Origin: Candidatus Latescibacterota bacterium
GTDB lineage: Bacteria > Latescibacterota > UBA2968
Direction of reading: 5' to 3'
Length of the DNA stretch: 64,000 bases
NCBI GenBank assembly: GCA_965116885.1
Contig: OZ220741.1
Coordinates: 2,368,001 to 2,432,000, forward strand
Shown here: piece after piece, positions 1 through 64,000 of the stretch
Position numbering within the stretch: position 1 is the first letter of the stretch
Layout: each line of letters opens with the position of its first letter
The notes under the pieces: model-generated
Seen by the model: the letters and a program-made list of their open reading frames with translations, nothing else
Told to the model about the DNA's origin: nothing
Database searches by the model: none
Made by a program: the position numbers and the translations under genes

Positions 1-600
1 TTCGGAAAACAGATGTAAAAACAGGTGTAAAAGAAATACGCCCCACAGCGCGTGCGCCCAGATCCTGCGCCGATGGGGCGTACAGAATGCCAGAAAATAG
101 GGGATAAAGAACTCAAATCCCACCGCAAACCACTCCGCTATCCCCACAGTTGGTACACCGACAAAAAAACGGTTATGCGTCGGTATGCTCCACACCCACC
201 AACCTGCGGCTGCTGCTCCGCCTTCTACCCCATATCCCACGGCCGCCATTCCCACGCAAGTCATCCCCACCGTGGCCATCATATCGCCTTTAAGTGCAGG
301 TATCCGCGCCAACACCCGCTCTGCCAGCCACCAGCTTACATAGAGGGCAAAAATCCATCCGATTACCGCTTGTAAAGATGCTGAAAATATCTGCACCACC
401 GGCTGCGTGAATACATAGGGCATCACGCCGCCCTGCGATTCGACTGTGATCCAGTGAATCACATTTCCCCGCACGACGCCAAACAGAAACGCCGAGATAA
501 AAAAGCTCAGCGCAATGCGGCGGCCCCGATGGGACCAGGCGTGCCACATCAGCAGGGCTATTGCCACAGCAGAGGGCACAAAAAGCAGAAGCGTTTTCAT
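1..600 (-). CDS. Integral membrane protein, possibly CruF/DUF422-like (carotenoid biosynthesis protein family); runs off the left edge
   Basis: Not in the ORF track. Manual translation from ATG at 600 (RBS AAGAGGAG) gives MKTLLLFVPSAVAIALLMWHAW...GWWVWSIPTHNRFFVGVPTVGIAEWF..., open to the window edge with many hydrophobic segments. The family call is tentative. Confidence 0.6.
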   Translation of the reverse strand, partial: MKTLLLFVPSAVAIALLMWHAWSHRGRRIALSFFISAFLFGVVRGNVIHWITVESQGGVMPYVFTQPVVQIFSASLQAVIGWIFALYVSWWLAERVLARIPALKGDMMATVGMTCVGMAAVGYGVEGGAAAAGWWVWSIPTHNRFFVGVPTVGIAEWFAVGFEFFIPYFLAFCTPHRRRIWAHALWGVFLLHLFLHLFSE

Positions 601-613
601 GGCTCCTCTTGTT

Positions 614-1573
614 TTATATCAGGATGTCCGATTGCGTATGGGGTGCGTGGTTTTTGATAAACCAGAGATAGAGCACCTGACTGTAGGAAAAAAATACCAT
701 CTGTTTTCGGTGAAAAAAGGGTTCCAGTTCTTTTTGCAATTTCCGCAGGTTGTAAAATGGCACGCCCGGAAAATAGTGGTGTTCCAGGTGATATGTCGAA
801 AACAGATAGAGAAAATTCCACATCCAATTGGCCCGCATGAGGGTTGTCCAGTTGGCGATTTCATCCGGGTTTATCACATAGTGCTGTCCCAACCGGTTGA
901 CCGTAAAAGCAATGGGAAAGATAAAAAATACCGGAAAAAGATGCGCTTTGAAAGCAAACCACGGGTCCAGCGTCCAGAACCACGTCAGGATTCCCAGGTG
1001 CAGGATGATTCCCACTGTGCGTTCTCGTTTGATCTGGCGGCACAGTTGCTCTGGATAGCTTTTGAAGGTTTCGGCTACTGCCCGAAAATAAATGGGGAAT
1101 AGCATTGGCGTGCAGTAAAGCAGCTTGAACCACGGCGAGTTGATGCGGGGGGACAGGTGCGCGCGTTTGGGGTCGGCGTGCGTCGAACCCAGGTGATCGT
1201 GATGGTCCAGATGCCACCGCTTGAACTGTGAAAATGCCAGTCCTGAAATCCACCCGTACACGAGTCCCAGGAGGTCGTTGAGGCGGGGCTTCTTGCGGAA
1301 AATGCACCGGTGTACGGATTCGTGTAGCAAAACGGAGAAGCTGAAAATCGCGAATCCCAATAGTACGCTTGCGGGAAACCAGGCCCAGAATGAATCGACG
1401 TGGTAAATCCAGATTGGTAGCCCGACCAGCAGTGCTGTCTGCCGGAAGGCGATCCAGAAGTGCCGCCAGGGCCGCCGCTGGTGCAGGTCTGTCAGCCGTT
1501 CTTCTGGTATTGCTGCCCGCAGTTCCCGGTTTAAGTCTCGCGCATGGTCGTGATATGTCAGTTCCGCCGCCAT
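614..1573 (-). CDS. Membrane fatty acid desaturase family protein
   Basis: Three His boxes (HESVH, HLDHHDH, HLEHH) and TM segments; start MAAELTY at 1573 preceded by GGAGG. Confidence 0.9.
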   Translation of the reverse strand: MAAELTYHDHARDLNRELRAAIPEERLTDLHQRRPWRHFWIAFRQTALLVGLPIWIYHVDSFWAWFPASVLLGFAIFSFSVLLHESVHRCIFRKKPRLNDLLGLVYGWISGLAFSQFKRWHLDHHDHLGSTHADPKRAHLSPRINSPWFKLLYCTPMLFPIYFRAVAETFKSYPEQLCRQIKRERTVGIILHLGILTWFWTLDPWFAFKAHLFPVFFIFPIAFTVNRLGQHYVINPDEIANWTTLMRANWMWNFLYLFSTYHLEHHYFPGVPFYNLRKLQKELEPFFHRKQMVFFSYSQVLYLWFIKNHAPHTQSDILI

Positions 1574-1587
1574 GGCAAACCTCCGCG

Positions 1588-2469
1588 TTAGCCGATTGCA
1601 AATACACACACAAACCCCACATGTCCCGCCATCAATAGCAAATACATGTGTTTCCACGAGATGTGATTGGATTCAAATGTCAATGCTTCGGGGCGCTTCA
1701 ACATCAACCAGCCGACATACCCACCCCAAAGTGCCAGAGAGCCAAGCCACTGCGCGCTCGACGGTACCCATTCCCACATTGCGCCAATGGGAATGAGCGC
1801 AAAAGGCAATACCAGAAAAGGCAGTATCAGCCAGGCTGCTCGCCGAGGTCCCAATAGCACGGGTAGGGTCTTCATGCCGTAGGCGCGGTCTCCTTCCACA
1901 TCTACGAAATCTTTGGTATTGCTGGCGCCAAACACGTAGAGGCCGAATACCAGGCCCACAAACCAGGGTGCCGGGTGCCATATAGGTTCCACAGCCGCCC
2001 AGCCGCCCACGGGTAGCAAACACCCCCGTCCAAATCCCAGTGCCAGGCTCGAAGAGAGTGCGTGCCGTTTTAGCCGCAGGGGCGGTGCTGAATAGGCCAG
2101 TGTGAGCAATGCGCCCACCGCGAAGATGCCCAGCAAGCGGGGATGTACCAGATAGGCAAGGCCCAGGGCGATGATATAGCACGCGGTTCCCAGCAGTGCT
2201 GCCCCCCGCATGGATACGCTCCCCGAGGGCAAGGGGCGGGTGGGTTTGTTGATTCGATCAATTTCCAGGTCGCAGCACTGGTTGATGATGTTCGATCCCG
2301 CATTCAGGATTGTAACTGCCAGCGTGCCTACCAGGCCTGCTGTTGGGATCTCTCCACCGGTGGCCATTGCCGATCCCGCGAGAAATCCCACGGCAGGTGC
2401 CAGTAGTGTGAATGGGCGCGCGAGTACCACAAAGGCGCGGAATCCATTTTGTTCCATAGAATTGCTCAT
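1588..2469 (-). CDS. UbiA-family prenyltransferase (DGGGP synthase/chlorophyll synthase-like motifs)
   Basis: Asp-rich motifs NQCCDLEIDRINKPTRPLPSG and KDFVDVEGD; multiple TM helices. Confidence 0.9.
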   Translation of the reverse strand: MSNSMEQNGFRAFVVLARPFTLLAPAVGFLAGSAMATGGEIPTAGLVGTLAVTILNAGSNIINQCCDLEIDRINKPTRPLPSGSVSMRGAALLGTACYIIALGLAYLVHPRLLGIFAVGALLTLAYSAPPLRLKRHALSSSLALGFGRGCLLPVGGWAAVEPIWHPAPWFVGLVFGLYVFGASNTKDFVDVEGDRAYGMKTLPVLLGPRRAAWLILPFLVLPFALIPIGAMWEWVPSSAQWLGSLALWGGYVGWLMLKRPEALTFESNHISWKHMYLLLMAGHVGFVCVFAIG

Positions 2470-4892
2470 TCGCTTTGGGCCTTTGCTCCCTGCTTATCCA
2501 CTACGTAAAAACGGGCTGTTTTGTACACTTCAATGTCGCGGTTTAGATCTTTTACGGCGACGACTACTTCGTGTTGTCCGGGTGCGATGTCTCCCAAATC
2601 CAGTTCTACAAAATTTTCGCTTTTCGTTTGTGTGCCCGTCTGCTCGTATCGAATCGTCACCTCTTCTCTGCTACCGCCCGATAGCATCCGACCCAGTCCG
2701 GACAGCGCGCGGATCAGCAGCGGCGTATGGTTGGCGTCTCGCACTGTATAGGCGACTTCGTAGCGCGTTTGTCCAAACGAGTCGCGCAACAAATTGTAGA
2801 TTTCAAAATAAATAAAAAATGATGTTTCCTGGTAAAATATCCGACCCGGTGAGGGATCTACCCGGAAGCCCGATCTCACAAACTGGCCCGCGGTTCCCGA
2901 ATCTATCTGAGCCACTGCACGGGCTACCTGAATGCCGCTGACCATCAGTGTATCCCGGTTGTATGAAACTACCGGTACAGCTTTTTGATAAACGCCCATC
3001 AAATCCGCTTCTGGTCGCCAGACTTGAACGGCGAGCGTATAATCGCCTGGCGGTACGTCCATTGGAAATTCTTCTACCAGTACGGATCTGCTGCCTCGCG
3101 GTGCCATGACTTCAACATCGCCCTGTACGCGATAGACCTGTCCAGAGCGCTCGTTGATCAGGGCGACCCGCCGCTGTACCTGCGCCGTGTCGCTGGCACC
3201 CTGTACATAGAGGTTGCGGGTGGGTACTCCCATAAATACCCGAATTTCTGTATTGTCGTCTGTTCCCATAAAATCCACTGTATCAAAATGAAAATCCAGT
3301 GGTTCGTAATAACTGATGTTATAGACCTCGGGCACATCCCGGGTGATGCGGGGCATGAAGACGGTTGGCGAATATTCCGAGAACAGGCGCGATATCCGCA
3401 GTGTCTGGTCGTGTCCAAAACGTTCCAGTCGGTCCCGGTCTTCTGTGGTCAGAACGGGCGGTGGCGCGTAATCGTAACGCCCGGAGGTAAATTCGTCGGT
3501 AAATACCACTTCGATGCCTCCGCCGATGCGGGTGTAAAACCACACTTCCCATTTTACGGTCATCCCGGCAATGCCCGTTGTCACGGGTTTGTACCCGTAA
3601 AATCCCAGGGTGTCTTCAGCCGCCATGCCCGCGCGGGCTTGCATGGAGCCTTCAAAGGGCATGCGGGGCAGGTCGTCCAGTTCGGGGTTGTCTTCGTCGA
3701 TGATGTTTATAAATCGTTCTGTTTTCACTGGATATACAGGTCCCAGAAACGTGTGGTGTACACCATCGGGACCGTAGAGCCGGCGGGCGAGTTCCGTCTG
3801 GATGATTCCGACAGATTGGGGTACGTTGAGGTTTAATGAGCGGGATGTCGAGCGGTGGTCTGGTTCCCCGTAGCGGATATAGACCTCACCTCGCCGATCA
3901 TAGGGGAACTGCTTTCGTCCGTAGTTTTCCCGCGCATAGAGTACCCGCCGATAATGCTCGCACCAGCGCATCAGCCCGCCACTGGCTTTCAGGGGGTCTT
4001 TTCTCAGCCAGAATCGCCGCAGGAAATCGCGCTGCCGCTCTGGTGGGGTTTGTCGATAGGCCTCCGCTTCCCTGGGTGTCGCCACTATCGAAATATCCCA
4101 GTAGAGTCCTCCCTCCTCTTCGGATAGCGTAGAGATATATTCTTCAAAAGCGATGAGCGCGTCTTCGAAGTTGCCCCGCTCCATGAGTATTTGTCCCAGG
4201 ATCGCATAGCCTCGCGGGTCTTCCAGCCGACCCAGCAGGCGTTCGGCTTCTGCCTTTTTGCCCGATTCGGCCAGGCTGCGGATAAACAGGTAGGCCGCTT
4301 CCTGGTCTTTGGGCTGGCGCTTGAGGTACTGGTCGTAATAATGAATTGCCACTTGATCCAATTTGTCGTCCTGGTAGAGCTGACCCAGTAGCAGATATCC
4401 CGGTGCGTATTCGGGATCGATCTGGATCGCCCGTCCCGCCGCTTTTATGGCATTTCCGGTTTCCGATATTCGATAGAGGCGGGCGAGGTGGTAATACACT
4501 TTTGCCTGGGTCGAGTCCAGTGCTACCGTCTTTTGCAAATGAGAGCGGGCACCCCGCCAGTCGTTTTTCAGATCCAGGTAGGCCAGCCCCAGCCCCAGGT
4601 GCGCTTCCACCCACCCCGAATCGGCCTGTACTGCTTTGCGAAATGCTTTGATAGCGTCGTCGGCCTGTTTAGATTGGAGGTGAAGTTGTCCGATCATGGT
4701 CAGCACCCGCGCAGGCTGGGGTTGTTGCCCGGCGATCTTTTCCAGATTTTTGACGGCCTGTTTTATACTGTCTTTGTGCGAGACTTGTAATGCCCGGGCG
4801 TAAATCGATTCGGCGTCCTGGGCATGTACCGTTCCGGTTCCGCACAGTCCGATAAAAAGGCTAAGCGCAATATAAAAATAATAATTTTTCAT
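2466..4892 (-). CDS. Secreted TPR + GWxTD-like domain protein
   Basis: Signal peptide, N-terminal TPRs, then FWLRKDP...EHYRRVLYARENY...DRRGEVYIRYGEPD...WEVWFY, and a C-terminal beta domain (YFEIYNL..FGQTRY). Confidence 0.85.
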   Translation of the reverse strand: MKNYYFYIALSLFIGLCGTGTVHAQDAESIYARALQVSHKDSIKQAVKNLEKIAGQQPQPARVLTMIGQLHLQSKQADDAIKAFRKAVQADSGWVEAHLGLGLAYLDLKNDWRGARSHLQKTVALDSTQAKVYYHLARLYRISETGNAIKAAGRAIQIDPEYAPGYLLLGQLYQDDKLDQVAIHYYDQYLKRQPKDQEAAYLFIRSLAESGKKAEAERLLGRLEDPRGYAILGQILMERGNFEDALIAFEEYISTLSEEEGGLYWDISIVATPREAEAYRQTPPERQRDFLRRFWLRKDPLKASGGLMRWCEHYRRVLYARENYGRKQFPYDRRGEVYIRYGEPDHRSTSRSLNLNVPQSVGIIQTELARRLYGPDGVHHTFLGPVYPVKTERFINIIDEDNPELDDLPRMPFEGSMQARAGMAAEDTLGFYGYKPVTTGIAGMTVKWEVWFYTRIGGGIEVVFTDEFTSGRYDYAPPPVLTTEDRDRLERFGHDQTLRISRLFSEYSPTVFMPRITRDVPEVYNISYYEPLDFHFDTVDFMGTDDNTEIRVFMGVPTRNLYVQGASDTAQVQRRVALINERSGQVYRVQGDVEVMAPRGSRSVLVEEFPMDVPPGDYTLAVQVWRPEADLMGVYQKAVPVVSYNRDTLMVSGIQVARAVAQIDSGTAGQFVRSGFRVDPSPGRIFYQETSFFIYFEIYNLLRDSFGQTRYEVAYTVRDANHTPLLIRALSGLGRMLSGGSREEVTIRYEQTGTQTKSENFVELDLGDIAPGQHEVVVAVKDLNRDIEVYKTARFYVVDKQGAKAQSE

Positions 4893-5062
4893 TGTGTTGT
4901 GTTCACAAGATATGTGATCCTTCGCAAGGTGTCTCTAAAGTATAACAAAAAACCAAAATGGAATCGCTGTTTTTTCGTGCTGGTCTTTCTTCAGTTAAGG
5001 CTGCAATTGCATTTTTTTGCTACACGCCTTAGATTGTGGATTGAACTGTCCAGGAGCTTTCC

Positions 5063-7081
5063 ATGCGTGTCATTATTTTATTTTTCATTTTGCTAATACC
5101 TCTATCGGCTCACAGTCGCCCGGTGGTCGCGGTTTTGCCTTTTGAAGAGGCGAATACCGATTGGCTCTCAGAGGGTATGGCCTGGAGTTTGTCGGATAAG
5201 CTCCGCCGCGTGTCGGCACTGCAAATGGTCGATTCCGACCGGCTGAATGCCGCTCTGTCTAAATATCAGATGCCTGTGCAGATTGGCCAGTCGGCGGGTG
5301 CAACACTGGTTCTGTACGGTGCCTGTCGGCTGCAGAAAGACCAGCTTCAGATCTCTGCCCGCGTTTTGCGGGTTGATACCGATGAGGTTCTGGATCTGGG
5401 AGAGGTGGGAGGTCCGACCGCGTCTCTGTTTGCCCTGCAGGATAGCGTGATTCGCCGCTTCCTGGACGGTGTTGGTCTCAGTGCTACCGATAGCGAATGG
5501 GAGGCGATTCTTCGCAAACCCACTCATTCAGTTCAGGCTTATGCCCACTGGGTGCGCGCCCGGAGTATGCTGACTGGCGATGCCGAGGATCCGGATGTTG
5601 TGCGCGATCACCTCGACCGCGCCCTTGCCGAGGATGCCGATTATGCCGATGCCCATAGCCACCTGGGGTTGCTTTTTGTCGCGCAACGCCGGTTCAAAGA
5701 AGCGCTCGGTGCCCTGCAGACCGCTGTGCGTCTCAAGCCGGATGATCCACTGATCCGCTACAATCTGGGGGTGACTTATGCCAGTTTGGGGCAGCCCGAT
5801 CGCGCTGCTGTCGCGTTTCGGGATGCGATCCGCCTCGTGCCGGATGATCCCATTACCCACTACAATCTGGGTATTCTACACTATCTTCAGGGCAATCACG
5901 AGGCTGCTATTGCGCCTTTGCAGACGGCGGTTCGTCTCAAGCCAGATTTCGCGGTTGCTTATCTAAACCTGGGTATTGTCCTGGCCAATACGCAATCCTT
6001 TTCCCGCGCGGAAGACGCACTGAAAGAGGCGATTCGCCTGTCTCCCGAAAATGCCGACGCGTACTACAATCTGGGCGTTGTCTATATCGAGATGGGGCAT
6101 GGCGATCAGGCGACCGAAGTGTTAGAGCGAGCCATCTCGCACAATCCAGAGCACGCCGATGCCCATTTTAATCTGGGGCGCGCTTATGAGGCACTGGGCC
6201 GCTATGATGAAGCCGTCGCTGCCTTCAAACAGGCGGCTCAATTCAATCCCGATTATGCCGATTTGCACTTTAATCTGGGCATTGCCCATACCGAGGCCGG
6301 GCGTTTTGAGGAGGCTATTCGCACCCTGCACACTGCCCGCCGGATCTATCCGCAAGATCCGCTTATCTATCACAATATGGGTATTGTGTATCGAAATGCC
6401 GCGCGTTTTGAAGAGGCGGAAAATGCTTTTCGAGAAGCGCTGCGTCTCAATCCCCATCTGGCCGATATTCACCTGTCTCTGGGCAGTTTGCAACTGGATA
6501 TGGGGCGCTATGAGCAGGGTCTTTCAGCCATTCGAGAGGCTGTGCGCTTGACGCCCAAAAATGCCGATGCCCACCGCTATCTGGGCGAGGCTCTGGCTTA
6601 TTTGAAGCAGTATCCAGATGCGATTCGGGCTTTCCGAAAAGCCATTGAGCTTAAGGGCGACGATGGAGAAGCCCATCTCGGCCTGGGCATGATCTATTTG
6701 CATACCGGGCAAAAAACCGCGGCTACTTCTGCTCTCAAAACGGGTCTTCGACTCAGTCCCGGACACCCCGATTCTCTGGCTATTGCCCGCGAGATCGCGC
6801 GGTTGCAGAAGCAGCCTGAGCAGGTGAGTTCCCATCTGAACCGCGCCCGCGCTTTTGAGGATGCCGGGCTTTTGGACGAAGCGATTGATTCCTATCGCAA
6901 AGCCGCCAGTCTCAGTCCCGAGAATGCCGATATTCAGCACGCCCTGGGCATGGCTTGTCTGCGGGCGAATCGTCCGGAAGACGCGCTGCCCGCTTTTCGG
7001 AAGGTTCTCGGGCTTCGTCCAGATCATCCCGATGCAAATCTCATCCGTGATTTTATTCGCCGCATGGAAGAGGGACAATGA
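5063..7081 (+). CDS. Secreted TPR-repeat protein with N-terminal TolB-N/FlgO-like domain
   Basis: Signal peptide, VAVLPF motif, then many TPR repeats (YNLGV.Y...G). Confidence 0.85.
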   Translation: MRVIILFFILLIPLSAHSRPVVAVLPFEEANTDWLSEGMAWSLSDKLRRVSALQMVDSDRLNAALSKYQMPVQIGQSAGATLVLYGACRLQKDQLQISARVLRVDTDEVLDLGEVGGPTASLFALQDSVIRRFLDGVGLSATDSEWEAILRKPTHSVQAYAHWVRARSMLTGDAEDPDVVRDHLDRALAEDADYADAHSHLGLLFVAQRRFKEALGALQTAVRLKPDDPLIRYNLGVTYASLGQPDRAAVAFRDAIRLVPDDPITHYNLGILHYLQGNHEAAIAPLQTAVRLKPDFAVAYLNLGIVLANTQSFSRAEDALKEAIRLSPENADAYYNLGVVYIEMGHGDQATEVLERAISHNPEHADAHFNLGRAYEALGRYDEAVAAFKQAAQFNPDYADLHFNLGIAHTEAGRFEEAIRTLHTARRIYPQDPLIYHNMGIVYRNAARFEEAENAFREALRLNPHLADIHLSLGSLQLDMGRYEQGLSAIREAVRLTPKNADAHRYLGEALAYLKQYPDAIRAFRKAIELKGDDGEAHLGLGMIYLHTGQKTAATSALKTGLRLSPGHPDSLAIAREIARLQKQPEQVSSHLNRARAFEDAGLLDEAIDSYRKAASLSPENADIQHALGMACLRANRPEDALPAFRKVLGLRPDHPDANLIRDFIRRMEEGQ

Positions 7082-8694
7082 CCATGATTCGCGTCGCGTT
7101 GTTCCTGTTCCTGTTTTGCGCGCCCCATTCTATCGCCGCTGATGCCATCCGTTTTACTGAAATGGCGGAGAAGGCGGGTATCCATTTTGTCCACAGTACC
7201 GGAGCCAGAGGCGGATGGCACTATATCGAGACGATGGGGTCCGGCTGTGCGCTTTTCGACGCGGATGGCGATGGGGACCTGGATCTCTATCTGGTCAATG
7301 GTGCCAATTTGCCCGGACAACCGGTTCAAGGTAGCAATGCGCTGTATCGCAATGATACGGATAAAACGATTCGCTTGACTGATATTACTGAATTTTCGGG
7401 TGTGCCTGGCCGGGGCTACGGCATGGGTTGTACTGTGGGCGATGTAGATAATGATGGCGATCTGGATCTCTACGTTACCGGCTATCCCGAAAATATTCTG
7501 TATGTGAACAATGGCGATGCCACTTTCAAAGACGCTTCACAGCAGGCGAATGTGACCGCAGGCGGCTGGAGCGCGGGGGCGGTTTTTTTCGATTTTGAGG
7601 CCGATGGGGATCTGGATCTCTATGTGGTGCGCTATCTCGCGTACGATCCCGCTCGCGAGCCGGTGTGTGAACGCAGTGGCGTGCGGACCTATTGCGCGCC
7701 GTACCGATTTCGAGGTGCTCCCGATTTGTTGTATCTGAATAATGGCGATGGCACATTTGAAGATATTTCTCAGCGAGCCGGTATCGCCGATCTTCATGGC
7801 AAGGGTCTGGGCGTGCTCACGCTGGATTACGACCGGGATGGCGATACCGATCTCTATATCGCCAATGATACGACGCCCAATTTTCTCTACCGAAATGACG
7901 GCGATCGCTTTACGGAAGTCGGCCTCAAAGTGGGTGTGAGCACAAGTGCTTCAGGCCGCCCGCAAGCTGGCATGGGCGTGGATGCTGGCGATGTGGATGG
8001 CGATGGCCGCACGGATCTTATTGTTACCAATTTTTCCTATGAGTCAAATGCTTTCTATCACCACACAGAACTGGGTGTTTTTGCAGAGGCCAGTGCCCGC
8101 CTGGGTCTTGTGGGACCGAGTACGCTTCCTCTGGGTTTTGGCACACATTTCTTTGATGCGGATAGCGATGGGAATCTGGATCTTTTTGTGGCCAATGGTC
8201 ATATTTTTCCCAATGTATCGGATTTCTCTTCTGCCGAGTCCTACCCTCAGACCGATCAGTTTTTCCGCTATACCGCAGGTGTGTTTGACGACGTTTCCGA
8301 ATCGGCGGGTTTCACATTGCCTGCTGTCAGCCGGGGTTCGGCGCTGGGCGATATAGATGCCGATGGCGATCTGGATCTGGTTGTGCTCGTCGCCGATGCC
8401 CGTCCGCATCTCTACAGGAATGATACGCCGTCTGCCTATCCATGGGTTATTGTTGAGCTAAAGAGCGCGAATCGCAGTGCGATTGGTGCTCGCGTCACCC
8501 TTACGGCAGGTGGGCGTACCCAATCTCGAGAGGTGCGAAGCCAATCAGGGTATCTCTCTTCTGGAGATCCGCGTCTCCATTTCGGTCTGGGTGATGCCGA
8601 ACAGATTGATCGTCTCGATATCTGGTGGCCCTCTGGACGCACCCAAACTCTGAGCAATTTGTCGCCGAATCAGATTCTGGTCATTGAGGAATAG
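7078..8694 (+). CDS. CRTAC1 family protein (FG-GAP/VCBS-like repeats + ASPIC/UnbV domain)
   Basis: Repeated DxDGDGDLDLY motifs; C-terminal SGYLSSGDPRLHFGLG...IWWPSG. Confidence 0.9.
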   Translation: MTMIRVALFLFLFCAPHSIAADAIRFTEMAEKAGIHFVHSTGARGGWHYIETMGSGCALFDADGDGDLDLYLVNGANLPGQPVQGSNALYRNDTDKTIRLTDITEFSGVPGRGYGMGCTVGDVDNDGDLDLYVTGYPENILYVNNGDATFKDASQQANVTAGGWSAGAVFFDFEADGDLDLYVVRYLAYDPAREPVCERSGVRTYCAPYRFRGAPDLLYLNNGDGTFEDISQRAGIADLHGKGLGVLTLDYDRDGDTDLYIANDTTPNFLYRNDGDRFTEVGLKVGVSTSASGRPQAGMGVDAGDVDGDGRTDLIVTNFSYESNAFYHHTELGVFAEASARLGLVGPSTLPLGFGTHFFDADSDGNLDLFVANGHIFPNVSDFSSAESYPQTDQFFRYTAGVFDDVSESAGFTLPAVSRGSALGDIDADGDLDLVVLVADARPHLYRNDTPSAYPWVIVELKSANRSAIGARVTLTAGGRTQSREVRSQSGYLSSGDPRLHFGLGDAEQIDRLDIWWPSGRTQTLSNLSPNQILVIEE

Positions 8695-8696
8695 GC

Positions 8697-10649
8697 TTAC
8701 CATCCGTGTACAAAGTGTCCACTTCCGGGAAACCAGATCGCATCCACGACACTCGACGCTCCCACGCCCAACAGGTATCCCACTACTATTCCATAGGAAA
8801 ATGGCATCGATCGCCGGTAAAGTCCCACGCCCCCAAATTTGAGGGTCAGTGCTTTGACGAGCCATACGACAAAAATAGCGAATCCGTACGTATGACTCGG
8901 GAAGGCGAGTCCCACCGGGTGAATCGGCCAGGAAGCGAACCGGGTATTCAAGACTGTCAGCAGGCCCGCTTCTCCGACTCCGAATAGCCAGACCAGCAGT
9001 TTCTGAAAATCAAAATATGTGGGTTCTGTCCCCTCAATGATGCCTACTTGTCCCAGCATTACAGTCCAGTCGTACATATAGGCCGCGTTTAGACCGCCTT
9101 CTGTATAACACAAATAAAGCTGGGCACCGCAGGCTATGGCATAGGCGGTGAGCAGAGAGATGGGCAGAGCACATACGACCAGAAAACGGCGTTTCAGGGC
9201 TTGTTGCAATAGCCGAAAAAAATGTGGAATGGCCGGTATCGACAGCATTCGTCCCGAATGCGCGGCCAATCCGCCGCGGTTTAACACCATTATCCCCGTC
9301 AGGTCGGAGGGGGAAAAATTGGCTGTTCCCAGAAGCGTCTTGAGTATCGGTCCACCTTTCTGCCCCTGGGGTGATAGAAATACGAATCCCGTGGCTGCCG
9401 CGTATTTGGCCACGCCAAAGTAGATCACGAAAAACAGTGAAAGCTGTAGCAGTGCCGCGACGGGTCGCATGTCCAGAGATATCATCCAGCCTGTGAGAAA
9501 TGCAAATGCCGCGCTGAATCCCAGCCAGGCCGTGCGGTAGGTCACGGGCGTTCCATCGTCTTTGCTCCGGTCGTCTGATAATGCCTTTTGCAGGGTTTCT
9601 TTCAGGTGTCCTCTGGCTACCCAGACCGACCAGATCACGAGAAAGACCAGTGCGCCGTGCGCCTCAAGCATCCGAATTTCTCCCGAGGTTGCCGCCTGCC
9701 CCTGCATGCCCACTGTAAATCCCGTTCGGTCCATCAGTGCTTGTTTGAAAATATTGAGTACAAAAAAGGTCCACACGCTCAGCAGTATATTTAGCGGACA
9801 CAGGTAAGCCAATCCCATCAAAAGGGGCTGAATCCTCAGGTATAAGGTCGGAAAATCGCGCCCGATGTGTACGGCTTTGGTCAAATAGTGATCGTATATC
9901 CCAATGCGCGGAATTGTGAGAATAAAATACCCGGCAATATTCCAGAAAATCACACCGGCTGTACACGCAAAGCCCATCCAGAAAACGGGTGTTCGGAACA
10001 CGATGGGCAGTCGGTGTGAAGGTTCTTCCCGGAGCAGTTCCAGGGGCATTGTCGCCAGGGGAAATGTCAACCGTTCCCGTTCCACCCACTGTTTGTAGAA
10101 CAACACACTTGCAAAAAAGCCGGCCATTACGAGTGCTACAGTTCCGGCAAACCACCAGAACAGCGGGGTTAGCCAGTTGCGCCACGGGATGGATTCCTCT
10201 GATCCCAGTCCTACGTACAGCTTTTCTACTACCATATCTCCCGGCTCAAAAAATAGCCAGCGGGGCATATAGGCCCCCACGACCTCCCAGAATCGGTTTT
10301 CCGGTGAAGAAAAAGCGGATGGTGCTGAAATATCCGTAATCAAGTACCCGGCCCAGCCCACTGCCGGTGCGGTACCCACCATCCAGACCATTCCAAAAAT
10401 CACCATCACTTCTGTGCGCGACAGGGCAAAGCGAGGCAAAATGAGCTTTAAAACTGTGTTGATCCCCACCCACAACACCAGTGGTAGCAACGCGGTGACG
10501 GGCACGAAGCTTTTCATCAGATTTCGCCCGAAGTAGGTCGCGTACAAACACATGCCCGCAATTGTGATCAGCCCCAGTACAAAAGCCCGAATGGTGAGCG
10601 ATTCAGATGCTGTTGATGCTTTTCTTTGAGGTTCCGGTGCCGAAGCCAT
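8697..10649 (-). CDS. Polytopic membrane protein (DUF6785/DUF6784-like putative peptide transporter)
   Basis: Many TM segments; motifs QWVERERLTFPL and WPIHPVG typical of this family. Confidence 0.7.
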   Translation of the reverse strand: MASAPEPQRKASTASESLTIRAFVLGLITIAGMCLYATYFGRNLMKSFVPVTALLPLVLWVGINTVLKLILPRFALSRTEVMVIFGMVWMVGTAPAVGWAGYLITDISAPSAFSSPENRFWEVVGAYMPRWLFFEPGDMVVEKLYVGLGSEESIPWRNWLTPLFWWFAGTVALVMAGFFASVLFYKQWVERERLTFPLATMPLELLREEPSHRLPIVFRTPVFWMGFACTAGVIFWNIAGYFILTIPRIGIYDHYLTKAVHIGRDFPTLYLRIQPLLMGLAYLCPLNILLSVWTFFVLNIFKQALMDRTGFTVGMQGQAATSGEIRMLEAHGALVFLVIWSVWVARGHLKETLQKALSDDRSKDDGTPVTYRTAWLGFSAAFAFLTGWMISLDMRPVAALLQLSLFFVIYFGVAKYAAATGFVFLSPQGQKGGPILKTLLGTANFSPSDLTGIMVLNRGGLAAHSGRMLSIPAIPHFFRLLQQALKRRFLVVCALPISLLTAYAIACGAQLYLCYTEGGLNAAYMYDWTVMLGQVGIIEGTEPTYFDFQKLLVWLFGVGEAGLLTVLNTRFASWPIHPVGLAFPSHTYGFAIFVVWLVKALTLKFGGVGLYRRSMPFSYGIVVGYLLGVGASSVVDAIWFPGSGHFVHGW

Positions 10650-10667
10650 ATTCGCAAACCCCGTCTC

Positions 10668-13046
10668 TCAGGGCATGGGTTCTGTAATATTTACAATTTG
10701 TCCTGCGGACAGGTTTTCTACGACCTGCACTGTTCCGCTGGGCCAGATCACTTTTAGTCGGGTTGCGCGGTCGGCGTCTCCCAGGCCAAAATGGATCGTG
10801 TATGGGTCGGTTGACCCGAATCCAACGCTTCCCTGTACTTCCCGGAACAGGGTGCGGTTTCCGACTGTCAGGCGCAATTTCGTTCCCACGCCAAAACGAT
10901 TGCTTTGACGTCCTTGAAGTGTGACCTGTAACCAGCGATTCTGATTTTCCGATTCGTTGCGGTAAAGCGCGTTTTCGAATAGGTCTCCGTGGTACCATCC
11001 GCCTTGCGGTGCATATACGTCCAGGTCGCCATCTGCGTCGTAATCGGCAAATGTGATGCCGTGTCCTTTGCCCAGGTGCCCCATTCCCGCGTATTCGGTC
11101 AGGTCGGTGAATGTCCCGTTCCCGTTGTTGCGATAAAACCGGTTCGGTTCCAGGCGTCCCAGGTCCGGATCTCCCGTCCCGAAGTACACGTCCAGGTACC
11201 CGTCGTTATCCACATCTCCCACATTGCCGCCCATCACGCCGTGGGCATAGATGAATCCCGCTTCGTAGGATACATCTGTGAAGCGCCAGCCTTCGGCCTG
11301 GCCCTCGTTGCGGTATAGCTTGGGCGTTGGATAGGCCGGGTCGGTGGGCGCGGTATAGCCGGTCCGCTGTCCCTCTAAGCTCTCTTTGAATCCGGCGAGG
11401 CAGGTGGTCAGGATGTCCAGGTCGCCGTCGTTGTCGTAGTCGAAGAAGAACGATACATAGCCTCGAAGCGTGCCGCTTCCGGCGACGTTGGAAGCCCGTG
11501 CGACATCGACAAATGTGCCGTCGCCGCGGTTTCGATACAGGGCATTGGGCGTCTCGAAGCCGGTTACAAAGAGGTCCAGGTCGCCGTCTAAGTCGTAATC
11601 GCCAAAGGCTGCGCCCACTGTGCCCAGGTCAAAATGAAGGCCCGCTTCGTCTGTGGTTTCGACAAATGTTCCGTTTCCATTGTTGCGGTAGTGCGCGTTT
11701 GAGGATCCGTCTCCGGCAATGCCATTTGCGATAAATAGATCCAGGTCGCCATCGTTGTCCGTATCGCCCCACAGGGAGACAAATCCCGATCCCCCGTCAT
11801 CTGTGCCCGAAGCTGCGGATACATCGGTGAATTGGCCCCCGTCATTGCGGTAGAGCGCGTTTGGGCCAGGGCCGGACCACCCGCTGCGGGCGATGTAGAG
11901 GTCCAGGTCGCCATCGTTGTCGTAATCGACGAGATTTCCCGAGAATCCCGAATCGACGTCTTTCAGGCCGATCTGATTGCTGATATCCACAAATTGGGTT
12001 CCGTCGTTGCGGTAAAATGCGAGGTACGTGTCGCATCCCTGCGCCAGCAGGTCCAGGTCGCCGTCGCCGTCGATGTCTCCCCAGGCACTCGGTCCGGCTC
12101 CATCCAATTTGGCCACGCCCAGATCGCGGGCTACATCTGTAAAGCGCACGGGCAGGAGGGTGTCTGTGGATTCGGGGCGCTGGTCAAAGCGATAATAGGA
12201 CCACAACGACCAGGGATAACCGCCGAGTTTGTCATAGGCTTGTTTCAAGTTCCACTGGGTGCGGAAAAACCATTCGTCTGTTTCCGGCAGGGCGCGCAGC
12301 AAATTTAAGAATGTTTCGGCTGATTTTCGATACTGTCCCGCGCGGTAATAGGCCACGCCCAGGCGATCCGGTACGCGGAGATCCAGGCGGTCCTTTTGCA
12401 TTTGCATCGCTACGTTCAAGCGTTCAATTGCCGCTTCGTAATCTCCCATTCTCAAAAGGGCGAGGCCAGCCAGATAGCGCGCTTCTGCATCGTTTATGGC
12501 GTTGTCGGATAATTTATCGGCGTGGTGAAATGCGCGTTCCAGCAAGATGCGGGAGTCGTTCAGGGGCAGGATTTGTCCGCTGCTTCCCATTTTCTGATTT
12601 TCAAACCAGATGGTTTCTCCGCCCAGCAAATAGGTGACGTATTCTTTTCTCACGTCCAGCATGAGGGGTTGTTTTATGAGAGCCGCTTCAAATTGCGCTG
12701 CTGCACGGGCGGGTTCCCGCTGTGATCGGTAGAGCCGCGCGAGCCAGGTTCGCGCCTCGACTGCATCCGGATTGCGGGCTACTGCTCGCTCAAATGCGGT
12801 TATCGCTTCGGGGCGGTTTTGGATTGCGAGTACTTTGCCCAGGTGGAGATAGGCCGCGCTTTGCGTCGAGTCGATTTGAATACATCGGCGAAACTCGGCT
12901 TCGGCGGCTTCGTACTGCGCCCGCCGCATGCTTTCTATTCCCTGCTGGAGATGCGTGGTATAATCTATCCGCATGCCCGGAGAAGGTGATCTTTGCTCAC
13001 CGCATCCGATTGACAGGACAATCAGTAGCAGAAGGAGTACAATCAT
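10668..13046 (-). CDS. Lipoprotein with TPR repeats and CRTAC1/ASPIC-UnbV domain
   Basis: Lipobox-like LSIGC, TPRs, many DYDNDGDLDL repeats, C-terminal HFGLG...VIWPSG. Confidence 0.88.
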   Translation of the reverse strand: MIVLLLLLIVLSIGCGEQRSPSPGMRIDYTTHLQQGIESMRRAQYEAAEAEFRRCIQIDSTQSAAYLHLGKVLAIQNRPEAITAFERAVARNPDAVEARTWLARLYRSQREPARAAAQFEAALIKQPLMLDVRKEYVTYLLGGETIWFENQKMGSSGQILPLNDSRILLERAFHHADKLSDNAINDAEARYLAGLALLRMGDYEAAIERLNVAMQMQKDRLDLRVPDRLGVAYYRAGQYRKSAETFLNLLRALPETDEWFFRTQWNLKQAYDKLGGYPWSLWSYYRFDQRPESTDTLLPVRFTDVARDLGVAKLDGAGPSAWGDIDGDGDLDLLAQGCDTYLAFYRNDGTQFVDISNQIGLKDVDSGFSGNLVDYDNDGDLDLYIARSGWSGPGPNALYRNDGGQFTDVSAASGTDDGGSGFVSLWGDTDNDGDLDLFIANGIAGDGSSNAHYRNNGNGTFVETTDEAGLHFDLGTVGAAFGDYDLDGDLDLFVTGFETPNALYRNRGDGTFVDVARASNVAGSGTLRGYVSFFFDYDNDGDLDILTTCLAGFKESLEGQRTGYTAPTDPAYPTPKLYRNEGQAEGWRFTDVSYEAGFIYAHGVMGGNVGDVDNDGYLDVYFGTGDPDLGRLEPNRFYRNNGNGTFTDLTEYAGMGHLGKGHGITFADYDADGDLDVYAPQGGWYHGDLFENALYRNESENQNRWLQVTLQGRQSNRFGVGTKLRLTVGNRTLFREVQGSVGFGSTDPYTIHFGLGDADRATRLKVIWPSGTVQVVENLSAGQIVNITEPMP

Positions 13047-13047
13047 G

Positions 13048-13710
13048 TCAGACCATCCGTCCATCTGCGAGTTTTATCTGGCGGTCTGCTCGATTTGCCA
13101 GATTCAGGTTGTGCGTGGATAGCACGATTGTCACTCCTTCGGTGTGGTTCATATTTCGCAATAATGCCAAAATTTCATTTCCTCGTTTTGAATCCAGGTT
13201 GCCAGTTGGCTCATCTGCGAGCAAGATCTCGGGGTTGTTTACGAGTGCGCGCGCAATGGCTACCCGTTGCTGTTCGCCTCCCGATAGTTCTCGGGGCAGG
13301 TGATCTGATCGGTGCTGCAAATCCACGCGTGCCAGCAAGTCTCTTACCCGATTGCGTTGATGCAGGGCGCGGGAAAAGAGGAGGGGGAGTGCCACATTTT
13401 CTTCGACGGTCAATGTGGGTACCAGGCAATAGTCTTGAAATACGAAGCCCACGTGTTGCCGACGCATGGTTTCCAGGTCTTTGCCGCGCAAAGTACTCAC
13501 GTCTCGATCCAGCAATTTCAAGAGGCCCGATGTGGGGCGGTCCAGACACCCCAGAAGGTTTAACAGGGTTGTTTTTCCCGCGCCCGACGCGCCTGTGATG
13601 GCTACAAATTCGCCGGGTTCTACGATCAGGTCTATACCGGATAACGCCGCGATTTCTTCGGCTGAACGGCGGTATATGCGGGTGAGTCCCTGTGCGAGAA
13701 TAGCCGACAT
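13048..13710 (-). CDS. ABC transporter ATP-binding protein (LolD/MacB type)
   Basis: Walker A GASGAGKT, signature LSGGEQQ, Walker B LLADEPTGNLD. Confidence 0.95.
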   Translation of the reverse strand: MSAILAQGLTRIYRRSAEEIAALSGIDLIVEPGEFVAITGASGAGKTTLLNLLGCLDRPTSGLLKLLDRDVSTLRGKDLETMRRQHVGFVFQDYCLVPTLTVEENVALPLLFSRALHQRNRVRDLLARVDLQHRSDHLPRELSGGEQQRVAIARALVNNPEILLADEPTGNLDSKRGNEILALLRNMNHTEGVTIVLSTHNLNLANRADRQIKLADGRMV

Positions 13711-13711
13711 T

Positions 13712-14881
13712 TCAGCGCATCCACGCAATGGGATGCAGGCGGGAAGCCCGCCACCCCGGTATGGTTCCAGCCAGTATGCCCATGCCTGCTGCCATTGCGA
13801 TCCCGCCGATTAGTAGTATGCCATCAATTTGCACCAGTACGCCTGGGGGGGCAAATGGGAGAATCGCGCGTACGGCTTCAGATGCCAGGCGGCTGCCCAA
13901 TACCGCGATTCCGCCACCTGCTATTCCGCCTATGGTGCAGATTGTCAGTGCCTCTGCACAGATCAATGCAAATACGTCGCCCCGGGATGCGCCAATTGCC
14001 CGCATGACGCCGATTTCTCGCGTTCGTTCAAAGACCGCGATTAGCATGGTATTCATCACGCCGAGTACTGCAATTGCCACGGCTACGATGGCGACTGTTC
14101 CGATGAAAAACCGCGCGGTGCCCAGGAGGTCGAGAAGGGTTCGCTGGACCTGCGCCATGGTGATAACCTGTACCGAGGGTATTTCGAATACGCGTTCCGA
14201 AAATCCGTCTATTCTGGACAGGTCTTTTAATTTTACGCCGATGCCCGTGAGTTTTTCTTTTTTGTCGAAGAGGCGCTGCGCTACCCCAAGTGGGACGAAG
14301 ATGGTGCCGTCGTCCTGCGTTCCGCTGCGGTCAAAAATCCCGCGTACGCGGAATGTTTGTCCCAGTCCTTTGAGCGGAAAGTCATCCCCGATGTTTTTTC
14401 GATAATACGCCGCTACGCTGTATCCCAGTATGACCTCGTCGGTCGCGCTTTCGTTGAACCACTCGCCCCGCTGGAAGGTTAGCCAGGGTTTCATTTCCAG
14501 AAAGCTGTTTTCTATTCCCGTTATCAGGGAAAATCCCTCCCGGTGTACGGGAAGCGATCCGAGAAATAACCGGGTCGTGGTCGCTACATCGGCGTCTCGA
14601 AGGATTTCACGGTGGATGGCTTCGTCCATGTACATCGGTATTACCCCACCTTGCATCAGCAGGGTCGCGGCTTCGTAGGGGCATCCTTTTGAGGTGACCA
14701 GTACGTGATAACCCAGGCGGTCAATGCTGTGGATGAGGGATGTGCGGTATCCGGTTCCCAGGCCCAGGAGGCTGACCAGGACGCATACGGATAGGGCCAC
14801 GCCGCTTATGGTCAACGCGCTTCGCGTGCGGTGTCGGCGCAGTTCTTTCAGGACGACGCTTATAAATTGAAAAATGACCAA
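13712..14881 (-). CDS. ABC transporter permease (MacB-PCD/FtsX type)
   Basis: N-terminal TM, periplasmic domain, then ERTREIGVMRAIGA and 3 C-terminal TMs. Confidence 0.92.
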   Translation of the reverse strand: MVIFQFISVVLKELRRHRTRSALTISGVALSVCVLVSLLGLGTGYRTSLIHSIDRLGYHVLVTSKGCPYEAATLLMQGGVIPMYMDEAIHREILRDADVATTTRLFLGSLPVHREGFSLITGIENSFLEMKPWLTFQRGEWFNESATDEVILGYSVAAYYRKNIGDDFPLKGLGQTFRVRGIFDRSGTQDDGTIFVPLGVAQRLFDKKEKLTGIGVKLKDLSRIDGFSERVFEIPSVQVITMAQVQRTLLDLLGTARFFIGTVAIVAVAIAVLGVMNTMLIAVFERTREIGVMRAIGASRGDVFALICAEALTICTIGGIAGGGIAVLGSRLASEAVRAILPFAPPGVLVQIDGILLIGGIAMAAGMGILAGTIPGWRASRLHPIAWMR

Positions 14882-15276
14882 ATCTTTGTCCTTTTGCGAT
14901 GGATTTCTACGCCTTTTCCCATCAGGCGCAGATCGCCTGCGATGCGTTTTACGACGCCTACGACGCGCAGGGAGTCGCCAGAGATATTGCGGGGGACGGT
15001 TATGGTCCGTCCCTGTTCCAGGTCAATCAGTATATGTTGCGTGCTGTCTTGTAGTACGAACCAGCATCCCATGTGCTGGCATACCTGTCCCACGCGGCCC
15101 GATAGCACGACTCGCTGGTCGAGAAATGCGGCTGGACGATCCTGGATTTCTTTGATCCGGGTCGCGCGATTGGCGGGTACGGCTTCGCCCACTTGATGTA
15201 TTTTCGCGGAATCGCATCCGATTATCAGGATTAGTATTATCAGGTATATCTTCAGTTTTTGCGTGACGTCTGCCAT
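14860..15276 (-). CDS. Small OB-fold lipoprotein (DUF4920-like)
   Basis: Lipobox IIGC; G.V..VCQHMGCWF motif. Confidence 0.65.
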   Translation of the reverse strand: MADVTQKLKIYLIILILIIGCDSAKIHQVGEAVPANRATRIKEIQDRPAAFLDQRVVLSGRVGQVCQHMGCWFVLQDSTQHILIDLEQGRTITVPRNISGDSLRVVGVVKRIAGDLRLMGKGVEIHRKRTKIWSFFNL

Positions 15277-15343
15277 AAGAGATGATATTTTGTTTGTGGG
15301 ATAAAATCAAGGGATTCTCCCATCTGTTTTCTGTGACGGGAAT

Positions 15344-17182
15344 ATGCCGATGAAAAAAATGATATGGGTTCTTATAGCCGGTGCCTGTCTGGCGTGCAAG
15401 CCCTCTCAACCCGATGTCTCCACGGAGTTTGTCGGCGTACATCGCTGTGTGGGTTGCCACATGGAAGCGTATCAAAAGTGGCAGCGCACGACCCATGCGA
15501 CCTCTATGCAAGAAGCGACGCCACAGACTGTTAAGGGCGATTTCACAAAAAATAACGCTTATACTTTTGGCGGTGTTACCTCGACGATGAGCCTTCAAAA
15601 TGGTCGCTATTTTATTACGACGCCGGGGGCCGATGGGGCGCAAGGTACTCACGAGGTGCTATACACGATTGGCGACCGGGATACGCAGTGGTACATCGCT
15701 GAGCTTCCCGGAGGCCATTTGCAGATTCTTCCGGTTTATTTCGATGTTCGCAGAAATACCTGGTACAATCCCGTTGAAGGTATTATTGCCTCGCCGTCCG
15801 AACGGCCTTTAGATCCTGGCGATATCTCGTTCTGGATGCATTTTGGGCGCAATTGGAGCGCGCAGTGTTTTGACTGCCACGCCAGTCAGATTGCGGTCAA
15901 TTACGATCCCGATGCGGGTACTTATGATTCCCGCTGGGTAGATTTGAGTATCAATTGCGAGACCTGCCACGGTCCCGGGCAGGGCCATGTCGCGTTTTGG
16001 GAGAGAGCGCTGACAGATGCCGATGCTGCCGGTATGCAGGATACTTCGCTGGTGAATTTGAGAACGCTTTCCTCAGAACAATCCGTAGAGCTTTGCGCGC
16101 AGTGCCACGCGACGAAGCGCATTTTGAAACTGGGCTATCGGCCCGGCGACAATTTTTACGATTTTTACGAACCTGTTGTTCTGGATTTTGAAGGTATGTG
16201 GCCGGATGGTCGCTACCGACATCTCGCGTATAATTATACGGCGCTCACGCTCAGCCCCTGTTATACAGAGGGCGGGGTGACGTGTTTGACGTGTCATCCG
16301 TCTCATGGTCCGGAGGTGAAAAAGAAGACAAGGGCAGATTTCGACGGTATATGTATGCAGTGTCATCGGGATATAAAGCCACGCGAACACAGCCGCCACG
16401 AGCAGTACATCGCCTGTGTAGATTGCCATATGCCCCCGATTCCAGAAGTGCGCCGGGTGCGCGTGTTTGATCACCGCATTGCATCCCCAGTTCCGGCGAA
16501 TACGGTGCGTTTTGGCATTCCAAATGCCTGCGGTGAATGCCACGGGGACCGCACGCCCGAATGGGCTGTGGAAAAGACAGAAGCCTGGTGGGGGAAACAG
16601 GATGATTATCTTTTGCAAACGGCGGCTGTTGCACTGGGGCGACAGGGCAATCCGATGGCTGTGTCTCCTCTGAAAGACGAGTTGCTCGATCTGTCCAATA
16701 ATCCCACGCGGCGGGCTTCTGCTGCTTTGCTGCTGGGACGTACCCGATCCTCGCAGGCTGTTTCTGCGCTCCTCAACGCTTTGAAAGATCCGCATCCGCT
16801 CATCCGCGCAAAGGCGGTAGAAGGTCTGGGCCTCATCGGTCAGGCGCGGGTTGTGCCCGCGCTGGTTCCATTGTTAGATGATCCGGTTCGGCTCGTGCGG
16901 TTTGCCCTCGTGCCAGCTATTGAAAATCTGGGTGCATACCATCTCACGGGCCAGGACTACGAGCGCTATGAGGCCATTTTTGCCGAGTACGAGCAGGCGA
17001 GCAAAGAGGTTTGGGCGACTGATCCTTATGTGCATGCGTTTCTCGGATGGGCTTATGTGAGGCGGGGGAATACGGAATTGGCCCAGCGCGCTTTCCAGCG
17101 GGCGTTGCGGATTTGGCCCGGTATTGAGGACGCGGCCAGAGGACTGGCGCAGATACATAACGCAGAAAAAAACGACCGATGA
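15344..17182 (+). CDS. Multiheme c-type cytochrome lipoprotein with HEAT repeats and C-terminal TPR
   Basis: Eight CxxCH motifs (CVGCH, CFDCH, CETCH, CAQCH, CLTCH, CMQCH, CVDCH, CGECH); HEAT-like LKDPHPLIRAKAVEGLG; lipobox CLAC. Confidence 0.9.
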   Translation: MPMKKMIWVLIAGACLACKPSQPDVSTEFVGVHRCVGCHMEAYQKWQRTTHATSMQEATPQTVKGDFTKNNAYTFGGVTSTMSLQNGRYFITTPGADGAQGTHEVLYTIGDRDTQWYIAELPGGHLQILPVYFDVRRNTWYNPVEGIIASPSERPLDPGDISFWMHFGRNWSAQCFDCHASQIAVNYDPDAGTYDSRWVDLSINCETCHGPGQGHVAFWERALTDADAAGMQDTSLVNLRTLSSEQSVELCAQCHATKRILKLGYRPGDNFYDFYEPVVLDFEGMWPDGRYRHLAYNYTALTLSPCYTEGGVTCLTCHPSHGPEVKKKTRADFDGICMQCHRDIKPREHSRHEQYIACVDCHMPPIPEVRRVRVFDHRIASPVPANTVRFGIPNACGECHGDRTPEWAVEKTEAWWGKQDDYLLQTAAVALGRQGNPMAVSPLKDELLDLSNNPTRRASAALLLGRTRSSQAVSALLNALKDPHPLIRAKAVEGLGLIGQARVVPALVPLLDDPVRLVRFALVPAIENLGAYHLTGQDYERYEAIFAEYEQASKEVWATDPYVHAFLGWAYVRRGNTELAQRAFQRALRIWPGIEDAARGLAQIHNAEKNDR

Positions 17183-17211
17183 GTAGAAAAACCCACCGGT
17201 CGTTTTTTTTT
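17166..17211. terminator. Bidirectional intrinsic terminator
   Basis: A7-CGACCG...CGGTCG-T9 hairpin between convergent genes. Confidence 0.8.
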
Positions 17212-17226
17212 ATTTTGGAACGTCCA

Positions 17227-18240
17227 TTAGAACGATCCGGTTATGGATACGCGCAGGGGCGGATCAAATAAATGGCCGAAACTTATATATGCAAAATCGA
17301 CGCCGATCTTCCGTCCCACGCCCAGATCCTTTTGGACGCCGCCGCCGAGTGTCCAGGTGCCCAGGTCGTAACGCCCCCGGTAACCGGCTCGCAGTGCCAG
17401 CGTGTTGGCTACCCACAATTCGCCGCCCACATGCCAGCGCTCGCGGTCGTCAATGTGGTGTACGAGTTCGGCTGCTACGGTTAGATATGTGGGGTCTCCC
17501 TTGCGCCCATAAGGCTCCATTGCCAGAGCGATGGTGTAGATCAAGGGCTGGGCAATCGAAGTGCCCTGTGGGAGAGAACCGGGAATCACGAGTTCCTGGT
17601 CTTTGCCGAAGTTGCGAAGCGTCATGGCCAGGCGCGAACTGCCAAATCCGGTGTAAAAAACACTGGAAAAATCAAACGAGGCACTGTTGATCTTGTCCTG
17701 GTCTAATGTCTCTTGAATCCACTTTACAGACGCACCCAGCGACAATTTATCGGTCATCTTGTACGCATAACCGAAGTTTATAAAAATATCGCCGGCCGAT
17801 ATATCCCGCGTGAAGCGCCCTTGCGGATCCAGAGGCGTGGTCTCTCGGGAGGTGCCAGCGTCAAACTGAATGACCGACAGCCCAAAGGTCTGTTGGCCGT
17901 ATCGCCAGGCGACCGCACCGTTGAAAAATTTCGAATCTACCATCCAGCGCGTATATCCCAGGGCATATTCGAATCGCTCAATGTGGGTCAATGCCGCCGT
18001 GTTCCAGAACATCGCATTGATGTCGTCGGCTGCGGCTGTAAACGCATCGCCCATTGCGGCTGCCCGCGCGCTCTGCCCCACCTTCAATGCGTGGAACGAA
18101 GCTCGCCCGGTTCCGTGGAACTCTTTTGTTCGGTGCTGACCCGCGCGCACGCCGGACGGCAACTGATAATTTTGTGCCCAGGCGTCTGACCCCAAAAGCC
18201 CGACGGCCAGGAGCATCGTATAAATAGTTAATCGTTTCAC
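17227..18240 (-). CDS. PorV/PorQ family outer-membrane beta-barrel protein
   Basis: Signal peptide; ARAAAMGDAFTAAADDINAMFWNTAAL motif; beta-strand pattern ending in F. Confidence 0.85.
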   Translation of the reverse strand: MKRLTIYTMLLAVGLLGSDAWAQNYQLPSGVRAGQHRTKEFHGTGRASFHALKVGQSARAAAMGDAFTAAADDINAMFWNTAALTHIERFEYALGYTRWMVDSKFFNGAVAWRYGQQTFGLSVIQFDAGTSRETTPLDPQGRFTRDISAGDIFINFGYAYKMTDKLSLGASVKWIQETLDQDKINSASFDFSSVFYTGFGSSRLAMTLRNFGKDQELVIPGSLPQGTSIAQPLIYTIALAMEPYGRKGDPTYLTVAAELVHHIDDRERWHVGGELWVANTLALRAGYRGRYDLGTWTLGGGVQKDLGVGRKIGVDFAYISFGHLFDPPLRVSITGSF

Positions 18241-18263
18241 ATCTACTCTCCTTTGTGTGTAGA

Positions 18264-18290
18264 AGGGCGGAACAGAGTGCCCGCCCCTCC
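18264..18290. repeat. REP-like intergenic hairpin
   Basis: GGGCGG-aacagagtgc-CCGCCC; reverse strand reads GGAGGGGCGG..., similar to the GTAG REP-like element at 62070. Confidence 0.4.
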
Positions 18291-18298
18291 CGTCGGTC

Positions 18299-20797
18299 TT
18301 ACTGGATAATCAGAAAACTGCCCGTTTGAACCTTGCCTTCTTGTCCGGGTACCAGCGATTCTACGGCGAAGAAGTAAATCCCCGGAGACGCATACGACGT
18401 GCCAGAACGCGCCCGTTGAGACCAGCTCACTTCTGCCGTGTGCTGCGCGCCGCGCGTCCCATCGTGTACTATTTCCATAACCAGGTCTCCCGCAGCCGTG
18501 AAAATCGAGATGCGGGCCAGACGCGGCAGGTTGGTAAACCGCATGCGCTTGTTGTTGTCGCCCTGTGCGCCAAAGGAATGCATTCCGTCGTCCTTCCACG
18601 GATTTGGCACCACGAGCACTTTTTCTTCGAGAGCGTCGAATCCGTCTGAGGCTGCCACAACAGGCGTAAACTGACCGCCGCTTGTATTGTGCCGCGCGGC
18701 CGTCACTATATGGCTGGACTCGGTTCCCTCACGGATGTGGTTTTGAACCACGGGGGGCAGATCTGCAAGTGTTGTCGGGACGGGCATTTGCGCGCCTGGA
18801 ATCGCATTTTTCTGCGCATTCATGTTCTCCCAGTTCGCGTGCCCATTGGCATAGGTTACGATATTGTACCGATACCCAAATCCCGTAACAGAGTTTTCAT
18901 CGGCAAAAGTATAAAGCCCGGTTGATGAATCGTAATAACTCGGGTCCTTGGCCTGAATTGTGGCGATCAGATTCCACGGGCCTGAAGGCGCGCCAGCATG
19001 CTGCACGGGATCCGTCTGGATCAGCGCCGTGTTCCCGTAAATTTTGTAACCGGCGACATCCTGCGCCTCGCCGCCAGAATAATCCGGGTGTACCGCATCG
19101 TCGGCACCATCGCTCCAGGACAGTTCCACGTTCCCATTTGCATTGCTGCGAAGCAAAACAGCGCGGTCGGTTTCGGCGCGAGAAATTGATTCCACATCTG
19201 GCGGTTGATTGGGCAGGTCAAACCCCATTGCGTACAATTGACGCGCGCGATCGATGTGGTTGAACAAAATATCCTCACCGCCGGGTACCTGCCCCTGCGC
19301 GCCTGGCGTCATTGCCCACAGCCGAAAGTCCATCGGCTCACCACCCGGACCCGCATTTTCGGCGGCCATACCCGCGGCAAAAACCACCACGATTTTTGCC
19401 TTGTCGCCCGGTGCCAATTTCCAGGGACCGAACATTTGCGAGTGCAGTTGTTCCTGCAATTCTCGCTCATCGGGATTTGGGCCACCTTCAACCGGGTTGT
19501 CGTCATAGGGCTTGCCCGGGGTGATGAATTTCTTCCACAACTCTTCAACCGTATCAATTGTCTCATGCGGCTCAAACTCGATATTCGTACGGCTTCGGCG
19601 TTTCCACCAGTGCGCATACGCAGGCTGACTGTTGGGAATATCCTCGCCTCCCATCGCCGTACCCGTAATCGGCACATAGTCTTCCGGGTCGTTGATAAAG
19701 GGCGGTGTCACATCTACAGGTCCCCAGCCTATGTATTGCGGCGAATACAATTCTTGCTCTGCTCGATACCCGATCACGCCAATGGCTTCGGCGCCGAACC
19801 GGGGTTCGCCCATGTCGTTATTTGAACTGGTAGGCGCATCGCCATCGTATTGATACGATACCTTCTTACCGCGGTATTTCCCACCGTAATTGGCGGACTC
19901 GGTAAACTGATACCGGTCGTCTTCCAGCCGACGCCCCGGTTCGGAAAACCAGTAGCCGTTCCACTTGCGATAGGAGTGCCCGGGTTTGTTCACGCTGAAA
20001 TAGTTCAAGTACCCCATATACACTTCTTCATAGGACCTGTCTGAGGTATTCTCTACGACCAGTTCTACAAAAAAGAAATCGTCGTAATCCGGATGGCTCC
20101 ATCCATACGCTGTCCGCGTCATTGTCATGCCGGTCCCATCTGGCTCGATATTCGTGTTGCTGCGCCATCTCGTAATCACGGTTTCTTCTGGAAAGTGATC
20201 GAACTGGGGCAGCGTATATGACCCGTTCTCGCGGTAGTTATCCACTTCCACAGGCTCGTCGGAAATCGGCTTGGATTGCTCGGTAATCCCGCCGCGGTCC
20301 GTGTTGAACCACACGTTGGCGTCCTGGGTGTCAAATCCCAGTCGGGCGGCTACGATCGGCGGATCTTGCCCGTTTCGCAAGCGCATATTGCCCGATCCAG
20401 GCGTCAGGTCTGGAACTACCTGCTCCACATCTCCAGTGTTCGACACTGGTCCCGAGGATGTGACATAGGTATTTCCATTCGCATCCCGCGCGAGTATCCA
20501 CACCCCCTGGCCCTTCGAGTTGTCGTAGTCCTGGTCTCGACCGCCGAAACTGCCCGATGTCGAAGATCCCGTATAAATATACGGATATGTCATGGAAGCG
20601 TTTTCCCGCGCCACATATCCTTCCGACCCCAGGGCAAATGTCCCGCCCTGCTGTCCTGTGTTGCGAAACGATTCCGACAGCTTTGACCGGTCAATCTGTT
20701 TCATTGGCACTGGCTCATCCACCGCCTGAACCCCTGTCACAAATAGTCCAGTCAGAAAAATGCCCGCAAGCGCCTTACCAATCATTTGTCTAAACAT
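18299..20797 (-). CDS. Large secreted protein with T9SS-like C-terminal sorting domain
   Basis: Signal peptide; FN3-like segment; C-terminal VLVVPNPW...RFTNLP..ARISIFTAAGDLV...SPGIYFF; located between a TonB receptor and a PorV-like gene. Confidence 0.75.
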   Translation of the reverse strand: MFRQMIGKALAGIFLTGLFVTGVQAVDEPVPMKQIDRSKLSESFRNTGQQGGTFALGSEGYVARENASMTYPYIYTGSSTSGSFGGRDQDYDNSKGQGVWILARDANGNTYVTSSGPVSNTGDVEQVVPDLTPGSGNMRLRNGQDPPIVAARLGFDTQDANVWFNTDRGGITEQSKPISDEPVEVDNYRENGSYTLPQFDHFPEETVITRWRSNTNIEPDGTGMTMTRTAYGWSHPDYDDFFFVELVVENTSDRSYEEVYMGYLNYFSVNKPGHSYRKWNGYWFSEPGRRLEDDRYQFTESANYGGKYRGKKVSYQYDGDAPTSSNNDMGEPRFGAEAIGVIGYRAEQELYSPQYIGWGPVDVTPPFINDPEDYVPITGTAMGGEDIPNSQPAYAHWWKRRSRTNIEFEPHETIDTVEELWKKFITPGKPYDDNPVEGGPNPDERELQEQLHSQMFGPWKLAPGDKAKIVVVFAAGMAAENAGPGGEPMDFRLWAMTPGAQGQVPGGEDILFNHIDRARQLYAMGFDLPNQPPDVESISRAETDRAVLLRSNANGNVELSWSDGADDAVHPDYSGGEAQDVAGYKIYGNTALIQTDPVQHAGAPSGPWNLIATIQAKDPSYYDSSTGLYTFADENSVTGFGYRYNIVTYANGHANWENMNAQKNAIPGAQMPVPTTLADLPPVVQNHIREGTESSHIVTAARHNTSGGQFTPVVAASDGFDALEEKVLVVPNPWKDDGMHSFGAQGDNNKRMRFTNLPRLARISIFTAAGDLVMEIVHDGTRGAQHTAEVSWSQRARSGTSYASPGIYFFAVESLVPGQEGKVQTGSFLIIQ

Positions 20798-20822
20798 AAA
20801 TTCACTCCTTATAGAGGCGCCA

Positions 20823-20854
20823 GGATCGGGGAACCTGTTCTGATTCCCCGATCC
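20823..20854. other. Intergenic stem-loop within the operon
   Basis: GGATCGGGGAA-N10-TTCCCCGATCC, perfect 11-bp stem directly after the TonB receptor stop codon. Confidence 0.7.
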
Positions 20855-20860
20855 ACCGGT

Positions 20861-23800
20861 TTACATGCTCGTGCGCACGCCGAAATAGATCTCGCGGGTG
20901 CGATTCGTGTAGCTGTTCCACTGATCCCAGATCTGGTTGTTGTCCCGCACCACCACTGGCGTGGGCTGGTTCTCAGCCAGACCATACTTCGGTATGTCGT
21001 GGAAGAAATTCCACCTGCGGATCGAACGCGGCTTTTTGGCGTTGAACAAATTGGTCGCCTCAAAGAACACGGTCGGACGCAATTTCCCGATCCGGAAGCC
21101 CTTCTGAATGCCCAGATCCGTGCGGAATGCCGTTGGGTTGGTGAACAGCAGCTGGTTCCTGATCAGCTTGTTGGCCGTCGAGGGAGATGGCGTGGGCTGG
21201 CTATAGCGGAAGAATGTGCCCGGTTCGATTCGCAGCACCAGGTTCACGTTCAAATCGCTCAGCACCTTGCTCCCGCCCACCTCTGGACCATAGCCTTCGG
21301 GCGTGGCAAACAAAAATGTGATGCTTCCATCGCCCGTGGCATCGCGCATGTTGGCAGGACCGCGCACACCTCCTATTGTGTGTATACGAGCCGCAATATT
21401 CCGCTCGTCAGTCCAGGGGAATCCAACCTGTGCATCCGGCACCTGATTGGCGAATTTTTCGGTGATCCACAATTCCCGGTTGGCGTCGATTTCCTGCTGC
21501 ACCAGCTGGTCGGCAAACATGCCAATAGCATTGACCTCGGCACTCGACAGGGGTTGCCAGACGCGCTCACCCGTAGTCTGGTCGATTGCAAACTTGAAGC
21601 GATACGCATCTTTGGCCAGGAAGTCCGAATCCACGAACCAGCGCCCCACCCACTCCCGACCACCGTAGAAGTTGTTCTGCTCCCAGTACCAACTCCACGT
21701 CGCGCGGAAAGAGAAGAAATTGGTGAATCGCTTGCTCACAGCCAATTCCAGGCCGCGCGTTTCACCGCTGTACGCGTTCTGATACCAGTGTGCGCGCTTG
21801 ATCTGCTTCTCTACCGGATCGTGCAAAAACGTGTTGTTCTGCTGGAGATAGTCTTCTGTGCGGCGGTAGAACATCGTCGCATTGGCCGTGTAGTCCGAAA
21901 CAAAGTTCCAATCGACACCCACTTCGTAGTTCACCGTGCTGCCCGGGCGCGAATTCGTCGATCCGCGCTTGGTCGAGCCCATTTCCAGGCCGCCGTAATA
22001 CTCATACGAGCTATATCTGCCGTCTGCGTTCAGGTCTTCGGCTATGCTTCGGCCCGAAGCCGCCTGCCAGGTCTGCCCATACATCGCATAGAAAATCGGG
22101 AGGACGAAGAACCGGCCGTATGAGAAGTGAATCGCAGACCGCGCGGTAATCGGGTGAGATACCCCAAAGCGCGGCGACAGTTTGAACATATTTAGACCAT
22201 CATAAGTGGGGAATGACTGCGGATTGTTGGGATAGGGCGTTTGACCCTGCCGCGCCAACGACGCATCTGCATCGGCAAACCAGCGGTTTTGAGGCAGCAC
22301 CGACCACACGGGTTCGGGACGCGTCTGACCGCCGTGGTCAAACGCATCCAGACGCACGCCCACGTTTACGACCATCCCCTCAAATTCCATTTTGTCCTGT
22401 GCATAAGCTCCAAGCTGGAATGCCCCTCTCGGATAATCCCGGAAGGCGTTCCAGGCAGGGTCGTCGAGATTGCCAGCCCCTCTTAAATCGGGGAGTTTAA
22501 CGCCGTTCACAGTCGTGGCGGGCACAAAGTCCATCTGACCATCTGCACCCAACCGGTTCTGAGCCGATGCATAGTAGTCGTACATCGTCCAGACCCGATA
22601 ACTGCCCGATGTTCCACGGCTCTGTGATTCCCACTGGTAGGTCCGGAACCAGGTTGCTTCGGCTCCTGCCTTAAAGAAATTTCCCTTTGTTACCTGACTG
22701 GAGAAATCGAATTTCAAATTGTGGCGCGTTTGACGATTCAATCGGTAGTCCCGAACCTCACGAGGTGTTGCCGTAAACCACTTGTCGTGGTCCCGAACCA
22801 CATTGAACGTTTCTATAGGCATCCCCGATGTGTCTTGCTCGCTGTCTGAACGCGAGATACGCAACTCGTACAGGGTGCGGGAAGACAGAGAGTGCGTTAA
22901 ATACGCGTACAACATTGAGTTCCATTCGATCTCTTTGCCCGCACCATCTATGCCTGCGGGCAAATACAGATCTCGACCGGCTGATAATGCCGACTCCCGC
23001 GTGTTGCGGAAATTCTGGTTCGTTCCATACACACCACCCAACTTCAGGTTGATATTGGGCCTTAAGCCAAATGTCAATTTGCCCGTTACCTGATAATTGG
23101 GCAGGCTCCGAAGTGCGGGGTCGGGACGCTGCACGGGTTGACGATCTGTCTGCGCGCTCACGTGGAACGAGGTGTTGTTCCCAATGGGACCCGAAAGGGA
23201 ACCCTCCAGGCGATGCCCCGATACATCTGTGTAATCGTCTGGCTGGATATGTACCAGACGTCCCGAATCATCTGCTGTGCCGGGCAATCCATCGGCACCA
23301 ATATCTTCTTTTTCCTGCAACCAGGCCGGATCGTCCAGGCGGATGCGGCTTCTGCCCGTACCCTGGTTCAGGTGAATGATCGGGTCATAGGCATTGAAGC
23401 CGTAATGCCGCTTTCCGGCAACTGTATATCGATACTCGAAGAATCCGTGGTAGTCTCGGCTACCCTCTCGCGTCACGATATTGATGATCCCGGCGTCCAT
23501 GTTTCCGTATTCGGCTTCTGGAACACCGGTTACTACAGAGATTTCCTGGATTGATGCGCGGTTCACACCCGTGAACATATTTGCCGCGCGGCGGTCATTA
23601 TTCACCATCCGCACACCGTCAACAGTATAGGTGAGTGAAATGGGCTTTGGCGTTGTCGTGTACCAGCCCGCACGGCGTTCGCCTTCGTCCATTTGAAAGT
23701 TGCCCTGCCGCACCGACCGTCCGTCTTTCTGTACGCCCGGTTGCAAGCCCGCCCACGCCCGAGCATCTTTGACCACGGGCTGCAAGTCGATCTCGTCAGC

Positions 23801-24208
23801 CGTTACGTAGTATTTGCTCGCGGTCTTGTCCGGCTCTACGGGTGGACGCTCTGCCGTCACGATCAGTTCTGCGGCTTCCAGTGCTGTCTCGGTGAGCCTG
23901 AAATCCACTGTGGTGGTATAGCCCACCACCACTTTCACATCTTGCTGCACCACCTTCTGGTACCCCACCAGCGAGGCTTCCAAACTGTGCGTTCCCGGCA
24001 GGACCAGCAAGATGATATAATATCCTTCTGCATCTGCTGTCGCCCCCCGGTTTGTTCCCACAATCACGACGTTGGCACCGGGCAAGGGATCGCCTTTGAT
24101 ATCCATTACCCTGCCAGCTATTTTACCCGTTGTTGCCGCCTGTGCCCAATCCTGGATACCCAGGAAACAGACCAGCAAAACGGACAAAAATGCTAACTTT
24201 CTTATCAT
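20861..24208 (-). CDS. TonB-dependent receptor with N-terminal CarboxypepD_reg-like domain
   Basis: TTGKIAGRV..GDPLPGANVVIVGT; plug region (IQEISVVTG...EYGN...GIINIVTREG); barrel motifs LSPRFGVSHPI and REIYFGVR. Confidence 0.92.
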   Translation of the reverse strand: MIRKLAFLSVLLVCFLGIQDWAQAATTGKIAGRVMDIKGDPLPGANVVIVGTNRGATADAEGYYIILLVLPGTHSLEASLVGYQKVVQQDVKVVVGYTTTVDFRLTETALEAAELIVTAERPPVEPDKTASKYYVTADEIDLQPVVKDARAWAGLQPGVQKDGRSVRQGNFQMDEGERRAGWYTTTPKPISLTYTVDGVRMVNNDRRAANMFTGVNRASIQEISVVTGVPEAEYGNMDAGIINIVTREGSRDYHGFFEYRYTVAGKRHYGFNAYDPIIHLNQGTGRSRIRLDDPAWLQEKEDIGADGLPGTADDSGRLVHIQPDDYTDVSGHRLEGSLSGPIGNNTSFHVSAQTDRQPVQRPDPALRSLPNYQVTGKLTFGLRPNINLKLGGVYGTNQNFRNTRESALSAGRDLYLPAGIDGAGKEIEWNSMLYAYLTHSLSSRTLYELRISRSDSEQDTSGMPIETFNVVRDHDKWFTATPREVRDYRLNRQTRHNLKFDFSSQVTKGNFFKAGAEATWFRTYQWESQSRGTSGSYRVWTMYDYYASAQNRLGADGQMDFVPATTVNGVKLPDLRGAGNLDDPAWNAFRDYPRGAFQLGAYAQDKMEFEGMVVNVGVRLDAFDHGGQTRPEPVWSVLPQNRWFADADASLARQGQTPYPNNPQSFPTYDGLNMFKLSPRFGVSHPITARSAIHFSYGRFFVLPIFYAMYGQTWQAASGRSIAEDLNADGRYSSYEYYGGLEMGSTKRGSTNSRPGSTVNYEVGVDWNFVSDYTANATMFYRRTEDYLQQNNTFLHDPVEKQIKRAHWYQNAYSGETRGLELAVSKRFTNFFSFRATWSWYWEQNNFYGGREWVGRWFVDSDFLAKDAYRFKFAIDQTTGERVWQPLSSAEVNAIGMFADQLVQQEIDANRELWITEKFANQVPDAQVGFPWTDERNIAARIHTIGGVRGPANMRDATGDGSITFLFATPEGYGPEVGGSKVLSDLNVNLVLRIEPGTFFRYSQPTPSPSTANKLIRNQLLFTNPTAFRTDLGIQKGFRIGKLRPTVFFEATNLFNAKKPRSIRRWNFFHDIPKYGLAENQPTPVVVRDNNQIWDQWNSYTNRTREIYFGVRTSM

Positions 24209-24235
24209 CTTTATGCCTCCTTATATAAAGAGTTA

Positions 24236-24985
24236 TTACATCACGTAGTACTTGACTGAAAGTCCGATCTCGAAATAGTGCAGCGGAAAGGTCCGCGCAA
24301 CGCCATAAGATTCCAGCTGACGCAATTCCCCGATCAGCAGGTTCCACCGCGCCCGCGCATCAACTGCTGCGCGACTACCTGCCAATACCTCCACACCCAA
24401 ACCCACGTTGAGCCCCCACGCCACATCCGTATCGTCAAACGGCGCCAGTTCCAATGTCGGATCGATCCCCCCGCCCAGGTTCGGTTGTCCTGCAAAGATC
24501 AGGCCCGATACCGAATTTTTGTAGTGGTAAAATCCACCGCCATAGGTGATGAAGGGACTGCCGATCACGCTGTCTGATCCACCCGTGCGCCCCCTGAGGT
24601 GATACAAGCCGTTGATCGTAAACGCATTGACGGTCATGTAATTGCGCGCCAGCGGGCTTGTGATTTTCTGCCACTCCTCCGGCTTGTCTTCGGGCCAGTA
24701 AAAAGTCGCTTCTTGAATTTTGCCGGGATCAAAGCGCGTGCGGTGATATTCTACCTCCAGGGTATTGCGCGCATCCCGCGCATAGGTGAAATACAGCCCG
24801 AATGCTTCCTGTGCGTGAAAGCGGTTCTTCATCCCGAATACGGGAAAGTTGAAGTTACCGCTCAAGCCCAGGCCAACTTTTCCCACCACGCCCGTGTCCT
24901 GCCCATGGGCATCGCCATGGCTATTGCCTGGAAGCGCGAAAAACATCAAACAAATTGCGGAAATTATCCCTCGTTTCATACGCAA
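24236..24985 (-). CDS. Outer membrane beta-barrel protein (OmpA-like transmembrane domain)
   Basis: Signal peptide; PFITYGGG, WGLNVGLGVE and terminal EIGLSVKYY strands. Confidence 0.75.
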   Translation of the reverse strand: MRMKRGIISAICLMFFALPGNSHGDAHGQDTGVVGKVGLGLSGNFNFPVFGMKNRFHAQEAFGLYFTYARDARNTLEVEYHRTRFDPGKIQEATFYWPEDKPEEWQKITSPLARNYMTVNAFTINGLYHLRGRTGGSDSVIGSPFITYGGGFYHYKNSVSGLIFAGQPNLGGGIDPTLELAPFDDTDVAWGLNVGLGVEVLAGSRAAVDARARWNLLIGELRQLESYGVARTFPLHYFEIGLSVKYYVM

Positions 24986-25091
24986 CCCTCCTTGTGACGC
25001 CCACTCAATGCGAGTGGGGTTAATTGCTAAGAAACACTATCTATTTTTATAGCTAATAAAAGTAAAACTTAAAAATAATAATGACAATTGT

Positions 25092-25110
25092 GATAATGGT
25101 AAGTATTAGC
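25092..25110. promoter_or_regulatory. Fur-box-like operator
   Basis: GATAATGGTAAGTATTAGC matches GATAATGATAATCATTATC at 15/19 positions and lies at the predicted transcription start of the OMP-TonB operon. Confidence 0.55.
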
Positions 25111-25117
25111 TTACTAA

Positions 25118-25146
25118 AATTTAAAACGCTTGTACTCAGATGTCAA
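25118..25146 (-). promoter_or_regulatory. Sigma70-type promoter of the OMP-TonB receptor-PorV operon
   Basis: Minus strand TTGACA-17 nt-TAAATT. Confidence 0.6.
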
Positions 25147-25419
25147 GCGGTTTTGATACAAAAAATTCTGCCATTTGGCAGAATTGGGAATTAGTATAGA
25201 TATATACACTTATAAAAAAACGTTTATATCTGCTTATGATTATTAGTATCAACACTTCGGACGATAGCGGATAGCGTCCGTATATTTCTGTAAAATGAGG
25301 TGCGCCCCATTCTTTGACCCGGTATAAAGGCTAATGAACGGGGCTGAACATCGCCCCGTTTTACCCCGCTTGACATTGGGTGTCAGCGTGGTATTTTCTC
25401 ACCAACAGGAGGATCTACC

Positions 25420-25704
25420 ATGGGTAAGAAAACCAAGAAGTCCTACTCCGCTAAACTTAAGTTCCAGATCGTGTTAGAGGCATTGACCTCAGACAAAGAA
25501 GATGCAGAATTCGCGCGTGCTTACGATGTGTATCCGGTGAGTCTATCAAACTGGAAGCGTCAGTTTATAGACAACGGTGCACAGATTTTCTCTGGCAATG
25601 ATACGGTCAAAACGTATGAAGCGCGTGTGTCTGATCTGGAGCGGTTGTTAGGTCAGAAAGAAGTAGAACTGGCCTTGCTCAAAAATTTTTTAGGCAACCG
25701 TTGA
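25420..25704 (+). CDS. IS3-family transposase OrfA (HTH)
   Basis: KSYSAKLKFQIVLEAL...ARAYDV...LSNWKRQF...ELALLKNFL; RBS AGGAGG; A/T run AAAAATTTTTT at the 3' end near the OrfA/OrfB overlap. Confidence 0.85.
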   Translation: MGKKTKKSYSAKLKFQIVLEALTSDKEDAEFARAYDVYPVSLSNWKRQFIDNGAQIFSGNDTVKTYEARVSDLERLLGQKEVELALLKNFLGNR

Positions 25705-26232
25705 GCCTGTCAGACCAAGTAGAACTGGTCGAAAAGCATAAGGACAAGTATGGTCTGAATATGTGCTGCCGTGCCTTAGGCTTGTCGAAAGGGACACTTG
25801 CTTATCGTCGCGGTCGGGCCTCTTGTTCGCAGGCAGATACCCAGATAGGCGATATACTGTCTGGACCAGTTACAAAATAACTTGGCCTGTTTGGACAGGA
25901 GACTGTCTGACATCCTCATTCATCACGACCGCGATTCGGTTTATACCTCATACGACTGGTTACATCGTGTGTTGATAACAGAACAGGCAGGGATTTCTTT
26001 TGCGATGAATGGGGCAAAAGATAATCCGTGGATAGAGTCCTTTTGGGGACGTTTCAAAACCGAAAACAAAACTTTGATTATGCACGCAGACTCTTTGACA
26101 GAACTTATCTGTGTGACACAGAAGCAAATGACGTATTACAATCAAGACCGAAGGCATTCTGCTTTGAACTATCGTACGCCACAAGAAGTGGTGCAGGCTA
26201 TTCTTATGAGAAATATCACGGCTGATCCTTAG
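25701..26232 (+). pseudogene. IS3 OrfB integrase remnant with internal deletion
   Basis: N-terminal part (LSLSDQVELVEKHKDKYGLNMCCRALGLSKGT...) stops at ~25880; the C-terminal rve part (IHHDRDSVYTS, DNPWIESFWGRFKTE, YYNQDRRHSALNYRTP) is in another frame; the central region is missing. Confidence 0.8.
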
Positions 26233-26338
26233 CGTAAATTAGCATCCTAACTGGTTCAAATTTTGGGTTACAGATCCCTTTGCAATCCGAGAACTTGGCA
26301 ACGCTTGGCTGGTGTATAGAATTGTATAGTTAATTCTT

Positions 26339-26376
26339 AATTGCCAGCCTGTCAGGATAACGATAGGCTGGCAATT
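26339..26376. other. Strong stem-loop upstream of the TPR gene
   Basis: AATTGCCAGCCTGTC-N8-GATAGGCTGGCAATT (14/15 Watson-Crick pairs plus one G-U). Confidence 0.65.
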
Positions 26377-26409
26377 TCGAGATTTATGAGGTGTGTAAAA
26401 AATAAAAAA

Positions 26410-27384
26410 ATGAGACTTATAGCGATTCTGGTCATAGGTGTTCTATTCTTTTGCAATGCCTTAGATATTTTCTCCGCTCCAGTATCTGAGAATTCAGATT
26501 CTATCAGACCAATATTGACCAAACCATACCAGATCAAACAATTATTGAGCGACTCAGACCGGCGATTCGAGTCAGGCGACTATGAAGGCGCCATCAGTGG
26601 CTATAAAAAAGTGATTGCACTTGATTCTCTCAGTTTTCATGCGTGGTATAATCAAGGAATGGCTTCCATTGCTATTATAAACGATGAACAAGCACTTGCG
26701 TGTTTCACAAAAGCTGTGGCAATTGACCCTGAAAACGCAGCGGCACTTAATGGAAGAGGCACTGCTTATTTTAATTTGAAACTATATCAAAATGCCATCG
26801 AAGATTTTAAGAGGTGTATTGCATTGGATAGTCAACACTATGGCGCACATTATATGTTAGGCCGTGTTTGGAGCCGCCTTGAGAATTTCAAACAGGCTCT
26901 TATTAGCTATCAATTTGCCGCGAGAATAAATGCGGAACCACAAGAACTGTGGTACAATATCGGCTGCGTTCTTTCTAATCTGGGCAGATACAAAGATGCG
27001 ATTGAGCAATTTGATAAAGCCATGCACCTCAATCCCATATATGAGAAATATAAACCTGATGATATTTGGTTGGAAAAAGGCTATGCGCTGCATAAATTAA
27101 AGCAATTTGCCGAAGCTGAAATTTGCTATATAAAAGTACTTGAATTAAATGAAAATCAGGTTAATGAGAATCGAGCGACATCGTATTACAATTTGGCCTG
27201 TATTTATTCTCTCCAAAAATTATGGGAGCAGTCCTTTGCGTCGTTAAAGCAATCTTTGGAACTTGCTCCAAACTATGCTTCAGATGTTCAGAGTGACGAA
27301 GATTTGAAAGGTTTGGTCAACCATCCTATCTACAGCCTTAAAATCAAAGAGCTCGTTGCAAAACATTCTGAAGTAAAAGAATAG
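26410..27384 (+). CDS. Secreted TPR-repeat protein
   Basis: Signal peptide MRLIAILVIGVLFF; ~7 TPRs; terminal YYNLACIYSL...SDEDLKGL cap; AT-rich coding. Confidence 0.85.
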   Translation: MRLIAILVIGVLFFCNALDIFSAPVSENSDSIRPILTKPYQIKQLLSDSDRRFESGDYEGAISGYKKVIALDSLSFHAWYNQGMASIAIINDEQALACFTKAVAIDPENAAALNGRGTAYFNLKLYQNAIEDFKRCIALDSQHYGAHYMLGRVWSRLENFKQALISYQFAARINAEPQELWYNIGCVLSNLGRYKDAIEQFDKAMHLNPIYEKYKPDDIWLEKGYALHKLKQFAEAEICYIKVLELNENQVNENRATSYYNLACIYSLQKLWEQSFASLKQSLELAPNYASDVQSDEDLKGLVNHPIYSLKIKELVAKHSEVKE

Positions 27385-27394
27385 GAAGTTATTT

Positions 27395-28093
27395 TTGGGT
27401 AAAGTAATTGATTATTTAATTTTTGTGGTGATGGCAGGGTTGGCCGTAAGTATGGGGTATAGTGCGTTTTACGAGCAATTTCTCATTTTAACATCTGAGA
27501 GGCAAGTTTTTGTTACCCTGTCTTACGCGGTTATTTATGGTGGGATTTATATCGCAACGCGTCTTGTTACCAAAGATGAGCGTTTTGAAGATATGATACT
27601 TAAACCCAAAACGACATTACAGAGGGCTGTGCATGACGAGAATCATATATTTTCTATCAAGATATTCTGCATAATGGTTCTGCTATCTGGAATCTGGCTA
27701 AATGGGTGGTCAAGATATACTGATGAGTTTGATTGGGGAGGTGCTCCCTGGTTGCTATTTAGATTTCTTCTGGTGAGTTCAATAGGTTTGGGTATCTTCT
27801 GGGTATTTCTGTCCGTGTTTGTCTATGTAATTTTTCAGTTCTTCCGAGGTATCCAGTTTAGCATAATTTTCAGATTATGTGGGTATGTCTTTATTCATTT
27901 TATTGTTTTCTTTGTTTTAATTAATGCAACGCTTATTTGGCCTACGGGGGGGTATGATTTTTTAGTTGCTCTCTCTCTATTGGTGCCCGTTGATTTCTCC
28001 TGGTTGATATTATCTTTTATTTTTCTACAATTCATCTGGCCAACGGTTTTGATATTGTGGAGTCTGTTTCAACCATTTGAGCTGATTGAATAA
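27395..28093 (+). CDS. Hypothetical polytopic membrane protein
   Basis: About 6 hydrophobic segments; 10 bp downstream of the TPR gene; TTG start after AGGAAG. Confidence 0.65.
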   Translation: MGKVIDYLIFVVMAGLAVSMGYSAFYEQFLILTSERQVFVTLSYAVIYGGIYIATRLVTKDERFEDMILKPKTTLQRAVHDENHIFSIKIFCIMVLLSGIWLNGWSRYTDEFDWGGAPWLLFRFLLVSSIGLGIFWVFLSVFVYVIFQFFRGIQFSIIFRLCGYVFIHFIVFFVLINATLIWPTGGYDFLVALSLLVPVDFSWLILSFIFLQFIWPTVLILWSLFQPFELIE

Positions 28094-28186
28094 GATGGAA
28101 CTATTATTTTATTTTTTTAGTGCTGATTATTGTGGTGTGCATTTCACAAAATCATTCAAAATACGATCCAGATCCGTTTGTAAATC

Positions 28187-28276
28187 GTTCTAACTCTTGA
28201 TTTGATGTGAAACAAAAATTGCGATGAGTATAGACCAGATATTTCAAGAACTGAATATAAAAGGCGAATTGGTATC
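28187..28276 (+). repeat. Direct repeat copy 1: 5' UTR and first ~17 codons of the PCAT gene
   Basis: GTTCTAACTCTTGATTTGATG...ATGAGTATAGACCAGATATTTCAAGAACTGAATATAAAAGGCGAATTGGTATC, matching 36700-36787. Confidence 0.9.
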
Positions 28277-28582
28277 TGAGGGTCGGAGTTTTGTTTATGT
28301 GCTGTCCTTATATTGAAAATAAAAAAACTGCCATTCACGATTTTTTATGCAAAAAGTAGAAATATGCGGCACATAATGAGAAATAAGCGTAGTATTTTTT
28401 GAATTGCGATTCCACAAACGATTGTAGTATATTAAATTAAAAGCCGCCAACAAGACCTGGAAAAGTCCCCTGTTAGCGGCGGGTTAGTATCTCAAGCGGA
28501 TAACTTGAGAACACTAAAATCAAAAATAACTACTCGAAGCTCTATTGTCAACCACCGAGATTTGTGGCTTGCTGATTATAAT

Positions 28583-29248
28583 ATGGACAAGCAGAAAATT
28601 TTGATCGTAGGTCATGCAATCTATACTATGTCGGGGTTCATAAGATTCTTGATAGATGACCCTCATGAAGTATTTACTGCACCAGATGGGCGAGAAGGGC
28701 TTGAAATTTTAAGAAGAGAGCAGATAGACCTTGTCATAGCCGAAATGTATATAGAGGACGTTGATGGGATACACTTTGTGAGGTGCATATCGGCGGAGAA
28801 AATTCAGATAGATATCTTGCTCAGGGCAAGGTCTGAATTCCCGGATTTGGGCGAACAAATACCCAAGACAAGCATAAGTGTGTCCCCCATAATAAGAGAT
28901 ACATTTTTGGTGAAGGTCAAGACGTTTGTGCCTTCATACGATCTGTGGAAAACAAAATTGGAATCATTTCTGAATGAACATTACAGCAATCCAGAGCTAA
29001 AATTTGATGAACTCATGAACTATTTCCAAATCTCCAGATCATACGGTTGCAAACTGTTCAAAAAATATTTGGGCAAGCCCTTCCGTGAAGCATTGAGGGA
29101 GGTCAGAATTGGAAAGGCAAAATCACTGCTCGAAGAAACGCTATTGCCCATTTCTGAAATTGCGGAAAGCAGTGGTTTTCGTTCATCATCGCGTTTCAGA
29201 GAAGCTTTTAAAAGATTATACGGCATATCTCCTCGCGCTTACCGCTAA
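28583..29248 (+). CDS. AraC-family regulator with degenerate receiver domain
   Basis: Receiver-like N-terminus (KILIVGHA, APDGREGLEIL..EQIDLVIAEM) and AraC HTH (ISEIAESSGFRSSSRFREAFKRLYGISPRAYR). Confidence 0.85.
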   Translation: MDKQKILIVGHAIYTMSGFIRFLIDDPHEVFTAPDGREGLEILRREQIDLVIAEMYIEDVDGIHFVRCISAEKIQIDILLRARSEFPDLGEQIPKTSISVSPIIRDTFLVKVKTFVPSYDLWKTKLESFLNEHYSNPELKFDELMNYFQISRSYGCKLFKKYLGKPFREALREVRIGKAKSLLEETLLPISEIAESSGFRSSSRFREAFKRLYGISPRAYR

Positions 29249-29302
29249 AAAATGGATGAGACGATAAGTTAAGCTTTGATCATCCAGGTTGAGGGCAATA
29301 TA

Positions 29303-31813
29303 ATGGCGATCCCAAAACGAATCGTTTTCTATAGCCAGCACTTAATCGGTGTGGGACATCATTTTCGCAATCGGGAAATTGTTCGCGCGCTGGCTCAGAA
29401 TCATCAGGTCTATTTTGTAGATGGAGGTCGCCAAATTCCCGGAGGCGATTTGCCAGACTCGGTTGAGCGCATCCAGCTATTACCTGTTTTTGCTTCTAAG
29501 GAGGGACTATCTTCGGATGAATTAGGCCGAGATATTCAGGAGGTTCTTCGTGAACGCTGTGATGTATTGTGTAAAGCAATCGAGAACATTGATCCAGATA
29601 TATTTATGATCGAGTTTTTTCCTTTTGGCCGTGGGAGATTGCGTTCAGAGTTGATTTTGGCGATTGAGTCCGCCCGGTCAACCAACCCGGATGTGAAAGT
29701 GATTTGTTCATTGCGGGATATCCCGATGCGAGCCAAAACTGCTGACCTCATTGGACCACCGATGCCCGATGCGTTGGCTATCACGGGCAAATTGCGATTT
29801 TATTCGGTGCCGTTTGGCGGACCACAGTATGTCCACACCCTGATGGCGCAGCGGTATTATAACGAGGTCTGCCCGACTTTGAACACGCATTTTGATGTGT
29901 TGCTCGTTCACGGAGATCCGAAAGTAACGCGACTGGAGGAGCATTTTCCCTGGGTAGAGGATATTGAGATTCCCATTGAATATACAGGATATGTGTCAGA
30001 AAAATTAAAGCCACAACGTCTGAAGAATGGATTGCCCAAACGCTTTGTCCTTGTCAGTACAGGGGGTGGGGCTGAGGCTTATGAGTTGATTGTTCCGTGC
30101 ATAGAAGCTTGGAAACTGTTGTTGAAACAGGGGGCAACGCAGGGCAGGGAAATGGCGATTTTTACAGGTCCTTTTGTCCATGATGATCAATTTGAATCCT
30201 TAAAACAAATGTGTGACGATGGTCCATTCCGGCTCTCGCGCTTTGTGCCTGATTTTCTATCGTGGATGAATGCGGCGGATTTTTCAATTAGTCGGGCTGG
30301 CTACAATACGTGTATGAATGTGCTTGAAACAGGCACACCCACCTTGCTGGTTCCAAGTGTACCCATGGGCGACCAGGTATTCCGAGCAGAGAAACTATCT
30401 GAACTGGGACTTGCTGATGTGATTGCCAGCGAAGACCTGAGTCCGGATAGTGTTGCCGATGTTATTATAAAGGGTATATCTCGACCTCCAGCAAGCCATG
30501 ATATTGCGCTTGATGGTGCAAATAAGACGCTTGAGTTTGTTTCTAAACTATCTACACGCAGTCGAAAGATGGTCTGTATGGATTTCGATTTTAAGATCAA
30601 GGATGAGATGAAAATTTGCATGATTGCCCATCAGTACCCACCTGTGTCGGGTGGAGTCGGTGTTGCTACCCAACGAATTGCTCGGAATCTGGCACGTTGC
30701 GGTGTTTCTGTCCATGTAATCGCTCCTGGATCCCATCGGGTTGGCGAAGCTATTTCTGTTGCGCGTGAGGATGGTGTAGAGGTTCATCGGATGTATCTCG
30801 CCCTGGCGCATTATTACGGAGAACAACGGGAGTTACAGAATATTGGCACTTATGTTGTCCAATTACATAAAAAAGAACATTTTGACATCGTACATGGTTT
30901 GTTTCTGAGTCCTGCAGGATTGGTAGCTGCAAATGTGTCCGCAGAAATAGACAGACCTTTCGTGGCGAGTATTCGAGGGAATGATTGGGAAACCATGCGA
31001 TACAGTCCTTTGTTGGCGGCTTCTTCCAGATGGGTGCTTGAGCGTGCGGACATGGTGACGTCTGTTTCTTCTGCCTTGCTTGAAAAAGCCCAGAAGATCG
31101 TTCATATTACGCATGGAAAAGTTATTCCCAATGCGTTTGATTTTTCGCTTTTTGACCATCGCCCGCTTAAAGAGATTGGTTCTCAACAAGTCGGGCAATT
31201 CTTGAAGGTTAAAGGAATAGATAGATTGGTCGTTGGCACGGTGGCTATGATTCGGCACAAAAAAGGCCATCGCATTTTATTTGAAGCTTTTAGGGTTCTC
31301 CTTGAAAAGTGTTCAGATGCCATCCTCTTAATGGTTGGAGATTATCACAGTGAACAAGACCGGATGGCTTTTACTCAGCAGATTGAAGAATTGGGCCTGG
31401 AGGATAGGCTGTTTATCACTGGAGAAGTGCCGCATACACACGTACTTGCCTGGTTGAAAGAGATGGACATTTTTGCCTATCCTTCGCTTTATGAAGGATC
31501 ACCAAATGCTCTTTTGGAAGCAATGGCGTGTGGCCTACCCATAGTGGGGTCACAAGTCGATGGCATAAGTGATTTGATTACAGACGGAAAGAATGGGCTT
31601 CTCATCCCGGCAGGATGTGTGGATAGGCTTTCAGAGACTCTCATTCTGCTGGCAAAAGATCAGGAACTGAGAGATCAATTGGGGTCAGCAGCACAGCAGA
31701 TGATTGAGCAAGAGTTGATGCCGGTGCATGAGGCGAAAATCTGGGTGGATACGTACAATCTGGCTATAGCCTGCCATCAAGAACAGGTAGGTAGGGCCGC
31801 TGGTGTTGGTTGA
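29303..31813 (+). CDS. Fused glycosyltransferase: COG4671/GT28-C-like domain + GT4 domain
   Basis: N-half: YSQHLIGVGH, IEFFPFGR, SLRDI, VSTGGG, SRAGYNT. C-half from 30608: MKICMIAHQYPP..GG, PSLYEGSPNALLEAMACG. Confidence 0.9.
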   Translation: MAIPKRIVFYSQHLIGVGHHFRNREIVRALAQNHQVYFVDGGRQIPGGDLPDSVERIQLLPVFASKEGLSSDELGRDIQEVLRERCDVLCKAIENIDPDIFMIEFFPFGRGRLRSELILAIESARSTNPDVKVICSLRDIPMRAKTADLIGPPMPDALAITGKLRFYSVPFGGPQYVHTLMAQRYYNEVCPTLNTHFDVLLVHGDPKVTRLEEHFPWVEDIEIPIEYTGYVSEKLKPQRLKNGLPKRFVLVSTGGGAEAYELIVPCIEAWKLLLKQGATQGREMAIFTGPFVHDDQFESLKQMCDDGPFRLSRFVPDFLSWMNAADFSISRAGYNTCMNVLETGTPTLLVPSVPMGDQVFRAEKLSELGLADVIASEDLSPDSVADVIIKGISRPPASHDIALDGANKTLEFVSKLSTRSRKMVCMDFDFKIKDEMKICMIAHQYPPVSGGVGVATQRIARNLARCGVSVHVIAPGSHRVGEAISVAREDGVEVHRMYLALAHYYGEQRELQNIGTYVVQLHKKEHFDIVHGLFLSPAGLVAANVSAEIDRPFVASIRGNDWETMRYSPLLAASSRWVLERADMVTSVSSALLEKAQKIVHITHGKVIPNAFDFSLFDHRPLKEIGSQQVGQFLKVKGIDRLVVGTVAMIRHKKGHRILFEAFRVLLEKCSDAILLMVGDYHSEQDRMAFTQQIEELGLEDRLFITGEVPHTHVLAWLKEMDIFAYPSLYEGSPNALLEAMACGLPIVGSQVDGISDLITDGKNGLLIPAGCVDRLSETLILLAKDQELRDQLGSAAQQMIEQELMPVHEAKIWVDTYNLAIACHQEQVGRAAGVG

Positions 31814-31827
31814 GGAGGAAGGCTATT

Positions 31828-33231
31828 GTGAAAATCTATATTCCACATCCTTATCGAACGAGTGAAGAGATGTACACAGCAGACAGCGGTGCCGCACTCT
31901 CAGGTTTTAATCATACACGAGCTTTAGCCAGGTACTGCGAAGTGTATATGCCAGCACAAGAATCTCAGCAATATGAGGAGAATATCTACGGGATTCCGCA
32001 GACATTTGAGACCATAGGTTCTTCGTTGGCCTGGTTTGAGCAGCAATCGTTTGATGCAGTGGTCATGTTTGAACCGAATGTAGATGATCTGGTGTTTTTT
32101 CGGCATGTTTGTCCGGCACCGATTATAATTCGTTTGTCGTGCTGTTTTGGCCGTAACCGCGAATTTTTGAACAAAGTGCTGAACTGTTATTCCCTATTGC
32201 GCCCTTACGATGCCTTGTCCCCCAAGTCTCAATGGTGTGCTGAGGAACTGAGCAAGTATGTGTTTGATGCTTCATATCTCAAGCCGATTACGAATGGAGT
32301 GGATTTAGAGACGTTCAAGCCTTCAGACAAGCTGAACGCGAAAAAGCGACTTGCCGAGGTGACAGGAGACAATCGCTTTGTAGAGATGCCCGTTGTGGGA
32401 CTTTGTTCGCGGTTTGAACCGGGAAAAGGAGCATATCCGTTTTTACGTGCGGCAGATCTCAATCCCAATGTGCTTTTCGCTGTTATCGGCAAGCAGTTTG
32501 CACCCGTGACACATCCCGTAAATGTGGCCTTTCTTGGTTCCCAGCCCTATACCCAGATGCCACTGTTTTACAATGCGCTGGATGTGCTGTGTGCTTTGTC
32601 GGTATATTCTTATGAGTCCTGTCCTTCGGTTGTGCTGGAGGGCATGGCCTGCGGCCTCCCGATTGTTGCAACTCAATTTGCCGGTGCGCCTGAGTTGCTG
32701 GATGATTGTGGTCGATTGATAGAGATTGACCGATTCGAGAACGAGCCACTGAATGTCACGGGATATATCGAGCCAGAGATGGTCTCTGAATCGATTTGCG
32801 AGTTATTGAGCAGCAAAACTGAACGATTGAAATTGGGATGTAGAGCACGGAAAAGGGCAGAAAGTTTTTCCTGGGATAACATCGCCAATCAGCATGTGAG
32901 TCTGATTGAAAATTTATTGAACAAGCGCGATCAACCTGCTTGTTCGGTTCCACTGACAGTACATTTTTCACAAACTTGTGACTCTGAGGGCGATATCAAG
33001 AGTATTCCGAGGGCATTTAATTTTTTTGGAAGACAACAAGGCCCACTACCGCGCATTTCTTTTTTGGGGCAGGATATGACTTTTCTCGAGGGATTTGGGC
33101 TTTATCTGAGCCAGATGCTTCATCCAAACGAAGTCGAAGCAGCGATGATCGGCGTGTGTGGTGATGGCGACACCGCATATAAGGTGCTTCGCAAAATTCG
33201 ACAATTTAACGATATGCTGACAGCACCTTGA
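31828..33231 (+). CDS. GT4-family glycosyltransferase with ~95-aa C-terminal extension
   Basis: NGVDLETF, RFEPGKG, YESCPSVVLEGMACGLP, FSWD; GTG start after AGGAGG. Confidence 0.88.
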   Translation: MKIYIPHPYRTSEEMYTADSGAALSGFNHTRALARYCEVYMPAQESQQYEENIYGIPQTFETIGSSLAWFEQQSFDAVVMFEPNVDDLVFFRHVCPAPIIIRLSCCFGRNREFLNKVLNCYSLLRPYDALSPKSQWCAEELSKYVFDASYLKPITNGVDLETFKPSDKLNAKKRLAEVTGDNRFVEMPVVGLCSRFEPGKGAYPFLRAADLNPNVLFAVIGKQFAPVTHPVNVAFLGSQPYTQMPLFYNALDVLCALSVYSYESCPSVVLEGMACGLPIVATQFAGAPELLDDCGRLIEIDRFENEPLNVTGYIEPEMVSESICELLSSKTERLKLGCRARKRAESFSWDNIANQHVSLIENLLNKRDQPACSVPLTVHFSQTCDSEGDIKSIPRAFNFFGRQQGPLPRISFLGQDMTFLEGFGLYLSQMLHPNEVEAAMIGVCGDGDTAYKVLRKIRQFNDMLTAP

Positions 33232-33324
33232 AAACGCCTTATTTTGGGAAGGAGGTGGTTTTGAGCAAAGAGCCGTGTTGTAATACACAATGTCGTAGTT
33301 CACTGTAAACTGAAAGGAGTAAAG

Positions 33325-33735
33325 ATGTCGATCAATTTGAAGAAGCGAATGACAACAGGTCCCAAGACTGCATTTGTTTCTTGTGTGAATCTCCCTCAGC
33401 AGGAAAGAGATATTACCATGCAAGAGGCAAGGATGATTACTGGTGGTAATACTGACATCGTCGGAGACGAGTATAGAAAGCGCGGCTGGACTCCTCCGCC
33501 TACTATGAATGGCGGAGGGGTTACCCCAAGAGGTGGGGGAGGTAGAGGGAGAGGAACAGGTGGTGTCAAAGCTATTGGTAAACTAGTCAAGTCTTTGACT
33601 TCGAGTTCAGGAGGTTCAGGAGGTTCAGGAGGTTCAGGAGGTTCAGGAGGTGAAGCTACATCCGAGACGTTTGATGATCCTCACAATAGCGAATTGGGCT
33701 ACGATGTAGTTAATGGGCGGCGGGTTTACCATTAA
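33325..33735 (+). CDS. Double-glycine leader precursor peptide (candidate RiPP/PCAT substrate)
   Basis: Strong RBS AAAGGAG; leader ends DITMQEARMITGG, matching LSxxELxxIxGG; 95-aa Gly/Ser/Thr-rich core; lies upstream of a C39-PCAT. Confidence 0.85.
   Translation: MSINLKKRMTTGPKTAFVSCVNLPQQERDITMQEARMITGGNTDIVGDEYRKRGWTPPPTMNGGGVTPRGGGGRGRGTGGVKAIGKLVKSLTSSSGGSGGSGGSGGSGGEATSETFDDPHNSELGYDVVNGRRVYH
33606..33650 (+). repeat. Perfect 9-bp tandem repeat (TTCAGGAGG)x5 encoding (Ser-Gly-Gly)x5
   Basis: Read directly from the sequence. Confidence 0.95.
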
Positions 33736-33878
33736 CTTCGTTGTAAATACAAGTACTGAAAAATGCTAAAAGCAGATAGTGAACCATAGACCTGCCGGGA
33801 TAACCAAGGTTCAAAGGGTTTGACAGTTCCAGAATATTCGAGGACTTCCAAAACGTTTTTGGTAAATCTCAATGGATT

Positions 33879-33919
33879 ATATTGTAGGCTTTGAATTAGA
33901 CTTTCAAGGCCTACAATAT
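33879..33919. other. Long stem-loop between precursor and M16 genes
   Basis: ATATTGTAGGCTTTGAA-N7-TTCAAGGCCTACAATAT (16/17 Watson-Crick pairs plus one G-U). Confidence 0.7.
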
Positions 33920-33937
33920 TTACAGGTTTATAGGCAT

Positions 33938-35314
33938 ATGAATTCCTTATATCAAACACGCAAGTTTTTCTGTATAGCAGCATTCGTGTTATTTCTATAT
34001 GCGCCAACATTTGGGCAAAATAATAGCACAGGGAGTTTGACAAAGTACGAATTAATAAAAAAAAGAAATTTAACTGATGGATTGGAAGTTGCCGAATATA
34101 GACTTAAAAATGGACTTCGGGTTGTGATTGTCAAAGATACTACAGAACCGATTTTCGCTTATCAGACATTTTTTCGAGTAGGATCGGTGCATGAACCCCC
34201 AGGTCGTCAGGGTATCGCACATTTTTTAGAGCATCTTATGTTTCGAACACGAATAGATACTTCTACAATTAGCGATCTTTCCAAAATGGTCAAACTAAAA
34301 GGCGGAAGAGATTTTAATGCTGGAACGTCAAGAGATGGAACAGTATTTCATGTTCTTCTTCCAAAAGATCAACTCGAATTTATTATAGAAATCGAATCGC
34401 GTCGTATGGCAGACCTGAGTATTTCACCTGAAATGTATATCAACGAAAAAGAGGCTATTCTCACTGAAAAATCTACTGAGAATGCAGATCCTATCAATTA
34501 TTTGTGGAATGCGATATACAGATCGCTATATACTGTCCACAACTATCGAAATTCGGTTATAGGAGAAGCAGAAACAATCGAGAACGTGACATTAGATGAC
34601 ATAATGGATTTTCATAGAATTTTTTTTAAACCCAACAATGCGTTGATTGTTGTCGCTGGTGATTTTGTTCCTGAAGACGTCATTGAGTTGATTGACAAAT
34701 ACTATGGTCATATACCGACTGGAAAAAAAATAAAAGGCTATAAAATATTGGAACCAAAACCTGAACAAGACCGAATTTTGACATTGATGCATCCTAAGAC
34801 CCAATTATATACTATATCAAATATATGTCGGCTGCCGGATATTGAAGAACGAGATCGCATTGTGCTTTCTATATTCGCCCACCTCATGGAATTGACACTA
34901 AAAGCCCAATTGGAAAATGCATCTATCGTTACAATACGGGTTTCGCCTCGGGTACATGCGTATGACTATTTCTTTATTTTTGTTCTTCAGTCAACCGAGA
35001 AAATAGAAGTAAAAAAGATACAAAACACCCTTGATCAGATATTCGATTTTTTTCGAGATGATGTTAATGAAACACTGCTCAAGGTTGCGATAGAAGAATA
35101 TAGACAAAGCCTGTACTTTATTTATTCCCAACAACAGGAATTGGCAAAATTATTAGGCGAAAGTTATCTAAAAACTGGCGATCCCCTTTCGGGTATTGAT
35201 GTTTTGAATGCCATTGATCAAGTGGGCGTTGAAAATATAAAAAGGGTTGTAAAACAATACTTTTACAATCAGCCGATGCATACGACTTTGCTATCTCCTG
35301 ACGATTTTGAGTAG
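33938..35314 (+). CDS. M16 (pitrilysin/M16B) zinc peptidase, catalytic subunit, with signal peptide
   Basis: LKNGLRV, VGSVHE..GIAHFLEHLMF (HxxEH), FNAGTS, PNNALIVVAGD; hydrophobic N-terminus. Start may be 33872. Confidence 0.9.
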   Translation: MNSLYQTRKFFCIAAFVLFLYAPTFGQNNSTGSLTKYELIKKRNLTDGLEVAEYRLKNGLRVVIVKDTTEPIFAYQTFFRVGSVHEPPGRQGIAHFLEHLMFRTRIDTSTISDLSKMVKLKGGRDFNAGTSRDGTVFHVLLPKDQLEFIIEIESRRMADLSISPEMYINEKEAILTEKSTENADPINYLWNAIYRSLYTVHNYRNSVIGEAETIENVTLDDIMDFHRIFFKPNNALIVVAGDFVPEDVIELIDKYYGHIPTGKKIKGYKILEPKPEQDRILTLMHPKTQLYTISNICRLPDIEERDRIVLSIFAHLMELTLKAQLENASIVTIRVSPRVHAYDYFFIFVLQSTEKIEVKKIQNTLDQIFDFFRDDVNETLLKVAIEEYRQSLYFIYSQQQELAKLLGESYLKTGDPLSGIDVLNAIDQVGVENIKRVVKQYFYNQPMHTTLLSPDDFE

Positions 35315-35325
35315 AGGAATAGAAA

Positions 35326-36663
35326 ATGGTGTATTCGAGCAGGTTTCGATTTCTCAGTGGAATTGTAGTTTCAATTTTCCTGTTTGTGTGTTGTCAACCA
35401 GAACCGAGTAGCATAACGCAAAAGTTATATTATCAGAATGATAAACGTGTCCCGATGACGTATATCAATCTGATTATACGAGATATAAGGCAAAAAGATA
35501 AATTGAAGGACTTAGTTTCGATCCTATTGTTTGATTATCCCAACAAAGTTGTCGAAGAAATCCTCCTGCAAGGATTTGTCTCAGGCGCAAGGTGGGAGTC
35601 TTTAACGAGTCCAGATGTTTTTGAAATCAGAATATCAACCCCGAGCAAGCATCTTCGTCAAGTTCTTTCAGATACGCACAAAATCCTATATGAAACAGAT
35701 TTTTCGATAATTGACATTGAATTGGCTAAAGCGCAGCTATATCACAAGCAGAAGAAAGATATTCAGGAAAATTTTTTCAATGCAGTCGTTTGGTATGGTC
35801 TCAAAAAGAGTACGGATTTTCTGGGATTGACGCCCTTATCGGAGTTGGAAGGAATTACAGGACGGGATGTGCAGCATTGCTATGAACAAATGCTCGCTTC
35901 GCCCTTTTATTTTTCAGTGATTTCGGATCTTCCCAGAGGAGAGGTCGAAAGTGCCTTAGCGATCTTCGCAAAAAATACCCAACTCGAAGAAATGGAGCGC
36001 AATACTGGGGGATCGACTTGGGAGTTGTCGGGCAGACAGGTTTTGATCGTCAATACGCCTGGCACTGATATTGATGAGTGTTATTGGATATTGAAAGGTC
36101 TTGATCGTCGAGATCCAGATTATTTGGTACTTCGGGTTATTGTCGATGCAATTGGGGGAGATTTTGATAGTCTTTTATATGAAGTTTTACGTGAAGAAAA
36201 AGGCTTATGTTATGCAGCGAATGCTGCCATTGAGAATTGGTTGAAGCCTGGTTATATCAGCTTTTATGCCAATCCTAGAACGGAAAATACAGCGAAATTA
36301 GTCCATGAGCTTTTTTTGCTCATAGACGATTTCAGTAAAGAGAAACGTTTTTGGCAAAAAATAGAAGATAGTAAAATAAAATTAAAATATCAGTATGTTT
36401 ACACACAAATGCTTGAAGAAAAACTCAATAGACAAATTCAACGCGATTTATACGGTGTCCCTTTATTAGAACAAGAGGATTTCGAAAAGAAAATAGATGA
36501 GATAGACGAGGAACGAGTACGAAAAGTTTTAGCAAAGGTTTTTTCTACGCAAAATATTTTTATGATTTTTGTTGGAAATGCAGATCGTTTAAGCAAAATT
36601 GCAAATCAAGTTATAGAAGAAAAAAAAGTAGAAATATTCAATCGCGCGTTTTTTGATTGGTAA
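35326..36663 (+). CDS. M16 peptidase non-catalytic partner subunit, probable lipoprotein
   Basis: No HxxEH; carries the R/Y motif SLLYEVLREEKGLCY; N-terminal IFLFVCC signal. Confidence 0.8.
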   Translation: MVYSSRFRFLSGIVVSIFLFVCCQPEPSSITQKLYYQNDKRVPMTYINLIIRDIRQKDKLKDLVSILLFDYPNKVVEEILLQGFVSGARWESLTSPDVFEIRISTPSKHLRQVLSDTHKILYETDFSIIDIELAKAQLYHKQKKDIQENFFNAVVWYGLKKSTDFLGLTPLSELEGITGRDVQHCYEQMLASPFYFSVISDLPRGEVESALAIFAKNTQLEEMERNTGGSTWELSGRQVLIVNTPGTDIDECYWILKGLDRRDPDYLVLRVIVDAIGGDFDSLLYEVLREEKGLCYAANAAIENWLKPGYISFYANPRTENTAKLVHELFLLIDDFSKEKRFWQKIEDSKIKLKYQYVYTQMLEEKLNRQIQRDLYGVPLLEQEDFEKKIDEIDEERVRKVLAKVFSTQNIFMIFVGNADRLSKIANQVIEEKKVEIFNRAFFDW

Positions 36664-36699
36664 CAGGTGTTACACAATTTACAGGAATGGACTTGAGCT

Positions 36700-36787
36700 G
36701 TTCTAACTTTTGATTGGATGCTAAAAAAAGTGTGATGAATATAGACCAGATATTTCAAGAACTGAATATAAAAGGCGAATTGGTATC
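36700..36787 (+). repeat. Direct repeat copy 2 (true PCAT 5' end)
   Basis: Matches 28187-28276. Confidence 0.9.
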
Positions 36788-39728
36788 GTTTGACCTGGGA
36801 ACAGTGGTTTTTAATCAGGGCCAATCTGATGATGGCTTGTATGTCGTCAAGTCGGGCCGCTTGCGAGTGTTGAAAGAGGATGAGGAAGGACAGTCAGAGA
36901 CGTTAGGGTATCTGTATGAAGGCGATCATTTCGGTGAGGGGGCGTTGTTGACAAGCAAGGGGCATCGGGCGACGGTGCGAGCAGCCGAAGATTCTGAAGT
37001 GCTTCGCATCAAGCCTGAAGATTTTCAAAGAGTAATAAAAAATGACCCAGAACTCAAAACGTACTTTGAAGATCAGATCGCGCATATTGCGTATCGGGAC
37101 TTTACGCGGTTTTTGAAGGGGGGAAGCGATCAGGTGTCCGCAGAGGCAATGCAGCACCTGTTCGGTAATCTAAAACGACAGGTGTATCAATCAAGCGAAA
37201 CGGTAGTTAAACGTGGCGATATGGGGAGCGGACTTTATCTGGTCGGTGGAGGCGAATTGGAGGCGGTTGGGCAGGATAGTGAAACAATAGTTCTAAATCC
37301 GGGCGATTTTTTTGGCGATCAGGCATTGATAGATGGCATCGTGGAACCCTTTACGGTAAGTGCCCAAAATTATTGTGTTCTGTTTCAATTAGATAAAAGT
37401 GATTTTTATGAAGTTATAGCTTCGATTCCAGCGTTGGAATCGGGACTCGAAGCCGGGCGTTGTGTTCAAAAAGTGGAAGCAGAAGACGATGAGCCACAGG
37501 TGGAATCGACAAATGGAACTCCCGACAATGTGCATCTGCTTGATCACGCGCCTGAAGCAGGTCGTCCACCCCGATCTTTCCAATTTCCATTTTTGAAACA
37601 GCACGATCAGTCGGATTGTGGCGCAGCGTGTTTGGGCATGATTTGTAAGTATTACAAGATGCCGATTGGATTGAACAGACTGCGCGATATGTCCAATGTG
37701 TCGCGGTCTGGCACGTCAATGGCCGCGCTGGCCGAAGCAGCAGAGACATTGGGGTTTCTGACGCGGGGCGTGCGAACGGGATATGAGAAACTGATGCATA
37801 CGGAATTGCCAGCCATTTTGCACTGGAAAGGCAATCACTTTGTGGTGTTGTTCAAAACCGCAAAAGACCAGGTGAGAATTGCCGATCCTGCAGTGGGGGT
37901 TCGCAAGTTATCTCGCAAGGAATTTGAGGCCGAGTGGACCGGTGTGGCTTTGCTCATAGAATACACAGATCAAGTTGCCGAAAATGAGCCTTCTCGCACG
38001 ACTTTTCGCCGTTTTATACCGTATGTCAGACCGTATGTTCGCAGTTTGTGTGAGATTTTTCTGGCCTCGTTGGTGATGAGTCTTTTTGGGTTGGCGTCAC
38101 CACTTTTTACTCAGACGATAGTGGATCAGGTGCTGGTACATCACGATCGGGATTTATTGAATTTGATGCTTGCAGGGATGGTTGTCATCGCATTGTTCCA
38201 GATGCTTGTTTCATCCCTGCGGACGTATCTGGTCACTTATATGAGTACGCGGTTGAGTATGACGCTACTCTCCCGGTTTTACCAGCATTTGTTATCGTTG
38301 CCGATGCGGTTTTTCGCGTTGCGAAAGACGGGTGACTTGACAACGCGTTTTGGGGAAAATGCCACGATTCAAGCTTTGCTGACCGGCACGGTTGTTTCGC
38401 TCATTCTCGATGTGATTGTACTGTTTGTCTATCTGAGTTTGATGGTCTATTACCATCTCCAATTGACACTGGTGGTTCTGGCTTTTATTCCGCTTTCTAT
38501 TGTTTTGACACTGGTCTATACACCTATTCTCAAATCTCTCAGTCAGCGCGCATTTCTCGCACGGGCTGAGCAGTCATCCGTACTGATTGATTCATTGCGC
38601 GGGATTGATACGGTTAAGACACTGGCTATAGAGCGTTCCACGCGGTGGCGATGGGAAGAGCGTTATATGAAATCGATTCAGATAGGGTTTTCGGGTATGA
38701 AGATCGGGCTGTTATTCGGGTCAGCAGGTGGGCTGATGAACCTTTTCAGTAGCACGTTTATTTTATGGTACGGCGCGACATTGGTGATGGATGGCGAGCT
38801 TTCTGTGGGGCAGTTGATGGCTTTTAATTCACTGATTGGCAATGTAACCGGGCCGATTATGGGGCTGATTGGACTGTGGCCGCAGGTGCAGGAGGCGCGG
38901 ATTGCGCTGGATCGGTTAAATGATGTGTACGAAACGCCGATGGAGACATCGCGTCAAGGTGCTTATGGTATTGTGCTTTCGGGTGTTGAGGGTCGCATTG
39001 TATTTGAAAAGGTGTTTTTCCGATACGGTTCGGGTTCTGATGAGCCTTATGTGTTGAGCGATATTAGTTTGACGACAGAACCCGGACAAAAGGTGGCTAT
39101 TGTGGGGCGCAGCGGAGCGGGTAAAACAACGCTGGTGAAGTTGATCCCCCGATTTTTTGACCCCACGGAAGGGCGTGTGACCATAGATGGAATGGATGTG
39201 CGGGACTTTGATCCGGGCTGGTTGCGGCAGCAGGTCGGCATGATTTTACAGGAGTCGGTGCTTTTCAGTGGTACTATAGCCGAGAATATCGCGCTGGGGC
39301 AGGAGGATGTGGATATGGATCGGGTTCTGGAAGTGGCGCGGTTGGCGTGCGTACACGAATTTGTCGGTGACATGCCTCTGGGATACGAGACAAAGGTGGG
39401 AGAGCAGGGCATGGGGCTTTCAGGGGGACAGCAGCAACGCATTGCAATAGCCCGTGCGCTGTATCACGATCCAAAAATCCTGATTTTTGACGAGGCGACC
39501 AATGCTCTGGATACGGAATCAGAACAGGCGATTCAGGAGAATCTGGAGATTATTTTGAAAGATCGGACAGCTTATGTAATCGCGCATCGGTTGAGTACGG
39601 TGCAAAATGCCGATTGGATTGTGGTGCTGGATAAGGGGCATGTGATTGAGCAAGGCACACACGGTGAGTTGATGGACAAGCAGGGATTGTATCATCATCT
39701 TTTGGGACAGCAGTTGCAGGGTGTATGA
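36735..39728 (+). CDS. Peptidase-containing ABC transporter (2x cNMP-binding + C39 + ABC membrane + ATPase)
   Basis: cNMP domains (GDHFGEGALL; GDFFGDQALI); C39 QHDQSDCGAACL, HWKGNHFVVL, IADPA; Walker A GRSGAGKT, LSGGQQQR, ILIFDEAT, IAHRLST. Confidence 0.95.
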   Translation: MNIDQIFQELNIKGELVSFDLGTVVFNQGQSDDGLYVVKSGRLRVLKEDEEGQSETLGYLYEGDHFGEGALLTSKGHRATVRAAEDSEVLRIKPEDFQRVIKNDPELKTYFEDQIAHIAYRDFTRFLKGGSDQVSAEAMQHLFGNLKRQVYQSSETVVKRGDMGSGLYLVGGGELEAVGQDSETIVLNPGDFFGDQALIDGIVEPFTVSAQNYCVLFQLDKSDFYEVIASIPALESGLEAGRCVQKVEAEDDEPQVESTNGTPDNVHLLDHAPEAGRPPRSFQFPFLKQHDQSDCGAACLGMICKYYKMPIGLNRLRDMSNVSRSGTSMAALAEAAETLGFLTRGVRTGYEKLMHTELPAILHWKGNHFVVLFKTAKDQVRIADPAVGVRKLSRKEFEAEWTGVALLIEYTDQVAENEPSRTTFRRFIPYVRPYVRSLCEIFLASLVMSLFGLASPLFTQTIVDQVLVHHDRDLLNLMLAGMVVIALFQMLVSSLRTYLVTYMSTRLSMTLLSRFYQHLLSLPMRFFALRKTGDLTTRFGENATIQALLTGTVVSLILDVIVLFVYLSLMVYYHLQLTLVVLAFIPLSIVLTLVYTPILKSLSQRAFLARAEQSSVLIDSLRGIDTVKTLAIERSTRWRWEERYMKSIQIGFSGMKIGLLFGSAGGLMNLFSSTFILWYGATLVMDGELSVGQLMAFNSLIGNVTGPIMGLIGLWPQVQEARIALDRLNDVYETPMETSRQGAYGIVLSGVEGRIVFEKVFFRYGSGSDEPYVLSDISLTTEPGQKVAIVGRSGAGKTTLVKLIPRFFDPTEGRVTIDGMDVRDFDPGWLRQQVGMILQESVLFSGTIAENIALGQEDVDMDRVLEVARLACVHEFVGDMPLGYETKVGEQGMGLSGGQQQRIAIARALYHDPKILIFDEATNALDTESEQAIQENLEIILKDRTAYVIAHRLSTVQNADWIVVLDKGHVIEQGTHGELMDKQGLYHHLLGQQLQGV

Positions 39729-39731
39729 TTT

Positions 39732-41453
39732 ATGGCTGAATCATCGGCAGTATCGGATAGGACGCAGTCGGTTTTACAGGCTGTGAGCCAATCATCGCAA
39801 GCATCGGAGCAGCCCGCGTCAGAGGTCACGGAGTTTTTCGGTTCCTTGCGCCCTGCGATTAGCCAGACATTGTTGTACATTATTCTGCTTTTTGTGGCAG
39901 TTGCCATTGCCTGGGCGTGGTGGGGCAAAGTCGATGTGGTTGCATCTGCGCCATTTCGACTGGTGCCTTTGGGGAAGGTGAAAACCGTACAGGCAGCACG
40001 CGCTGGCGAGATTGAGCTTATTGGGGTCAAGGCAGGAGATCGGGTTAAAAAGAGACAGGTGTTATTCAAGTTGCGCTCGTGGGAAACATGGCATGAATTG
40101 CGCGAGCTTGAGCAGGCGAAAATTACACTTCAAAAGGCGAAATACGATTTGGAAGTGGCATTGCCCCGGAAACAGGCGTTGACAACGGAGACGGTGGTAG
40201 CATTAAAAGAGCGGGTGCAACTCGCGCAGATGTTTGTTGCGACGCATCGGGATGTATTGGATGCGTATCAAACGGAGATGGGTGCGCAGAATGCGCGAAG
40301 TGTCAGTGGGAAAGACGCAGATTTGAAGGCGCGCATCAATTTGCGTCAGGCGGAAGTTGCACATATCAAAGCGCAGTATGAACGCCAAAAGGCGTTGTTT
40401 GACCGCGGTTTGATCAGCCAGGCAGATATGGAAAGGGCGCGGATGGCATATCTCAATGCGCTGGCGCAATTGCCAGGCCGGATGTCCGAAATTTATCAGC
40501 AAGAAATGGCGGTTCAGGATATCAAGCGTCAGATTCTGGAAGCCGAGCTATCGCAAGACCGCGAAGCATCTCAGGCAAAATACGCTTATGACGCTGCCCG
40601 CTTGCGCCTACAACAGGCGCAACAGAAGGTGGCACGAAACTTAGATGCAGAATCAGATCTCATTCTGGCACCAGAAGCCGGAATCGTGACGCAGGTGCTG
40701 GTGAATACAGAAAGACAGGTGATCAGCAAGGGACAATCGCTGGCTATGATCGCACCGGAGACTGCGCCAATCGTGGCCGAGGTGATGATTTTGAACAAGG
40801 ATGTGGGGTTGATGAAACCCGGTCAGGTTGTGAGGTTGAAGTACGATGCCTTTGCATTTCAGGATTACGGCATTAAAAGGGGCTGGCTATCCGAGATTGC
40901 TCCGGATGCCTGGCTTGATCAACATGGCCTCACGTTATTTGACGTGGCTGTAGAGGCTGAATATCGGTTGTATCAACGCTGGTTGATGTCGCGGATTAAA
41001 GAGGATAGCATCCGGGCTTTTTTTGTTCAGCGTACCCTAAGTTTTGAGCGCGTGGAGGTGTGCTGGATTTCTGTATCAGATGAGGGCGTGGCTGAAGAAT
41101 TGTGTTTACAAGTCAAAGAAGAAGGTGCGGATTTTTATACCCTGGCACGGCGGTATTCGCAAGATGAAGCCACGCGGTCTGCTGGCGGGTATCTTGGACG
41201 GCGGCGCAGGCGCAATCTTCCACAAGGGGTCGCGCCTTTGATTTTTGCCGCATCGGAAGGCGATGTTGTTGGTCCCGTGAAAGTGGAAAAGGGTTATGCG
41301 TTGTATTATGTGCAGAAACGATGTCCAGCGGTACTCGATGAGACCACTTGTGAAAAGATCCGGAGAAAGCTGTTTGAATCCTATTTACAACGCGAAATGA
41401 AACGCGCTGAGATCACTTTTCCGTTTAATGTAAGAAGGCTGACTCTGGAATGA
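39732..41453 (+). CDS. HlyD-family membrane fusion protein fused to a parvulin (PpiC-type) peptidyl-prolyl isomerase domain
   Basis: TM + KVDVVASA, coiled coil, ILAPEAGIV, KPGQVVRLKYDAFAFQDYG; from ~40910 the sequence switches to ADFYTLARRYSQDEATRSAGGYLG...GDVVGPV. Confidence 0.85.
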   Translation: MAESSAVSDRTQSVLQAVSQSSQASEQPASEVTEFFGSLRPAISQTLLYIILLFVAVAIAWAWWGKVDVVASAPFRLVPLGKVKTVQAARAGEIELIGVKAGDRVKKRQVLFKLRSWETWHELRELEQAKITLQKAKYDLEVALPRKQALTTETVVALKERVQLAQMFVATHRDVLDAYQTEMGAQNARSVSGKDADLKARINLRQAEVAHIKAQYERQKALFDRGLISQADMERARMAYLNALAQLPGRMSEIYQQEMAVQDIKRQILEAELSQDREASQAKYAYDAARLRLQQAQQKVARNLDAESDLILAPEAGIVTQVLVNTERQVISKGQSLAMIAPETAPIVAEVMILNKDVGLMKPGQVVRLKYDAFAFQDYGIKRGWLSEIAPDAWLDQHGLTLFDVAVEAEYRLYQRWLMSRIKEDSIRAFFVQRTLSFERVEVCWISVSDEGVAEELCLQVKEEGADFYTLARRYSQDEATRSAGGYLGRRRRRNLPQGVAPLIFAASEGDVVGPVKVEKGYALYYVQKRCPAVLDETTCEKIRRKLFESYLQREMKRAEITFPFNVRRLTLE

Positions 41454-41501
41454 TGAGAGGGTGATGGTATTGCACAAACATTAAAAAATAAACACACTTC
41501 C

Positions 41502-44108
41502 TTATCGAATCCCAAAGGTCGTTTTTTTTCTCACCTGCACGCCGCTTACCAGATCTTCTACGGTTACCTGCACTTCATGGTCGCCTTTTCCCGCTCCGTC
41601 GAGATTCAATTCCACATAAGAGAGACCATCTGTGGTATTTCCGATCTGGTCATAGGTTACGCTCACGCCCTGTTCCCCTTCCTCTTTTCCCAGCAGACGC
41701 CCCAGCCCGGCCAGGACGCGGGCACCGCGGCTTTTCTGATCCTTAGATCGGATGTCATAGGTCACGCGGTAATGCGTTTGTCCAAATTCATTCTTGCTCA
41801 GGTGATAGATTTCAAAATAGAGAAAGGCCGGATGTTTTTCCGGGAATGCCCATACCGACATGGGCATTATGTTCAATCCCTGTTTGACAAAAACACCTTC
41901 TGACGGTGTCTCATCTGAGATTGACCAGGCCAACTCGATGTCGCTCAAGTTCAAGTCGGTTCTGGAATAGTCTTCCAATACTATCTGTTGCTGGTAGATC
42001 TGAAACCGCCGCGTTTCCGCCTCCCGAACCCGCAGGCCGAGTTCATAAGTTCCCGGCGGTGCTTCTATGGCGGCCATGTCCAGTACCAGGTTTTGCCATC
42101 CGCTGGATGTATCGACTGAGGTTTGTAAAAAGGTTTCATCGAGGAAAAATTTTCGCTCGTCCCGGTAAGTCTGATCCACTGTGGGATCTGTTAGTGCCGC
42201 GCTGCGTATGACCCATGTGCCTTCCTGCTTTTTGAGCAGCGAATCCGGCGGGATGCCGCTGTAGATTTCCAGGCGTGTGCGACCGTCTTTTCCCCTAAAG
42301 CTGGCTGTTCGGTACCAGAAATCCAGAGGTTGGGCACCCCGGGCAAAGTCGTGAAAGTCGGGTATCCGTCCGGCCATTTTGTTTACGACCAGTTCTGGAG
42401 AATGGTACAGAAAATCCGTGAGGTCTCGCACGGCGACATAGCGCTCTTTTAATTCGTTGGGTACATGCGTGGGGACGGGTGCGAACTCGAAATTGCCCTG
42501 AAAATACTCGTCGGTAAATGTGACCTCCAGGCCCTCTGCGACCATGGTATATACCCAGGATTCCCAGGGTACTATGCTGGCGTCTTCGCGGTTGGTGACT
42601 GGCATGAATAAGCCCATCGCCTGTTCGACAAACCGCTCCTGGCGCACCCGCGATGGCGAGAAGCTCAAATCGCCTGTGTTCACATCGCCCAGTGCAGCCA
42701 GGGTTTGTTCTTGATCCACAATTCGGTTCACCTGGTCGCCTTCACCCGCGTCGGCAGCCTGTACTCGTTCCGACAATTCGGTGCGTTCGGCATCCTGGGC
42801 GTCTTCCAGCACAAATATGAGTTGGATCTCGTCCGAGGTTAACCCCAGGTCCTGGGGATCGGGTGCTTTGGTGCTGAAAGCCCGGTTGCTCCGAACGGGA
42901 TATACCGGTCCCGTGAAGAATTCACCCACGGCGTCCGGTCCGTAGAGATCTACGGCCATGCGCTCTTTGATGCGCTGTGCTTTGGCCGGCATGTCGGCAT
43001 TTAGACGGTCGGATGTTGAGCGATAATCGGGTTCACCATAGCGGATGTACACTTCACCCCGCTGGTCCCAGGGATATATCGCTTTTGAAAAGTGCGTGCG
43101 CGCGTGCCAGACCCGGCGGTAGTGTTCTGCCTGGCGCAAGAATCCGCCGGATACGCGCGATAGGTCGTGCCGAATCCAGAAGCGGCGCAGAAAGGCTTCG
43201 CGCTCTATGGCCGATGTGACTCTGGAGAGGGATTCCAGTTCGGGTATGGAGGCCAGCAGGGAGATGTCCCGGTAGAGTGCCGCCTCTGCGGCATCGAGAA
43301 GGGTGATGTAATTGCGAAAGATGCGTACGGCTCGTTCGCCATCGCCTTCATGGAGAAAGACCTGGGCTATTAGAGGCAGAAAACGGCGCGTTTCGACTGT
43401 ATTGCCCAAATGGGTCAACAGGTCTCGCAATTCGGCGAAGCGTTCGCTCATGGCGTAAATCACGCCCAATTGATAGGCGACATCCAGGTTTTCGGGAGCC
43501 TGCCGCACACAGCGTTCGTACAGGTTGATTACCCGGCCCCATTCGTCCTTTTTTTTGTGGTGTTCCGCCATGATTTTGCAGGCAGCGATATCCGTCGAGT
43601 CCCGCTCAAGTGCCCGTTCAGAAGCCCGTTTCAAAGATCGGTCCTCTTCCATGAGTCGCACGAGGTCGAGGTGATAGCGTATTTTCTGCGATTGGGGCGC
43701 GAGAGCGATGGCTTTTTCAAAATGCGTTTTGGCTCCGCGGATATCTTCCTTCTGGTAGAGCGCGATCTGCCCCAGTCCGTCGTGCGCTTCTGTGAGATCT
43801 GGATTTAAGCTCAGTGCCTTTTCAAATGCCTGTCTGGCTTTTTTCCATTGTTTTTTCCGCTCGCGAGATTCCAGATATGCCGTGCCCAGGCGGGCGTGTC
43901 CTTCGGCCAATTCAGGGTCCAGGTGTACAGCCTCCTTCAACAGGTCTATTGCGTGTCGCGCACTGTCCATCTCGATCCGCACATCGGCAGCCAGCATCAG
44001 AGAATCCGATCGGGTCATCAGGGTTATGAAGGGCTGTTCTGCCTTTGCCCAGCCTGCCATCAGGATGAGGTATATGGGAATCAGTCGAATTGCAAGATGA
44101 TTTTTCAT
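41502..44108 (-). CDS. Secreted TPR + GWxTD-like domain protein
   Basis: RRFWIRHD...EHYRRVWHARTHF..YPWDQRGEVYIRYGEPD; paralog of 2466-4892. Confidence 0.85.
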   Translation of the reverse strand: MKNHLAIRLIPIYLILMAGWAKAEQPFITLMTRSDSLMLAADVRIEMDSARHAIDLLKEAVHLDPELAEGHARLGTAYLESRERKKQWKKARQAFEKALSLNPDLTEAHDGLGQIALYQKEDIRGAKTHFEKAIALAPQSQKIRYHLDLVRLMEEDRSLKRASERALERDSTDIAACKIMAEHHKKKDEWGRVINLYERCVRQAPENLDVAYQLGVIYAMSERFAELRDLLTHLGNTVETRRFLPLIAQVFLHEGDGERAVRIFRNYITLLDAAEAALYRDISLLASIPELESLSRVTSAIEREAFLRRFWIRHDLSRVSGGFLRQAEHYRRVWHARTHFSKAIYPWDQRGEVYIRYGEPDYRSTSDRLNADMPAKAQRIKERMAVDLYGPDAVGEFFTGPVYPVRSNRAFSTKAPDPQDLGLTSDEIQLIFVLEDAQDAERTELSERVQAADAGEGDQVNRIVDQEQTLAALGDVNTGDLSFSPSRVRQERFVEQAMGLFMPVTNREDASIVPWESWVYTMVAEGLEVTFTDEYFQGNFEFAPVPTHVPNELKERYVAVRDLTDFLYHSPELVVNKMAGRIPDFHDFARGAQPLDFWYRTASFRGKDGRTRLEIYSGIPPDSLLKKQEGTWVIRSAALTDPTVDQTYRDERKFFLDETFLQTSVDTSSGWQNLVLDMAAIEAPPGTYELGLRVREAETRRFQIYQQQIVLEDYSRTDLNLSDIELAWSISDETPSEGVFVKQGLNIMPMSVWAFPEKHPAFLYFEIYHLSKNEFGQTHYRVTYDIRSKDQKSRGARVLAGLGRLLGKEEGEQGVSVTYDQIGNTTDGLSYVELNLDGAGKGDHEVQVTVEDLVSGVQVRKKTTFGIR

Positions 44109-44115
44109 TGCGCCC

Positions 44116-46524
44116 TCACTCGATTTTAAAGCTCGCTGTTTTGGTCACTTTTTGTCCGTCTTTGCGGTCCATTGCAGCGACCTCAATGACGTATTCTCCC
44201 GGCTCGGAACCAGATAGGTCAAGTGCCAGATAGTTGACCACGTTGTCGGCATCGCCCGTCTGGTCATAAGAAATCGCAATTTGTTCTTCGTTCTGGTCTA
44301 TGCCCACCAGTTTTCCCAGGCCACCGAGTACTTTTGCGCCAAACGACTGTCCGGAACGCGGTTTTAAGCGGTAGGAGATCTGGTAGTCCGTTTGTCCGAA
44401 TGCATCCTGGCTCAGTCCGTAAATTTCGTAGTAGAGATAGACCAGATGCCGCTGTGTATAATGCCGCGTGGCCAGGGGAATGACTTCCAAATTCTGTTTG
44501 ACAAAATGTCCTTTTCCGGTGGTCTGTTCAATTGAAGCCGCCATTTCGATATCGCTCAGCCAGAGTTTGCCGTGCCGATAAGACGGGACCCGCAAGGGCA
44601 TGCCATAGACCTGCGTGCGTCCAGACCGCTCTTCGATGGCTTGCACGGCGAGGTAGTACGATCCAGGTTTTACATCCAGTGCGATTACATCGGGAATGAT
44701 CCCGGTTTTTCCATCTACCCGAAATACAGCGCGGTTTGCCACCTCGAATACCGGGTCGCCTTTTGCATTGTAGAGAACAGCACCCCGGTTTATCCGAACA
44801 TCCCCTTCCTCTCGCGTCAATGCGGAGGCGGGAAATCCGTAGTAGATCTCCACGCGCGTGCTGTCGCCCAGTCCTCGAAATGTGGCGGGATAGGCCGCGT
44901 AATACAGGGGTTCGGCGAGAAATGTCGGTACGTAAATTTCTCTGGGAGCCTGGCTTATGATTTGTTCGGGGATGAGAGGTCCCCACAGGTGGCGCATTTT
45001 GGTCGCCATTTCCGCGGGTAATACGGCGTAGTCAAAAACGCCATCGGGCGCGCCGGGCATCTGGCGAAATACAATTTCTACGCCTTCTCCCAATTCCGGA
45101 TAGATCCAGTATTCCCACGCCCGGCGATCCTGGATCGGGAAGATGGGTCGTCCCAGGAATGTACCCAGTCCCCCTACGGCCATCGCCGATTCGGCTCGTT
45201 TTCGAATTTGTTCGCTTTTCTGATTACGCTCGGATGATCGGCTGTACAGCCGCTGGAACTGCCTTTCCAGTTGGCGTTGTGCCTGTTCTGCGCCAGCTCC
45301 GCGGTGGGTCACATTGGCACTGTCGCTATCAGCGGCGTAGTCCGATAGCAGTATTTCGGCTGCCCAATCTACGCGGTCTAATAGCCGCTGTTTGATATCC
45401 CAGTCTTCGGGATGGGATTCGCGCCGCCGATTCCCGGACGCGCTTTTGTGAGATGGCGTGCCGTAGCGCACATAGATTTCGCCCCGTCGATCCCACGGAA
45501 AAACCGCCGATCCGAAATGCTCCCGCGCATAAGCTACCCGGCGGAAGTGTTCGACTCTCCGCTCGTTGACGTCTGTAATGGGTGTGGGGTCCCGGCGTTT
45601 CCAGAATTGTTGCAGAAGTACTTGTCTGTCCTTTGCCTGCTTAAATGCCTCTGTTTCCCTTTCTGAGGCGAGTAGGGAAATATCTTCATACGGCGTCCGC
45701 TCTCTGGTGCTCAGGCCAGCTATATAGGTTTCGAAGAGGGTTTCGGCTTTTTCGTAATTTTTTCGTTCCAGATAGACTTCGGCGAGTTCCAGCATGTATT
45801 GCCGCTGGTTTGTGCCTTGAGTTTGCATGAGCCGCGATAGGGTGCGTGCGGCCTGGTCTGTGCGCGATAGGGTGCGGTAGAGTTGCCCCAGTCGCCACAT
45901 GGCGTCTTTGTGTGCGGGATTGACCGCCAGTTGTTTTTCGTAATATTCTATTGCGCCGTCTTTTTTTAGTAGATCGTATTCATACATAAAGCCCAGGCGA
46001 TAATACGCATCTGGATGGTCCGGGTCCATCTCGACCACCTGTTCGAAAGCTCTGATGGCATCGCGATTCATCAAGTTCAGATGCGTCAGGCCAATGTGGT
46101 ATTGGGCTTCTACATAGTCGGGTTTTTCAGCTAGGGCGCGACAAAAATAGTCAATGGCGCGCACCCACTGGCCTTTTTCACGGGCATAGACGAGGCCCAT
46201 GCCAAAGTAGGCTTCGGGCATTTTTCGCTGGTATTTTTCGGCATTTCGAAAGGCTTTTCTGGCTTTGCCATTCTGATCCTGGGCCAGATACACATGCCCC
46301 AATCCACAGTGGGTTGGGGCATGTTTTTTGTTTGCTTGTAGTGATTGCTCAAACAAAGTTTTCGCGCGGTCTATTTCTCCTGTTTTGAGTGCCTGATCAC
46401 CCAGGAGATAGAGAGAATCCGCAGCAGCAGGATCCGCCCCAATTGGTGCAGTTGTCCAGAATATTCCAAAGATCAGGACGAGTGCAATGCACCCGATATG
46501 CCAGCCTATTTTCGACATGCTCAA
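44116..46524 (-). CDS. Secreted TPR + GWxTD-like domain protein
   Basis: FWKRRDPTPITDVNERRVEHFRRVAYAREHF..FPWDRRGEIYVRYGTP. Confidence 0.87.
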   Translation of the reverse strand: MSMSKIGWHIGCIALVLIFGIFWTTAPIGADPAAADSLYLLGDQALKTGEIDRAKTLFEQSLQANKKHAPTHCGLGHVYLAQDQNGKARKAFRNAEKYQRKMPEAYFGMGLVYAREKGQWVRAIDYFCRALAEKPDYVEAQYHIGLTHLNLMNRDAIRAFEQVVEMDPDHPDAYYRLGFMYEYDLLKKDGAIEYYEKQLAVNPAHKDAMWRLGQLYRTLSRTDQAARTLSRLMQTQGTNQRQYMLELAEVYLERKNYEKAETLFETYIAGLSTRERTPYEDISLLASERETEAFKQAKDRQVLLQQFWKRRDPTPITDVNERRVEHFRRVAYAREHFGSAVFPWDRRGEIYVRYGTPSHKSASGNRRRESHPEDWDIKQRLLDRVDWAAEILLSDYAADSDSANVTHRGAGAEQAQRQLERQFQRLYSRSSERNQKSEQIRKRAESAMAVGGLGTFLGRPIFPIQDRRAWEYWIYPELGEGVEIVFRQMPGAPDGVFDYAVLPAEMATKMRHLWGPLIPEQIISQAPREIYVPTFLAEPLYYAAYPATFRGLGDSTRVEIYYGFPASALTREEGDVRINRGAVLYNAKGDPVFEVANRAVFRVDGKTGIIPDVIALDVKPGSYYLAVQAIEERSGRTQVYGMPLRVPSYRHGKLWLSDIEMAASIEQTTGKGHFVKQNLEVIPLATRHYTQRHLVYLYYEIYGLSQDAFGQTDYQISYRLKPRSGQSFGAKVLGGLGKLVGIDQNEEQIAISYDQTGDADNVVNYLALDLSGSEPGEYVIEVAAMDRKDGQKVTKTASFKIE

Positions 46525-46534
46525 TCGCCTGTGT

Positions 46535-48277
46535 TTATTTTGCCAGCGGTCCCGTGGGTGCTTCTTTGCTGTAGAGCGCGCTTCCCCGCTCGTAGGATAC
46601 TGCCACCTGTCCGTTTCCTACCTGCAACCGGGGTACATTATTTGTGCCTACATCGCGGTCCGGTCCTCTCATGACAGCGAGTTGTGCATCGCTCATGCCC
46701 GCTATCAAATCGCCCCATCGGCTTTCTGGGTGTACCATGTCGCCTCCGCTGCGGTGGAAGTTCCGGGATGTGTATTTGATCAGGATGCCCCGTCTTGGTA
46801 TTGGATTTTTCCAGGCGAGAGCACCGTGGGTAGTTGCCCCATCCCCAAAAAAGAGCACGTCGCCCGCCTTCATCACTGGCTGTACCACAAGTCCCATGTC
46901 ATCGTCGCAGGTGCGGATGCCCGGCGGCATGGGATAAAACGCTTTGTGGCTGCCCGGTACGCAGGCGAATCCGCCCAGACCGGGTTCTACGTCTCGAAGT
47001 TGCCAGGCTACGGTGACTGCTTGATCGTAACTGCGTCCGTTTTGAAACACATAGCCCATCGGCGGATAGAGGGGTTCGTTGTTGCTGTGGAGCGAGTGTC
47101 CGCTGCCGCCCAGGACTGAGCAGAATGCCGTGGCACCTCCGCACCGCCCTCCGCTGGCGCCCATCCAGTTCAAGCGGTGTTCGACCTCTGGGTGTGCAAT
47201 CATTTGCCGGAATGGGTCGCTATACGGTTCTGGCAATTCGAGCAATCCAGAGAGGAGTGGTCGCCCCGTGCCGGCCAGGCTTTTTGAGCCTCGGGCCAGT
47301 TCTTCGCCCACTACGATGCGGTCTTCAAATTTATCTATGGTCTCGTTGGCTGCTGCCAGCCATTCTTCGTCCATGACGCCGCGGAGTACCAGATATCCGT
47401 TCAAATCCCAGAAATAGAATTCTTTGTAATCAATGCCCGAGTCCGGGTCCAGTTTGTAAATTGAGGGATGAAAGACCTCGCGAGATTCGTCCATCTTTAC
47501 TGTTTTTCCATCTGTTACTATTGTCGGGGGAGGTGTCGTGGATTTGTAACCGGGCTTGTAAAGCGATGCGCGTTGTTCTTCACTTAGCGAATCGTGCCAT
47601 TCTGGATGCGGCTCTTCCTCAGTCATTGGACCTGTTCCGGCTGACCGGATCACGCCCCTGCCCACGTATTCATAAGATAGGAGTCGCTGCTGTCCGTCTC
47701 CTTGCCAGGGGCGCATTCCCTGTAATGAGGATAGTGCTACTATCAGGAGATCTCCTGCCTTTAGCACGGGCTGGTATGTCAGGCCCATGTCGTCTTCGCT
47801 CGTGGTTATGTCTTCGGGCGATGCCACATTGCTTTTGTGCGAGCAGGGTATCAGTACTAAGCCGCCATCTCCTTCGTTTACGTCTTCCAGTGCCCAGATT
47901 GCGCGCACCCCTTCGCAATAACGCCGACCGTTCTGGTGGTAATACGCAATGCCCGGCATTCTCGGTTCGTTACCGCCTGTTAGCGGTGCTGTGGTATCGC
48001 AGGTCTCATCGCACAAGATTTCAGGCTCGCGGTCCAGGCGGAAGCCGATTCCTACAATTTGATTGAGATACCACACGAGGTGCGGATGGACGAGCAGTTC
48101 CCGGAATGGTTCTTTCAATTCGCCTTCCCATCCCAGCATGCCCGATGGTTGACCGGCTTTGTCAATGGCCTGGTTCAGTTGCACGACTTCGCCGCGGTTC
48201 AATACGCCCGGTACATGGAGATAGCCAGCTATATCAAAACAGTAATTCTCTTCGTTGCTCATGAGTTCCTGATCCAT
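46535..48277 (-). CDS. Tandem two-domain phytanoyl-CoA dioxygenase (PhyH) family protein
   Basis: Two repeats of F.WD..GYL...GV, GG..(C/L)(I/V)P.SHK and PV(L/M)KAGD. Confidence 0.85.
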   Translation of the reverse strand: MDQELMSNEENYCFDIAGYLHVPGVLNRGEVVQLNQAIDKAGQPSGMLGWEGELKEPFRELLVHPHLVWYLNQIVGIGFRLDREPEILCDETCDTTAPLTGGNEPRMPGIAYYHQNGRRYCEGVRAIWALEDVNEGDGGLVLIPCSHKSNVASPEDITTSEDDMGLTYQPVLKAGDLLIVALSSLQGMRPWQGDGQQRLLSYEYVGRGVIRSAGTGPMTEEEPHPEWHDSLSEEQRASLYKPGYKSTTPPPTIVTDGKTVKMDESREVFHPSIYKLDPDSGIDYKEFYFWDLNGYLVLRGVMDEEWLAAANETIDKFEDRIVVGEELARGSKSLAGTGRPLLSGLLELPEPYSDPFRQMIAHPEVEHRLNWMGASGGRCGGATAFCSVLGGSGHSLHSNNEPLYPPMGYVFQNGRSYDQAVTVAWQLRDVEPGLGGFACVPGSHKAFYPMPPGIRTCDDDMGLVVQPVMKAGDVLFFGDGATTHGALAWKNPIPRRGILIKYTSRNFHRSGGDMVHPESRWGDLIAGMSDAQLAVMRGPDRDVGTNNVPRLQVGNGQVAVSYERGSALYSKEAPTGPLAK

Positions 48278-48381
48278 TATATCCCCCTCAAGTTGGAAAG
48301 CTTATTGACAAAACAGAGAGCCAATCATTAATAATTCTAAAACATGTGTTAAATTATATTAAAAAACAAGAGAAATACAGT

Positions 48382-49443
48382 CTAATCGGGCACTTCGACG
48401 ACGTAAATCTGGCTGCTACCGGTTTGATCCGATGTGTAGATGACCCGTTTTCCATCGGGGCTGAACGATGGATGCGGATGAGACCACTGGGGGCCATAGG
48501 TATCGGCCTGGACTTTGTCGTCGTCTGCGGGCACTGTTTCGGCCCACTGCGTTCCCCCATTGGAACTGCGGGGATAACACAGGGTTTTGTGTTCACCCGT
48601 TTCTGGATCGATCAGTTGTAGCCCGATGTCTGGACAGGTGGTGTCGCATACAATGCGCGACCCATCTGGACTGGGCGATGGATGCCAGGTGTTGAATTCG
48701 GCGATTTTTCGATCTTTGTCTTCGCCCACCCGAATGCCCCGCAACGCATAAGGCCAGTGTACGAAGATGACTTCGTCGGTGTGCCCCAGGAATGTTTCGT
48801 GGGTAATCCACACGGTTTTGTCGTGTTTGAATAGGGGGCGTTCGTTGCTCCCATCAATCCGCACTTCCCACATTCGCTGATTGATATCGCTGGAATACAG
48901 GATGAGGTCCGGATCAGTCGGGCAGACCTGCACGTGGCCCACAGCGCGAGGGGGTTCGCGGACGATCCTGTGCCCCGATCCGTCTGTGTTCACCGCTACG
49001 ACTGCCGAATGCCCGTTGTGTTGCAAAGGGGTTACCAGCCGTTCCCCATCTGCCGATAGGCTGCATCCACCCACGCGGTTTTCGCCAAAATCGGCGAGGA
49101 TGGATTCTTCCAGTGTCTCGATATTCACGGCGCGAATCTGTCCACCTGTGTTGTAAAATACCCGGTGTCCGTCTTTGGCAGGACAGGCGGCAAATCCACC
49201 GAATCCCTCCATGTCGGTCAATTGCGTCATTTCTCCGCTGTTCTCATCCATTTTGAAGAGGTTGGGGTGTCCAGATCGGTATGAAGTGAATACAATGGTT
49301 TTTCCATCCGGCATCCAGGATGGATTTGAAAAGTACAGGTTGTGGCTGACTGCGGGATGGTCCGTCATTTGCCGGATCGCCGCGCCCGTTTTTTTGTCTT
49401 TTAATGCTTTTGCTTCCGAAGAATACGTCTGTCCTTTTGCCAT
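48382..49443 (-). CDS. Oligogalacturonate lyase-like / TolB-like beta-propeller
   Basis: HNLYFSNPSW.PDG, GHVQ, THETF, HPHPSFSPDGKRVIYTSD. Confidence 0.8.
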   Translation of the reverse strand: MAKGQTYSSEAKALKDKKTGAAIRQMTDHPAVSHNLYFSNPSWMPDGKTIVFTSYRSGHPNLFKMDENSGEMTQLTDMEGFGGFAACPAKDGHRVFYNTGGQIRAVNIETLEESILADFGENRVGGCSLSADGERLVTPLQHNGHSAVVAVNTDGSGHRIVREPPRAVGHVQVCPTDPDLILYSSDINQRMWEVRIDGSNERPLFKHDKTVWITHETFLGHTDEVIFVHWPYALRGIRVGEDKDRKIAEFNTWHPSPSPDGSRIVCDTTCPDIGLQLIDPETGEHKTLCYPRSSNGGTQWAETVPADDDKVQADTYGPQWSHPHPSFSPDGKRVIYTSDQTGSSQIYVVEVPD

Positions 49444-49461
49444 GTCTGATGCCTCCATTGG

Positions 49462-50661
49462 TCATCGCTTTGGGAAGAACACATCCACACACGCCTCCAC
49501 ATCAAATGGGTCGCATCCGTAGTCCTGTTTAAATTTTTCGAGGTGTTCTATTTCGTGTATTGTCGGTTCTTTCAATGGCAGATCGACCGGTTTTCGCCCT
49601 ATGCGTCCGGATTCTTCTACTGCGACCTGGACTTCGATGTCCCGTCGCGCTCTTTGCGCGTCATAGCGCGTGGGCAGGTTTTCTCGAACCGCTTGAGCAA
49701 TGCTGTCCATTTCTTCTACAATCGCCAGTCTTCCCGGCGATGTTTTGTATTGGGGCCATGGATTTTCCCACGTCAGCGGGGGATCGGTTTCGATTACCAT
49801 TCGCTTCAGTATCTGTACTCCATCTTTTTCACGGGTTTCTGTGTGGATGGGATAGGCAGTGGCTCGTCCTCCGCTCAATCGCTGTGCTTGTGTGGTTATA
49901 TGTATTTCATTTTCTACAATGGTTCCGGTTGTGCCATCCACCTGGAATAATGTCTGGCTTTTTCGCCCGAGCGCCCGACCGTGATACATTGAGGAGTAGG
50001 ACATTATTGCCAGTGCGCCGTTCTCAAACTCGACGAGGTCCATTGTCCAGTGTTCGGTGGTAAATTGCCGAATTTCGCTTACATTCACGCGCGGGATTGG
50101 CGAATCCATCACCAATCCGGTTACCCGAATGGGCGCCGCATCGCCTACCATCATCCGCACGCTGCTGACGATGTGATAGCCGCCGGTTTGAAATAGGGCA
50201 AAGACCCGAAGTACGTCTCCAATGGCTCCGGCGTCGATGGCTTGTCGTTTGATCAGGTGAAGGGGGTCCCGGCAGTATTGCTCTGCTATTTCGAGTTTTA
50301 CGCCGTTGCGAGCTACCGCGTTGATCAATACGTCTGCGGTTTGCAGGGTGGGTGAAATGGGGGTTTCTACGATCAGGTTTACGCCGTGTTCGGCCAGATA
50401 TGCACCGATGGCGTGGTGTGAGTCAGCGGGTGTGCTTATTGCCGCGATGTCCAGTTCTTCATGTGCGACCAGGTCCTGTACCCGCGAATAAGCGGGTACT
50501 CCGTGTTCAGCGCCTATTTTTCGCGCTTTTTCCCCATCTACATCGCATATCGCGGCGAGTTCGAATACATCCGACATCAACAAGATTGCGGGGAGTCGCA
50601 CACCCAGCCCACGGCCACCGCAGCCCACGAGAGCGATTCTCAATTTTTCTTTTGCGGCCAT
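49462..50661 (-). CDS. Gfo/Idh/MocA family oxidoreductase
   Basis: Rossmann LVGCGGRG; ISTPADSH; VETP in place of the usual EKP. Confidence 0.88.
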   Translation of the reverse strand: MAAKEKLRIALVGCGGRGLGVRLPAILLMSDVFELAAICDVDGEKARKIGAEHGVPAYSRVQDLVAHEELDIAAISTPADSHHAIGAYLAEHGVNLIVETPISPTLQTADVLINAVARNGVKLEIAEQYCRDPLHLIKRQAIDAGAIGDVLRVFALFQTGGYHIVSSVRMMVGDAAPIRVTGLVMDSPIPRVNVSEIRQFTTEHWTMDLVEFENGALAIMSYSSMYHGRALGRKSQTLFQVDGTTGTIVENEIHITTQAQRLSGGRATAYPIHTETREKDGVQILKRMVIETDPPLTWENPWPQYKTSPGRLAIVEEMDSIAQAVRENLPTRYDAQRARRDIEVQVAVEESGRIGRKPVDLPLKEPTIHEIEHLEKFKQDYGCDPFDVEACVDVFFPKR

Positions 50662-50693
50662 GGCGGTCCTTTCTGGATTGATAGGTATGTACA

Positions 50694-51542
50694 CTACGGC
50701 GGTAGTCGCGGTGGTATTGGCTGAATAATTTTTTTCTGTTCGGGTGTCAAACGTTCCAATAATTCTTCTGAGGGGACGTAGTGAAACCGCGTGCGGATGA
50801 ATCGCGGGGAATACCGATAGACCACGGTGCGGCGATACCCTTTGTTCGTGCGTTCGGCTGATCCATGTGCGACCGAATCTGTGAAAAATAACGCGTCGCC
50901 CGCTTTCATGTACATTTCTTTCATGCCTACAGCAGTTCCAGCGGGTTCTGTACCAGAACTCACCACGCCCTTGTCATCTACAAGCAATTTGGGATGTATT
51001 TCTGTGCTTTTATGGCTGCCGGGTACGAGGACTGTTGGTCCATCTCCCGGTTCTATATCCGTCAATGCCACCAGTACGTTGATCTGGCCTACCATCCACG
51101 CGCCTGTGTTGTGTTGCCGAAAGGTGAAATAGCACCGGGGCGCGTGACCGCCACTGTGGATATAGATAAATCCGCCGGGCCCGCGTATGGTTAAAAAATT
51201 TTCGTGGATCGAGATGCCGTTTACTTCGTCGTTGATGTAGCGTTTGGCCAGGTCAATCCACGATGGATGATCGATTAATCGCTCGAATACCGGTCCAGCT
51301 TCGATGATGTTCTGAAAGTTCAATCCGTCTTTTTCGCGGTAGGTATGCGTTTCCACATGGCCGATCCAAGCACCCGTATCATCACTCGCACCCCGACGCT
51401 TTTTGCCATGCACGTATTCCCAATGGTCATCTACCCATTGGTTCATCTCCTGTACGTCCTTTTCCGACACTGCGTTTTCCAGATGCAGATAGCCGTGCAA
51501 GTCAAATAAATAATCCTGTAATTGCTGGTCAGAATTATCCAT
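50694..51542 (-). CDS. PhyH-family Fe(II)/2-oxoglutarate enzyme with HxG motif
   Basis: FDLHGYL, IHSGG, VPGSHK, KAGDALFFTDSVAHGS, RR. Confidence 0.85.
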   Translation of the reverse strand: MDNSDQQLQDYLFDLHGYLHLENAVSEKDVQEMNQWVDDHWEYVHGKKRRGASDDTGAWIGHVETHTYREKDGLNFQNIIEAGPVFERLIDHPSWIDLAKRYINDEVNGISIHENFLTIRGPGGFIYIHSGGHAPRCYFTFRQHNTGAWMVGQINVLVALTDIEPGDGPTVLVPGSHKSTEIHPKLLVDDKGVVSSGTEPAGTAVGMKEMYMKAGDALFFTDSVAHGSAERTNKGYRRTVVYRYSPRFIRTRFHYVPSEELLERLTPEQKKIIQPIPPRLPP

Positions 51543-52353
51543 AGGCCCCCTTCTCATGCCGCCCCAATAACCGCTGCATTCGCGCGTCGGTTCCTGTCCA
51601 GACGTATTCTGGCATGCGATAATCGATGAATGGGTATAATCGCTGCGCGATGATGCGTTGGCTGTACACGACGGAGCCTACATAGCGGACCTGGTCGGAT
51701 TTGTTTTGCGATCCCCGATGCCACACTTGATTGTGGAACATGCACAGATCACCCGGCTCGGCAATCATGGATACGGGTCCCCGACCATCGAACTCGGGGG
51801 CTTCCGTTTTGTCCGGTCGCCTGCCCGCGTAATGGCTGCCGGGGACTACTTCTGTGACGCCGTATTCGATGGCGTCGGCCCGGCTTAGCGGGAATAATAC
51901 GTTTAATACAAAACAGGGCAATGGGATTTTTTTGTTGTGCCGGGGAACATTGTCTGGTAATGGAAAAATTATGCGGTCATCCAGATGCCATCCTCCGCCC
52001 TGACCGGGTTCATAACGCAGGGCATTTTGCGACATCATGTGGCAATCATCACCCAGGATTGCCTCTGATAGGCTCACGAATGGTTCTCGTGCGATCAGGT
52101 CCCGGAAGTTGATGTCATATTCATACATCCGCATCATACTGATGCCCCGAATATGGTCTCCTTCGGGTTCGTGCATTTTCGGGTCCTGATATTTTCGCTC
52201 CATTGCTTCCCGCAATGTCAGTACTTCTTTTTCCGTTAATACGCCTTTTAAGAACAAATACCCATCCCGCTGAAATTGCGCGATTAGGTCGCGGGTTTTG
52301 TCCGCACCATAAGGTTTGGCGTTTTTGTCGATTACGCTGTTTGTGGTGTACAT
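51535..52353 (-). CDS. PhyH-family dioxygenase
   Basis: FQRDGYL, GWHLD (HxD), VPGSH, WHRG. Confidence 0.9.
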   Translation of the reverse strand: MYTTNSVIDKNAKPYGADKTRDLIAQFQRDGYLFLKGVLTEKEVLTLREAMERKYQDPKMHEPEGDHIRGISMMRMYEYDINFRDLIAREPFVSLSEAILGDDCHMMSQNALRYEPGQGGGWHLDDRIIFPLPDNVPRHNKKIPLPCFVLNVLFPLSRADAIEYGVTEVVPGSHYAGRRPDKTEAPEFDGRGPVSMIAEPGDLCMFHNQVWHRGSQNKSDQVRYVGSVVYSQRIIAQRLYPFIDYRMPEYVWTGTDARMQRLLGRHEKGAYG

Positions 52354-52363
52354 TGCTATCTCA

Positions 52364-53827
52364 CTATTTCATTAATCCCAATATATCCTCATATACGGCC
52401 AGGCCACCAAAATAGGTGAAGGCGAGGCCCGATATTATATTGAGCGCGACGAGAAACCAGCCCATTTGCAATGGGGGTGGGACGTATTTGCGGTCGATAT
52501 AGATCATCGCAAAGCACCAGGGGCCAGCGAGGAGTACCCCGGTGATGTGTAGAGGGATTGTCATAATTGAAATTGGGTTCCAGCCGATGCCATTCGGGTC
52601 CTGGGTGGCTGTCCACCAGGCGTATAGGACCAGTGCGCCACCCGCAATAGCGGTGTAGCCCAGTGTCCATTTTCGCACGTTGTTCAATGATAGGTCGCGC
52701 CATTTGGGGGTTATTGCGCGTATGCTTTCATGTGCGGTGCGGACATATAGTTCATACGCGCCGTACACGGTGCCAAAAATTGCGAAGAATACGCCGAGCT
52801 TGTACAATCCCGAGAGGAATGTTTTGACGCCCGTGCTTTCGTGCAATGCGGTTAAAAATACGACCTGATGGTTGTAGAGATCCATGCCGGACGGTACGAT
52901 TTCTCGCGGATGTAAGAGGGCGGCACCTAAAATCAAAAAGGCCGCTGTGAACAATAATACGCTGGCAAATGATACGAGTGTATCGACCAGCGGTGCTTTT
53001 AACCACGCCTTGCCCAATTCGAGATTTTCCTGAGTTTCCAGGATTGTTTCCTTCTCATTGCTGCGTCTGCCAATCATTCCCCACACTTTTTCGCGTAGCA
53101 TGCCCACATATCCCACATAGTCCTGTACCCCGCCACCGATTACGCCCATGTACGCGACCATTTCGACAATTAATGTTCGGTCTGCAAATAGCGGATTGCG
53201 CGATACCCATTCTGGATATACCGGGAATGTGGGTACTACTGCACCCATTAGCGCGGCGACCCAGTCGGGATTTGCCGCTACTGTCGCGATTAACATGACC
53301 AGCAACATCAATCCCACGAGTGAGGTTTGCGCTTTTTCCAACAGACCATAACTCTGTTTCAGGGTTAGCAGGATTAAGAATGCGATAAATATCAGGGCGA
53401 TTAAATGCGGATATCGCGCGGGGTCGTCAAATAATATCCAGGACGAGATTGTGCCGAGCATGATGGGTAAGCTGGATAGATAAAATGGGAAGCTCACGAC
53501 CATGACCACGCCTACAACTGCTGGAAATAATCCCCTCGGTCCGGGTAATTGCGCCCAGCGCTCCATGGGGTGCTCGCCGGTTAGTGTCATATATCGCGCT
53601 GCGGAATACACTTGAACGACTTTTGTGATGCAAAACAGGCTGAATGCCCAGAACATCGCGTAGCCAAAGATCGCCCCGCTGCGCGATGCCCACACGGTTT
53701 CCCCACTTCCGATGGTTACCGATGCGATGATCGCGCCTGGCCCGAAGAATTTTAAGAAATCGCCGATTTTCCGCGAGCGCAATGCTGCCGCCAGTTCCGG
53801 AAATTCCAATTTTTTTGTTTCTGCCAT
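52364..53827 (-). CDS. Nramp-like (APC superfamily) transporter
   Basis: GPGAIIASVTIGSGE motif; ~11 TMs. Confidence 0.8.
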   Translation of the reverse strand: MAETKKLEFPELAAALRSRKIGDFLKFFGPGAIIASVTIGSGETVWASRSGAIFGYAMFWAFSLFCITKVVQVYSAARYMTLTGEHPMERWAQLPGPRGLFPAVVGVVMVVSFPFYLSSLPIMLGTISSWILFDDPARYPHLIALIFIAFLILLTLKQSYGLLEKAQTSLVGLMLLVMLIATVAANPDWVAALMGAVVPTFPVYPEWVSRNPLFADRTLIVEMVAYMGVIGGGVQDYVGYVGMLREKVWGMIGRRSNEKETILETQENLELGKAWLKAPLVDTLVSFASVLLFTAAFLILGAALLHPREIVPSGMDLYNHQVVFLTALHESTGVKTFLSGLYKLGVFFAIFGTVYGAYELYVRTAHESIRAITPKWRDLSLNNVRKWTLGYTAIAGGALVLYAWWTATQDPNGIGWNPISIMTIPLHITGVLLAGPWCFAMIYIDRKYVPPPLQMGWFLVALNIISGLAFTYFGGLAVYEDILGLMK

Positions 53828-53841
53828 GATTTCTCCTATCG

Positions 53842-53879
53842 AAAAACCCCAGTCCAACCGATTTTACGGAGGACTGGGG
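53842..53879 (-). terminator. Intrinsic terminator after the cyclase gene
   Basis: CCCCAGTCC...GGACTGGGG followed by TTTTT on the minus strand. Confidence 0.65.
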
Positions 53880-53895
53880 ATTGGAAGGTGCGGCA

Positions 53896-54831
53896 CTATT
53901 TTACGGCGATGGGATTTCCCGGAGAACCCGTGCCGCCTTTCAGGCGCAATGGCGAAAATACAAATGCAAATTCATATACCTGATCTTTTGCCAGTTCTTC
54001 CAGGTCCAGGTTTTCTAAGATGTAAATTCCATGCTGGGCGATGAGCAGTTGATGTACGGGAAAAGCCAGCGAGGCATCTTCGCCGGGTACGACTTCCAGG
54101 CCCCAGGTATCGCCTGCGACCATTACAATTTTTTTATTTACGAGCCACTGGCCCACAGCCATTCCAATACCCGGCTGGCCTTTGTTGAATGTTTCGTTGT
54201 CTTTCATCCACAGGGTGCCGTGTCCCGTGCGGAAGATCACGACATCGCCTTCTCCCACGGAGACATTTTGTTTTTTTAATGCTCCCTCGGTATCGGCTAC
54301 TGTGATTACGTATCCGACTTCTAATCGCTCGACACCTTTGTATCCCGCGATGTCTATCAGTACGCCGCGCGTGAAGAATGATCCCGCCTTTTCCACACCC
54401 AATTTTTCCAGGCCATAAGGTTTGCTAAAGTTCGAGCTTTTGAAGCCATTGTAATACACATCCTCGTTTCCTACCCGCGTGCCAATATGCCCCAATCCGT
54501 CGAATTGTGTACCGATTTGACCGATTTCACCACTGAACATTTCATCGTACCATACGAGTTTGTTTTCTCCGAGCGGTCCACCACTTGGGTTGCCCACGAT
54601 TGTCAAACTGTAGTGCCGGGAGCCAAATAGCGGTATTCCGTGTTCATATACTTTTCCCAATTGATAGACTTTGCCGGTTTTGATCAATTTGGTCGCTTCC
54701 AGGACTTTGGCTGGTGTCAACCGGTTCGCGGCGCCCCGTTCGTCTTCGGGCCCCCACTCCGATGTCGATTGCTGGGCATATACTGGCACCAGCATCAGAT
54801 TGACCAGTAGTGTTATAAATATGCGTTTCAC
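53896..54831 (-). CDS. Cyclase family (kynurenine formamidase-like) metal-dependent hydrolase with signal peptide
   Basis: QIGTQFDGLGH, TRGVLID, ILENL, GGTGSPGNPIA; GTG start after AGGAGG. Confidence 0.88.
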   Translation of the reverse strand: MKRIFITLLVNLMLVPVYAQQSTSEWGPEDERGAANRLTPAKVLEATKLIKTGKVYQLGKVYEHGIPLFGSRHYSLTIVGNPSGGPLGENKLVWYDEMFSGEIGQIGTQFDGLGHIGTRVGNEDVYYNGFKSSNFSKPYGLEKLGVEKAGSFFTRGVLIDIAGYKGVERLEVGYVITVADTEGALKKQNVSVGEGDVVIFRTGHGTLWMKDNETFNKGQPGIGMAVGQWLVNKKIVMVAGDTWGLEVVPGEDASLAFPVHQLLIAQHGIYILENLDLEELAKDQVYEFAFVFSPLRLKGGTGSPGNPIAVK

Positions 54832-54859
54832 GATTTCCCTCCTTTGAAAAGATACCGAT

Positions 54860-55735
54860 TCATCGCGTTTTCTCATAAAGCGCGATGCTTACCTGTGTGC
54901 CGGGGAATAGTGCAGATGGATACACCCACATGTCGTCTTCCCGAATGTACACCCGTTCATCTCCCGAGCGAATGTGTAAACGTCCGTTGTTTTCCTGGCA
55001 AATTTGTTTGACAATGTATAGACCCAGTCCCCGTGTATTGCCCCGCGAGACGGTTTTCTGAATCGCCATTTTTATTGCCTGTCCGTGCGACCAGTGCGCT
55101 GTATCGTGTCCTGTTGATAGGCTCTCGCGAATGCCAATGCCCAGATCGCACACGCCGATGATTGCAAATTTTCTGTTCAATCTGTGATTGGTATAGCGCT
55201 GCGCGACCACAAATCCTTTATCCCCGCTGTGGTCCAGGATATTGTGACACAATTCGGCTACGACATTTTTAAATCCCGTAATTTCCCGCACGGTATAGTG
55301 TAGCTCTTCACTCAAGATGGTGCCGACCCGCGATTCAATTACACTCAGAACTTGTTCGATATCACTCCGCTGTTCAATGGTCGTAATTTCCAACAGGCTT
55401 TCGTTGCGGGTTCGCGGCTGTCCCGTTTGCGGTACGCGCGCTACTGTTACATAAGTCTTCAGGGCGTCAAATACTTTCATCCGCGTCAAATAGCGCTCGA
55501 CATCTGAATTTTCGGGCAGTCGGCACGTAATATCCCAGTATTTGGCACTCAGATGTCGGCCTATCAAACACAACATCCCCATGCCATAGGGATCGACAAA
55601 ACCCAATTTTGACAGATCCAGAACGATGTTGTCTTCATCTCGCTGCGACGAGAATGCTCCGAGGTCGCGCAGTACATTATCACACGAGACAGCAGACAAA
55701 TTCTGTTCCGCTATCGCCAGCGTGTTGTTATCCAT
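54860..55735 (-). CDS. STAS-like + HATPase_c domain protein
   Basis: LDLSKLGFVDP; ELCHNILDHS; DLGIGI; RGLGL; FPGT. Confidence 0.8.
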   Translation of the reverse strand: MDNNTLAIAEQNLSAVSCDNVLRDLGAFSSQRDEDNIVLDLSKLGFVDPYGMGMLCLIGRHLSAKYWDITCRLPENSDVERYLTRMKVFDALKTYVTVARVPQTGQPRTRNESLLEITTIEQRSDIEQVLSVIESRVGTILSEELHYTVREITGFKNVVAELCHNILDHSGDKGFVVAQRYTNHRLNRKFAIIGVCDLGIGIRESLSTGHDTAHWSHGQAIKMAIQKTVSRGNTRGLGLYIVKQICQENNGRLHIRSGDERVYIREDDMWVYPSALFPGTQVSIALYEKTR

Positions 55736-55743
55736 GTGATCGT

Positions 55744-58179
55744 TTAGTTGCGTACGCGGAATATGGAACGGCGTTTGACGAGTTTTTTCTCCTGCAAATC
55801 CGTTACTGCGACTTCGAGTTTGTAAACGCCGCGTGGCATTTTGGACAGGTCGATTTCCAGGAAGGTGAAGTCGTCGGATTTGTCGCCTGCATATACCGAA
55901 CTGATCGATGTGCGGCTTTGCTGCCCGGCTCGGCGCAGTTCTTCGACTGACTCGGCCATCAGGTTGCGTTCGGCTGGCATGTATTGCACTTCAAAATCCA
56001 CAGTTTGGGCTTTGAGATCTTCTTCACCGCCGGTCATGGCATCGCCCACCAGGTCTTCCTGATCTTGCATTTCACCTTCGGCAGTTTCGACATCTACACC
56101 GTCGAGCGCGTCGCCTGTAGCGAGAATGTCACTACTGGAGCGCTCATCTTCTGTTTCCATTTGCGCCAATTCTTCGGCGGTTGGTACAATTAGCAATCCG
56201 CCTACTTTTTTGAGGGCTACGGCGCCAAACATCGCGGGATTGACTTCCCGCTGATCGGGAACGCCGATGGTGTAGGTGATTTCATATTGGGTGCGTCCAA
56301 ATTCGTCTTTTTTCAGGTTGTAAATTTCCAGATATACAGATGCCGATTCCCCAGTGCGATACGCGCGGAGGGGATTGGGTGCAATGCGCAGATCCATTCG
56401 CGATTCGGGAAAGGGTTTGACCAGTTCAATTTTCTTGGCGAGTAGCAGATCGCTCATATCCAGGCGCGATTCGGATACAGAAAAAAGGCGTTCTGTGCGG
56501 AATGTGCCGATGGATCCGCTGTTTCTGTCTCCCACTTCGACCACGATATTATACGTGCCCTGGGGAAGTTCCAGGGGGCGTTGGCTCAACAGATACTGCG
56601 GGGCATTGCCCCCTTTGGGTTTTTCTTGCGCAATTGGTCGGATATTGCGGTAGATGTCTCGCCATCGGTAGTCGAACATAAATAAACCCTCATCCATGAC
56701 GATCATCCGGTCGTCGTTTGCTTTTAATTTGCCCGTGGGAATGGCATAGGCGATTTCCACGCGCATATTTTTGCCTGAGCGGAAGGCGGTGACCTGGTGT
56801 GGCATGGAGTATTTTCTGTTTCGGAATGGATCATCAAAGCGAGCTTCTTTTTCTTTGAACGCCGCGCGATTTTGTATTTCAAAATACTCGTCGCGCATCT
56901 TGTCGCTCGCCCATCGCGGGTTAGTAGATTTTCTGAAGAGCGTTCGATCTACCTGTGTTGCATCCACATTGCGCGTTCTCAGCGCATTGGGGTCCCCGCC
57001 TATGACATCTACCGTGCTGCTGGGTCCTACTTCGCCTGCAAATCCCCAACCGTCAACGCCATTCACACTTTGAAATGTGAATCTGTATCCGCCGTAATAC
57101 CATGTTTCCTTGAACATGGGAAATACGCCCGTTGTGCGTCGCTGATATTTTCCGTATTTGATATAGGTTTGGCCACGGATAGTCTTCCAGCCTTCGATAT
57201 TCCGCGCGGGCACGCTAAAGCGCAGATTGGCATAGGCTACGCGGCCGTAGTGCTCCATGCGCCGCTCGTTGTGATCAGTCAGAAATAGCGGATCGTTCTT
57301 GTTCCAGAATTGCGTCAATGCCGCAGAATCCTTCCACTCGCCATCGTCGCCGACTTGCCTGGCTTTTGCGATGCGCGCACTGTCTTCTTTTGATGCGATG
57401 AGATCTACCGATTCCATCATTTTGCGCTGTTCGGGTTCCATGGCTGCGATGGCTTTTTCATACAATTTGTTCGCCTCTAAAAGCTCTCCCTGAAGCTGGT
57501 GCGAATAGGCCATGAACAACTGTGCGTTGACATCGCCAGGGAATTTTCGCATCATTCGTCGCATCACCCGTTGCATGGCGGGGATTCTTCTGTGTTCCAG
57601 ATGCGCCAGTCCCAATAGATAATAGGAGTCCTGATAGTCCGCATCAACCTCCAGGCTCTTTTCAAATAGCATCACGGCCTGATCGTATTCGTTCTTGGCA
57701 AAAGTTCGAATGGCGCGCCGCTGCGGTATTACCCGGTCGCGCGTGATCATGTATTCGCCGAATATATGGCGACCAGCATCGTAGGCTGCTACGGCTGCAT
57801 TGGGAAATTTTTCTATGACTTTTTCATAGTGCGCTTTTGCTTCGCGCTGAAATCCCCTGTTCCACAATGCCTCGCCGTGCAAGAGTTGATATTGCAAATT
57901 TTCAGGTTCAATCCGAATTGCTTTTTCGCTTGCTTCTACTGCGCGGCGTCGAAATTCGGGCGTGTCCAGACGAATGTAGAGGCGGGTCAGTTGTGCAAGC
58001 GCAGGGGCGTATTTGCTGTCTTTCTTGAGCACTTGCTTGAATTCTTCCACGCTTTCTTTGGGTTCAATCTCATTCATGCGTGAAAGTGCGGCGTGATATT
58101 GTGAATCTACTTCGCTTTCTGCAGTCCATGCCGGTGCTGCGAGTAGGCAGCCGAGGATCAAAAGCGAGAGGGCTTTCAT
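55744..58179 (-). CDS. Secreted TPR + GWxTD domain protein
   Basis: FWNKNDP...NERRMEHYGRVAYANLRF...GWKTIRGQTYIKYG...ETWYY. Confidence 0.87.
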   Translation of the reverse strand: MKALSLLILGCLLAAPAWTAESEVDSQYHAALSRMNEIEPKESVEEFKQVLKKDSKYAPALAQLTRLYIRLDTPEFRRRAVEASEKAIRIEPENLQYQLLHGEALWNRGFQREAKAHYEKVIEKFPNAAVAAYDAGRHIFGEYMITRDRVIPQRRAIRTFAKNEYDQAVMLFEKSLEVDADYQDSYYLLGLAHLEHRRIPAMQRVMRRMMRKFPGDVNAQLFMAYSHQLQGELLEANKLYEKAIAAMEPEQRKMMESVDLIASKEDSARIAKARQVGDDGEWKDSAALTQFWNKNDPLFLTDHNERRMEHYGRVAYANLRFSVPARNIEGWKTIRGQTYIKYGKYQRRTTGVFPMFKETWYYGGYRFTFQSVNGVDGWGFAGEVGPSSTVDVIGGDPNALRTRNVDATQVDRTLFRKSTNPRWASDKMRDEYFEIQNRAAFKEKEARFDDPFRNRKYSMPHQVTAFRSGKNMRVEIAYAIPTGKLKANDDRMIVMDEGLFMFDYRWRDIYRNIRPIAQEKPKGGNAPQYLLSQRPLELPQGTYNIVVEVGDRNSGSIGTFRTERLFSVSESRLDMSDLLLAKKIELVKPFPESRMDLRIAPNPLRAYRTGESASVYLEIYNLKKDEFGRTQYEITYTIGVPDQREVNPAMFGAVALKKVGGLLIVPTAEELAQMETEDERSSSDILATGDALDGVDVETAEGEMQDQEDLVGDAMTGGEEDLKAQTVDFEVQYMPAERNLMAESVEELRRAGQQSRTSISSVYAGDKSDDFTFLEIDLSKMPRGVYKLEVAVTDLQEKKLVKRRSIFRVRN

Positions 58180-58216
58180 GGTGGTCTCCTTGTGAAGGGG
58201 TTTGCTGCGAGGGATC

Positions 58217-59290
58217 TTAAAATCTATAAAATGTTTTTGCATTTTCGTATAGAATTTTTCCCAGTAATGCATCCGATAAGCCTTTGGGGATTGCGTCTAT
58301 TGGCGCGTCGAAATGATAGTGTGGATAGTCTGTGGAAAACATCAGCATGTCATCCGAGTCCAGATGTCCTATGATTTGCAATAGATGTTCGGCTTCGGGC
58401 GGGGCGTCCAGGGGCTGTAGTGTCATCCGAATGTGTTCGCGGATGTATTCTGAAGGCGGGCGTTTGACCCACGGGATATCGCGTCGCAGTCCTTTCCACT
58501 CCTTATCTATGCGCCACATCCATGCGGGCATCCAGGTCCAGCCGCCTTCGATGAGTGCTATGCGCAATTCTGGAAACCGATCAAACGCGCCTTCTACCAC
58601 CAGGCTCATGACTTGAGACTGAAATATTTGCGCCATACCGACCATTTCTTCGGCGTAGGTCGCAGGCCAACCAACGGGCGTGGGCGGTAGGCTTGATGCA
58701 CCGCCGTAGTGTATCCCGATAGCGAGGTCGCGTTTTACCGCTGCTTTGAATAATGGATCGTACACGCGCTTGCCATAAGGTTGATATGATCTGACTGGTA
58801 CTATGACCTGCACAAAGCCTGGATGGTCGCCAAATTTTTCGATCTCTCTCGCGGCGAGTACTGGATTTTGACTGGGTACTACGAGAGAGGCGCGCAATCG
58901 ATGGTCTTTGTTTAACCACGCGTCAATTTGCCATTGGTTGACCGCGGTTGCAAGCGATGCGGATAAGTCTTCGTTGTGTACACTTTGCACGCGATAAGCA
59001 CAGGTTAAGATCCCGATTTCGACATCCCATGTGTCCAGTGCCTGTTTTTTTAGCAATTCAAAATCAGATCCCGGTGGACCATTTTTCGGCTTTGTCCCTT
59101 TTCGTGCAGATGTGGGTGCCCGTGCGGGATAATCATTCGCGTTGGGTCCCACAAATGCCGATTCGTTGATGTAGGCAACCCAGTGTTCTTCCAGATATGG
59201 AATCAGTGTTTTCAGACTGGGCAGTTCATTGTGAATATCACAATCGATGATGGGATGATAAAAGGGGTTGTCAGGTGTATTGCGCGGCAT
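58217..59290 (-). CDS. Amidohydrolase_2 family protein
   Basis: IDCDIH, IGIH, EGGWTW, FSTDYPH. Confidence 0.9.
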   Translation of the reverse strand: MPRNTPDNPFYHPIIDCDIHNELPSLKTLIPYLEEHWVAYINESAFVGPNANDYPARAPTSARKGTKPKNGPPGSDFELLKKQALDTWDVEIGILTCAYRVQSVHNEDLSASLATAVNQWQIDAWLNKDHRLRASLVVPSQNPVLAAREIEKFGDHPGFVQVIVPVRSYQPYGKRVYDPLFKAAVKRDLAIGIHYGGASSLPPTPVGWPATYAEEMVGMAQIFQSQVMSLVVEGAFDRFPELRIALIEGGWTWMPAWMWRIDKEWKGLRRDIPWVKRPPSEYIREHIRMTLQPLDAPPEAEHLLQIIGHLDSDDMLMFSTDYPHYHFDAPIDAIPKGLSDALLGKILYENAKTFYRF

Positions 59291-59292
59291 GG

Positions 59293-60105
59293 TTAATATC
59301 CTGCACCGCGACAATACTGGTACATTTTGGCACTGCGGGTCGCTTCATCTATTGCGTTTTCGCCTTCGTAAGCTGGCGCGCCGGGACAGGCTGTTACCCA
59401 CCGGTCATATCCCGTGTCTTCAAGTACGTTTGCCAGGTCGGGAAAGTCCAGTGCTCTGCCGACGCCTACAGAGACCCATTGGGGCGTGAATCGTCCCTCT
59501 GCATCCCGCGTGATGTTCTCATCTGCCCAGTCCTGCAAGTGTACGTAGTTGAGCTGGTCTTGAAAGTCGCGCAACGATTGGGCGGCGTCATAGCCCCAGA
59601 GTTGGGCGTGCGATACGTCGATACACAGTTTTGCTTTTTTGAGGTGTTGCATGTACAGCGTCCAGTCTTCTTTTGAATCTACCAGCAGATTGGTGTGGAT
59701 GTGATAACTCAATTCCAGGTCGTATTGCGCCGCGTAATCAGCCCAGTTGTCCGCTGCTTCAGCCGCCTGTTTGATATCGTCTTCGGTGATGTCCCGATCT
59801 TTGGGTTTGGGACCACTCATGTACATGAAACAATCCACTTCCATTTCGGCGGCAAAATCAATCCGCCGCTTGTTGCGTTCCCGGTGCTCCCAACCGGATA
59901 TTTCGGGCGATCCCTGCGCTGTGTACACGGCCATGGGCAGTCCCACATTGTCGCATATTTGCCGAATCCGACTCGCTGGCCCCAACCAGTCCAGCGGCAA
60001 CCGACATTCCCAGCCGTCCCAGCCCGATTTTTTAAGGGCTTCAAGGGCGGGTTCCAAATCCGGATTTCTCCATCGCAATGCACAGTATCCAAGTTTAAAT
60101 GCCAT
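59293..60105 (-). CDS. Sugar phosphate isomerase/epimerase (IolE-like TIM barrel)
   Basis: SYHIH, CIDVSH, YVHLQD. Confidence 0.85.
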   Translation of the reverse strand: MAFKLGYCALRWRNPDLEPALEALKKSGWDGWECRLPLDWLGPASRIRQICDNVGLPMAVYTAQGSPEISGWEHRERNKRRIDFAAEMEVDCFMYMSGPKPKDRDITEDDIKQAAEAADNWADYAAQYDLELSYHIHTNLLVDSKEDWTLYMQHLKKAKLCIDVSHAQLWGYDAAQSLRDFQDQLNYVHLQDWADENITRDAEGRFTPQWVSVGVGRALDFPDLANVLEDTGYDRWVTACPGAPAYEGENAIDEATRSAKMYQYCRGAGY

Positions 60106-60126
60106 GATGATCTCCTTTGTTCCGTT

Positions 60127-61365
60127 TTATCCAAATAATTTCCGATATTCTCGATCAAATGCGTCCGATTCGTCATCCAGTTTTAATTCCAGGCGAATGC
60201 CGGGTAGAAAGCCCGTTAGTCGGCCCGCCAGAAAGTCCTCGCGATAGCTTCCGTCTGGATAGTGCGTTCGTCGTCCGTCGGGCCAGCATATTGTGTGAAT
60301 CTGTCGCTTTTCTTCGAGTTTGAAATCTGGATCGACGCGATAGCGTTCGATGACGTCCCAATCGAGTTCAATACCCAGTCCGGGTGTGTTGGGTACGCGA
60401 ATATGCCCGCCTTCTACTTTGAAGTCTTTGACGAGTGGATGCGTCCAGATGTTCACACAGGGGATCGCGGGCCAGCGTGCGTGAGATAAGACAGCGCCCA
60501 AATGCACGCCCCACATGGTGGTCAATCCCGATCCCACCAGTTGCAGCCAGAATGGCATGTTGGCTTCTGCGGCGAGGGTGCCCTGTTTCATCACGCGACT
60601 CGCGCCACCACCTACGACAAATCCGTCGCATACGCCCTCGCGCACGGCTGTCATAAAGGGCGGGTTGCCAAAGTGCATGGCAATGGGGCTGGCGATTTTT
60701 TGCCGCAACAGGGCGTTGCCCGCTACGTCGTTTTGCGGGATTGGCGTTTCGACCATTGCCAACTGGCTATACGTGTCTTCTAACCGCCGGATTAAGGGTG
60801 CGGCGTAATCTTCGCCGAGCAATAGGCCATTGAAATCCGCGTCGATTTTGAAATAACTCGGTACAGATTTTTTTATGGCTTCAAGTTGTTCTTCGGGGTA
60901 AAACCAGGGGCGAGCTTTGACTTTCATTGTGGTGAATCCGTGGTCTATCGCTGCCAGTGCTTCCATAACCCATTCTTCGGGGGTGCGGTCCTGTGACCAC
61001 CACGATACGGGGCATGTTTCTCGATATTGTGCGCCCAGTAGTTTGTGACACGGTACGCCGAGTGTTTTCCCGGCTGCGTCGAAGAGTGCCATTTGCAAGC
61101 CCGCGCCCAGGCTGTCATCCCACAAATGATCGAATATGTTCTTTCCGCGCACGCGGGCGAATTGTCTCTCATTTGATTGCCCCCACGTATATCGCGTCAG
61201 GGTTTCGCCATATCCCGTTACGCCCGCAGAGGTCGTTATTTTGCACACATCTACAAGTGACCAAAACGGTACCCGAGTTTGTTTTACTTTTGCACACCGC
61301 GGATGAAATGGGACGTGCAGAAGGATGTGTTCAATATCCGCAACTTCGCAGTCTTTAGAGGTCAT
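60127..61365 (-). CDS. Mandelate racemase/muconate lactonizing enzyme family (enolase superfamily)
   Basis: GVTGYGE, MKVKAR, DADFN, ETP, PGLGIELD. Confidence 0.88.
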   Translation of the reverse strand: MTSKDCEVADIEHILLHVPFHPRCAKVKQTRVPFWSLVDVCKITTSAGVTGYGETLTRYTWGQSNERQFARVRGKNIFDHLWDDSLGAGLQMALFDAAGKTLGVPCHKLLGAQYRETCPVSWWSQDRTPEEWVMEALAAIDHGFTTMKVKARPWFYPEEQLEAIKKSVPSYFKIDADFNGLLLGEDYAAPLIRRLEDTYSQLAMVETPIPQNDVAGNALLRQKIASPIAMHFGNPPFMTAVREGVCDGFVVGGGASRVMKQGTLAAEANMPFWLQLVGSGLTTMWGVHLGAVLSHARWPAIPCVNIWTHPLVKDFKVEGGHIRVPNTPGLGIELDWDVIERYRVDPDFKLEEKRQIHTICWPDGRRTHYPDGSYREDFLAGRLTGFLPGIRLELKLDDESDAFDREYRKLFG

Positions 61366-61380
61366 TTTGGATTCCCTTTG

Positions 61381-62052
61381 TTATACAATCAACCGACCGA
61401 TATCGCAATTGTGAGCGTCACAATACCACAGGACGCCGTCGTGCATGGTCATGCCGTGGACTTCGTCGGGTGCTTCTACGCGGATTACGTCGTACACGCG
61501 GCCATCTGCTGTGCCGAGTAAGTTTACCGTCCCTGCGGATGTGTCCGCTACCCATAGTTTGTCGTCTTGCCAGGCCAAGCCGTGGTTGCGGAGGCCCGGT
61601 GTTCGAAATGCGTGTTCTTCTGTCCAGGTTTCGGCATCTACCACATGTACAAATTGGGAGGGGGGGGACGCAATGTATATTTTGCCGTCGCGCCATTCCA
61701 ATCCGTGTGCGCCGGTTTCTGAGGCGCCTGGCAGGCCCTCGCGCCAGGATGCGACGCCAACGCCGGGAGAGTCGTATTTTGCAATGGTTTTGCCGGTTTT
61801 TATATCGAGTTTTGCTATTTGCAATTCAAATGTGGATGCAATCCACACATATCCGCCACCGATTGTTATTCCGCTCGAATGCTCTGTGTCCGTTTGCGCC
61901 TCAAATAGTACGTCGCCCGTGTCCCAATCTACTTTGTAAATTTTCAGATCTACCTGGTCGATAATCCACAGGCCATCTGGCGCGGCTTGCAATCCATTTG
62001 GCTGCGGTCCCGGACTCTTGAAACATGTTTCGACCTTTGCTATTTTTATCAT
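61381..62052 (-). CDS. NHL/glutaminyl cyclase-like beta-propeller protein
   Basis: Repeated PNGL/HGLEW/HGLAW/HGMT blades. Confidence 0.7.
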   Translation of the reverse strand: MIKIAKVETCFKSPGPQPNGLQAAPDGLWIIDQVDLKIYKVDWDTGDVLFEAQTDTEHSSGITIGGGYVWIASTFELQIAKLDIKTGKTIAKYDSPGVGVASWREGLPGASETGAHGLEWRDGKIYIASPPSQFVHVVDAETWTEEHAFRTPGLRNHGLAWQDDKLWVADTSAGTVNLLGTADGRVYDVIRVEAPDEVHGMTMHDGVLWYCDAHNCDIGRLIV

Positions 62053-62069
62053 GGTATGGCTCCTGTTTG

Positions 62070-62095
62070 GTAGGGGCGACCCCCTGTGGTCGCCC
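62070..62095 (+). repeat. GTAG-type REP-like palindrome
   Basis: GTAG-GGGCGACC-ccctgt-GGTCGCCC. Confidence 0.6.
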
Positions 62096-62262
62096 GCTGA
62101 ATGATATGATTTCAACCCTTAATTGGTATTGTTGGCGGTAAGTTTCCCCTTCCTAAAACCACGTATGACGTAATGTAATACATCTTTTGCCTGAAGCAAG
62201 TTATTGTACTATGCTACATTTTCTTTGACTTGCCGACTTTCGAGTGCCATTTTAGTTTTCAC

Positions 62263-63117
62263 ATGATTCGATTTCCCGAAAATATCAAAGTAGTGCTTTT
62301 CCATTTTTGCGCGCGTTTTCAACGCTGGCTCAGAGATGTGCGTGTGGCTTTGCGTCGCGTGAGGTATCTGCGTTCGTTGATGGTGACACTGGTTCTCATC
62401 GCTTTGATCGGTGCAGGTGTTGCCTGGAGCGAATATCAGACCAATTGGTTTGCGCGACGCCTTGGGGCTTTTTTGCTTTCGACCAATGCTTTGCGCCCTG
62501 AAAGTGGTGCGATCTGGAAGGATATTCAAGCACAGGCGCGAACTCAGCAAGCTATTGATACAGCCGATCCTTTGCCTGTGCCACGAACGGGTTTGCCCGA
62601 TGCGGTTACAAATAGTCGTTTTGAAGACTCACGCGTGCCCGAGTCTGGTGTTCCAGGCTATGTCGCGATTTACAAGATACCACTGCCCGGTGTTGATCTC
62701 AATACCAGACCGCTCGGCGATGTGATCGCCAGTTTGCGCGTTTATCGTCAGGGGCTTGCGATTGTCAAGGCATTGCATTTGCCGGATGTGCATTTCCACG
62801 CGGAGGTGCGCAAACAGATTGATTACCTGTACGCCCAGGTTGGCGATATTGAGGCTGTTGCGCCAGACACGCTGGGCGTAACCGATCCCGATTCGCTCAA
62901 GGCTGCTGTTTTTTCCGAACTCGCGACTGCGGTTATTCCCGATTTGAGAAAGCGAGAGAAAGAGGCTCTGATTGAGGCTTATGAAAATGGAGAGATTGCA
63001 CAAATTTTTCTGTATCGCGACCTCGGGCGTTTTCGGGGTGAACTTTTCCGCGAGGGAAGTCGGGTTCCTGTTGTTTTTGAAATTGAGGCGGGTGCTGTTT
63101 CCGAAATTGTGGAGTAA
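62263..63117 (+). CDS. Hypothetical membrane-anchored protein
   Basis: Single TM (SLMVTLVLIALIGAGVAW); stop overlaps the PBP start (TAATG). Confidence 0.65.
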   Translation: MIRFPENIKVVLFHFCARFQRWLRDVRVALRRVRYLRSLMVTLVLIALIGAGVAWSEYQTNWFARRLGAFLLSTNALRPESGAIWKDIQAQARTQQAIDTADPLPVPRTGLPDAVTNSRFEDSRVPESGVPGYVAIYKIPLPGVDLNTRPLGDVIASLRVYRQGLAIVKALHLPDVHFHAEVRKQIDYLYAQVGDIEAVAPDTLGVTDPDSLKAAVFSELATAVIPDLRKREKEALIEAYENGEIAQIFLYRDLGRFRGELFREGSRVPVVFEIEAGAVSEIVE

Positions 63118-64000
63118 TGGCGCATCTTATGAAATTAATCTCACATCGCGGTCTTTTCCTTATCATTTTCCTCATTGCCGATGTTTTGCTGATTGTGTTG
63201 GGCGCGGCATGCTGGCTCATTATGACATTGCCGAGGCTGCCCGATGATCCCGATAGTTTATTGGCAGAGTCCGGGATCAATATTTACGCGGCGTCTGGGG
63301 AGTTGCTCTATACTGTTAATCAACGCGTGGGGCGCGTTGGTCTCGATGAGGTGCATCCGCATTTTGTTCAGGCTGTGCTATCTATTGAGGATGCGGATTT
63401 TTATCATCACCGCGGGTATAGTATTAAAGGTATGGTCGGTGCTTTTTTGGGTAATATCCGACACTGGGGCAGGGTGCGGGGCGGCAGCACGATTACACAG
63501 CAGATTGTGAAGAATATCTTTCTTACGAGAGAAAAATTTTATGTGCGAAAATTGAAAGAAATACTTCTCGCAACGCAGCTCGAAGCCCTTTTTGAACGTC
63601 ACTACGGTGCGGGCTATAAAGACCGATTGTTCGAGATTTATATCAATGGCAGTTTTTACGGTGCCAATGCTTATGGTATTGCCGATGCAGCGCAGACCTA
63701 TTTTGGCAAGCGCGCTGCGGATCTTACGCTTCTCGAAGCTGCAATACTTGCCGGGCTTCCCAATGCGCCGAGTGTGCTCAATCCGTTTCGCAAAGACCAA
63801 TCTCGCGTTCTGGCGCGTGCTACGCTCGTTTTAAACCGCATGCAGGCATTGGGTTTTATTAGTTCAGAGGAAGTCCAGGATGCACTGGCCTCGGAATTGC
63901 AACTCGTTTCTGGACGTATGCCCCAGAATCGAACGCCTTATTTTGTCGAGACGATTAAAGCCGAGGTTACACGCCTGTGGGGTGCTCAGGCGCTGAGTTT
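63117..64000 (+). CDS. Class A penicillin-binding protein (transglycosylase domain), partial
   Basis: Not in the ORF track. Manual translation shows a TM then GT51 motifs EDADFYHHRG, GGSTITQQIVKN, RKLKE, YGANAYGI, LAGLPNAP; open to the right edge. Confidence 0.9.
   Translation, partial: MAHLMKLISHRGLFLIIFLIADVLLIVLGAACWLIMTLPRLPDDPDSLLAESGINIYAASGELLYTVNQRVGRVGLDEVHPHFVQAVLSIEDADFYHHRGYSIKGMVGAFLGNIRHWGRVRGGSTITQQIVKNIFLTREKFYVRKLKEILLATQLEALFERHYGAGYKDRLFEIYINGSFYGANAYGIADAAQTYFGKRAADLTLLEAAILAGLPNAPSVLNPFRKDQSRVLARATLVLNRMQALGFISSEEVQDALASELQLVSGRMPQNRTPYFVETIKAEVTRLWGAQALS

Follow-up and report, generated by a model that had tools for sequence, protein, structure and literature searches.

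Background

In T6SS effector-immunity loci and in the Rhs and CDI systems, a conserved gene is outlined as a homology anchor beside which a new variable module is placed while the older one is kept aside; in the Rhs and CDI case the displaced module keeps a piece of the conserved gene, and the mechanism proposed is illegitimate recombination that homology facilitates (Kirchberger et al. 2017, PMC5361080). In the pneumococcal blp locus, a variable bacteriocin and immunity region lies beside blpA, the gene of a peptidase-containing ABC exporter (PCAT), and blpA is often disrupted (PMC3171984, PMC4860687). The locus described here shares features with both. Like the T6SS, Rhs and CDI orphans as that paper outlines them, it has a conserved anchor (the PCAT gene), a new module adjoining it and an old module kept with a piece of the PCAT gene; unlike them it is built in mirror image, the conserved gene lying downstream and the orphan upstream with the 5' end, and it concerns a double-glycine peptide export cluster rather than toxin delivery, with an insertion sequence remnant involved. 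As in blp, variable genes sit beside a peptidase-containing ABC exporter and broken exporters are common among relatives; unlike blp, it belongs to another lineage and combines a cNMP-binding PCAT with glycosyltransferases, an M16 pair and a PPIase, and it carries a duplicated 5' exporter stub, of which the titles and abstract openings of papers on blp make no mention. Among the papers listed by a literature search, none dealt with cNMP-binding PCAT clusters with glycosyltransferases.

The window is the whole 64,000-nucleotide stretch of DNA that was analysed; coordinates below refer to it, and the genes named are on its forward (+) strand unless stated otherwise. An earlier note on this DNA had pointed to a direct repeat of the 5' end of a PCAT gene and had suggested that the block between the copies was a cargo module placed before the exporter, or else that an earlier module had been displaced. 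Our verdict is that the repeat pair is the scar of module shuffling in a mosaic bacteriocin-like locus, not a mobile cassette. The upstream copy (copy 1) is probably a PCAT stub on an old module, here called the T module, fused at an illegitimate joint before a complete cluster whose own exporter gene has its working start in the downstream copy (copy 2).

The repeat pair and the stub

The repeat itself is real: 28187-28276 and 36700-36787 match at 90% over 90 nt by blastn, around an ungapped core of 63 nt (28214-28276 and 36725-36787; 95% identity, spacing 8511) whose last 50 nt are identical in both copies, and only two copies occur in the 5,557,749-base single-contig genome. We infer that an exact run of 50 nt within 64 kb is far beyond chance. 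Copy 1 comprises the final 14 nt of a Cys-rich gene, a T-type UTR and the first 17 PCAT codons plus 2 nt; copy 2, by alignment, comprises the same 14 nt, a T-type UTR and the intact PCAT start, so its left end is the tail of a gene and not a recombination site. The 8,423 nt between them hold the content previously described, namely a regulator, two glycosyltransferase genes, a precursor and the M16 pair. Likewise borne out is the description of a diverged UTR part and a coding part one base apart, since the copies differ in 8 of 38 alignment columns of the former and in 1 of 52 of the latter (codon 2, AGT in copy 1 and AAT in copy 2). Alleles of different species differ in 3-10 of the 38 UTR columns, and other pairs show 1-7 differences in the coding part. 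Because the UTR divergence is at the between-species level, the two copies look like two alleles rather than a fresh duplicate. Nor does the pair resemble a target-site duplication, being 90 nt long, 90% identical and derived from genes, with the IS3 remnant described below sitting outside it.

Short-read contigs break within the repeat, as would be expected if the arrangement were an assembly artefact: the contigs of the public runs X22 and X23 do so, with no bridging piece among those listed. Against this, the window belongs to a single 5.56-Mb contig, 0.98 of the words sampled from 27600-29000, the unique joint included, are present in each run, their depth is even over 26000-38000 with no differences among the pieces listed, and homologous natural contexts for the two copies exist in relatives. 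An artefact, which the earlier note had named as a possibility, is exceedingly improbable. The run with the highest share may be the source sample; the sponge, coral and marine metagenome runs listed have small word shares, from which we draw no habitat reading.

Copy 1 is a dead, non-functional 5' stub of the PCAT gene. Its ORF (28224-28316) reads MSIDQIFQELNIKGELVS and then continues for 12 unrelated codons to a TGA stop at 28314-28316, so that the earlier statement that the copy breaks off after about 17 codons holds for the homology, which ends after 17 codons and 2 nt, and not for the reading frame. The context of the stub is native, running from a TPR gene through a membrane-protein gene, a Cys-rich remnant and the UTR to the PCAT start, and 28137-28276 is colinear with the junction of Cys-rich gene, UTR and PCAT gene in three related genomes (G002, G008 and G013); a fragment of the conserved gene is still carried by the displaced module at its native junction. 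To the right, PCAT codon 18 is separated by 7 nt of filler (28277-28283) from the 3' arm of a terminator hairpin. Both G020 and G011 have this hairpin intact, as a 9-bp G+C-rich stem and a T run behind a dockerin-like gene, and the homology of the window to this region begins at 28284, within the 3' arm of the stem. The right end of copy 1 (28276 to 28284) is an illegitimate joint in the terminator hairpin. A minus-strand ORF that spans the joint (28156-28338) was used as a query against other assemblies and returned no candidate, which is uninformative.

About 230 nt separate the stub from the regulator gene downstream of it, and it could have been kept there for a function, either as a second PCAT promoter and leader that drives or co-regulates the regulator-glycosyltransferase operon or as a substrate for gene conversion. 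It has hardly decayed (1 of 52), and kin further off carry the membrane protein together with M16a (both described below), perhaps in this same layout. Such a function is nonetheless highly improbable: promoter-like sites (4 vs 3.3 in shuffles) and terminator-like sites (1 vs 1.1) show no excess, Rfam has no match across 24500-42000, the frame of the stub continues into unrelated codons, and the adjoining Cys-rich gene is broken.

The displaced T module

The whole cluster occupies a variable island (25210-41505) with a GC content of 34-53%, vs 49-58% in the flanks. The flanks nearly adjoin in G008, with about 83 nt between them, and in G001, with about 361 nt, and the island site is therefore empty there; in G004, G011 and G020 this site is taken by other versions of the cluster. 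The island ends show no att-like repeats, a comparison of 24900-26300 with 41350-42400 having given chance matches of 9-14 nt only. Within the island stands an IS3-family remnant (25296-26278; orfA 25420-25704, orfB tail 25882-26232; Pfam HTH_Tnp_1 and rve_3), which has lost about 380 nt internally, at 25847/25848. Intact multi-copy kin of the element occur in 15 of 20 genus genomes, and this genome has no second copy. The remnant's right end, 26278, is immediately followed by T-module homology, which begins at 26279, with no sign of a target duplication.

The first gene of the module encodes a TPR protein (26341-27384; Pfam TPR_1, E 1.3e-39), whose shared start is probably codon 20, at 26398, and which is 81-91% identical in amino acids to its counterparts in G001, G002, G008 and G020 over residues 20-347. 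The second encodes a multi-pass membrane protein of 232 aa (27395-28093) of no known family, with no match in Pfam or NCBIfam and 12 homologous clusters, all of them close kin at 78-93% identity. Both ORFs are intact and have no function assigned; dN/dS is 0.25-0.37 for the TPR gene and 0.28-0.45 for the membrane-protein gene (0.25-0.45 over the two), pairwise values that mix lineages and were dropped as a means of dating any loss of function. By analogy with the T6SS, Rhs and CDI orphans, as far as that paper outlines them, the two are possibly orphan protection (immunity) genes. The third is the remnant of a Cys-rich (CxxC) gene (28095-28200), recognised by aligning it with an intact paralog (L014:6632-7300(-)) and with the intact genes in G002, G008 and G020; of the 195 aa of the intact form, it keeps 14 head codons and an out-of-frame tail, a deletion near 28137 having removed about 480 nt. 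This remnant, between the membrane-protein gene and copy 1, was absent from the earlier note, which likewise overlooked the last 14 nt of the Cys-rich gene in copy 2. In the ESM Atlas, the best scores for the membrane and Cys-rich proteins were 0.82, under the meaningful level.

Relatives show where such a module ordinarily belongs. In G002 and G001, the T-type order is GT1-GT2-precursor-TPR-membrane-CysRich-PCAT-HlyD-PPIase; GT1, GT2 and the first 17-18 leader codons are upstream of the TPR module in the same cluster, and the equivalent of 26279-28187 falls between the equivalents of 33377 and 36700. The allele predicted earlier, in which the TPR and membrane-protein genes directly precede an intact PCAT gene, is present in G002, where an intact Cys-rich gene completes the set. 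Here, the T module lies 8.5 kb upstream of the live slot, without a precursor and beside the internally deleted IS3 element, and a different precursor core and the M16 protease pair fill the slot from leader to PCAT. The T module occurs in six genus genomes, with an intact PCAT directly behind it in G002 alone; decay of the PCAT behind a T module is common.

Judged by its flanks (93%), G020 is the closest relative. Its island occupies the same site and runs from the regulator-upstream region through an IS256 remnant, a precursor core and the T module to an S-type set and the PCAT. G020 shows a second, independent and differently placed displacement of the T module from the PCAT gene, the module ending 2 nt before the ATG there, vs at codon 18 here. 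G020 also bears on the possibility that IS3 imported the segment from the TPR gene to PCAT codon 18 out of a T-type cluster and dropped it before a complete M16-type cluster. The remnant does directly adjoin the T module, the T-type clusters of G001, G002 and G008 lie at other chromosomal sites, and the two repeat copies resemble different alleles, all as such an import would have it. The T module is already at the same site in G020, however, so that import is not needed; furthermore, 28277-28283 holds neither a second IS end nor an inverted repeat, there is no target duplication, and the genome of the window is without another copy of the element. We regard IS-mediated import as distinctly unlikely.

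Conserved backbone and variable slot

Beyond the joint, the window carries a complete cluster. It begins with the regulator upstream region and a response-regulator/AraC gene (28284-29248, gene 28505-29248; Pfam HTH_18, HTH_AraC and Response_reg), of which 28284-28496 is 95% identical to G020 and 28321-30560 is 90% identical to an S-type cluster of G004. Two glycosyltransferase genes follow (29276-33231; Pfam), GT1 with 845 aa, a GT28-like N-half and a GT4/GT1 C-half, and GT2 with 473 aa; the T-type clusters of G001 and G002 match 29277/29314-33377 at 87-91% identity, and the regulator and GT1 N-half are common to S-type clusters. The double-glycine precursor (33325-33735) has, in translation, a leader that ends in ...MITGG and a Gly/Ser-rich core. 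Its first 20 residues equal those of the T-type precursor of G002, with 99% identity over 33300-33377, and it is divergent beyond. By these sequence matches, the conserved backbone takes in the regulator, the two glycosyltransferases and the beginning of the leader, none of which is cargo.

Only from 33378 to 36699 (3.3 kb) does the DNA between the copies lack a match in the 20 other genus genomes. This segment holds the precursor core and two protease-family genes, M16a (33872-35314), which carries an HFLEH motif, and M16b (35326-36663), which has the M16_C domain only (Pfam). M16 protease pairs occur in peptide-maturation clusters, among them PqqF/PqqG and AlbE/AlbF. The pair here is like these in having one active HxxEH subunit and an M16_C-only partner beside a precursor gene, and unlike PqqF in its NCBIfam match of 31 bits vs a cutoff of 320; matches to YfmH/YfmF are also far under their cutoffs. 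At E<=1e-80, M16a is found in none of 52 other genomes of the order. Its homologs in the protein database are 83-96% identical, apart from one 290-residue fragment at 81%, and the nearest homologs beyond close kin are 34-38% identical. Genome contigs gave only generic M16 peptidases at 27-40% identity among the at least 80 loci listed, and metagenome contigs gave a single irrelevant locus for M16b.

The intact PCAT gene (36735-39728) encodes two N-terminal cNMP-binding domains, a C39 peptidase, an ABC membrane domain and an ABC ATPase (Pfam PF03412 3.5e-40, PF00664 1.5e-52, PF00005 3.4e-33 and two cNMP_binding stretches), and it scores 542.6 bits against TIGR01193 bacteriocin_ABC, for which the cutoff is 523.85. 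The gene of copy 2 thus joins C39, ABC membrane domain and ATPase in one protein, as the PCAT class requires, and copy 1 has 17 codons of it. The protein is 93% identical in amino acids to those of G002 and G004, with dN/dS of about 0.1. Behind it, a HlyD adaptor is fused to a PpiC-type PPIase (39732-41453; 573 aa; Pfam HlyD_3 and Rotamase), parts that in relatives are two genes (HlyD corresponding to residues 1-410 and the PPIase to 392-573) about 350-550 nt apart. The idea of a conserved transporter is well founded: PCAT-HlyD is 95.5% identical between the two cluster types of G002, with stretches of 98-100%, and about 91% identical between G002 and this genome. The GT1 N-half is 92% identical between the two clusters of G002, and the variable middle of each is flanked by GT1 N-half and PCAT-HlyD anchors.

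In this genome, the order regulator/GT-GT-precursor-X-PCAT-HlyD-PPIase is found three times. Different cargo does occupy the site, as had been anticipated, and the gene sets before PCAT vary in relatives and in the genome's own paralogous clusters alike: the T module in G002 and G001, an S-type set in G004, G011 and G002, both in G020, and a CAAX protease or nothing in the paralogous clusters C and B. An intact PCAT beside a different module, with alternative modules in relatives, is what displacement of the T module would leave.

The proposal of an 8.4-kb cassette placed before a fixed exporter, with the repeats as ends for excision or swapping, draws on the direct repeats that bracket the block and on this variability of the slot; a run of 50 identical nt, moreover, is long enough for homologous recombination. 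It is weakened by both content and ends. The T module of G002 lies inside the cluster, behind GT1-GT2-precursor, and so the 8.4 kb are not inserted cargo: regulator, glycosyltransferases and leader belong to the common backbone, and the 3.3 kb alone are unmatched in the other genus genomes. As for the ends, the right end of copy 1 is the illegitimate joint in the hairpin, and the T module ends elsewhere in G020, so that precise repeat ends do not recur between that genome and this one. Among 13 island ORFs (of 15 scanned with Pfam, short or overlapping minus-strand ORFs being left out), there is no recombinase, only fragments of the IS3 transposase. No joint that skips about 8.5 kb appears in the contigs of X22, X23 and X1, a weak point since contigs drop rare variants. 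An excisable or swappable cassette is very unlikely. Rare RecA-dependent loss of 8.5 kb via the 50-nt identical run could occur, and its product would be an exporter without glycosyltransferases and without a precursor.

The repeat is a fixed marker of how the peptide-export clusters of this family get rebuilt. The variable part begins within the leader, runs as far as the exporter gene's start and is not the whole biosynthetic block; its anchors are the GT1 N-half and leader on one side and PCAT-HlyD on the other. This provides a map for mining the locus, indicating which genes go with which precursor type. That a mosaic bacteriocin-like locus bears a recombination scar is, on its own, unsurprising.

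Origin of the joint

In the reading that we prefer, a stub left on the old T module, two cluster versions would first have been joined head to tail, either through unequal or illegitimate recombination or through a homology-facilitated capture in which PCAT-HlyD anchored the incoming DNA. The product would have carried the T module and PCAT stub of one version directly before the regulator-GT-GT-precursor-M16-M16-PCAT of the other. An IS3-linked deletion may then have taken the dockerin-like gene, regulator, glycosyltransferases and precursor of the first version. Along this path, the repeat is a by-product of the joint and not a recombination site of a cassette. We infer this order of events, and no intermediate was found.

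An in-situ tandem duplication from 28284 to PCAT codon 18, followed by reciprocal loss, would yield a similar layout. Copy one would have lost its regulator, glycosyltransferases and precursor through the IS3-linked deletion, and in copy two the precursor core and T module would have given way to a precursor core and the M16 pair; the right crossover would have fallen near the ATG. The topology matches a tandem-duplication joint exactly, one unit's end being fused to the start of the next, the coding part is nearly identical (1 of 52), G020 has the presumed original order at the same site, and all segments have a similar dS to G002 (0.18-0.32). The UTR parts are, however, as far apart as between species (8 of 38), and the model must therefore add a further replacement. 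It also needs a donor cluster with the M16 pair behind a T-type UTR and Cys-rich tail, and none was found in the genomes and contigs searched. We consider a tandem duplication possible though unlikely.

The coding part, with 1 difference in 52, is slightly closer than two independent alleles suggest, an observation that runs against the reading of a stub on an old module; same-lineage duplication or later gene conversion could account for it. Homologs of the membrane protein (89.7%) and of M16a (87.7%) are presumably on one contig of 23,131 nt, and a genome of 5,875,595 nt carries homologs of both. If these kin share the joint, the scar is old and the good preservation of the stub needs explaining.

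More speculatively, the PCAT 5' end may be a recurrent anchor at which new modules of precursor core and accessory genes are captured and old accessory modules kept upstream with a stub, the stub being kept alike by conversion; we hold this tentatively and think it doubtful. If true, the locus would be the peptide-exporter counterpart of T6SS, Rhs and CDI orphan immunity arrays in a marine host-associated lineage, the TPR and membrane-protein genes would possibly confer immunity, and conversion would keep module switching possible. Two independent displacements of one module, here and in G020, and the membrane protein together with the M16 pair in more distant kin, fit such an anchor and do not show it.

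For annotation, two ORFs, the 30-codon one at 28224 and the one at 28095, should be treated as the pseudogene pieces that they are.

Two starts of one exporter gene

The direct repeat reported in the earlier note is real. Positions 28187-28276 (copy 1) and 36700-36787 (copy 2) are 90% identical across 90 nt; an ungapped 63-nt core, its two occurrences 8511 apart, reaches 95%, and the final 50 nt are identical. The genome carrying the window (G000; one contig of 5,557,749 bases) has no third copy. Run mapping did not overturn it: of the words sampled from 27600-29000, two public sequencing runs (X22 and X23) contain 0.98 each, and depth is even across 26000-38000 (~49 in X22, ~24-33 in X23) with no differences in the listed pieces; the contigs of both break inside the repeat. 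Identical M16a protease and membrane proteins are found in a further assembly, 5,561,361 nt long. No joint skipping ~8.5 kb was reported in the run contigs, which cannot show rare variants, and excision of the intervening DNA as a cassette, as had been envisaged, is unsupported. The repeat pair does not qualify as a site-specific cassette or as a target-site duplication.

Copy 2 opens an intact peptidase-containing ABC exporter (PCAT) of 997 residues (ATG at 36735), with two cNMP-binding domains, a C39 peptidase domain, an ABC membrane domain and an ATPase. Copy 1 (ATG at 28224) shares only the first 17 codons plus 2 nt; homology does stop where the first copy had been said to break off, but the frame stays open for 12 unrelated codons, until a stop at 28314-28316. 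In an alignment of gene-start alleles (A2), the untranslated parts of the two copies differ in 8 of 38 columns, inside the range of 3-10 among T-type alleles (see below) from different species, and the coding parts in 1 of 52, compared with 1 to 7 for 35 other pairs; the sole coding difference, AGT at codon 2, occurs in the stub alone. The noted contrast of a diverged untranslated part with a conserved coding part thus fits the allele ranges and is mostly a general pattern of the PCAT gene start and no special signature. On this comparison the copies look like two alleles, with the low coding difference leaving some room for same-lineage origin or gene conversion.

Conserved backbone and variable slot

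The genes first described between the copies are indeed present in these 8,423 nt: a response-regulator/AraC regulator, two glycosyltransferases (GT1, 845 aa; GT2, 473 aa), a double-glycine precursor whose leader (...MITGG) precedes a Gly/Ser-rich core, and an M16 protease pair, of which M16a has HFLEH and M16b an M16_C domain only. A search with 26300-29300 covered 41 genomes, among them G000 and 20 congeners, and eight loci were compared. In T-type clusters (G002, G001) the order is GT1-GT2-precursor(T)-TPR-membrane-CysRich-PCAT-HlyD-PPIase: 29277/29314-33377 is matched at 87-91%, followed by ~440 nt of a different precursor core, then 26279-28137, an intact Cys-rich gene and 36700 onwards. 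S-type clusters (G004, G011 and a second cluster of G002) have the regulator, the GT1 N-half only, a different GT2 (55% aa), their own precursor and TPR gene (410 aa), a second Cys-rich protein, a second membrane protein and PCAT last. Two further clusters in G000, whose PCAT proteins are 65% identical, are organised likewise, with a CAAX protease or nothing in the slot before PCAT.

Given the plan shared by T-type, S-type and G000 paralog clusters, the regulator, GTs and leader are backbone, and only the stretch between a point within the leader (33377) and the start of PCAT varies; an inserted 8.4-kb cargo is not supported. In G000 this stretch comprises the precursor core and M16 pair (33378-36699), with zero DNA matches among the 20 other genus genomes; M16a has zero matches at E<=1e-80 among 52 other genomes of the order. 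Different gene sets do occupy the position before PCAT (T type, S type, CAAX protease, nothing, M16 pair), so that a swappable slot at a conserved exporter was right in spirit, if not as an 8.4-kb excisable cassette. The anticipated allele with TPR and membrane genes before an intact PCAT exists in G002, but inside the cluster, downstream of the GTs and precursor. The two cluster types of G002 share PCAT-HlyD at 95.5% (stretches 98-100%) and the GT1 N-half at 92%, each being only ~91% identical to G000 in these parts; PCAT-HlyD and the GT1 N-half do recombine, with the variable middle lying between them.

Several side observations concern these genes. The regulator with ~150 nt upstream (28351-29233) has many paralogs in G000 (79% at 1.83 Mb; others 66-72%) and genus-wide, a large group of response-regulator/AraC genes with a conserved leader region. 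In contigs of lower depth (14.4 against ~50 in X22; 4.9 against ~30 in X23) 30560 is joined to 31829 with 28 other letters between, and run X1 has a similar joint (30558 to 31825, 23 other letters); these forms, which place GT2 directly after the GT1 N-half as in S-type clusters, may come from a second strain or from a related cluster present in the samples. In G000 a single 573-aa ORF (39732-41453) encodes both the HlyD adaptor and the PpiC-type PPIase, a fusion apparently made by deletion; these are two genes (~460 and ~260 aa) in relatives and in the paralogous clusters of G000.

Joints, displacement and exporter decay

A third gene, now broken, occupies 28095-28200, after the membrane-protein gene (end 28093) and before copy 1. 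It once encoded a membrane-anchored, Cys-rich (CxxC) protein of 195 aa; its first 14 codons and its tail survive, with ~480 nt lost and the tail out of frame. Copy 1 opens with the last 14 nt of this gene and copy 2 does likewise, despite the M16 gene now upstream, so the working PCAT was formerly preceded immediately by a Cys-rich gene. G000 has an intact paralog at 766.6 kb (locus L014). There, a tandem Cys-rich pair (L014:6632-7788; 766.6-767.8 kb, minus strand), one S-type-like and the other 88-95% identical to the Cys-rich protein of the T module (TPR, membrane-protein and Cys-rich genes), is not part of an exporter cluster; its neighbours are genes for a nickel-insertion protein and a GH95 enzyme.

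Copy 1 ends at 28276 and, after 7 nt, regulator-upstream sequence begins at 28284, whose counterpart in G020 (95%) and G011 starts within the 3' arm of the terminator hairpin that follows a dockerin-like gene; 28276/28284 is an illegitimate joint from PCAT codon 18 to the start of the regulator upstream region. On the other side, T-type homology starts at 26279, directly abutted by the end of an IS3-family element (25296-26278) with an internal deletion of ~380 nt and no target duplication; the element is multi-copy in 15 of 20 congeners and single in G000. T-type clusters have a precursor core ahead of the TPR gene; G000 lacks it there. The whole lies in a variable island of lower GC (25210-41505), whose site is empty in G008 and G001 and holds other cluster versions in G004, G011 and G020. 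The dockerin-like gene (L026:3586-4335 in G020, with the matching 1 kb of L031 in G011), whose 249-aa product has a dockerin type I domain, sits between left flank and regulator and is missing in G000. The left island border in G004 carries (L030, 17068-17150) a copy of right-border sequence (41477-41559, 84%), accompanied by a piece of the right-flank gene region (42259-42337, 91%), which may be a trace of island rebuilding there.

At the same site in G020, the dockerin-like gene and terminator are followed by the regulator-upstream region cut at the 28496 equivalent, an IS256-family transposase remnant, the T-type precursor core, and TPR, membrane-protein and CysRich genes; this T module ends in the UTR, 2 nt before the ATG, ahead of S-type Cys-rich and membrane genes and a PCAT. 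The two layouts, with different break points and different nearby IS remnants, indicate that the T module parted from its exporter twice. Six genus genomes carry the module, only G002 with an intact PCAT directly behind, and PCAT decay there is frequent: CysRich residue 70 is fused to PCAT residue 61 in G001, a stub precedes unrelated genes in G008, remnants precede a lone regulator in G013, the PCAT of G020 has internal deletions, and G000 keeps the 17-codon stub.

Origin of the layout

The arrangement probably arose by head-to-tail joining of two cluster versions at the illegitimate joint, a later IS3-linked deletion then trimming the upstream version, and the Cys-rich gene and IS element decaying afterwards. 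Joining could reflect capture of incoming DNA with a homology anchor in PCAT-HlyD, homology-facilitated illegitimate recombination being the mechanism proposed for T6SS effector-immunity displacement in PMC5361080; unequal recombination involving two clusters already resident, or a tandem duplication with later replacement, is equally likely. A point that may count against a simple recent scar is the co-occurrence of homologs of the membrane protein (89.7%) and M16a (87.7%) on 23,131-nt contigs, presumably one contig, and of both also in a 5,875,595-nt genome. Among known patterns, the nearest is that of Rhs, CDI and T6SS arrays, where a displaced orphan module retains part of a conserved gene; the G000 layout is its mirror image, the 5' end being kept. 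Pneumococcal blpA also resembles this locus in having a variable bacteriocin region beside an exporter gene.

Elsewhere in the window (7078-8694 and 10668-13064), 40-47-nt repeats recur every 150-400 nt within long ORFs, forming families that resemble repeated calcium-binding or FG-GAP-like motifs (GATGGCGATCTGGATCT); they are coding repeats, not mobile DNA.

Follow-up and report, generated by a model that had tools for sequence, protein, structure and literature searches.

To our knowledge, all glycosylated bacteriocins known so far are based on GT2 enzymes and disulfide-stapled cores. As described for sublancin, glycocin F, pallidocin and enterocin F4-9, glycocin clusters combine a double-glycine-type leader, a cluster-encoded glycosyltransferase (GT) which attaches a sugar to a side chain, and cleavage and export by a C39 ABC transporter. 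The same elements recur in the 64,000-nucleotide stretch of Latescibacterota DNA analyzed here (the window), which encodes a GG-ending leader and a C39 ABC transporter with predicted cleavage; the sugar is proposed. The glycocin GTs belong to GT2 (GT-A fold, SunS-like or GccA-like), whereas those of the window are GT-B enzymes (GT4 and GT1/28-like). Pfam analysis of the cassette ORFs gave no match to Glycos_transf_2, only to Glyco_tran_28_C, Glyco_transf_4 and Glycos_transf_1. Furthermore, the glycocins have short cores stapled by nested disulfides, in which loop or tail residues carry an S- or O-linked sugar, whereas here a linear acidic Ser motif is the candidate site and the core in the window is Cys-free. 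Glycocin clusters usually contain a thiol-disulfide oxidoreductase gene, whereas no thioredoxin- or DsbA-type match was obtained in the cassette with Pfam, and the transporter, unlike that of the glycocins, carries additional cNMP domains and is paired with a rotamase.

The export half of the locus is already described, and the new part is its link to GT-B enzymes. In the account of Wang et al. 2011 (PMC3140520), the ABC transporter of cyanobacterial bacteriocin groups I, II and VI is of a 'long' type, extended at its N terminus by CAP_ED/cNMP and C39 domains, and is accompanied by HlyD and a rotamase of the SurA type; group II also has M16 peptidases, and GG-leader precursors lie nearby. On the domain descriptions given there, the export genes of the window match groups I/II domain for domain (CAP_ED/cNMP-C39-ABC, HlyD plus rotamase, M16 pair). 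They differ from the cyanobacterial clusters in phylum, in leaders that fall outside the NHLP and Nif11 models and in the fusion of HlyD and rotamase. The word 'glycosyl' is absent from the main text of that article, and a literature search, supplements aside, turned up no GT-B-linked cassette with a GG leader. The original prediction had not recognized the architecture from described families, which thus holds for the GT-B link but not for the export genes.

The substrate of SdgA/SdgB is a Ser-Asp repeat. A likeness to these and to GtfA-type enzymes of Gram-positive adhesins may be drawn, in that a retaining GT4 would place HexNAc on Ser in an acidic context. Their substrates are large Sec-secreted repeat proteins, whereas here leader peptides would be modified and exported by the C39-ABC transporter (PCAT); with the SdgA model NF047880 (cutoff 800), one of the GT4 domains (GT4a) reached just 34.3 bits and the other (GT4b) gave no match, so that the enzymes are not members of this family. 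In prochlorosin systems a single set of tailoring enzymes (ProcM) serves all precursors of a genome, whose leader is conserved and whose many cores are unrelated. A conserved leader and many unrelated cores per genome are found here as well; the chemistry would be glycosylation instead of lanthionine formation, and recognition appears to include a short core motif besides the leader.

Layout of the locus and its export genes

All genes named in the original prediction are present and co-oriented on the + strand (ORFs, Pfam), as are all features located below. The cluster had been described as AT-richer, in agreement with a GC content of 0.37–0.52 across 25–42 kb versus 0.53–0.585 in the left flank, but the low-GC stretch already begins at about 25 kb, before 28583, and takes in IS3-type fragments, a TPR gene and a 232-aa membrane protein gene. 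IS3-family transposase fragments (HTH_Tnp_1; rve_3; 25420..26232; Pfam, GC profile) mark its left edge. A tRNA or attachment site was sought at the island edges and not found, and the 64-kb window contains 0 tRNAs. The TPR protein gene (26341..27384; Pfam) has homologues of 81–91% directly after a precursor gene at the loci L001, L002, L057 and L058 and is probably the end of an earlier cassette that became truncated. At the same loci the TPR gene is followed by 79–81% homologues of the gene for the 232-aa multi-pass membrane protein (27395..28093), which had 0 family matches in Pfam and NCBIfam and may be an immunity protein. At 28214..28276 the 5′ end of the PCAT gene is present a second time over 63 nt (95%, direct repeat D1), a scar of the rearrangement which parted the TPR and membrane protein genes from the transporter. 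A similar PCAT 5′ remnant was observed at L002.

The cassette proper opens with a Response_reg plus HTH_18/AraC regulator (28505..29248; Pfam), whose true start is likely the ATG at 28583 and whose paralogues adjoin other cassettes. At the other end lies the PCAT gene (36714..39728; Pfam, NCBIfam), encoding 1004 aa with two cNMP_binding domains, Peptidase_C39 (Pfam, 3.5e-40), ABC_membrane and ABC_tran. Alignment A5 shows the catalytic Cys, His and Asp of C39 as invariant columns (C12, H85 and D101). Transporter and adaptor stayed below the NCBIfam equivalog cutoffs of the NHLP/Nif11 leader systems (TIGR03796/03797/03794), with 578.5 for TIGR03796 (cutoff 853.3) and 30.1 for TIGR03794 (cutoff 156.2). 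The PCAT gene is followed by the HlyD-rotamase fusion (39732..41453; HlyD_3 and PpiC/SurA-type in Pfam, TIGR01843 in NCBIfam), which reached 63.5 bits with TIGR04500 (putative peptide maturation system; cutoff 180); HlyD and rotamase are separate genes in most related cassettes. In one RNA library, contigs 90–97% alike, which carry no expression level and may stem from DNA carry-over, span parts of the regulator, GT4b, both M16 genes, PCAT and HlyD.

Precursors, glycosyltransferases and their linkage

The 136-aa ORF at 33325–33735, with an AAGGAG Shine-Dalgarno sequence 6 nt upstream, is a real precursor. It is more than a chance ORF because 18 database relatives share its 41-residue leader, nearly invariant and ending in GG, in front of unrelated cores, and because matches were obtained in 16, then 41, of the 168 phylum genomes. 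As had been predicted, the leader (residues 1–41, 33325..33447; alignments A1/A2, leader HMM) ends in GG, with 'ITGG' at residues 38–41, and precedes a Gly-rich, Cys-free core of 95 aa (33448..33735; sequence, alignment). Also in line with the prediction, LanM, YcaO, radical SAM, GT2 and thiol-disulfide families gave no match in the cassette ORFs (Pfam, NCBIfam). The precursor itself matched 0 NCBIfam families, the NHLP and Nif11 leader models included. With an iterated leader HMM, 132 precursors were retrieved in 57 of the 63 loci examined, upstream of the transporter and on the cassette strand wherever a transporter was present on the locus. Their cores range from 25 to 115 aa and are hypervariable and often Cys-free; many are Gly/Ala-rich and hydrophobic, or acidic.

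The three predicted GT-B domains are present here, though not universal in the cassette family. An 845-aa fusion carries an N-terminal GT1/GT28-like domain (GTN, residues about 1–440, Glyco_tran_28_C; 29276..30595; Pfam) and the C-terminal GT4a (Glyco_transf_4 plus Glycos_transf_1; 30596..31813; Pfam), and the 473-aa GT4b follows (31810..33231; Pfam, alignment, structure model). GTN gave weak PDB sequence matches to YjiC, OleD and MurG and occurs in 26 of the 168 phylum genomes and at 6 places in this genome (tblastn). GT4a contains an EX7E motif, with BshA as the best NCBIfam match (122 bits, under its cutoff), and is optional, being found in about 19 of 33 cassettes. GT4b consists of a GT-B core (residues 1–374) and an extra C-terminal domain (383–471); E269, E277, R201 and K206 are invariant, of which we take the two glutamates to be the EX7E motif. 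Its AF2 model (pLDDT 88.6) resembles the retaining GT4 enzymes MshA, GlgM, HepE, BshA and PimA. GT4b is restricted to this lineage, with about 45 clusters at ≥50% identity before the next match falls to 29%. The C-terminal domain was considered as a possible RiPP recognition element (PqqD-like RRE), for which solved structures show a winged-helix fold of three strands and three helices; its model (pLDDT 74, domain alone) has a beta-hairpin and three helices. Foldseek returned no match for it at E ≤ 0.001 and VIA a best Z of 6.8 to generic helical segments, hence no recognizable peptide-binding fold in either search. A complex prediction of GT4b with the precursor, run without controls, gave a median of 0.29 versus a mark of 0.32.

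The genomic context supports a functional tie between these GTs and the GG-leader precursor and PCAT, as judged from gene neighborhoods. Downstream of every one of the 33 full-length GT4b homologues in Latescibacterota, 1–6 leader peptides are encoded on the same strand, at a distance of at most 600 nt in 32 cases, and among 20 loci fetched via GTN alone 16 have PCAT-HlyD-PpiC downstream, three are cut by contig ends and one has another context. This is the opposite of GT homologues confined to polysaccharide loci free of precursors and PCAT, the distribution against which the prediction had been set. The recurring order is GT1/28-like GT, GT4, 1–6 precursors, PCAT, HlyD, PpiC; three full paralogous cassettes occur in this genome, and the window contains one member of the cassette family, which occurs in sponge-associated Latescibacterota. 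A metagenome scan with the C39 and TMD region of the transporter yielded 80 loci, of which only 3 were close relatives; neither GT nor leader accompanied the distant PCATs, 2 of which had M16. A co-variation of GT4b with leader type (L073–75: 55% GT4b, divergent leader) was not retained as evidence, since in other cassettes 2–6 different leader types share a single GT4b.

Between precursors and PCAT, most cassettes encode CPBP/Rce1-like (PF02517) and DUF3267 membrane proteins. These genes bear on the question of whether the products are antagonistic at all. They might instead be signalling or developmental peptides, with nucleotide-gated PCAT export as proposed for HetC in Nostoc and a glycan which tunes stability or receptor recognition. 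The transporter indeed has the HetC-type layout (cNMP domain, C39, ABC), response-regulator/AraC genes flank many cassettes, and the N-terminal domain of HetC is described to bind ppGpp in vitro and to be needed for differentiation (PMC10986499). We nevertheless regard a signalling role as rather unlikely in view of the 1–6 hypervariable precursors per cassette, the CPBP/Rce1-like and DUF3267 genes beside them, the Gly/Ala-rich, hydrophobic cores and the orphan precursor or remnant loci (L002, L066, L067). Hypervariable precursors, adjacent membrane protein genes, hydrophobic cores and orphan loci are typical of diversifying bacteriocin/immunity loci.

The serine motif and glycosyltransferase loss

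In an unbiased scan of 30 core clusters, 'SE' was the most enriched of 400 dipeptides (21 observed vs 7.7 expected, z 6.3). The extended pattern [DE]..S[DE] occurred in 20 of the 30 clusters versus 2.5 expected, a count reached in 0 of 1000 shuffles, and T[ED] was depleted (3 observed vs 11.1 expected). In the window precursor the motif is E110-A-T-S113-E114 (33652..33666, Ser113 codon at 33661–33663; alignment A1, motif statistics), a candidate O-glycosylation sequon whose S113 is nearly invariant in alignment A1. The predicted O-glycosylated, Ser/Thr-rich peptide is thereby narrowed: O-glycosylation of Ser appears to be the best reading of the sequences, but the target would be one short sequon, with Thr disfavored.

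In a sister genus, g10, all 15 genomes encode leader peptides, and GTN is found in 0/15 and GT4b in 0/15; 'GT-lacking' here means without the cassette GT-B enzymes only, because g10 cassettes adjoin GtrA, TMEM260-like and GT2 genes. These genes are probably mere neighbors and not a replacement glycosylation system: their orthologues in this genome (69–71%) are located at 5.18 Mb, far from any cassette, and 5 of the 15 g10 cassette loci examined have only a truncated TMEM260-like gene or none. Among unique cores, 63 of the 76 that come from GT-bearing genomes carry the motif [DE]-x-x-S-[DE], versus 1 of 53 from GT-lacking ones (49 of the 53 fetched after the motif had been defined), a contrast which overstates independence because GT absence amounts to only 2 changes on a quick transporter tree, namely a clade of 15 g10 rows and G042.

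The weight of support for the putative sequon is therefore borne by about five paralogous core families which changed in parallel. In aligned homologous cores without GTs the motif Ser is replaced by Ala or otherwise replaced or lost. From GT-bearing to GT-lacking genomes, DYISEEFG changes to NLVAEIFG, FVSEV to TVAEL, WYGDRVSEG to WYGDRIMDG and WDWGDFASE to WDWGD--AL; furthermore, a GDTVSEWWASW tail is missing in GT-lacking homologues. The correspondence has exceptions. The strict motif is missing from 13 of the 76 cores of GT-bearing genomes ([DE]..S is kept in 74 of them), and both g11 cassettes have GTs and cores with only E-x-Y-S-G. Conversely, L092 has motif-bearing precursors in a cassette without GT4b, and L107 has the motif in an 82%-complete genome in which no GT was found.

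The same observations bear on the idea that the GTs never touch the peptide and build a glycolipid, an envelope glycan or a small glycoside co-regulated with export, e.g. as a producer-protecting surface change, the Ser motif being kept for peptide activity. The solved structures nearest to GT4b are those of enzymes with small-molecule, lipid or glycan acceptors and not peptides, its extra domain has no recognized peptide-binding fold, and GTN also occurs in a sugar-nucleotide/GT cluster without leader peptides (loc4). A non-peptide acceptor leaves unexplained, however, why replacement of the Ser in five core families coincides exactly with the lack of the GTs and why GT4b adjoins precursors without exception, and GT4b has no relatives outside cassettes above 29% identity. 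On balance we judge it quite unlikely.

The acceptor could also lie in the leader, because R8 (76/76 GT-bearing vs 27/48 GT-lacking), T/S10 (48/76 vs 2/48) and S/T11 (75/76 vs 37/48) differ by GT state in a post hoc comparison. The GTs would then act on Thr10 and Ser/Thr11 of an R-x-T-[ST] motif, or only dock there, and the sugar would be lost upon leader removal, e.g. having served as a transient export or self-protection tag. We hold this to be very unlikely: the contrast in the core motif is much sharper, and S/T11 is still present in 77% of GT-lacking leaders. Recognition of the leader is moreover compatible with an acceptor in the core, so that the two ideas are not exclusive; RiPP enzymes usually dock on the leader and modify the core. 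Leader Cys20 was rejected as an S-glycosylation site, its frequency being about equal with GTs (59/76) and without (32/48).

Proposed route and the accessory M16 pair

Taken from the motif and neighborhood data, which are comparative throughout, the reading which we favor with some confidence is that the cassettes produce double-glycine bacteriocin-like peptides which are O-glycosylated at the [DE]-x-x-S-[DE] sequon by GT-B enzymes. The precursor, observed as a conserved 41-aa leader plus a hypervariable core, would be glycosylated in the cytoplasm on the sequon Ser (Ser113 in E-A-T-S-E). The cassette-specific, retaining GT4b may be the initiating enzyme, and the GT1/28-like GT could add further sugars, as could the second GT4 in cassettes that have it. 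Because the paralogous cassette at 4.29 Mb of this genome ends with a UDP-GlcNAc 2-epimerase gene (PF02350, 1.6e-105), the donor may be UDP-HexNAc. From what is known of the families, the cNMP-regulated C39-ABC transporter would cut after GG and export the core via HlyD, and the PpiC/SurA-like domain would work in the periplasm. Protection of the producer may be provided by the membrane proteins encoded between precursors and transporter, CPBP/Rce1-like and DUF3267 in most cassettes and presumably the 232-aa protein here.

We see about even chances that this constitutes a new, enzyme-defined class of ribosomal glycopeptides, in which a GT4 plus GT1/28-like pair reads a portable, five-residue acidic Ser sequon, maybe together with the R-x-T-[ST] leader motif, many unrelated cores per genome are decorated before PCAT export, and the Ser has been replaced in every core family after GT loss. 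If true, the known routes to ribosomal glycopeptides would gain a GT-B system which reads a short linear sequon in otherwise unrelated peptides, and glycoengineering could gain a simple tag-plus-enzyme pair, the sequon serving as a bacterial O-glycosylation tag that is transferable between peptides. The GT-lacking sister genus offers a ready control set. Latescibacterota have been flagged as biosynthetically rich but uncharacterized (PMC9426513), and the proposal is the first concrete product hypothesis for this recurrent gene family of uncultured, sponge-associated members.

The M16 pair, which had been counted as part of the system, is an accessory of this particular cassette. It comprises an active subunit with an HxxEH motif (HFLEH; 33872..35314; Pfam, sequence) and a non-catalytic partner with the Peptidase_M16_C domain only (35326..36663; Pfam). 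M16 homologues were sought in the other 62 loci and none was found, so that a conserved M16 tailoring step was rejected; trimming of the long Gly-rich core by the pair is speculative. The same precursor-M16-PCAT junction is present in contigs of two other runs (X3 and X13), about 93–95% alike.

Gene content and conserved order of the cassette

The original prediction of a single co-oriented cluster was borne out by ORF calls and Pfam, all listed genes being present on the + strand. They encode a receiver plus AraC-type regulator (28505/28583-29248), an 845-aa fusion (29276-31813) of a Glyco_tran_28_C-type GT-B domain (GTN, residues ~1-440) with a GT4 domain (GT4a), a second GT4 of 473 aa (GT4b, 31810-33231), a 136-aa precursor ORF with a strong Shine-Dalgarno sequence upstream (33325-33735), an M16 peptidase with HFLEH (33872-35314) and its M16_C-only partner (35326-36663), a 1004-aa transporter with two cNMP-binding domains, a C39 peptidase and ABC membrane and ATPase domains (36714-39728), and a HlyD-rotamase fusion (39732-41453). 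Searches of the cassette ORFs against Pfam and NCBIfam gave no match to LanM, YcaO, radical SAM, GT2 or thiol-disulfide families. The core beyond G41 of the precursor comprises 95 aa and is Cys-free. The GC content is 0.37-0.52 at 25-42 kb versus 0.53-0.585 on the left flank; the low-GC stretch starts at IS3-type fragments (25420-26232) and is thus wider than first reported. Next to the cassette, in normal-GC DNA on the - strand (41502-46524), lie the genes of a pair of large TPR paralogues of 868 and 802 aa, the second with a weak GWxTD-domain match; they are probably unconnected with it.

Comparison of the window proteins with the fetched loci via tblastn unveiled a recurring order: (regulator) - (GT4a) - GTN - GT4b - 1-6 precursors - membrane-protein genes - cNMP-C39-ABC - HlyD - PpiC. 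Three full cassettes are present in the window's genome, namely that of the window and those at 3.010-3.019 Mb and 4.281-4.293 Mb. For 33/33 full-length GT4b homologues leader peptides were found downstream on the same strand, 32 of them within 600 nt and one at 618 nt. Among the 20 loci fetched by a GTN match alone the transporter set lies downstream in 16; three of the remaining four end at contig edges and one represents another context. On the basis of this synteny, a link between the glycosyltransferases (GTs) and the precursors is strongly supported. GT4b forms ~45 database clusters at ≥50% identity with the next match at 29% and is, judging by these searches, a dedicated, lineage-restricted enzyme, while GT4a is optional (~19/33 cassettes).

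Other GTN sites in the window's genome are two peptide-export-like clusters and one sugar-nucleotide/GT cluster, so that within this genus GTN may serve peptide systems more generally. Locus L192 (G000:C1 1.834-1.848 Mb) contains an AraC fragment, GTN, HlyD, a TPR/C39-like protein, an ABC transporter and an S8 peptidase, and L193 (G000:C1 5.476-5.488 Mb) contains RR-AraC, TPR, an 84-aa Gly-rich peptide, ABC transporters, redoxin, Yip1, S8-DUF1611, an acyl carrier protein, GTN and MauE/DoxX. At L194 (G000:C1 1.456-1.466 Mb) an 876-aa GT4-GTN fusion of reverse domain order stands beside another GT4; two neighbouring ORFs appear by eye UDP-GlcNAc 2-epimerase-like and UDP-sugar dehydrogenase-like, and a leader peptide is absent. 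It is the sole GTN context in the genome that resembles glycan synthesis.

The precursor family and its leader

A database search yielded 18 relatives of the 136-aa ORF, in whose alignment residues 1-41 are nearly invariant and end in GG (consensus MSINLKKRMTTGPxTAFVSCxNLPxQERDIxxQEARMIxGG), while beyond the leader the members are unrelated. Two loci from named records assign the family to Candidatus Latescibacterota. With an iterated leader HMM 132 precursors were detected in 57/63 loci examined, and the broader leader alignment (A2) matched in 41/168 genomes of the phylum, including 20/20 of the window's genus and 15/15 of the genus g10. Judged from these sequences, the 136-aa ORF is a real precursor belonging to a large family. 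At least 30 core clusters can be distinguished, among them acidic ones ending in SEWWASW, Gly/Ala-rich hydrophobic, poly-Cys-tailed and, as in the window, Gly-rich types.

In A2, the columns L23 and G40 do not vary and R8 hardly does; the C-terminal half of the leader fits the usual double-glycine pattern, with hydrophobic residues at -4, -7 and -12 and Glu at -8. Comparing leader positions with the GT state, post hoc, gave R8 in 76/76 leaders with GTs vs 27/48 without, T/S10 in 48/76 vs 2/48 and S/T11 in 75/76 vs 37/48, whereas C20 (59/76 vs 32/48) does not track the GT state. Since these N-terminal positions track the GT state, R-x-T-[ST] is a candidate site that may serve as GT docking site or second acceptor.

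A search of the leader profile against 1.84 billion representatives gave 182 matches at E≤0.001, many of which are BspA-type LRR proteins that align with the N-terminal half of the leader only. Leader residues ~8-24 (33346-33396), [VM]-T-[ST]-x4-A-F-x2-C-x2-L-P, resemble one BspA-type LRR unit (VTSIGDYAFAGCTSLTSVTIP), and the long LRR_5 proteins P0066, P0085, P0086, P0103, P0119 and P0130 contain 5-14 leader-profile stretches each. This resemblance may reflect chance, convergence or exaptation. Cys-run cores, located in L068, L084, L097, L103, L105 and L106, end in CCCCCCCDD in GT-bearing genomes, and those from GT-lacking genomes in CCSCSCKK or SCCCKK; such tails may conceivably bind metal or be lipidated.

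An acidic Ser motif and its association with the GT state

All 400 dipeptides were scanned over 30 core clusters (first set) against composition-preserving shuffles. 'SE' ranked first (21 clusters vs 7.7 expected, z 6.3), and T[ED] was depleted (3 vs 11.1 expected). The extended motif [DE]-x-x-S-[DE] was found in 20/30 clusters vs 2.5 expected, a value reached by 0/1000 shuffles. Its window copy is E110-A-T-S113-E114, with S113 belonging to the small group of alignment positions beyond the leader that hardly vary. Four tandem 9-nt units at 33605-33651 (GTTCAGGAG) encode an (SGG)n stretch immediately preceding this sequon, and as the unit count varies among relatives the spacer length is variable.

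The motif occurs in 63/76 unique cores from GT-bearing genomes vs 1/53 from GT-lacking ones, raw counts which overstate independence because GT absence corresponds to only two changes on the transporter tree (quick tree search, C39 + TMD region): the g10 clade (15 rows, SH-aLRT 100) and genome G042, which retains a GT4b remnant. In g10 all 15 genomes encode leader peptides, while GTN (E≤1e-10) and GT4b (E≤1e-20) were each detected in 0/15; the loci comprise 2-4 precursors, a stretch of ~2-5 kb encoding membrane proteins, and PCAT-HlyD-PpiC (PCAT, the cNMP-C39-ABC transporter), without a GT-B gene. As GT-bearing cassettes occur in all three main clades, it is simpler to assume that g10 lost the GTs.

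The weight of the contrast lies in parallel replacement within several paralogous core families. Five families are common to both groups, and at the aligned sites DYISEEFG with GTs corresponds to NLVAEIFG without, FVSEV to TVAEL, WYGDRVSEG to WYGDRIMDG or WYYDRAKDA, and WDWGDFASE to WDWGD--AL, while the C-terminal GDTVSEWWASW is absent without GTs. The sole motif-positive GT-lacking core (L107) stems from a genome that is 82% complete. The 13 GT-bearing exceptions mostly retain Ser with a non-acidic +1 residue, so that [DE]..S is found in 74/76. Both cassettes of the genus g11 carry GTs, yet only an E-x-Y-S-G variant, and the L092 cassette has motif-bearing precursors without GT4b. O-glycosylation at the acidic Ser sequon, a proposed modification that rests on two GT-loss events, is the best-supported mechanism.

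GtrA-like, TMEM260-like (GT-C protein O-mannosyltransferase-like) and GT2 genes adjoin g10 cassettes on the opposite strand, 0.5-1 kb from the precursors (L099, L103, L106 and others). The window's genome has their orthologues at 5.18 Mb, distant from every cassette, and 5/15 g10 cassette loci examined either lack the TMEM260-like gene or have it truncated. These genes are regarded as probable bystanders, though they may play a role.

Enzymes, export and locus history

GT4b is invariant at E269, E277, R201 and K206, the two Glu being those of the EX7E motif. Its AF2 model (pLDDT 88.6) consists of a GT-B core (1-374) and an extra domain (383-471; beta-hairpin, three helices), and as a whole resembles MshA (E 1e-19), GlgM, sucrose-phosphate synthase, HepE, BshA and PimA, i.e. 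retaining GT4 enzymes with small acceptors. Structure searches with the extra domain modelled alone (pLDDT 74) gave no convincing match. GTN displays weak sequence similarity only, to the GT1/GT28 enzymes YjiC (5e-4), OleD and MurG. A UDP-GlcNAc 2-epimerase gene at the end of one paralogous cassette suggests that the donor may be a HexNAc.

Neither the exporter nor the M16 pair is unusual. Across 14 aligned transporters the Cys, His and Asp of the C39 domain do not vary, and the export half shares the layout of the cyanobacterial clusters described as 'long ABC (CAP_ED plus C39)', HlyD, SurA rotamase, +/- M16 (PMC3140520; also PMC4558948), with zero occurrences of 'glycosyl' in the main text of PMC3140520. 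The transporter furthermore shares the layout of HetC, whose cNMP-type domain was described to bind ppGpp in vitro (PMC10986499). Glycocins, in the accounts covered, follow the same logic of a glycosylated GG-leader peptide, the sugar being a proposal in our case, but have GT2 enzymes and disulfide-stapled cores as features of their own. The precursor gave 0 NCBIfam matches, and transporter, adaptor and rotamase did not reach the cutoffs of the NHLP and TIGR04500 models. The literature covered, including a paper on sponge biosynthetic diversity, contained no account of a comparable GT-B-linked cassette. As putative glycosylated double-glycine peptides, the cassette products have a fair chance of constituting a new, enzyme-defined class.

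In most cassettes CPBP/Rce1-like (PF02517) and DUF3267 'zincin' membrane proteins, families that often act as bacteriocin immunity proteins, are encoded between precursors and transporter. In window-type cassettes (L001) the precursor is instead followed by genes for a TPR protein, a membrane protein of ~230 aa and a protein of 195 aa. The window itself has its TPR and membrane genes upstream (26341-28093), bounded by the IS3 fragments, and the M16 pair fills the site after the precursor. A 63-nt direct repeat (95%) links 28214-28276, after the 232-aa membrane gene, with the transporter gene's 5' end (36725-36787). Taken with the IS3 fragments, this repeat suggests that the upstream genes represent what is left of an older cassette's tail. 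In run X3, a contig joint (33377 to 26279) gives the L001-type order in another strain. M16 homologues were found by tblastn with the window proteins in 0 of the other 62 loci; the precursor-M16 junction as in the window is also present on contigs of two other runs, and near-identical DNA occurs in runs labelled sponge metagenome.
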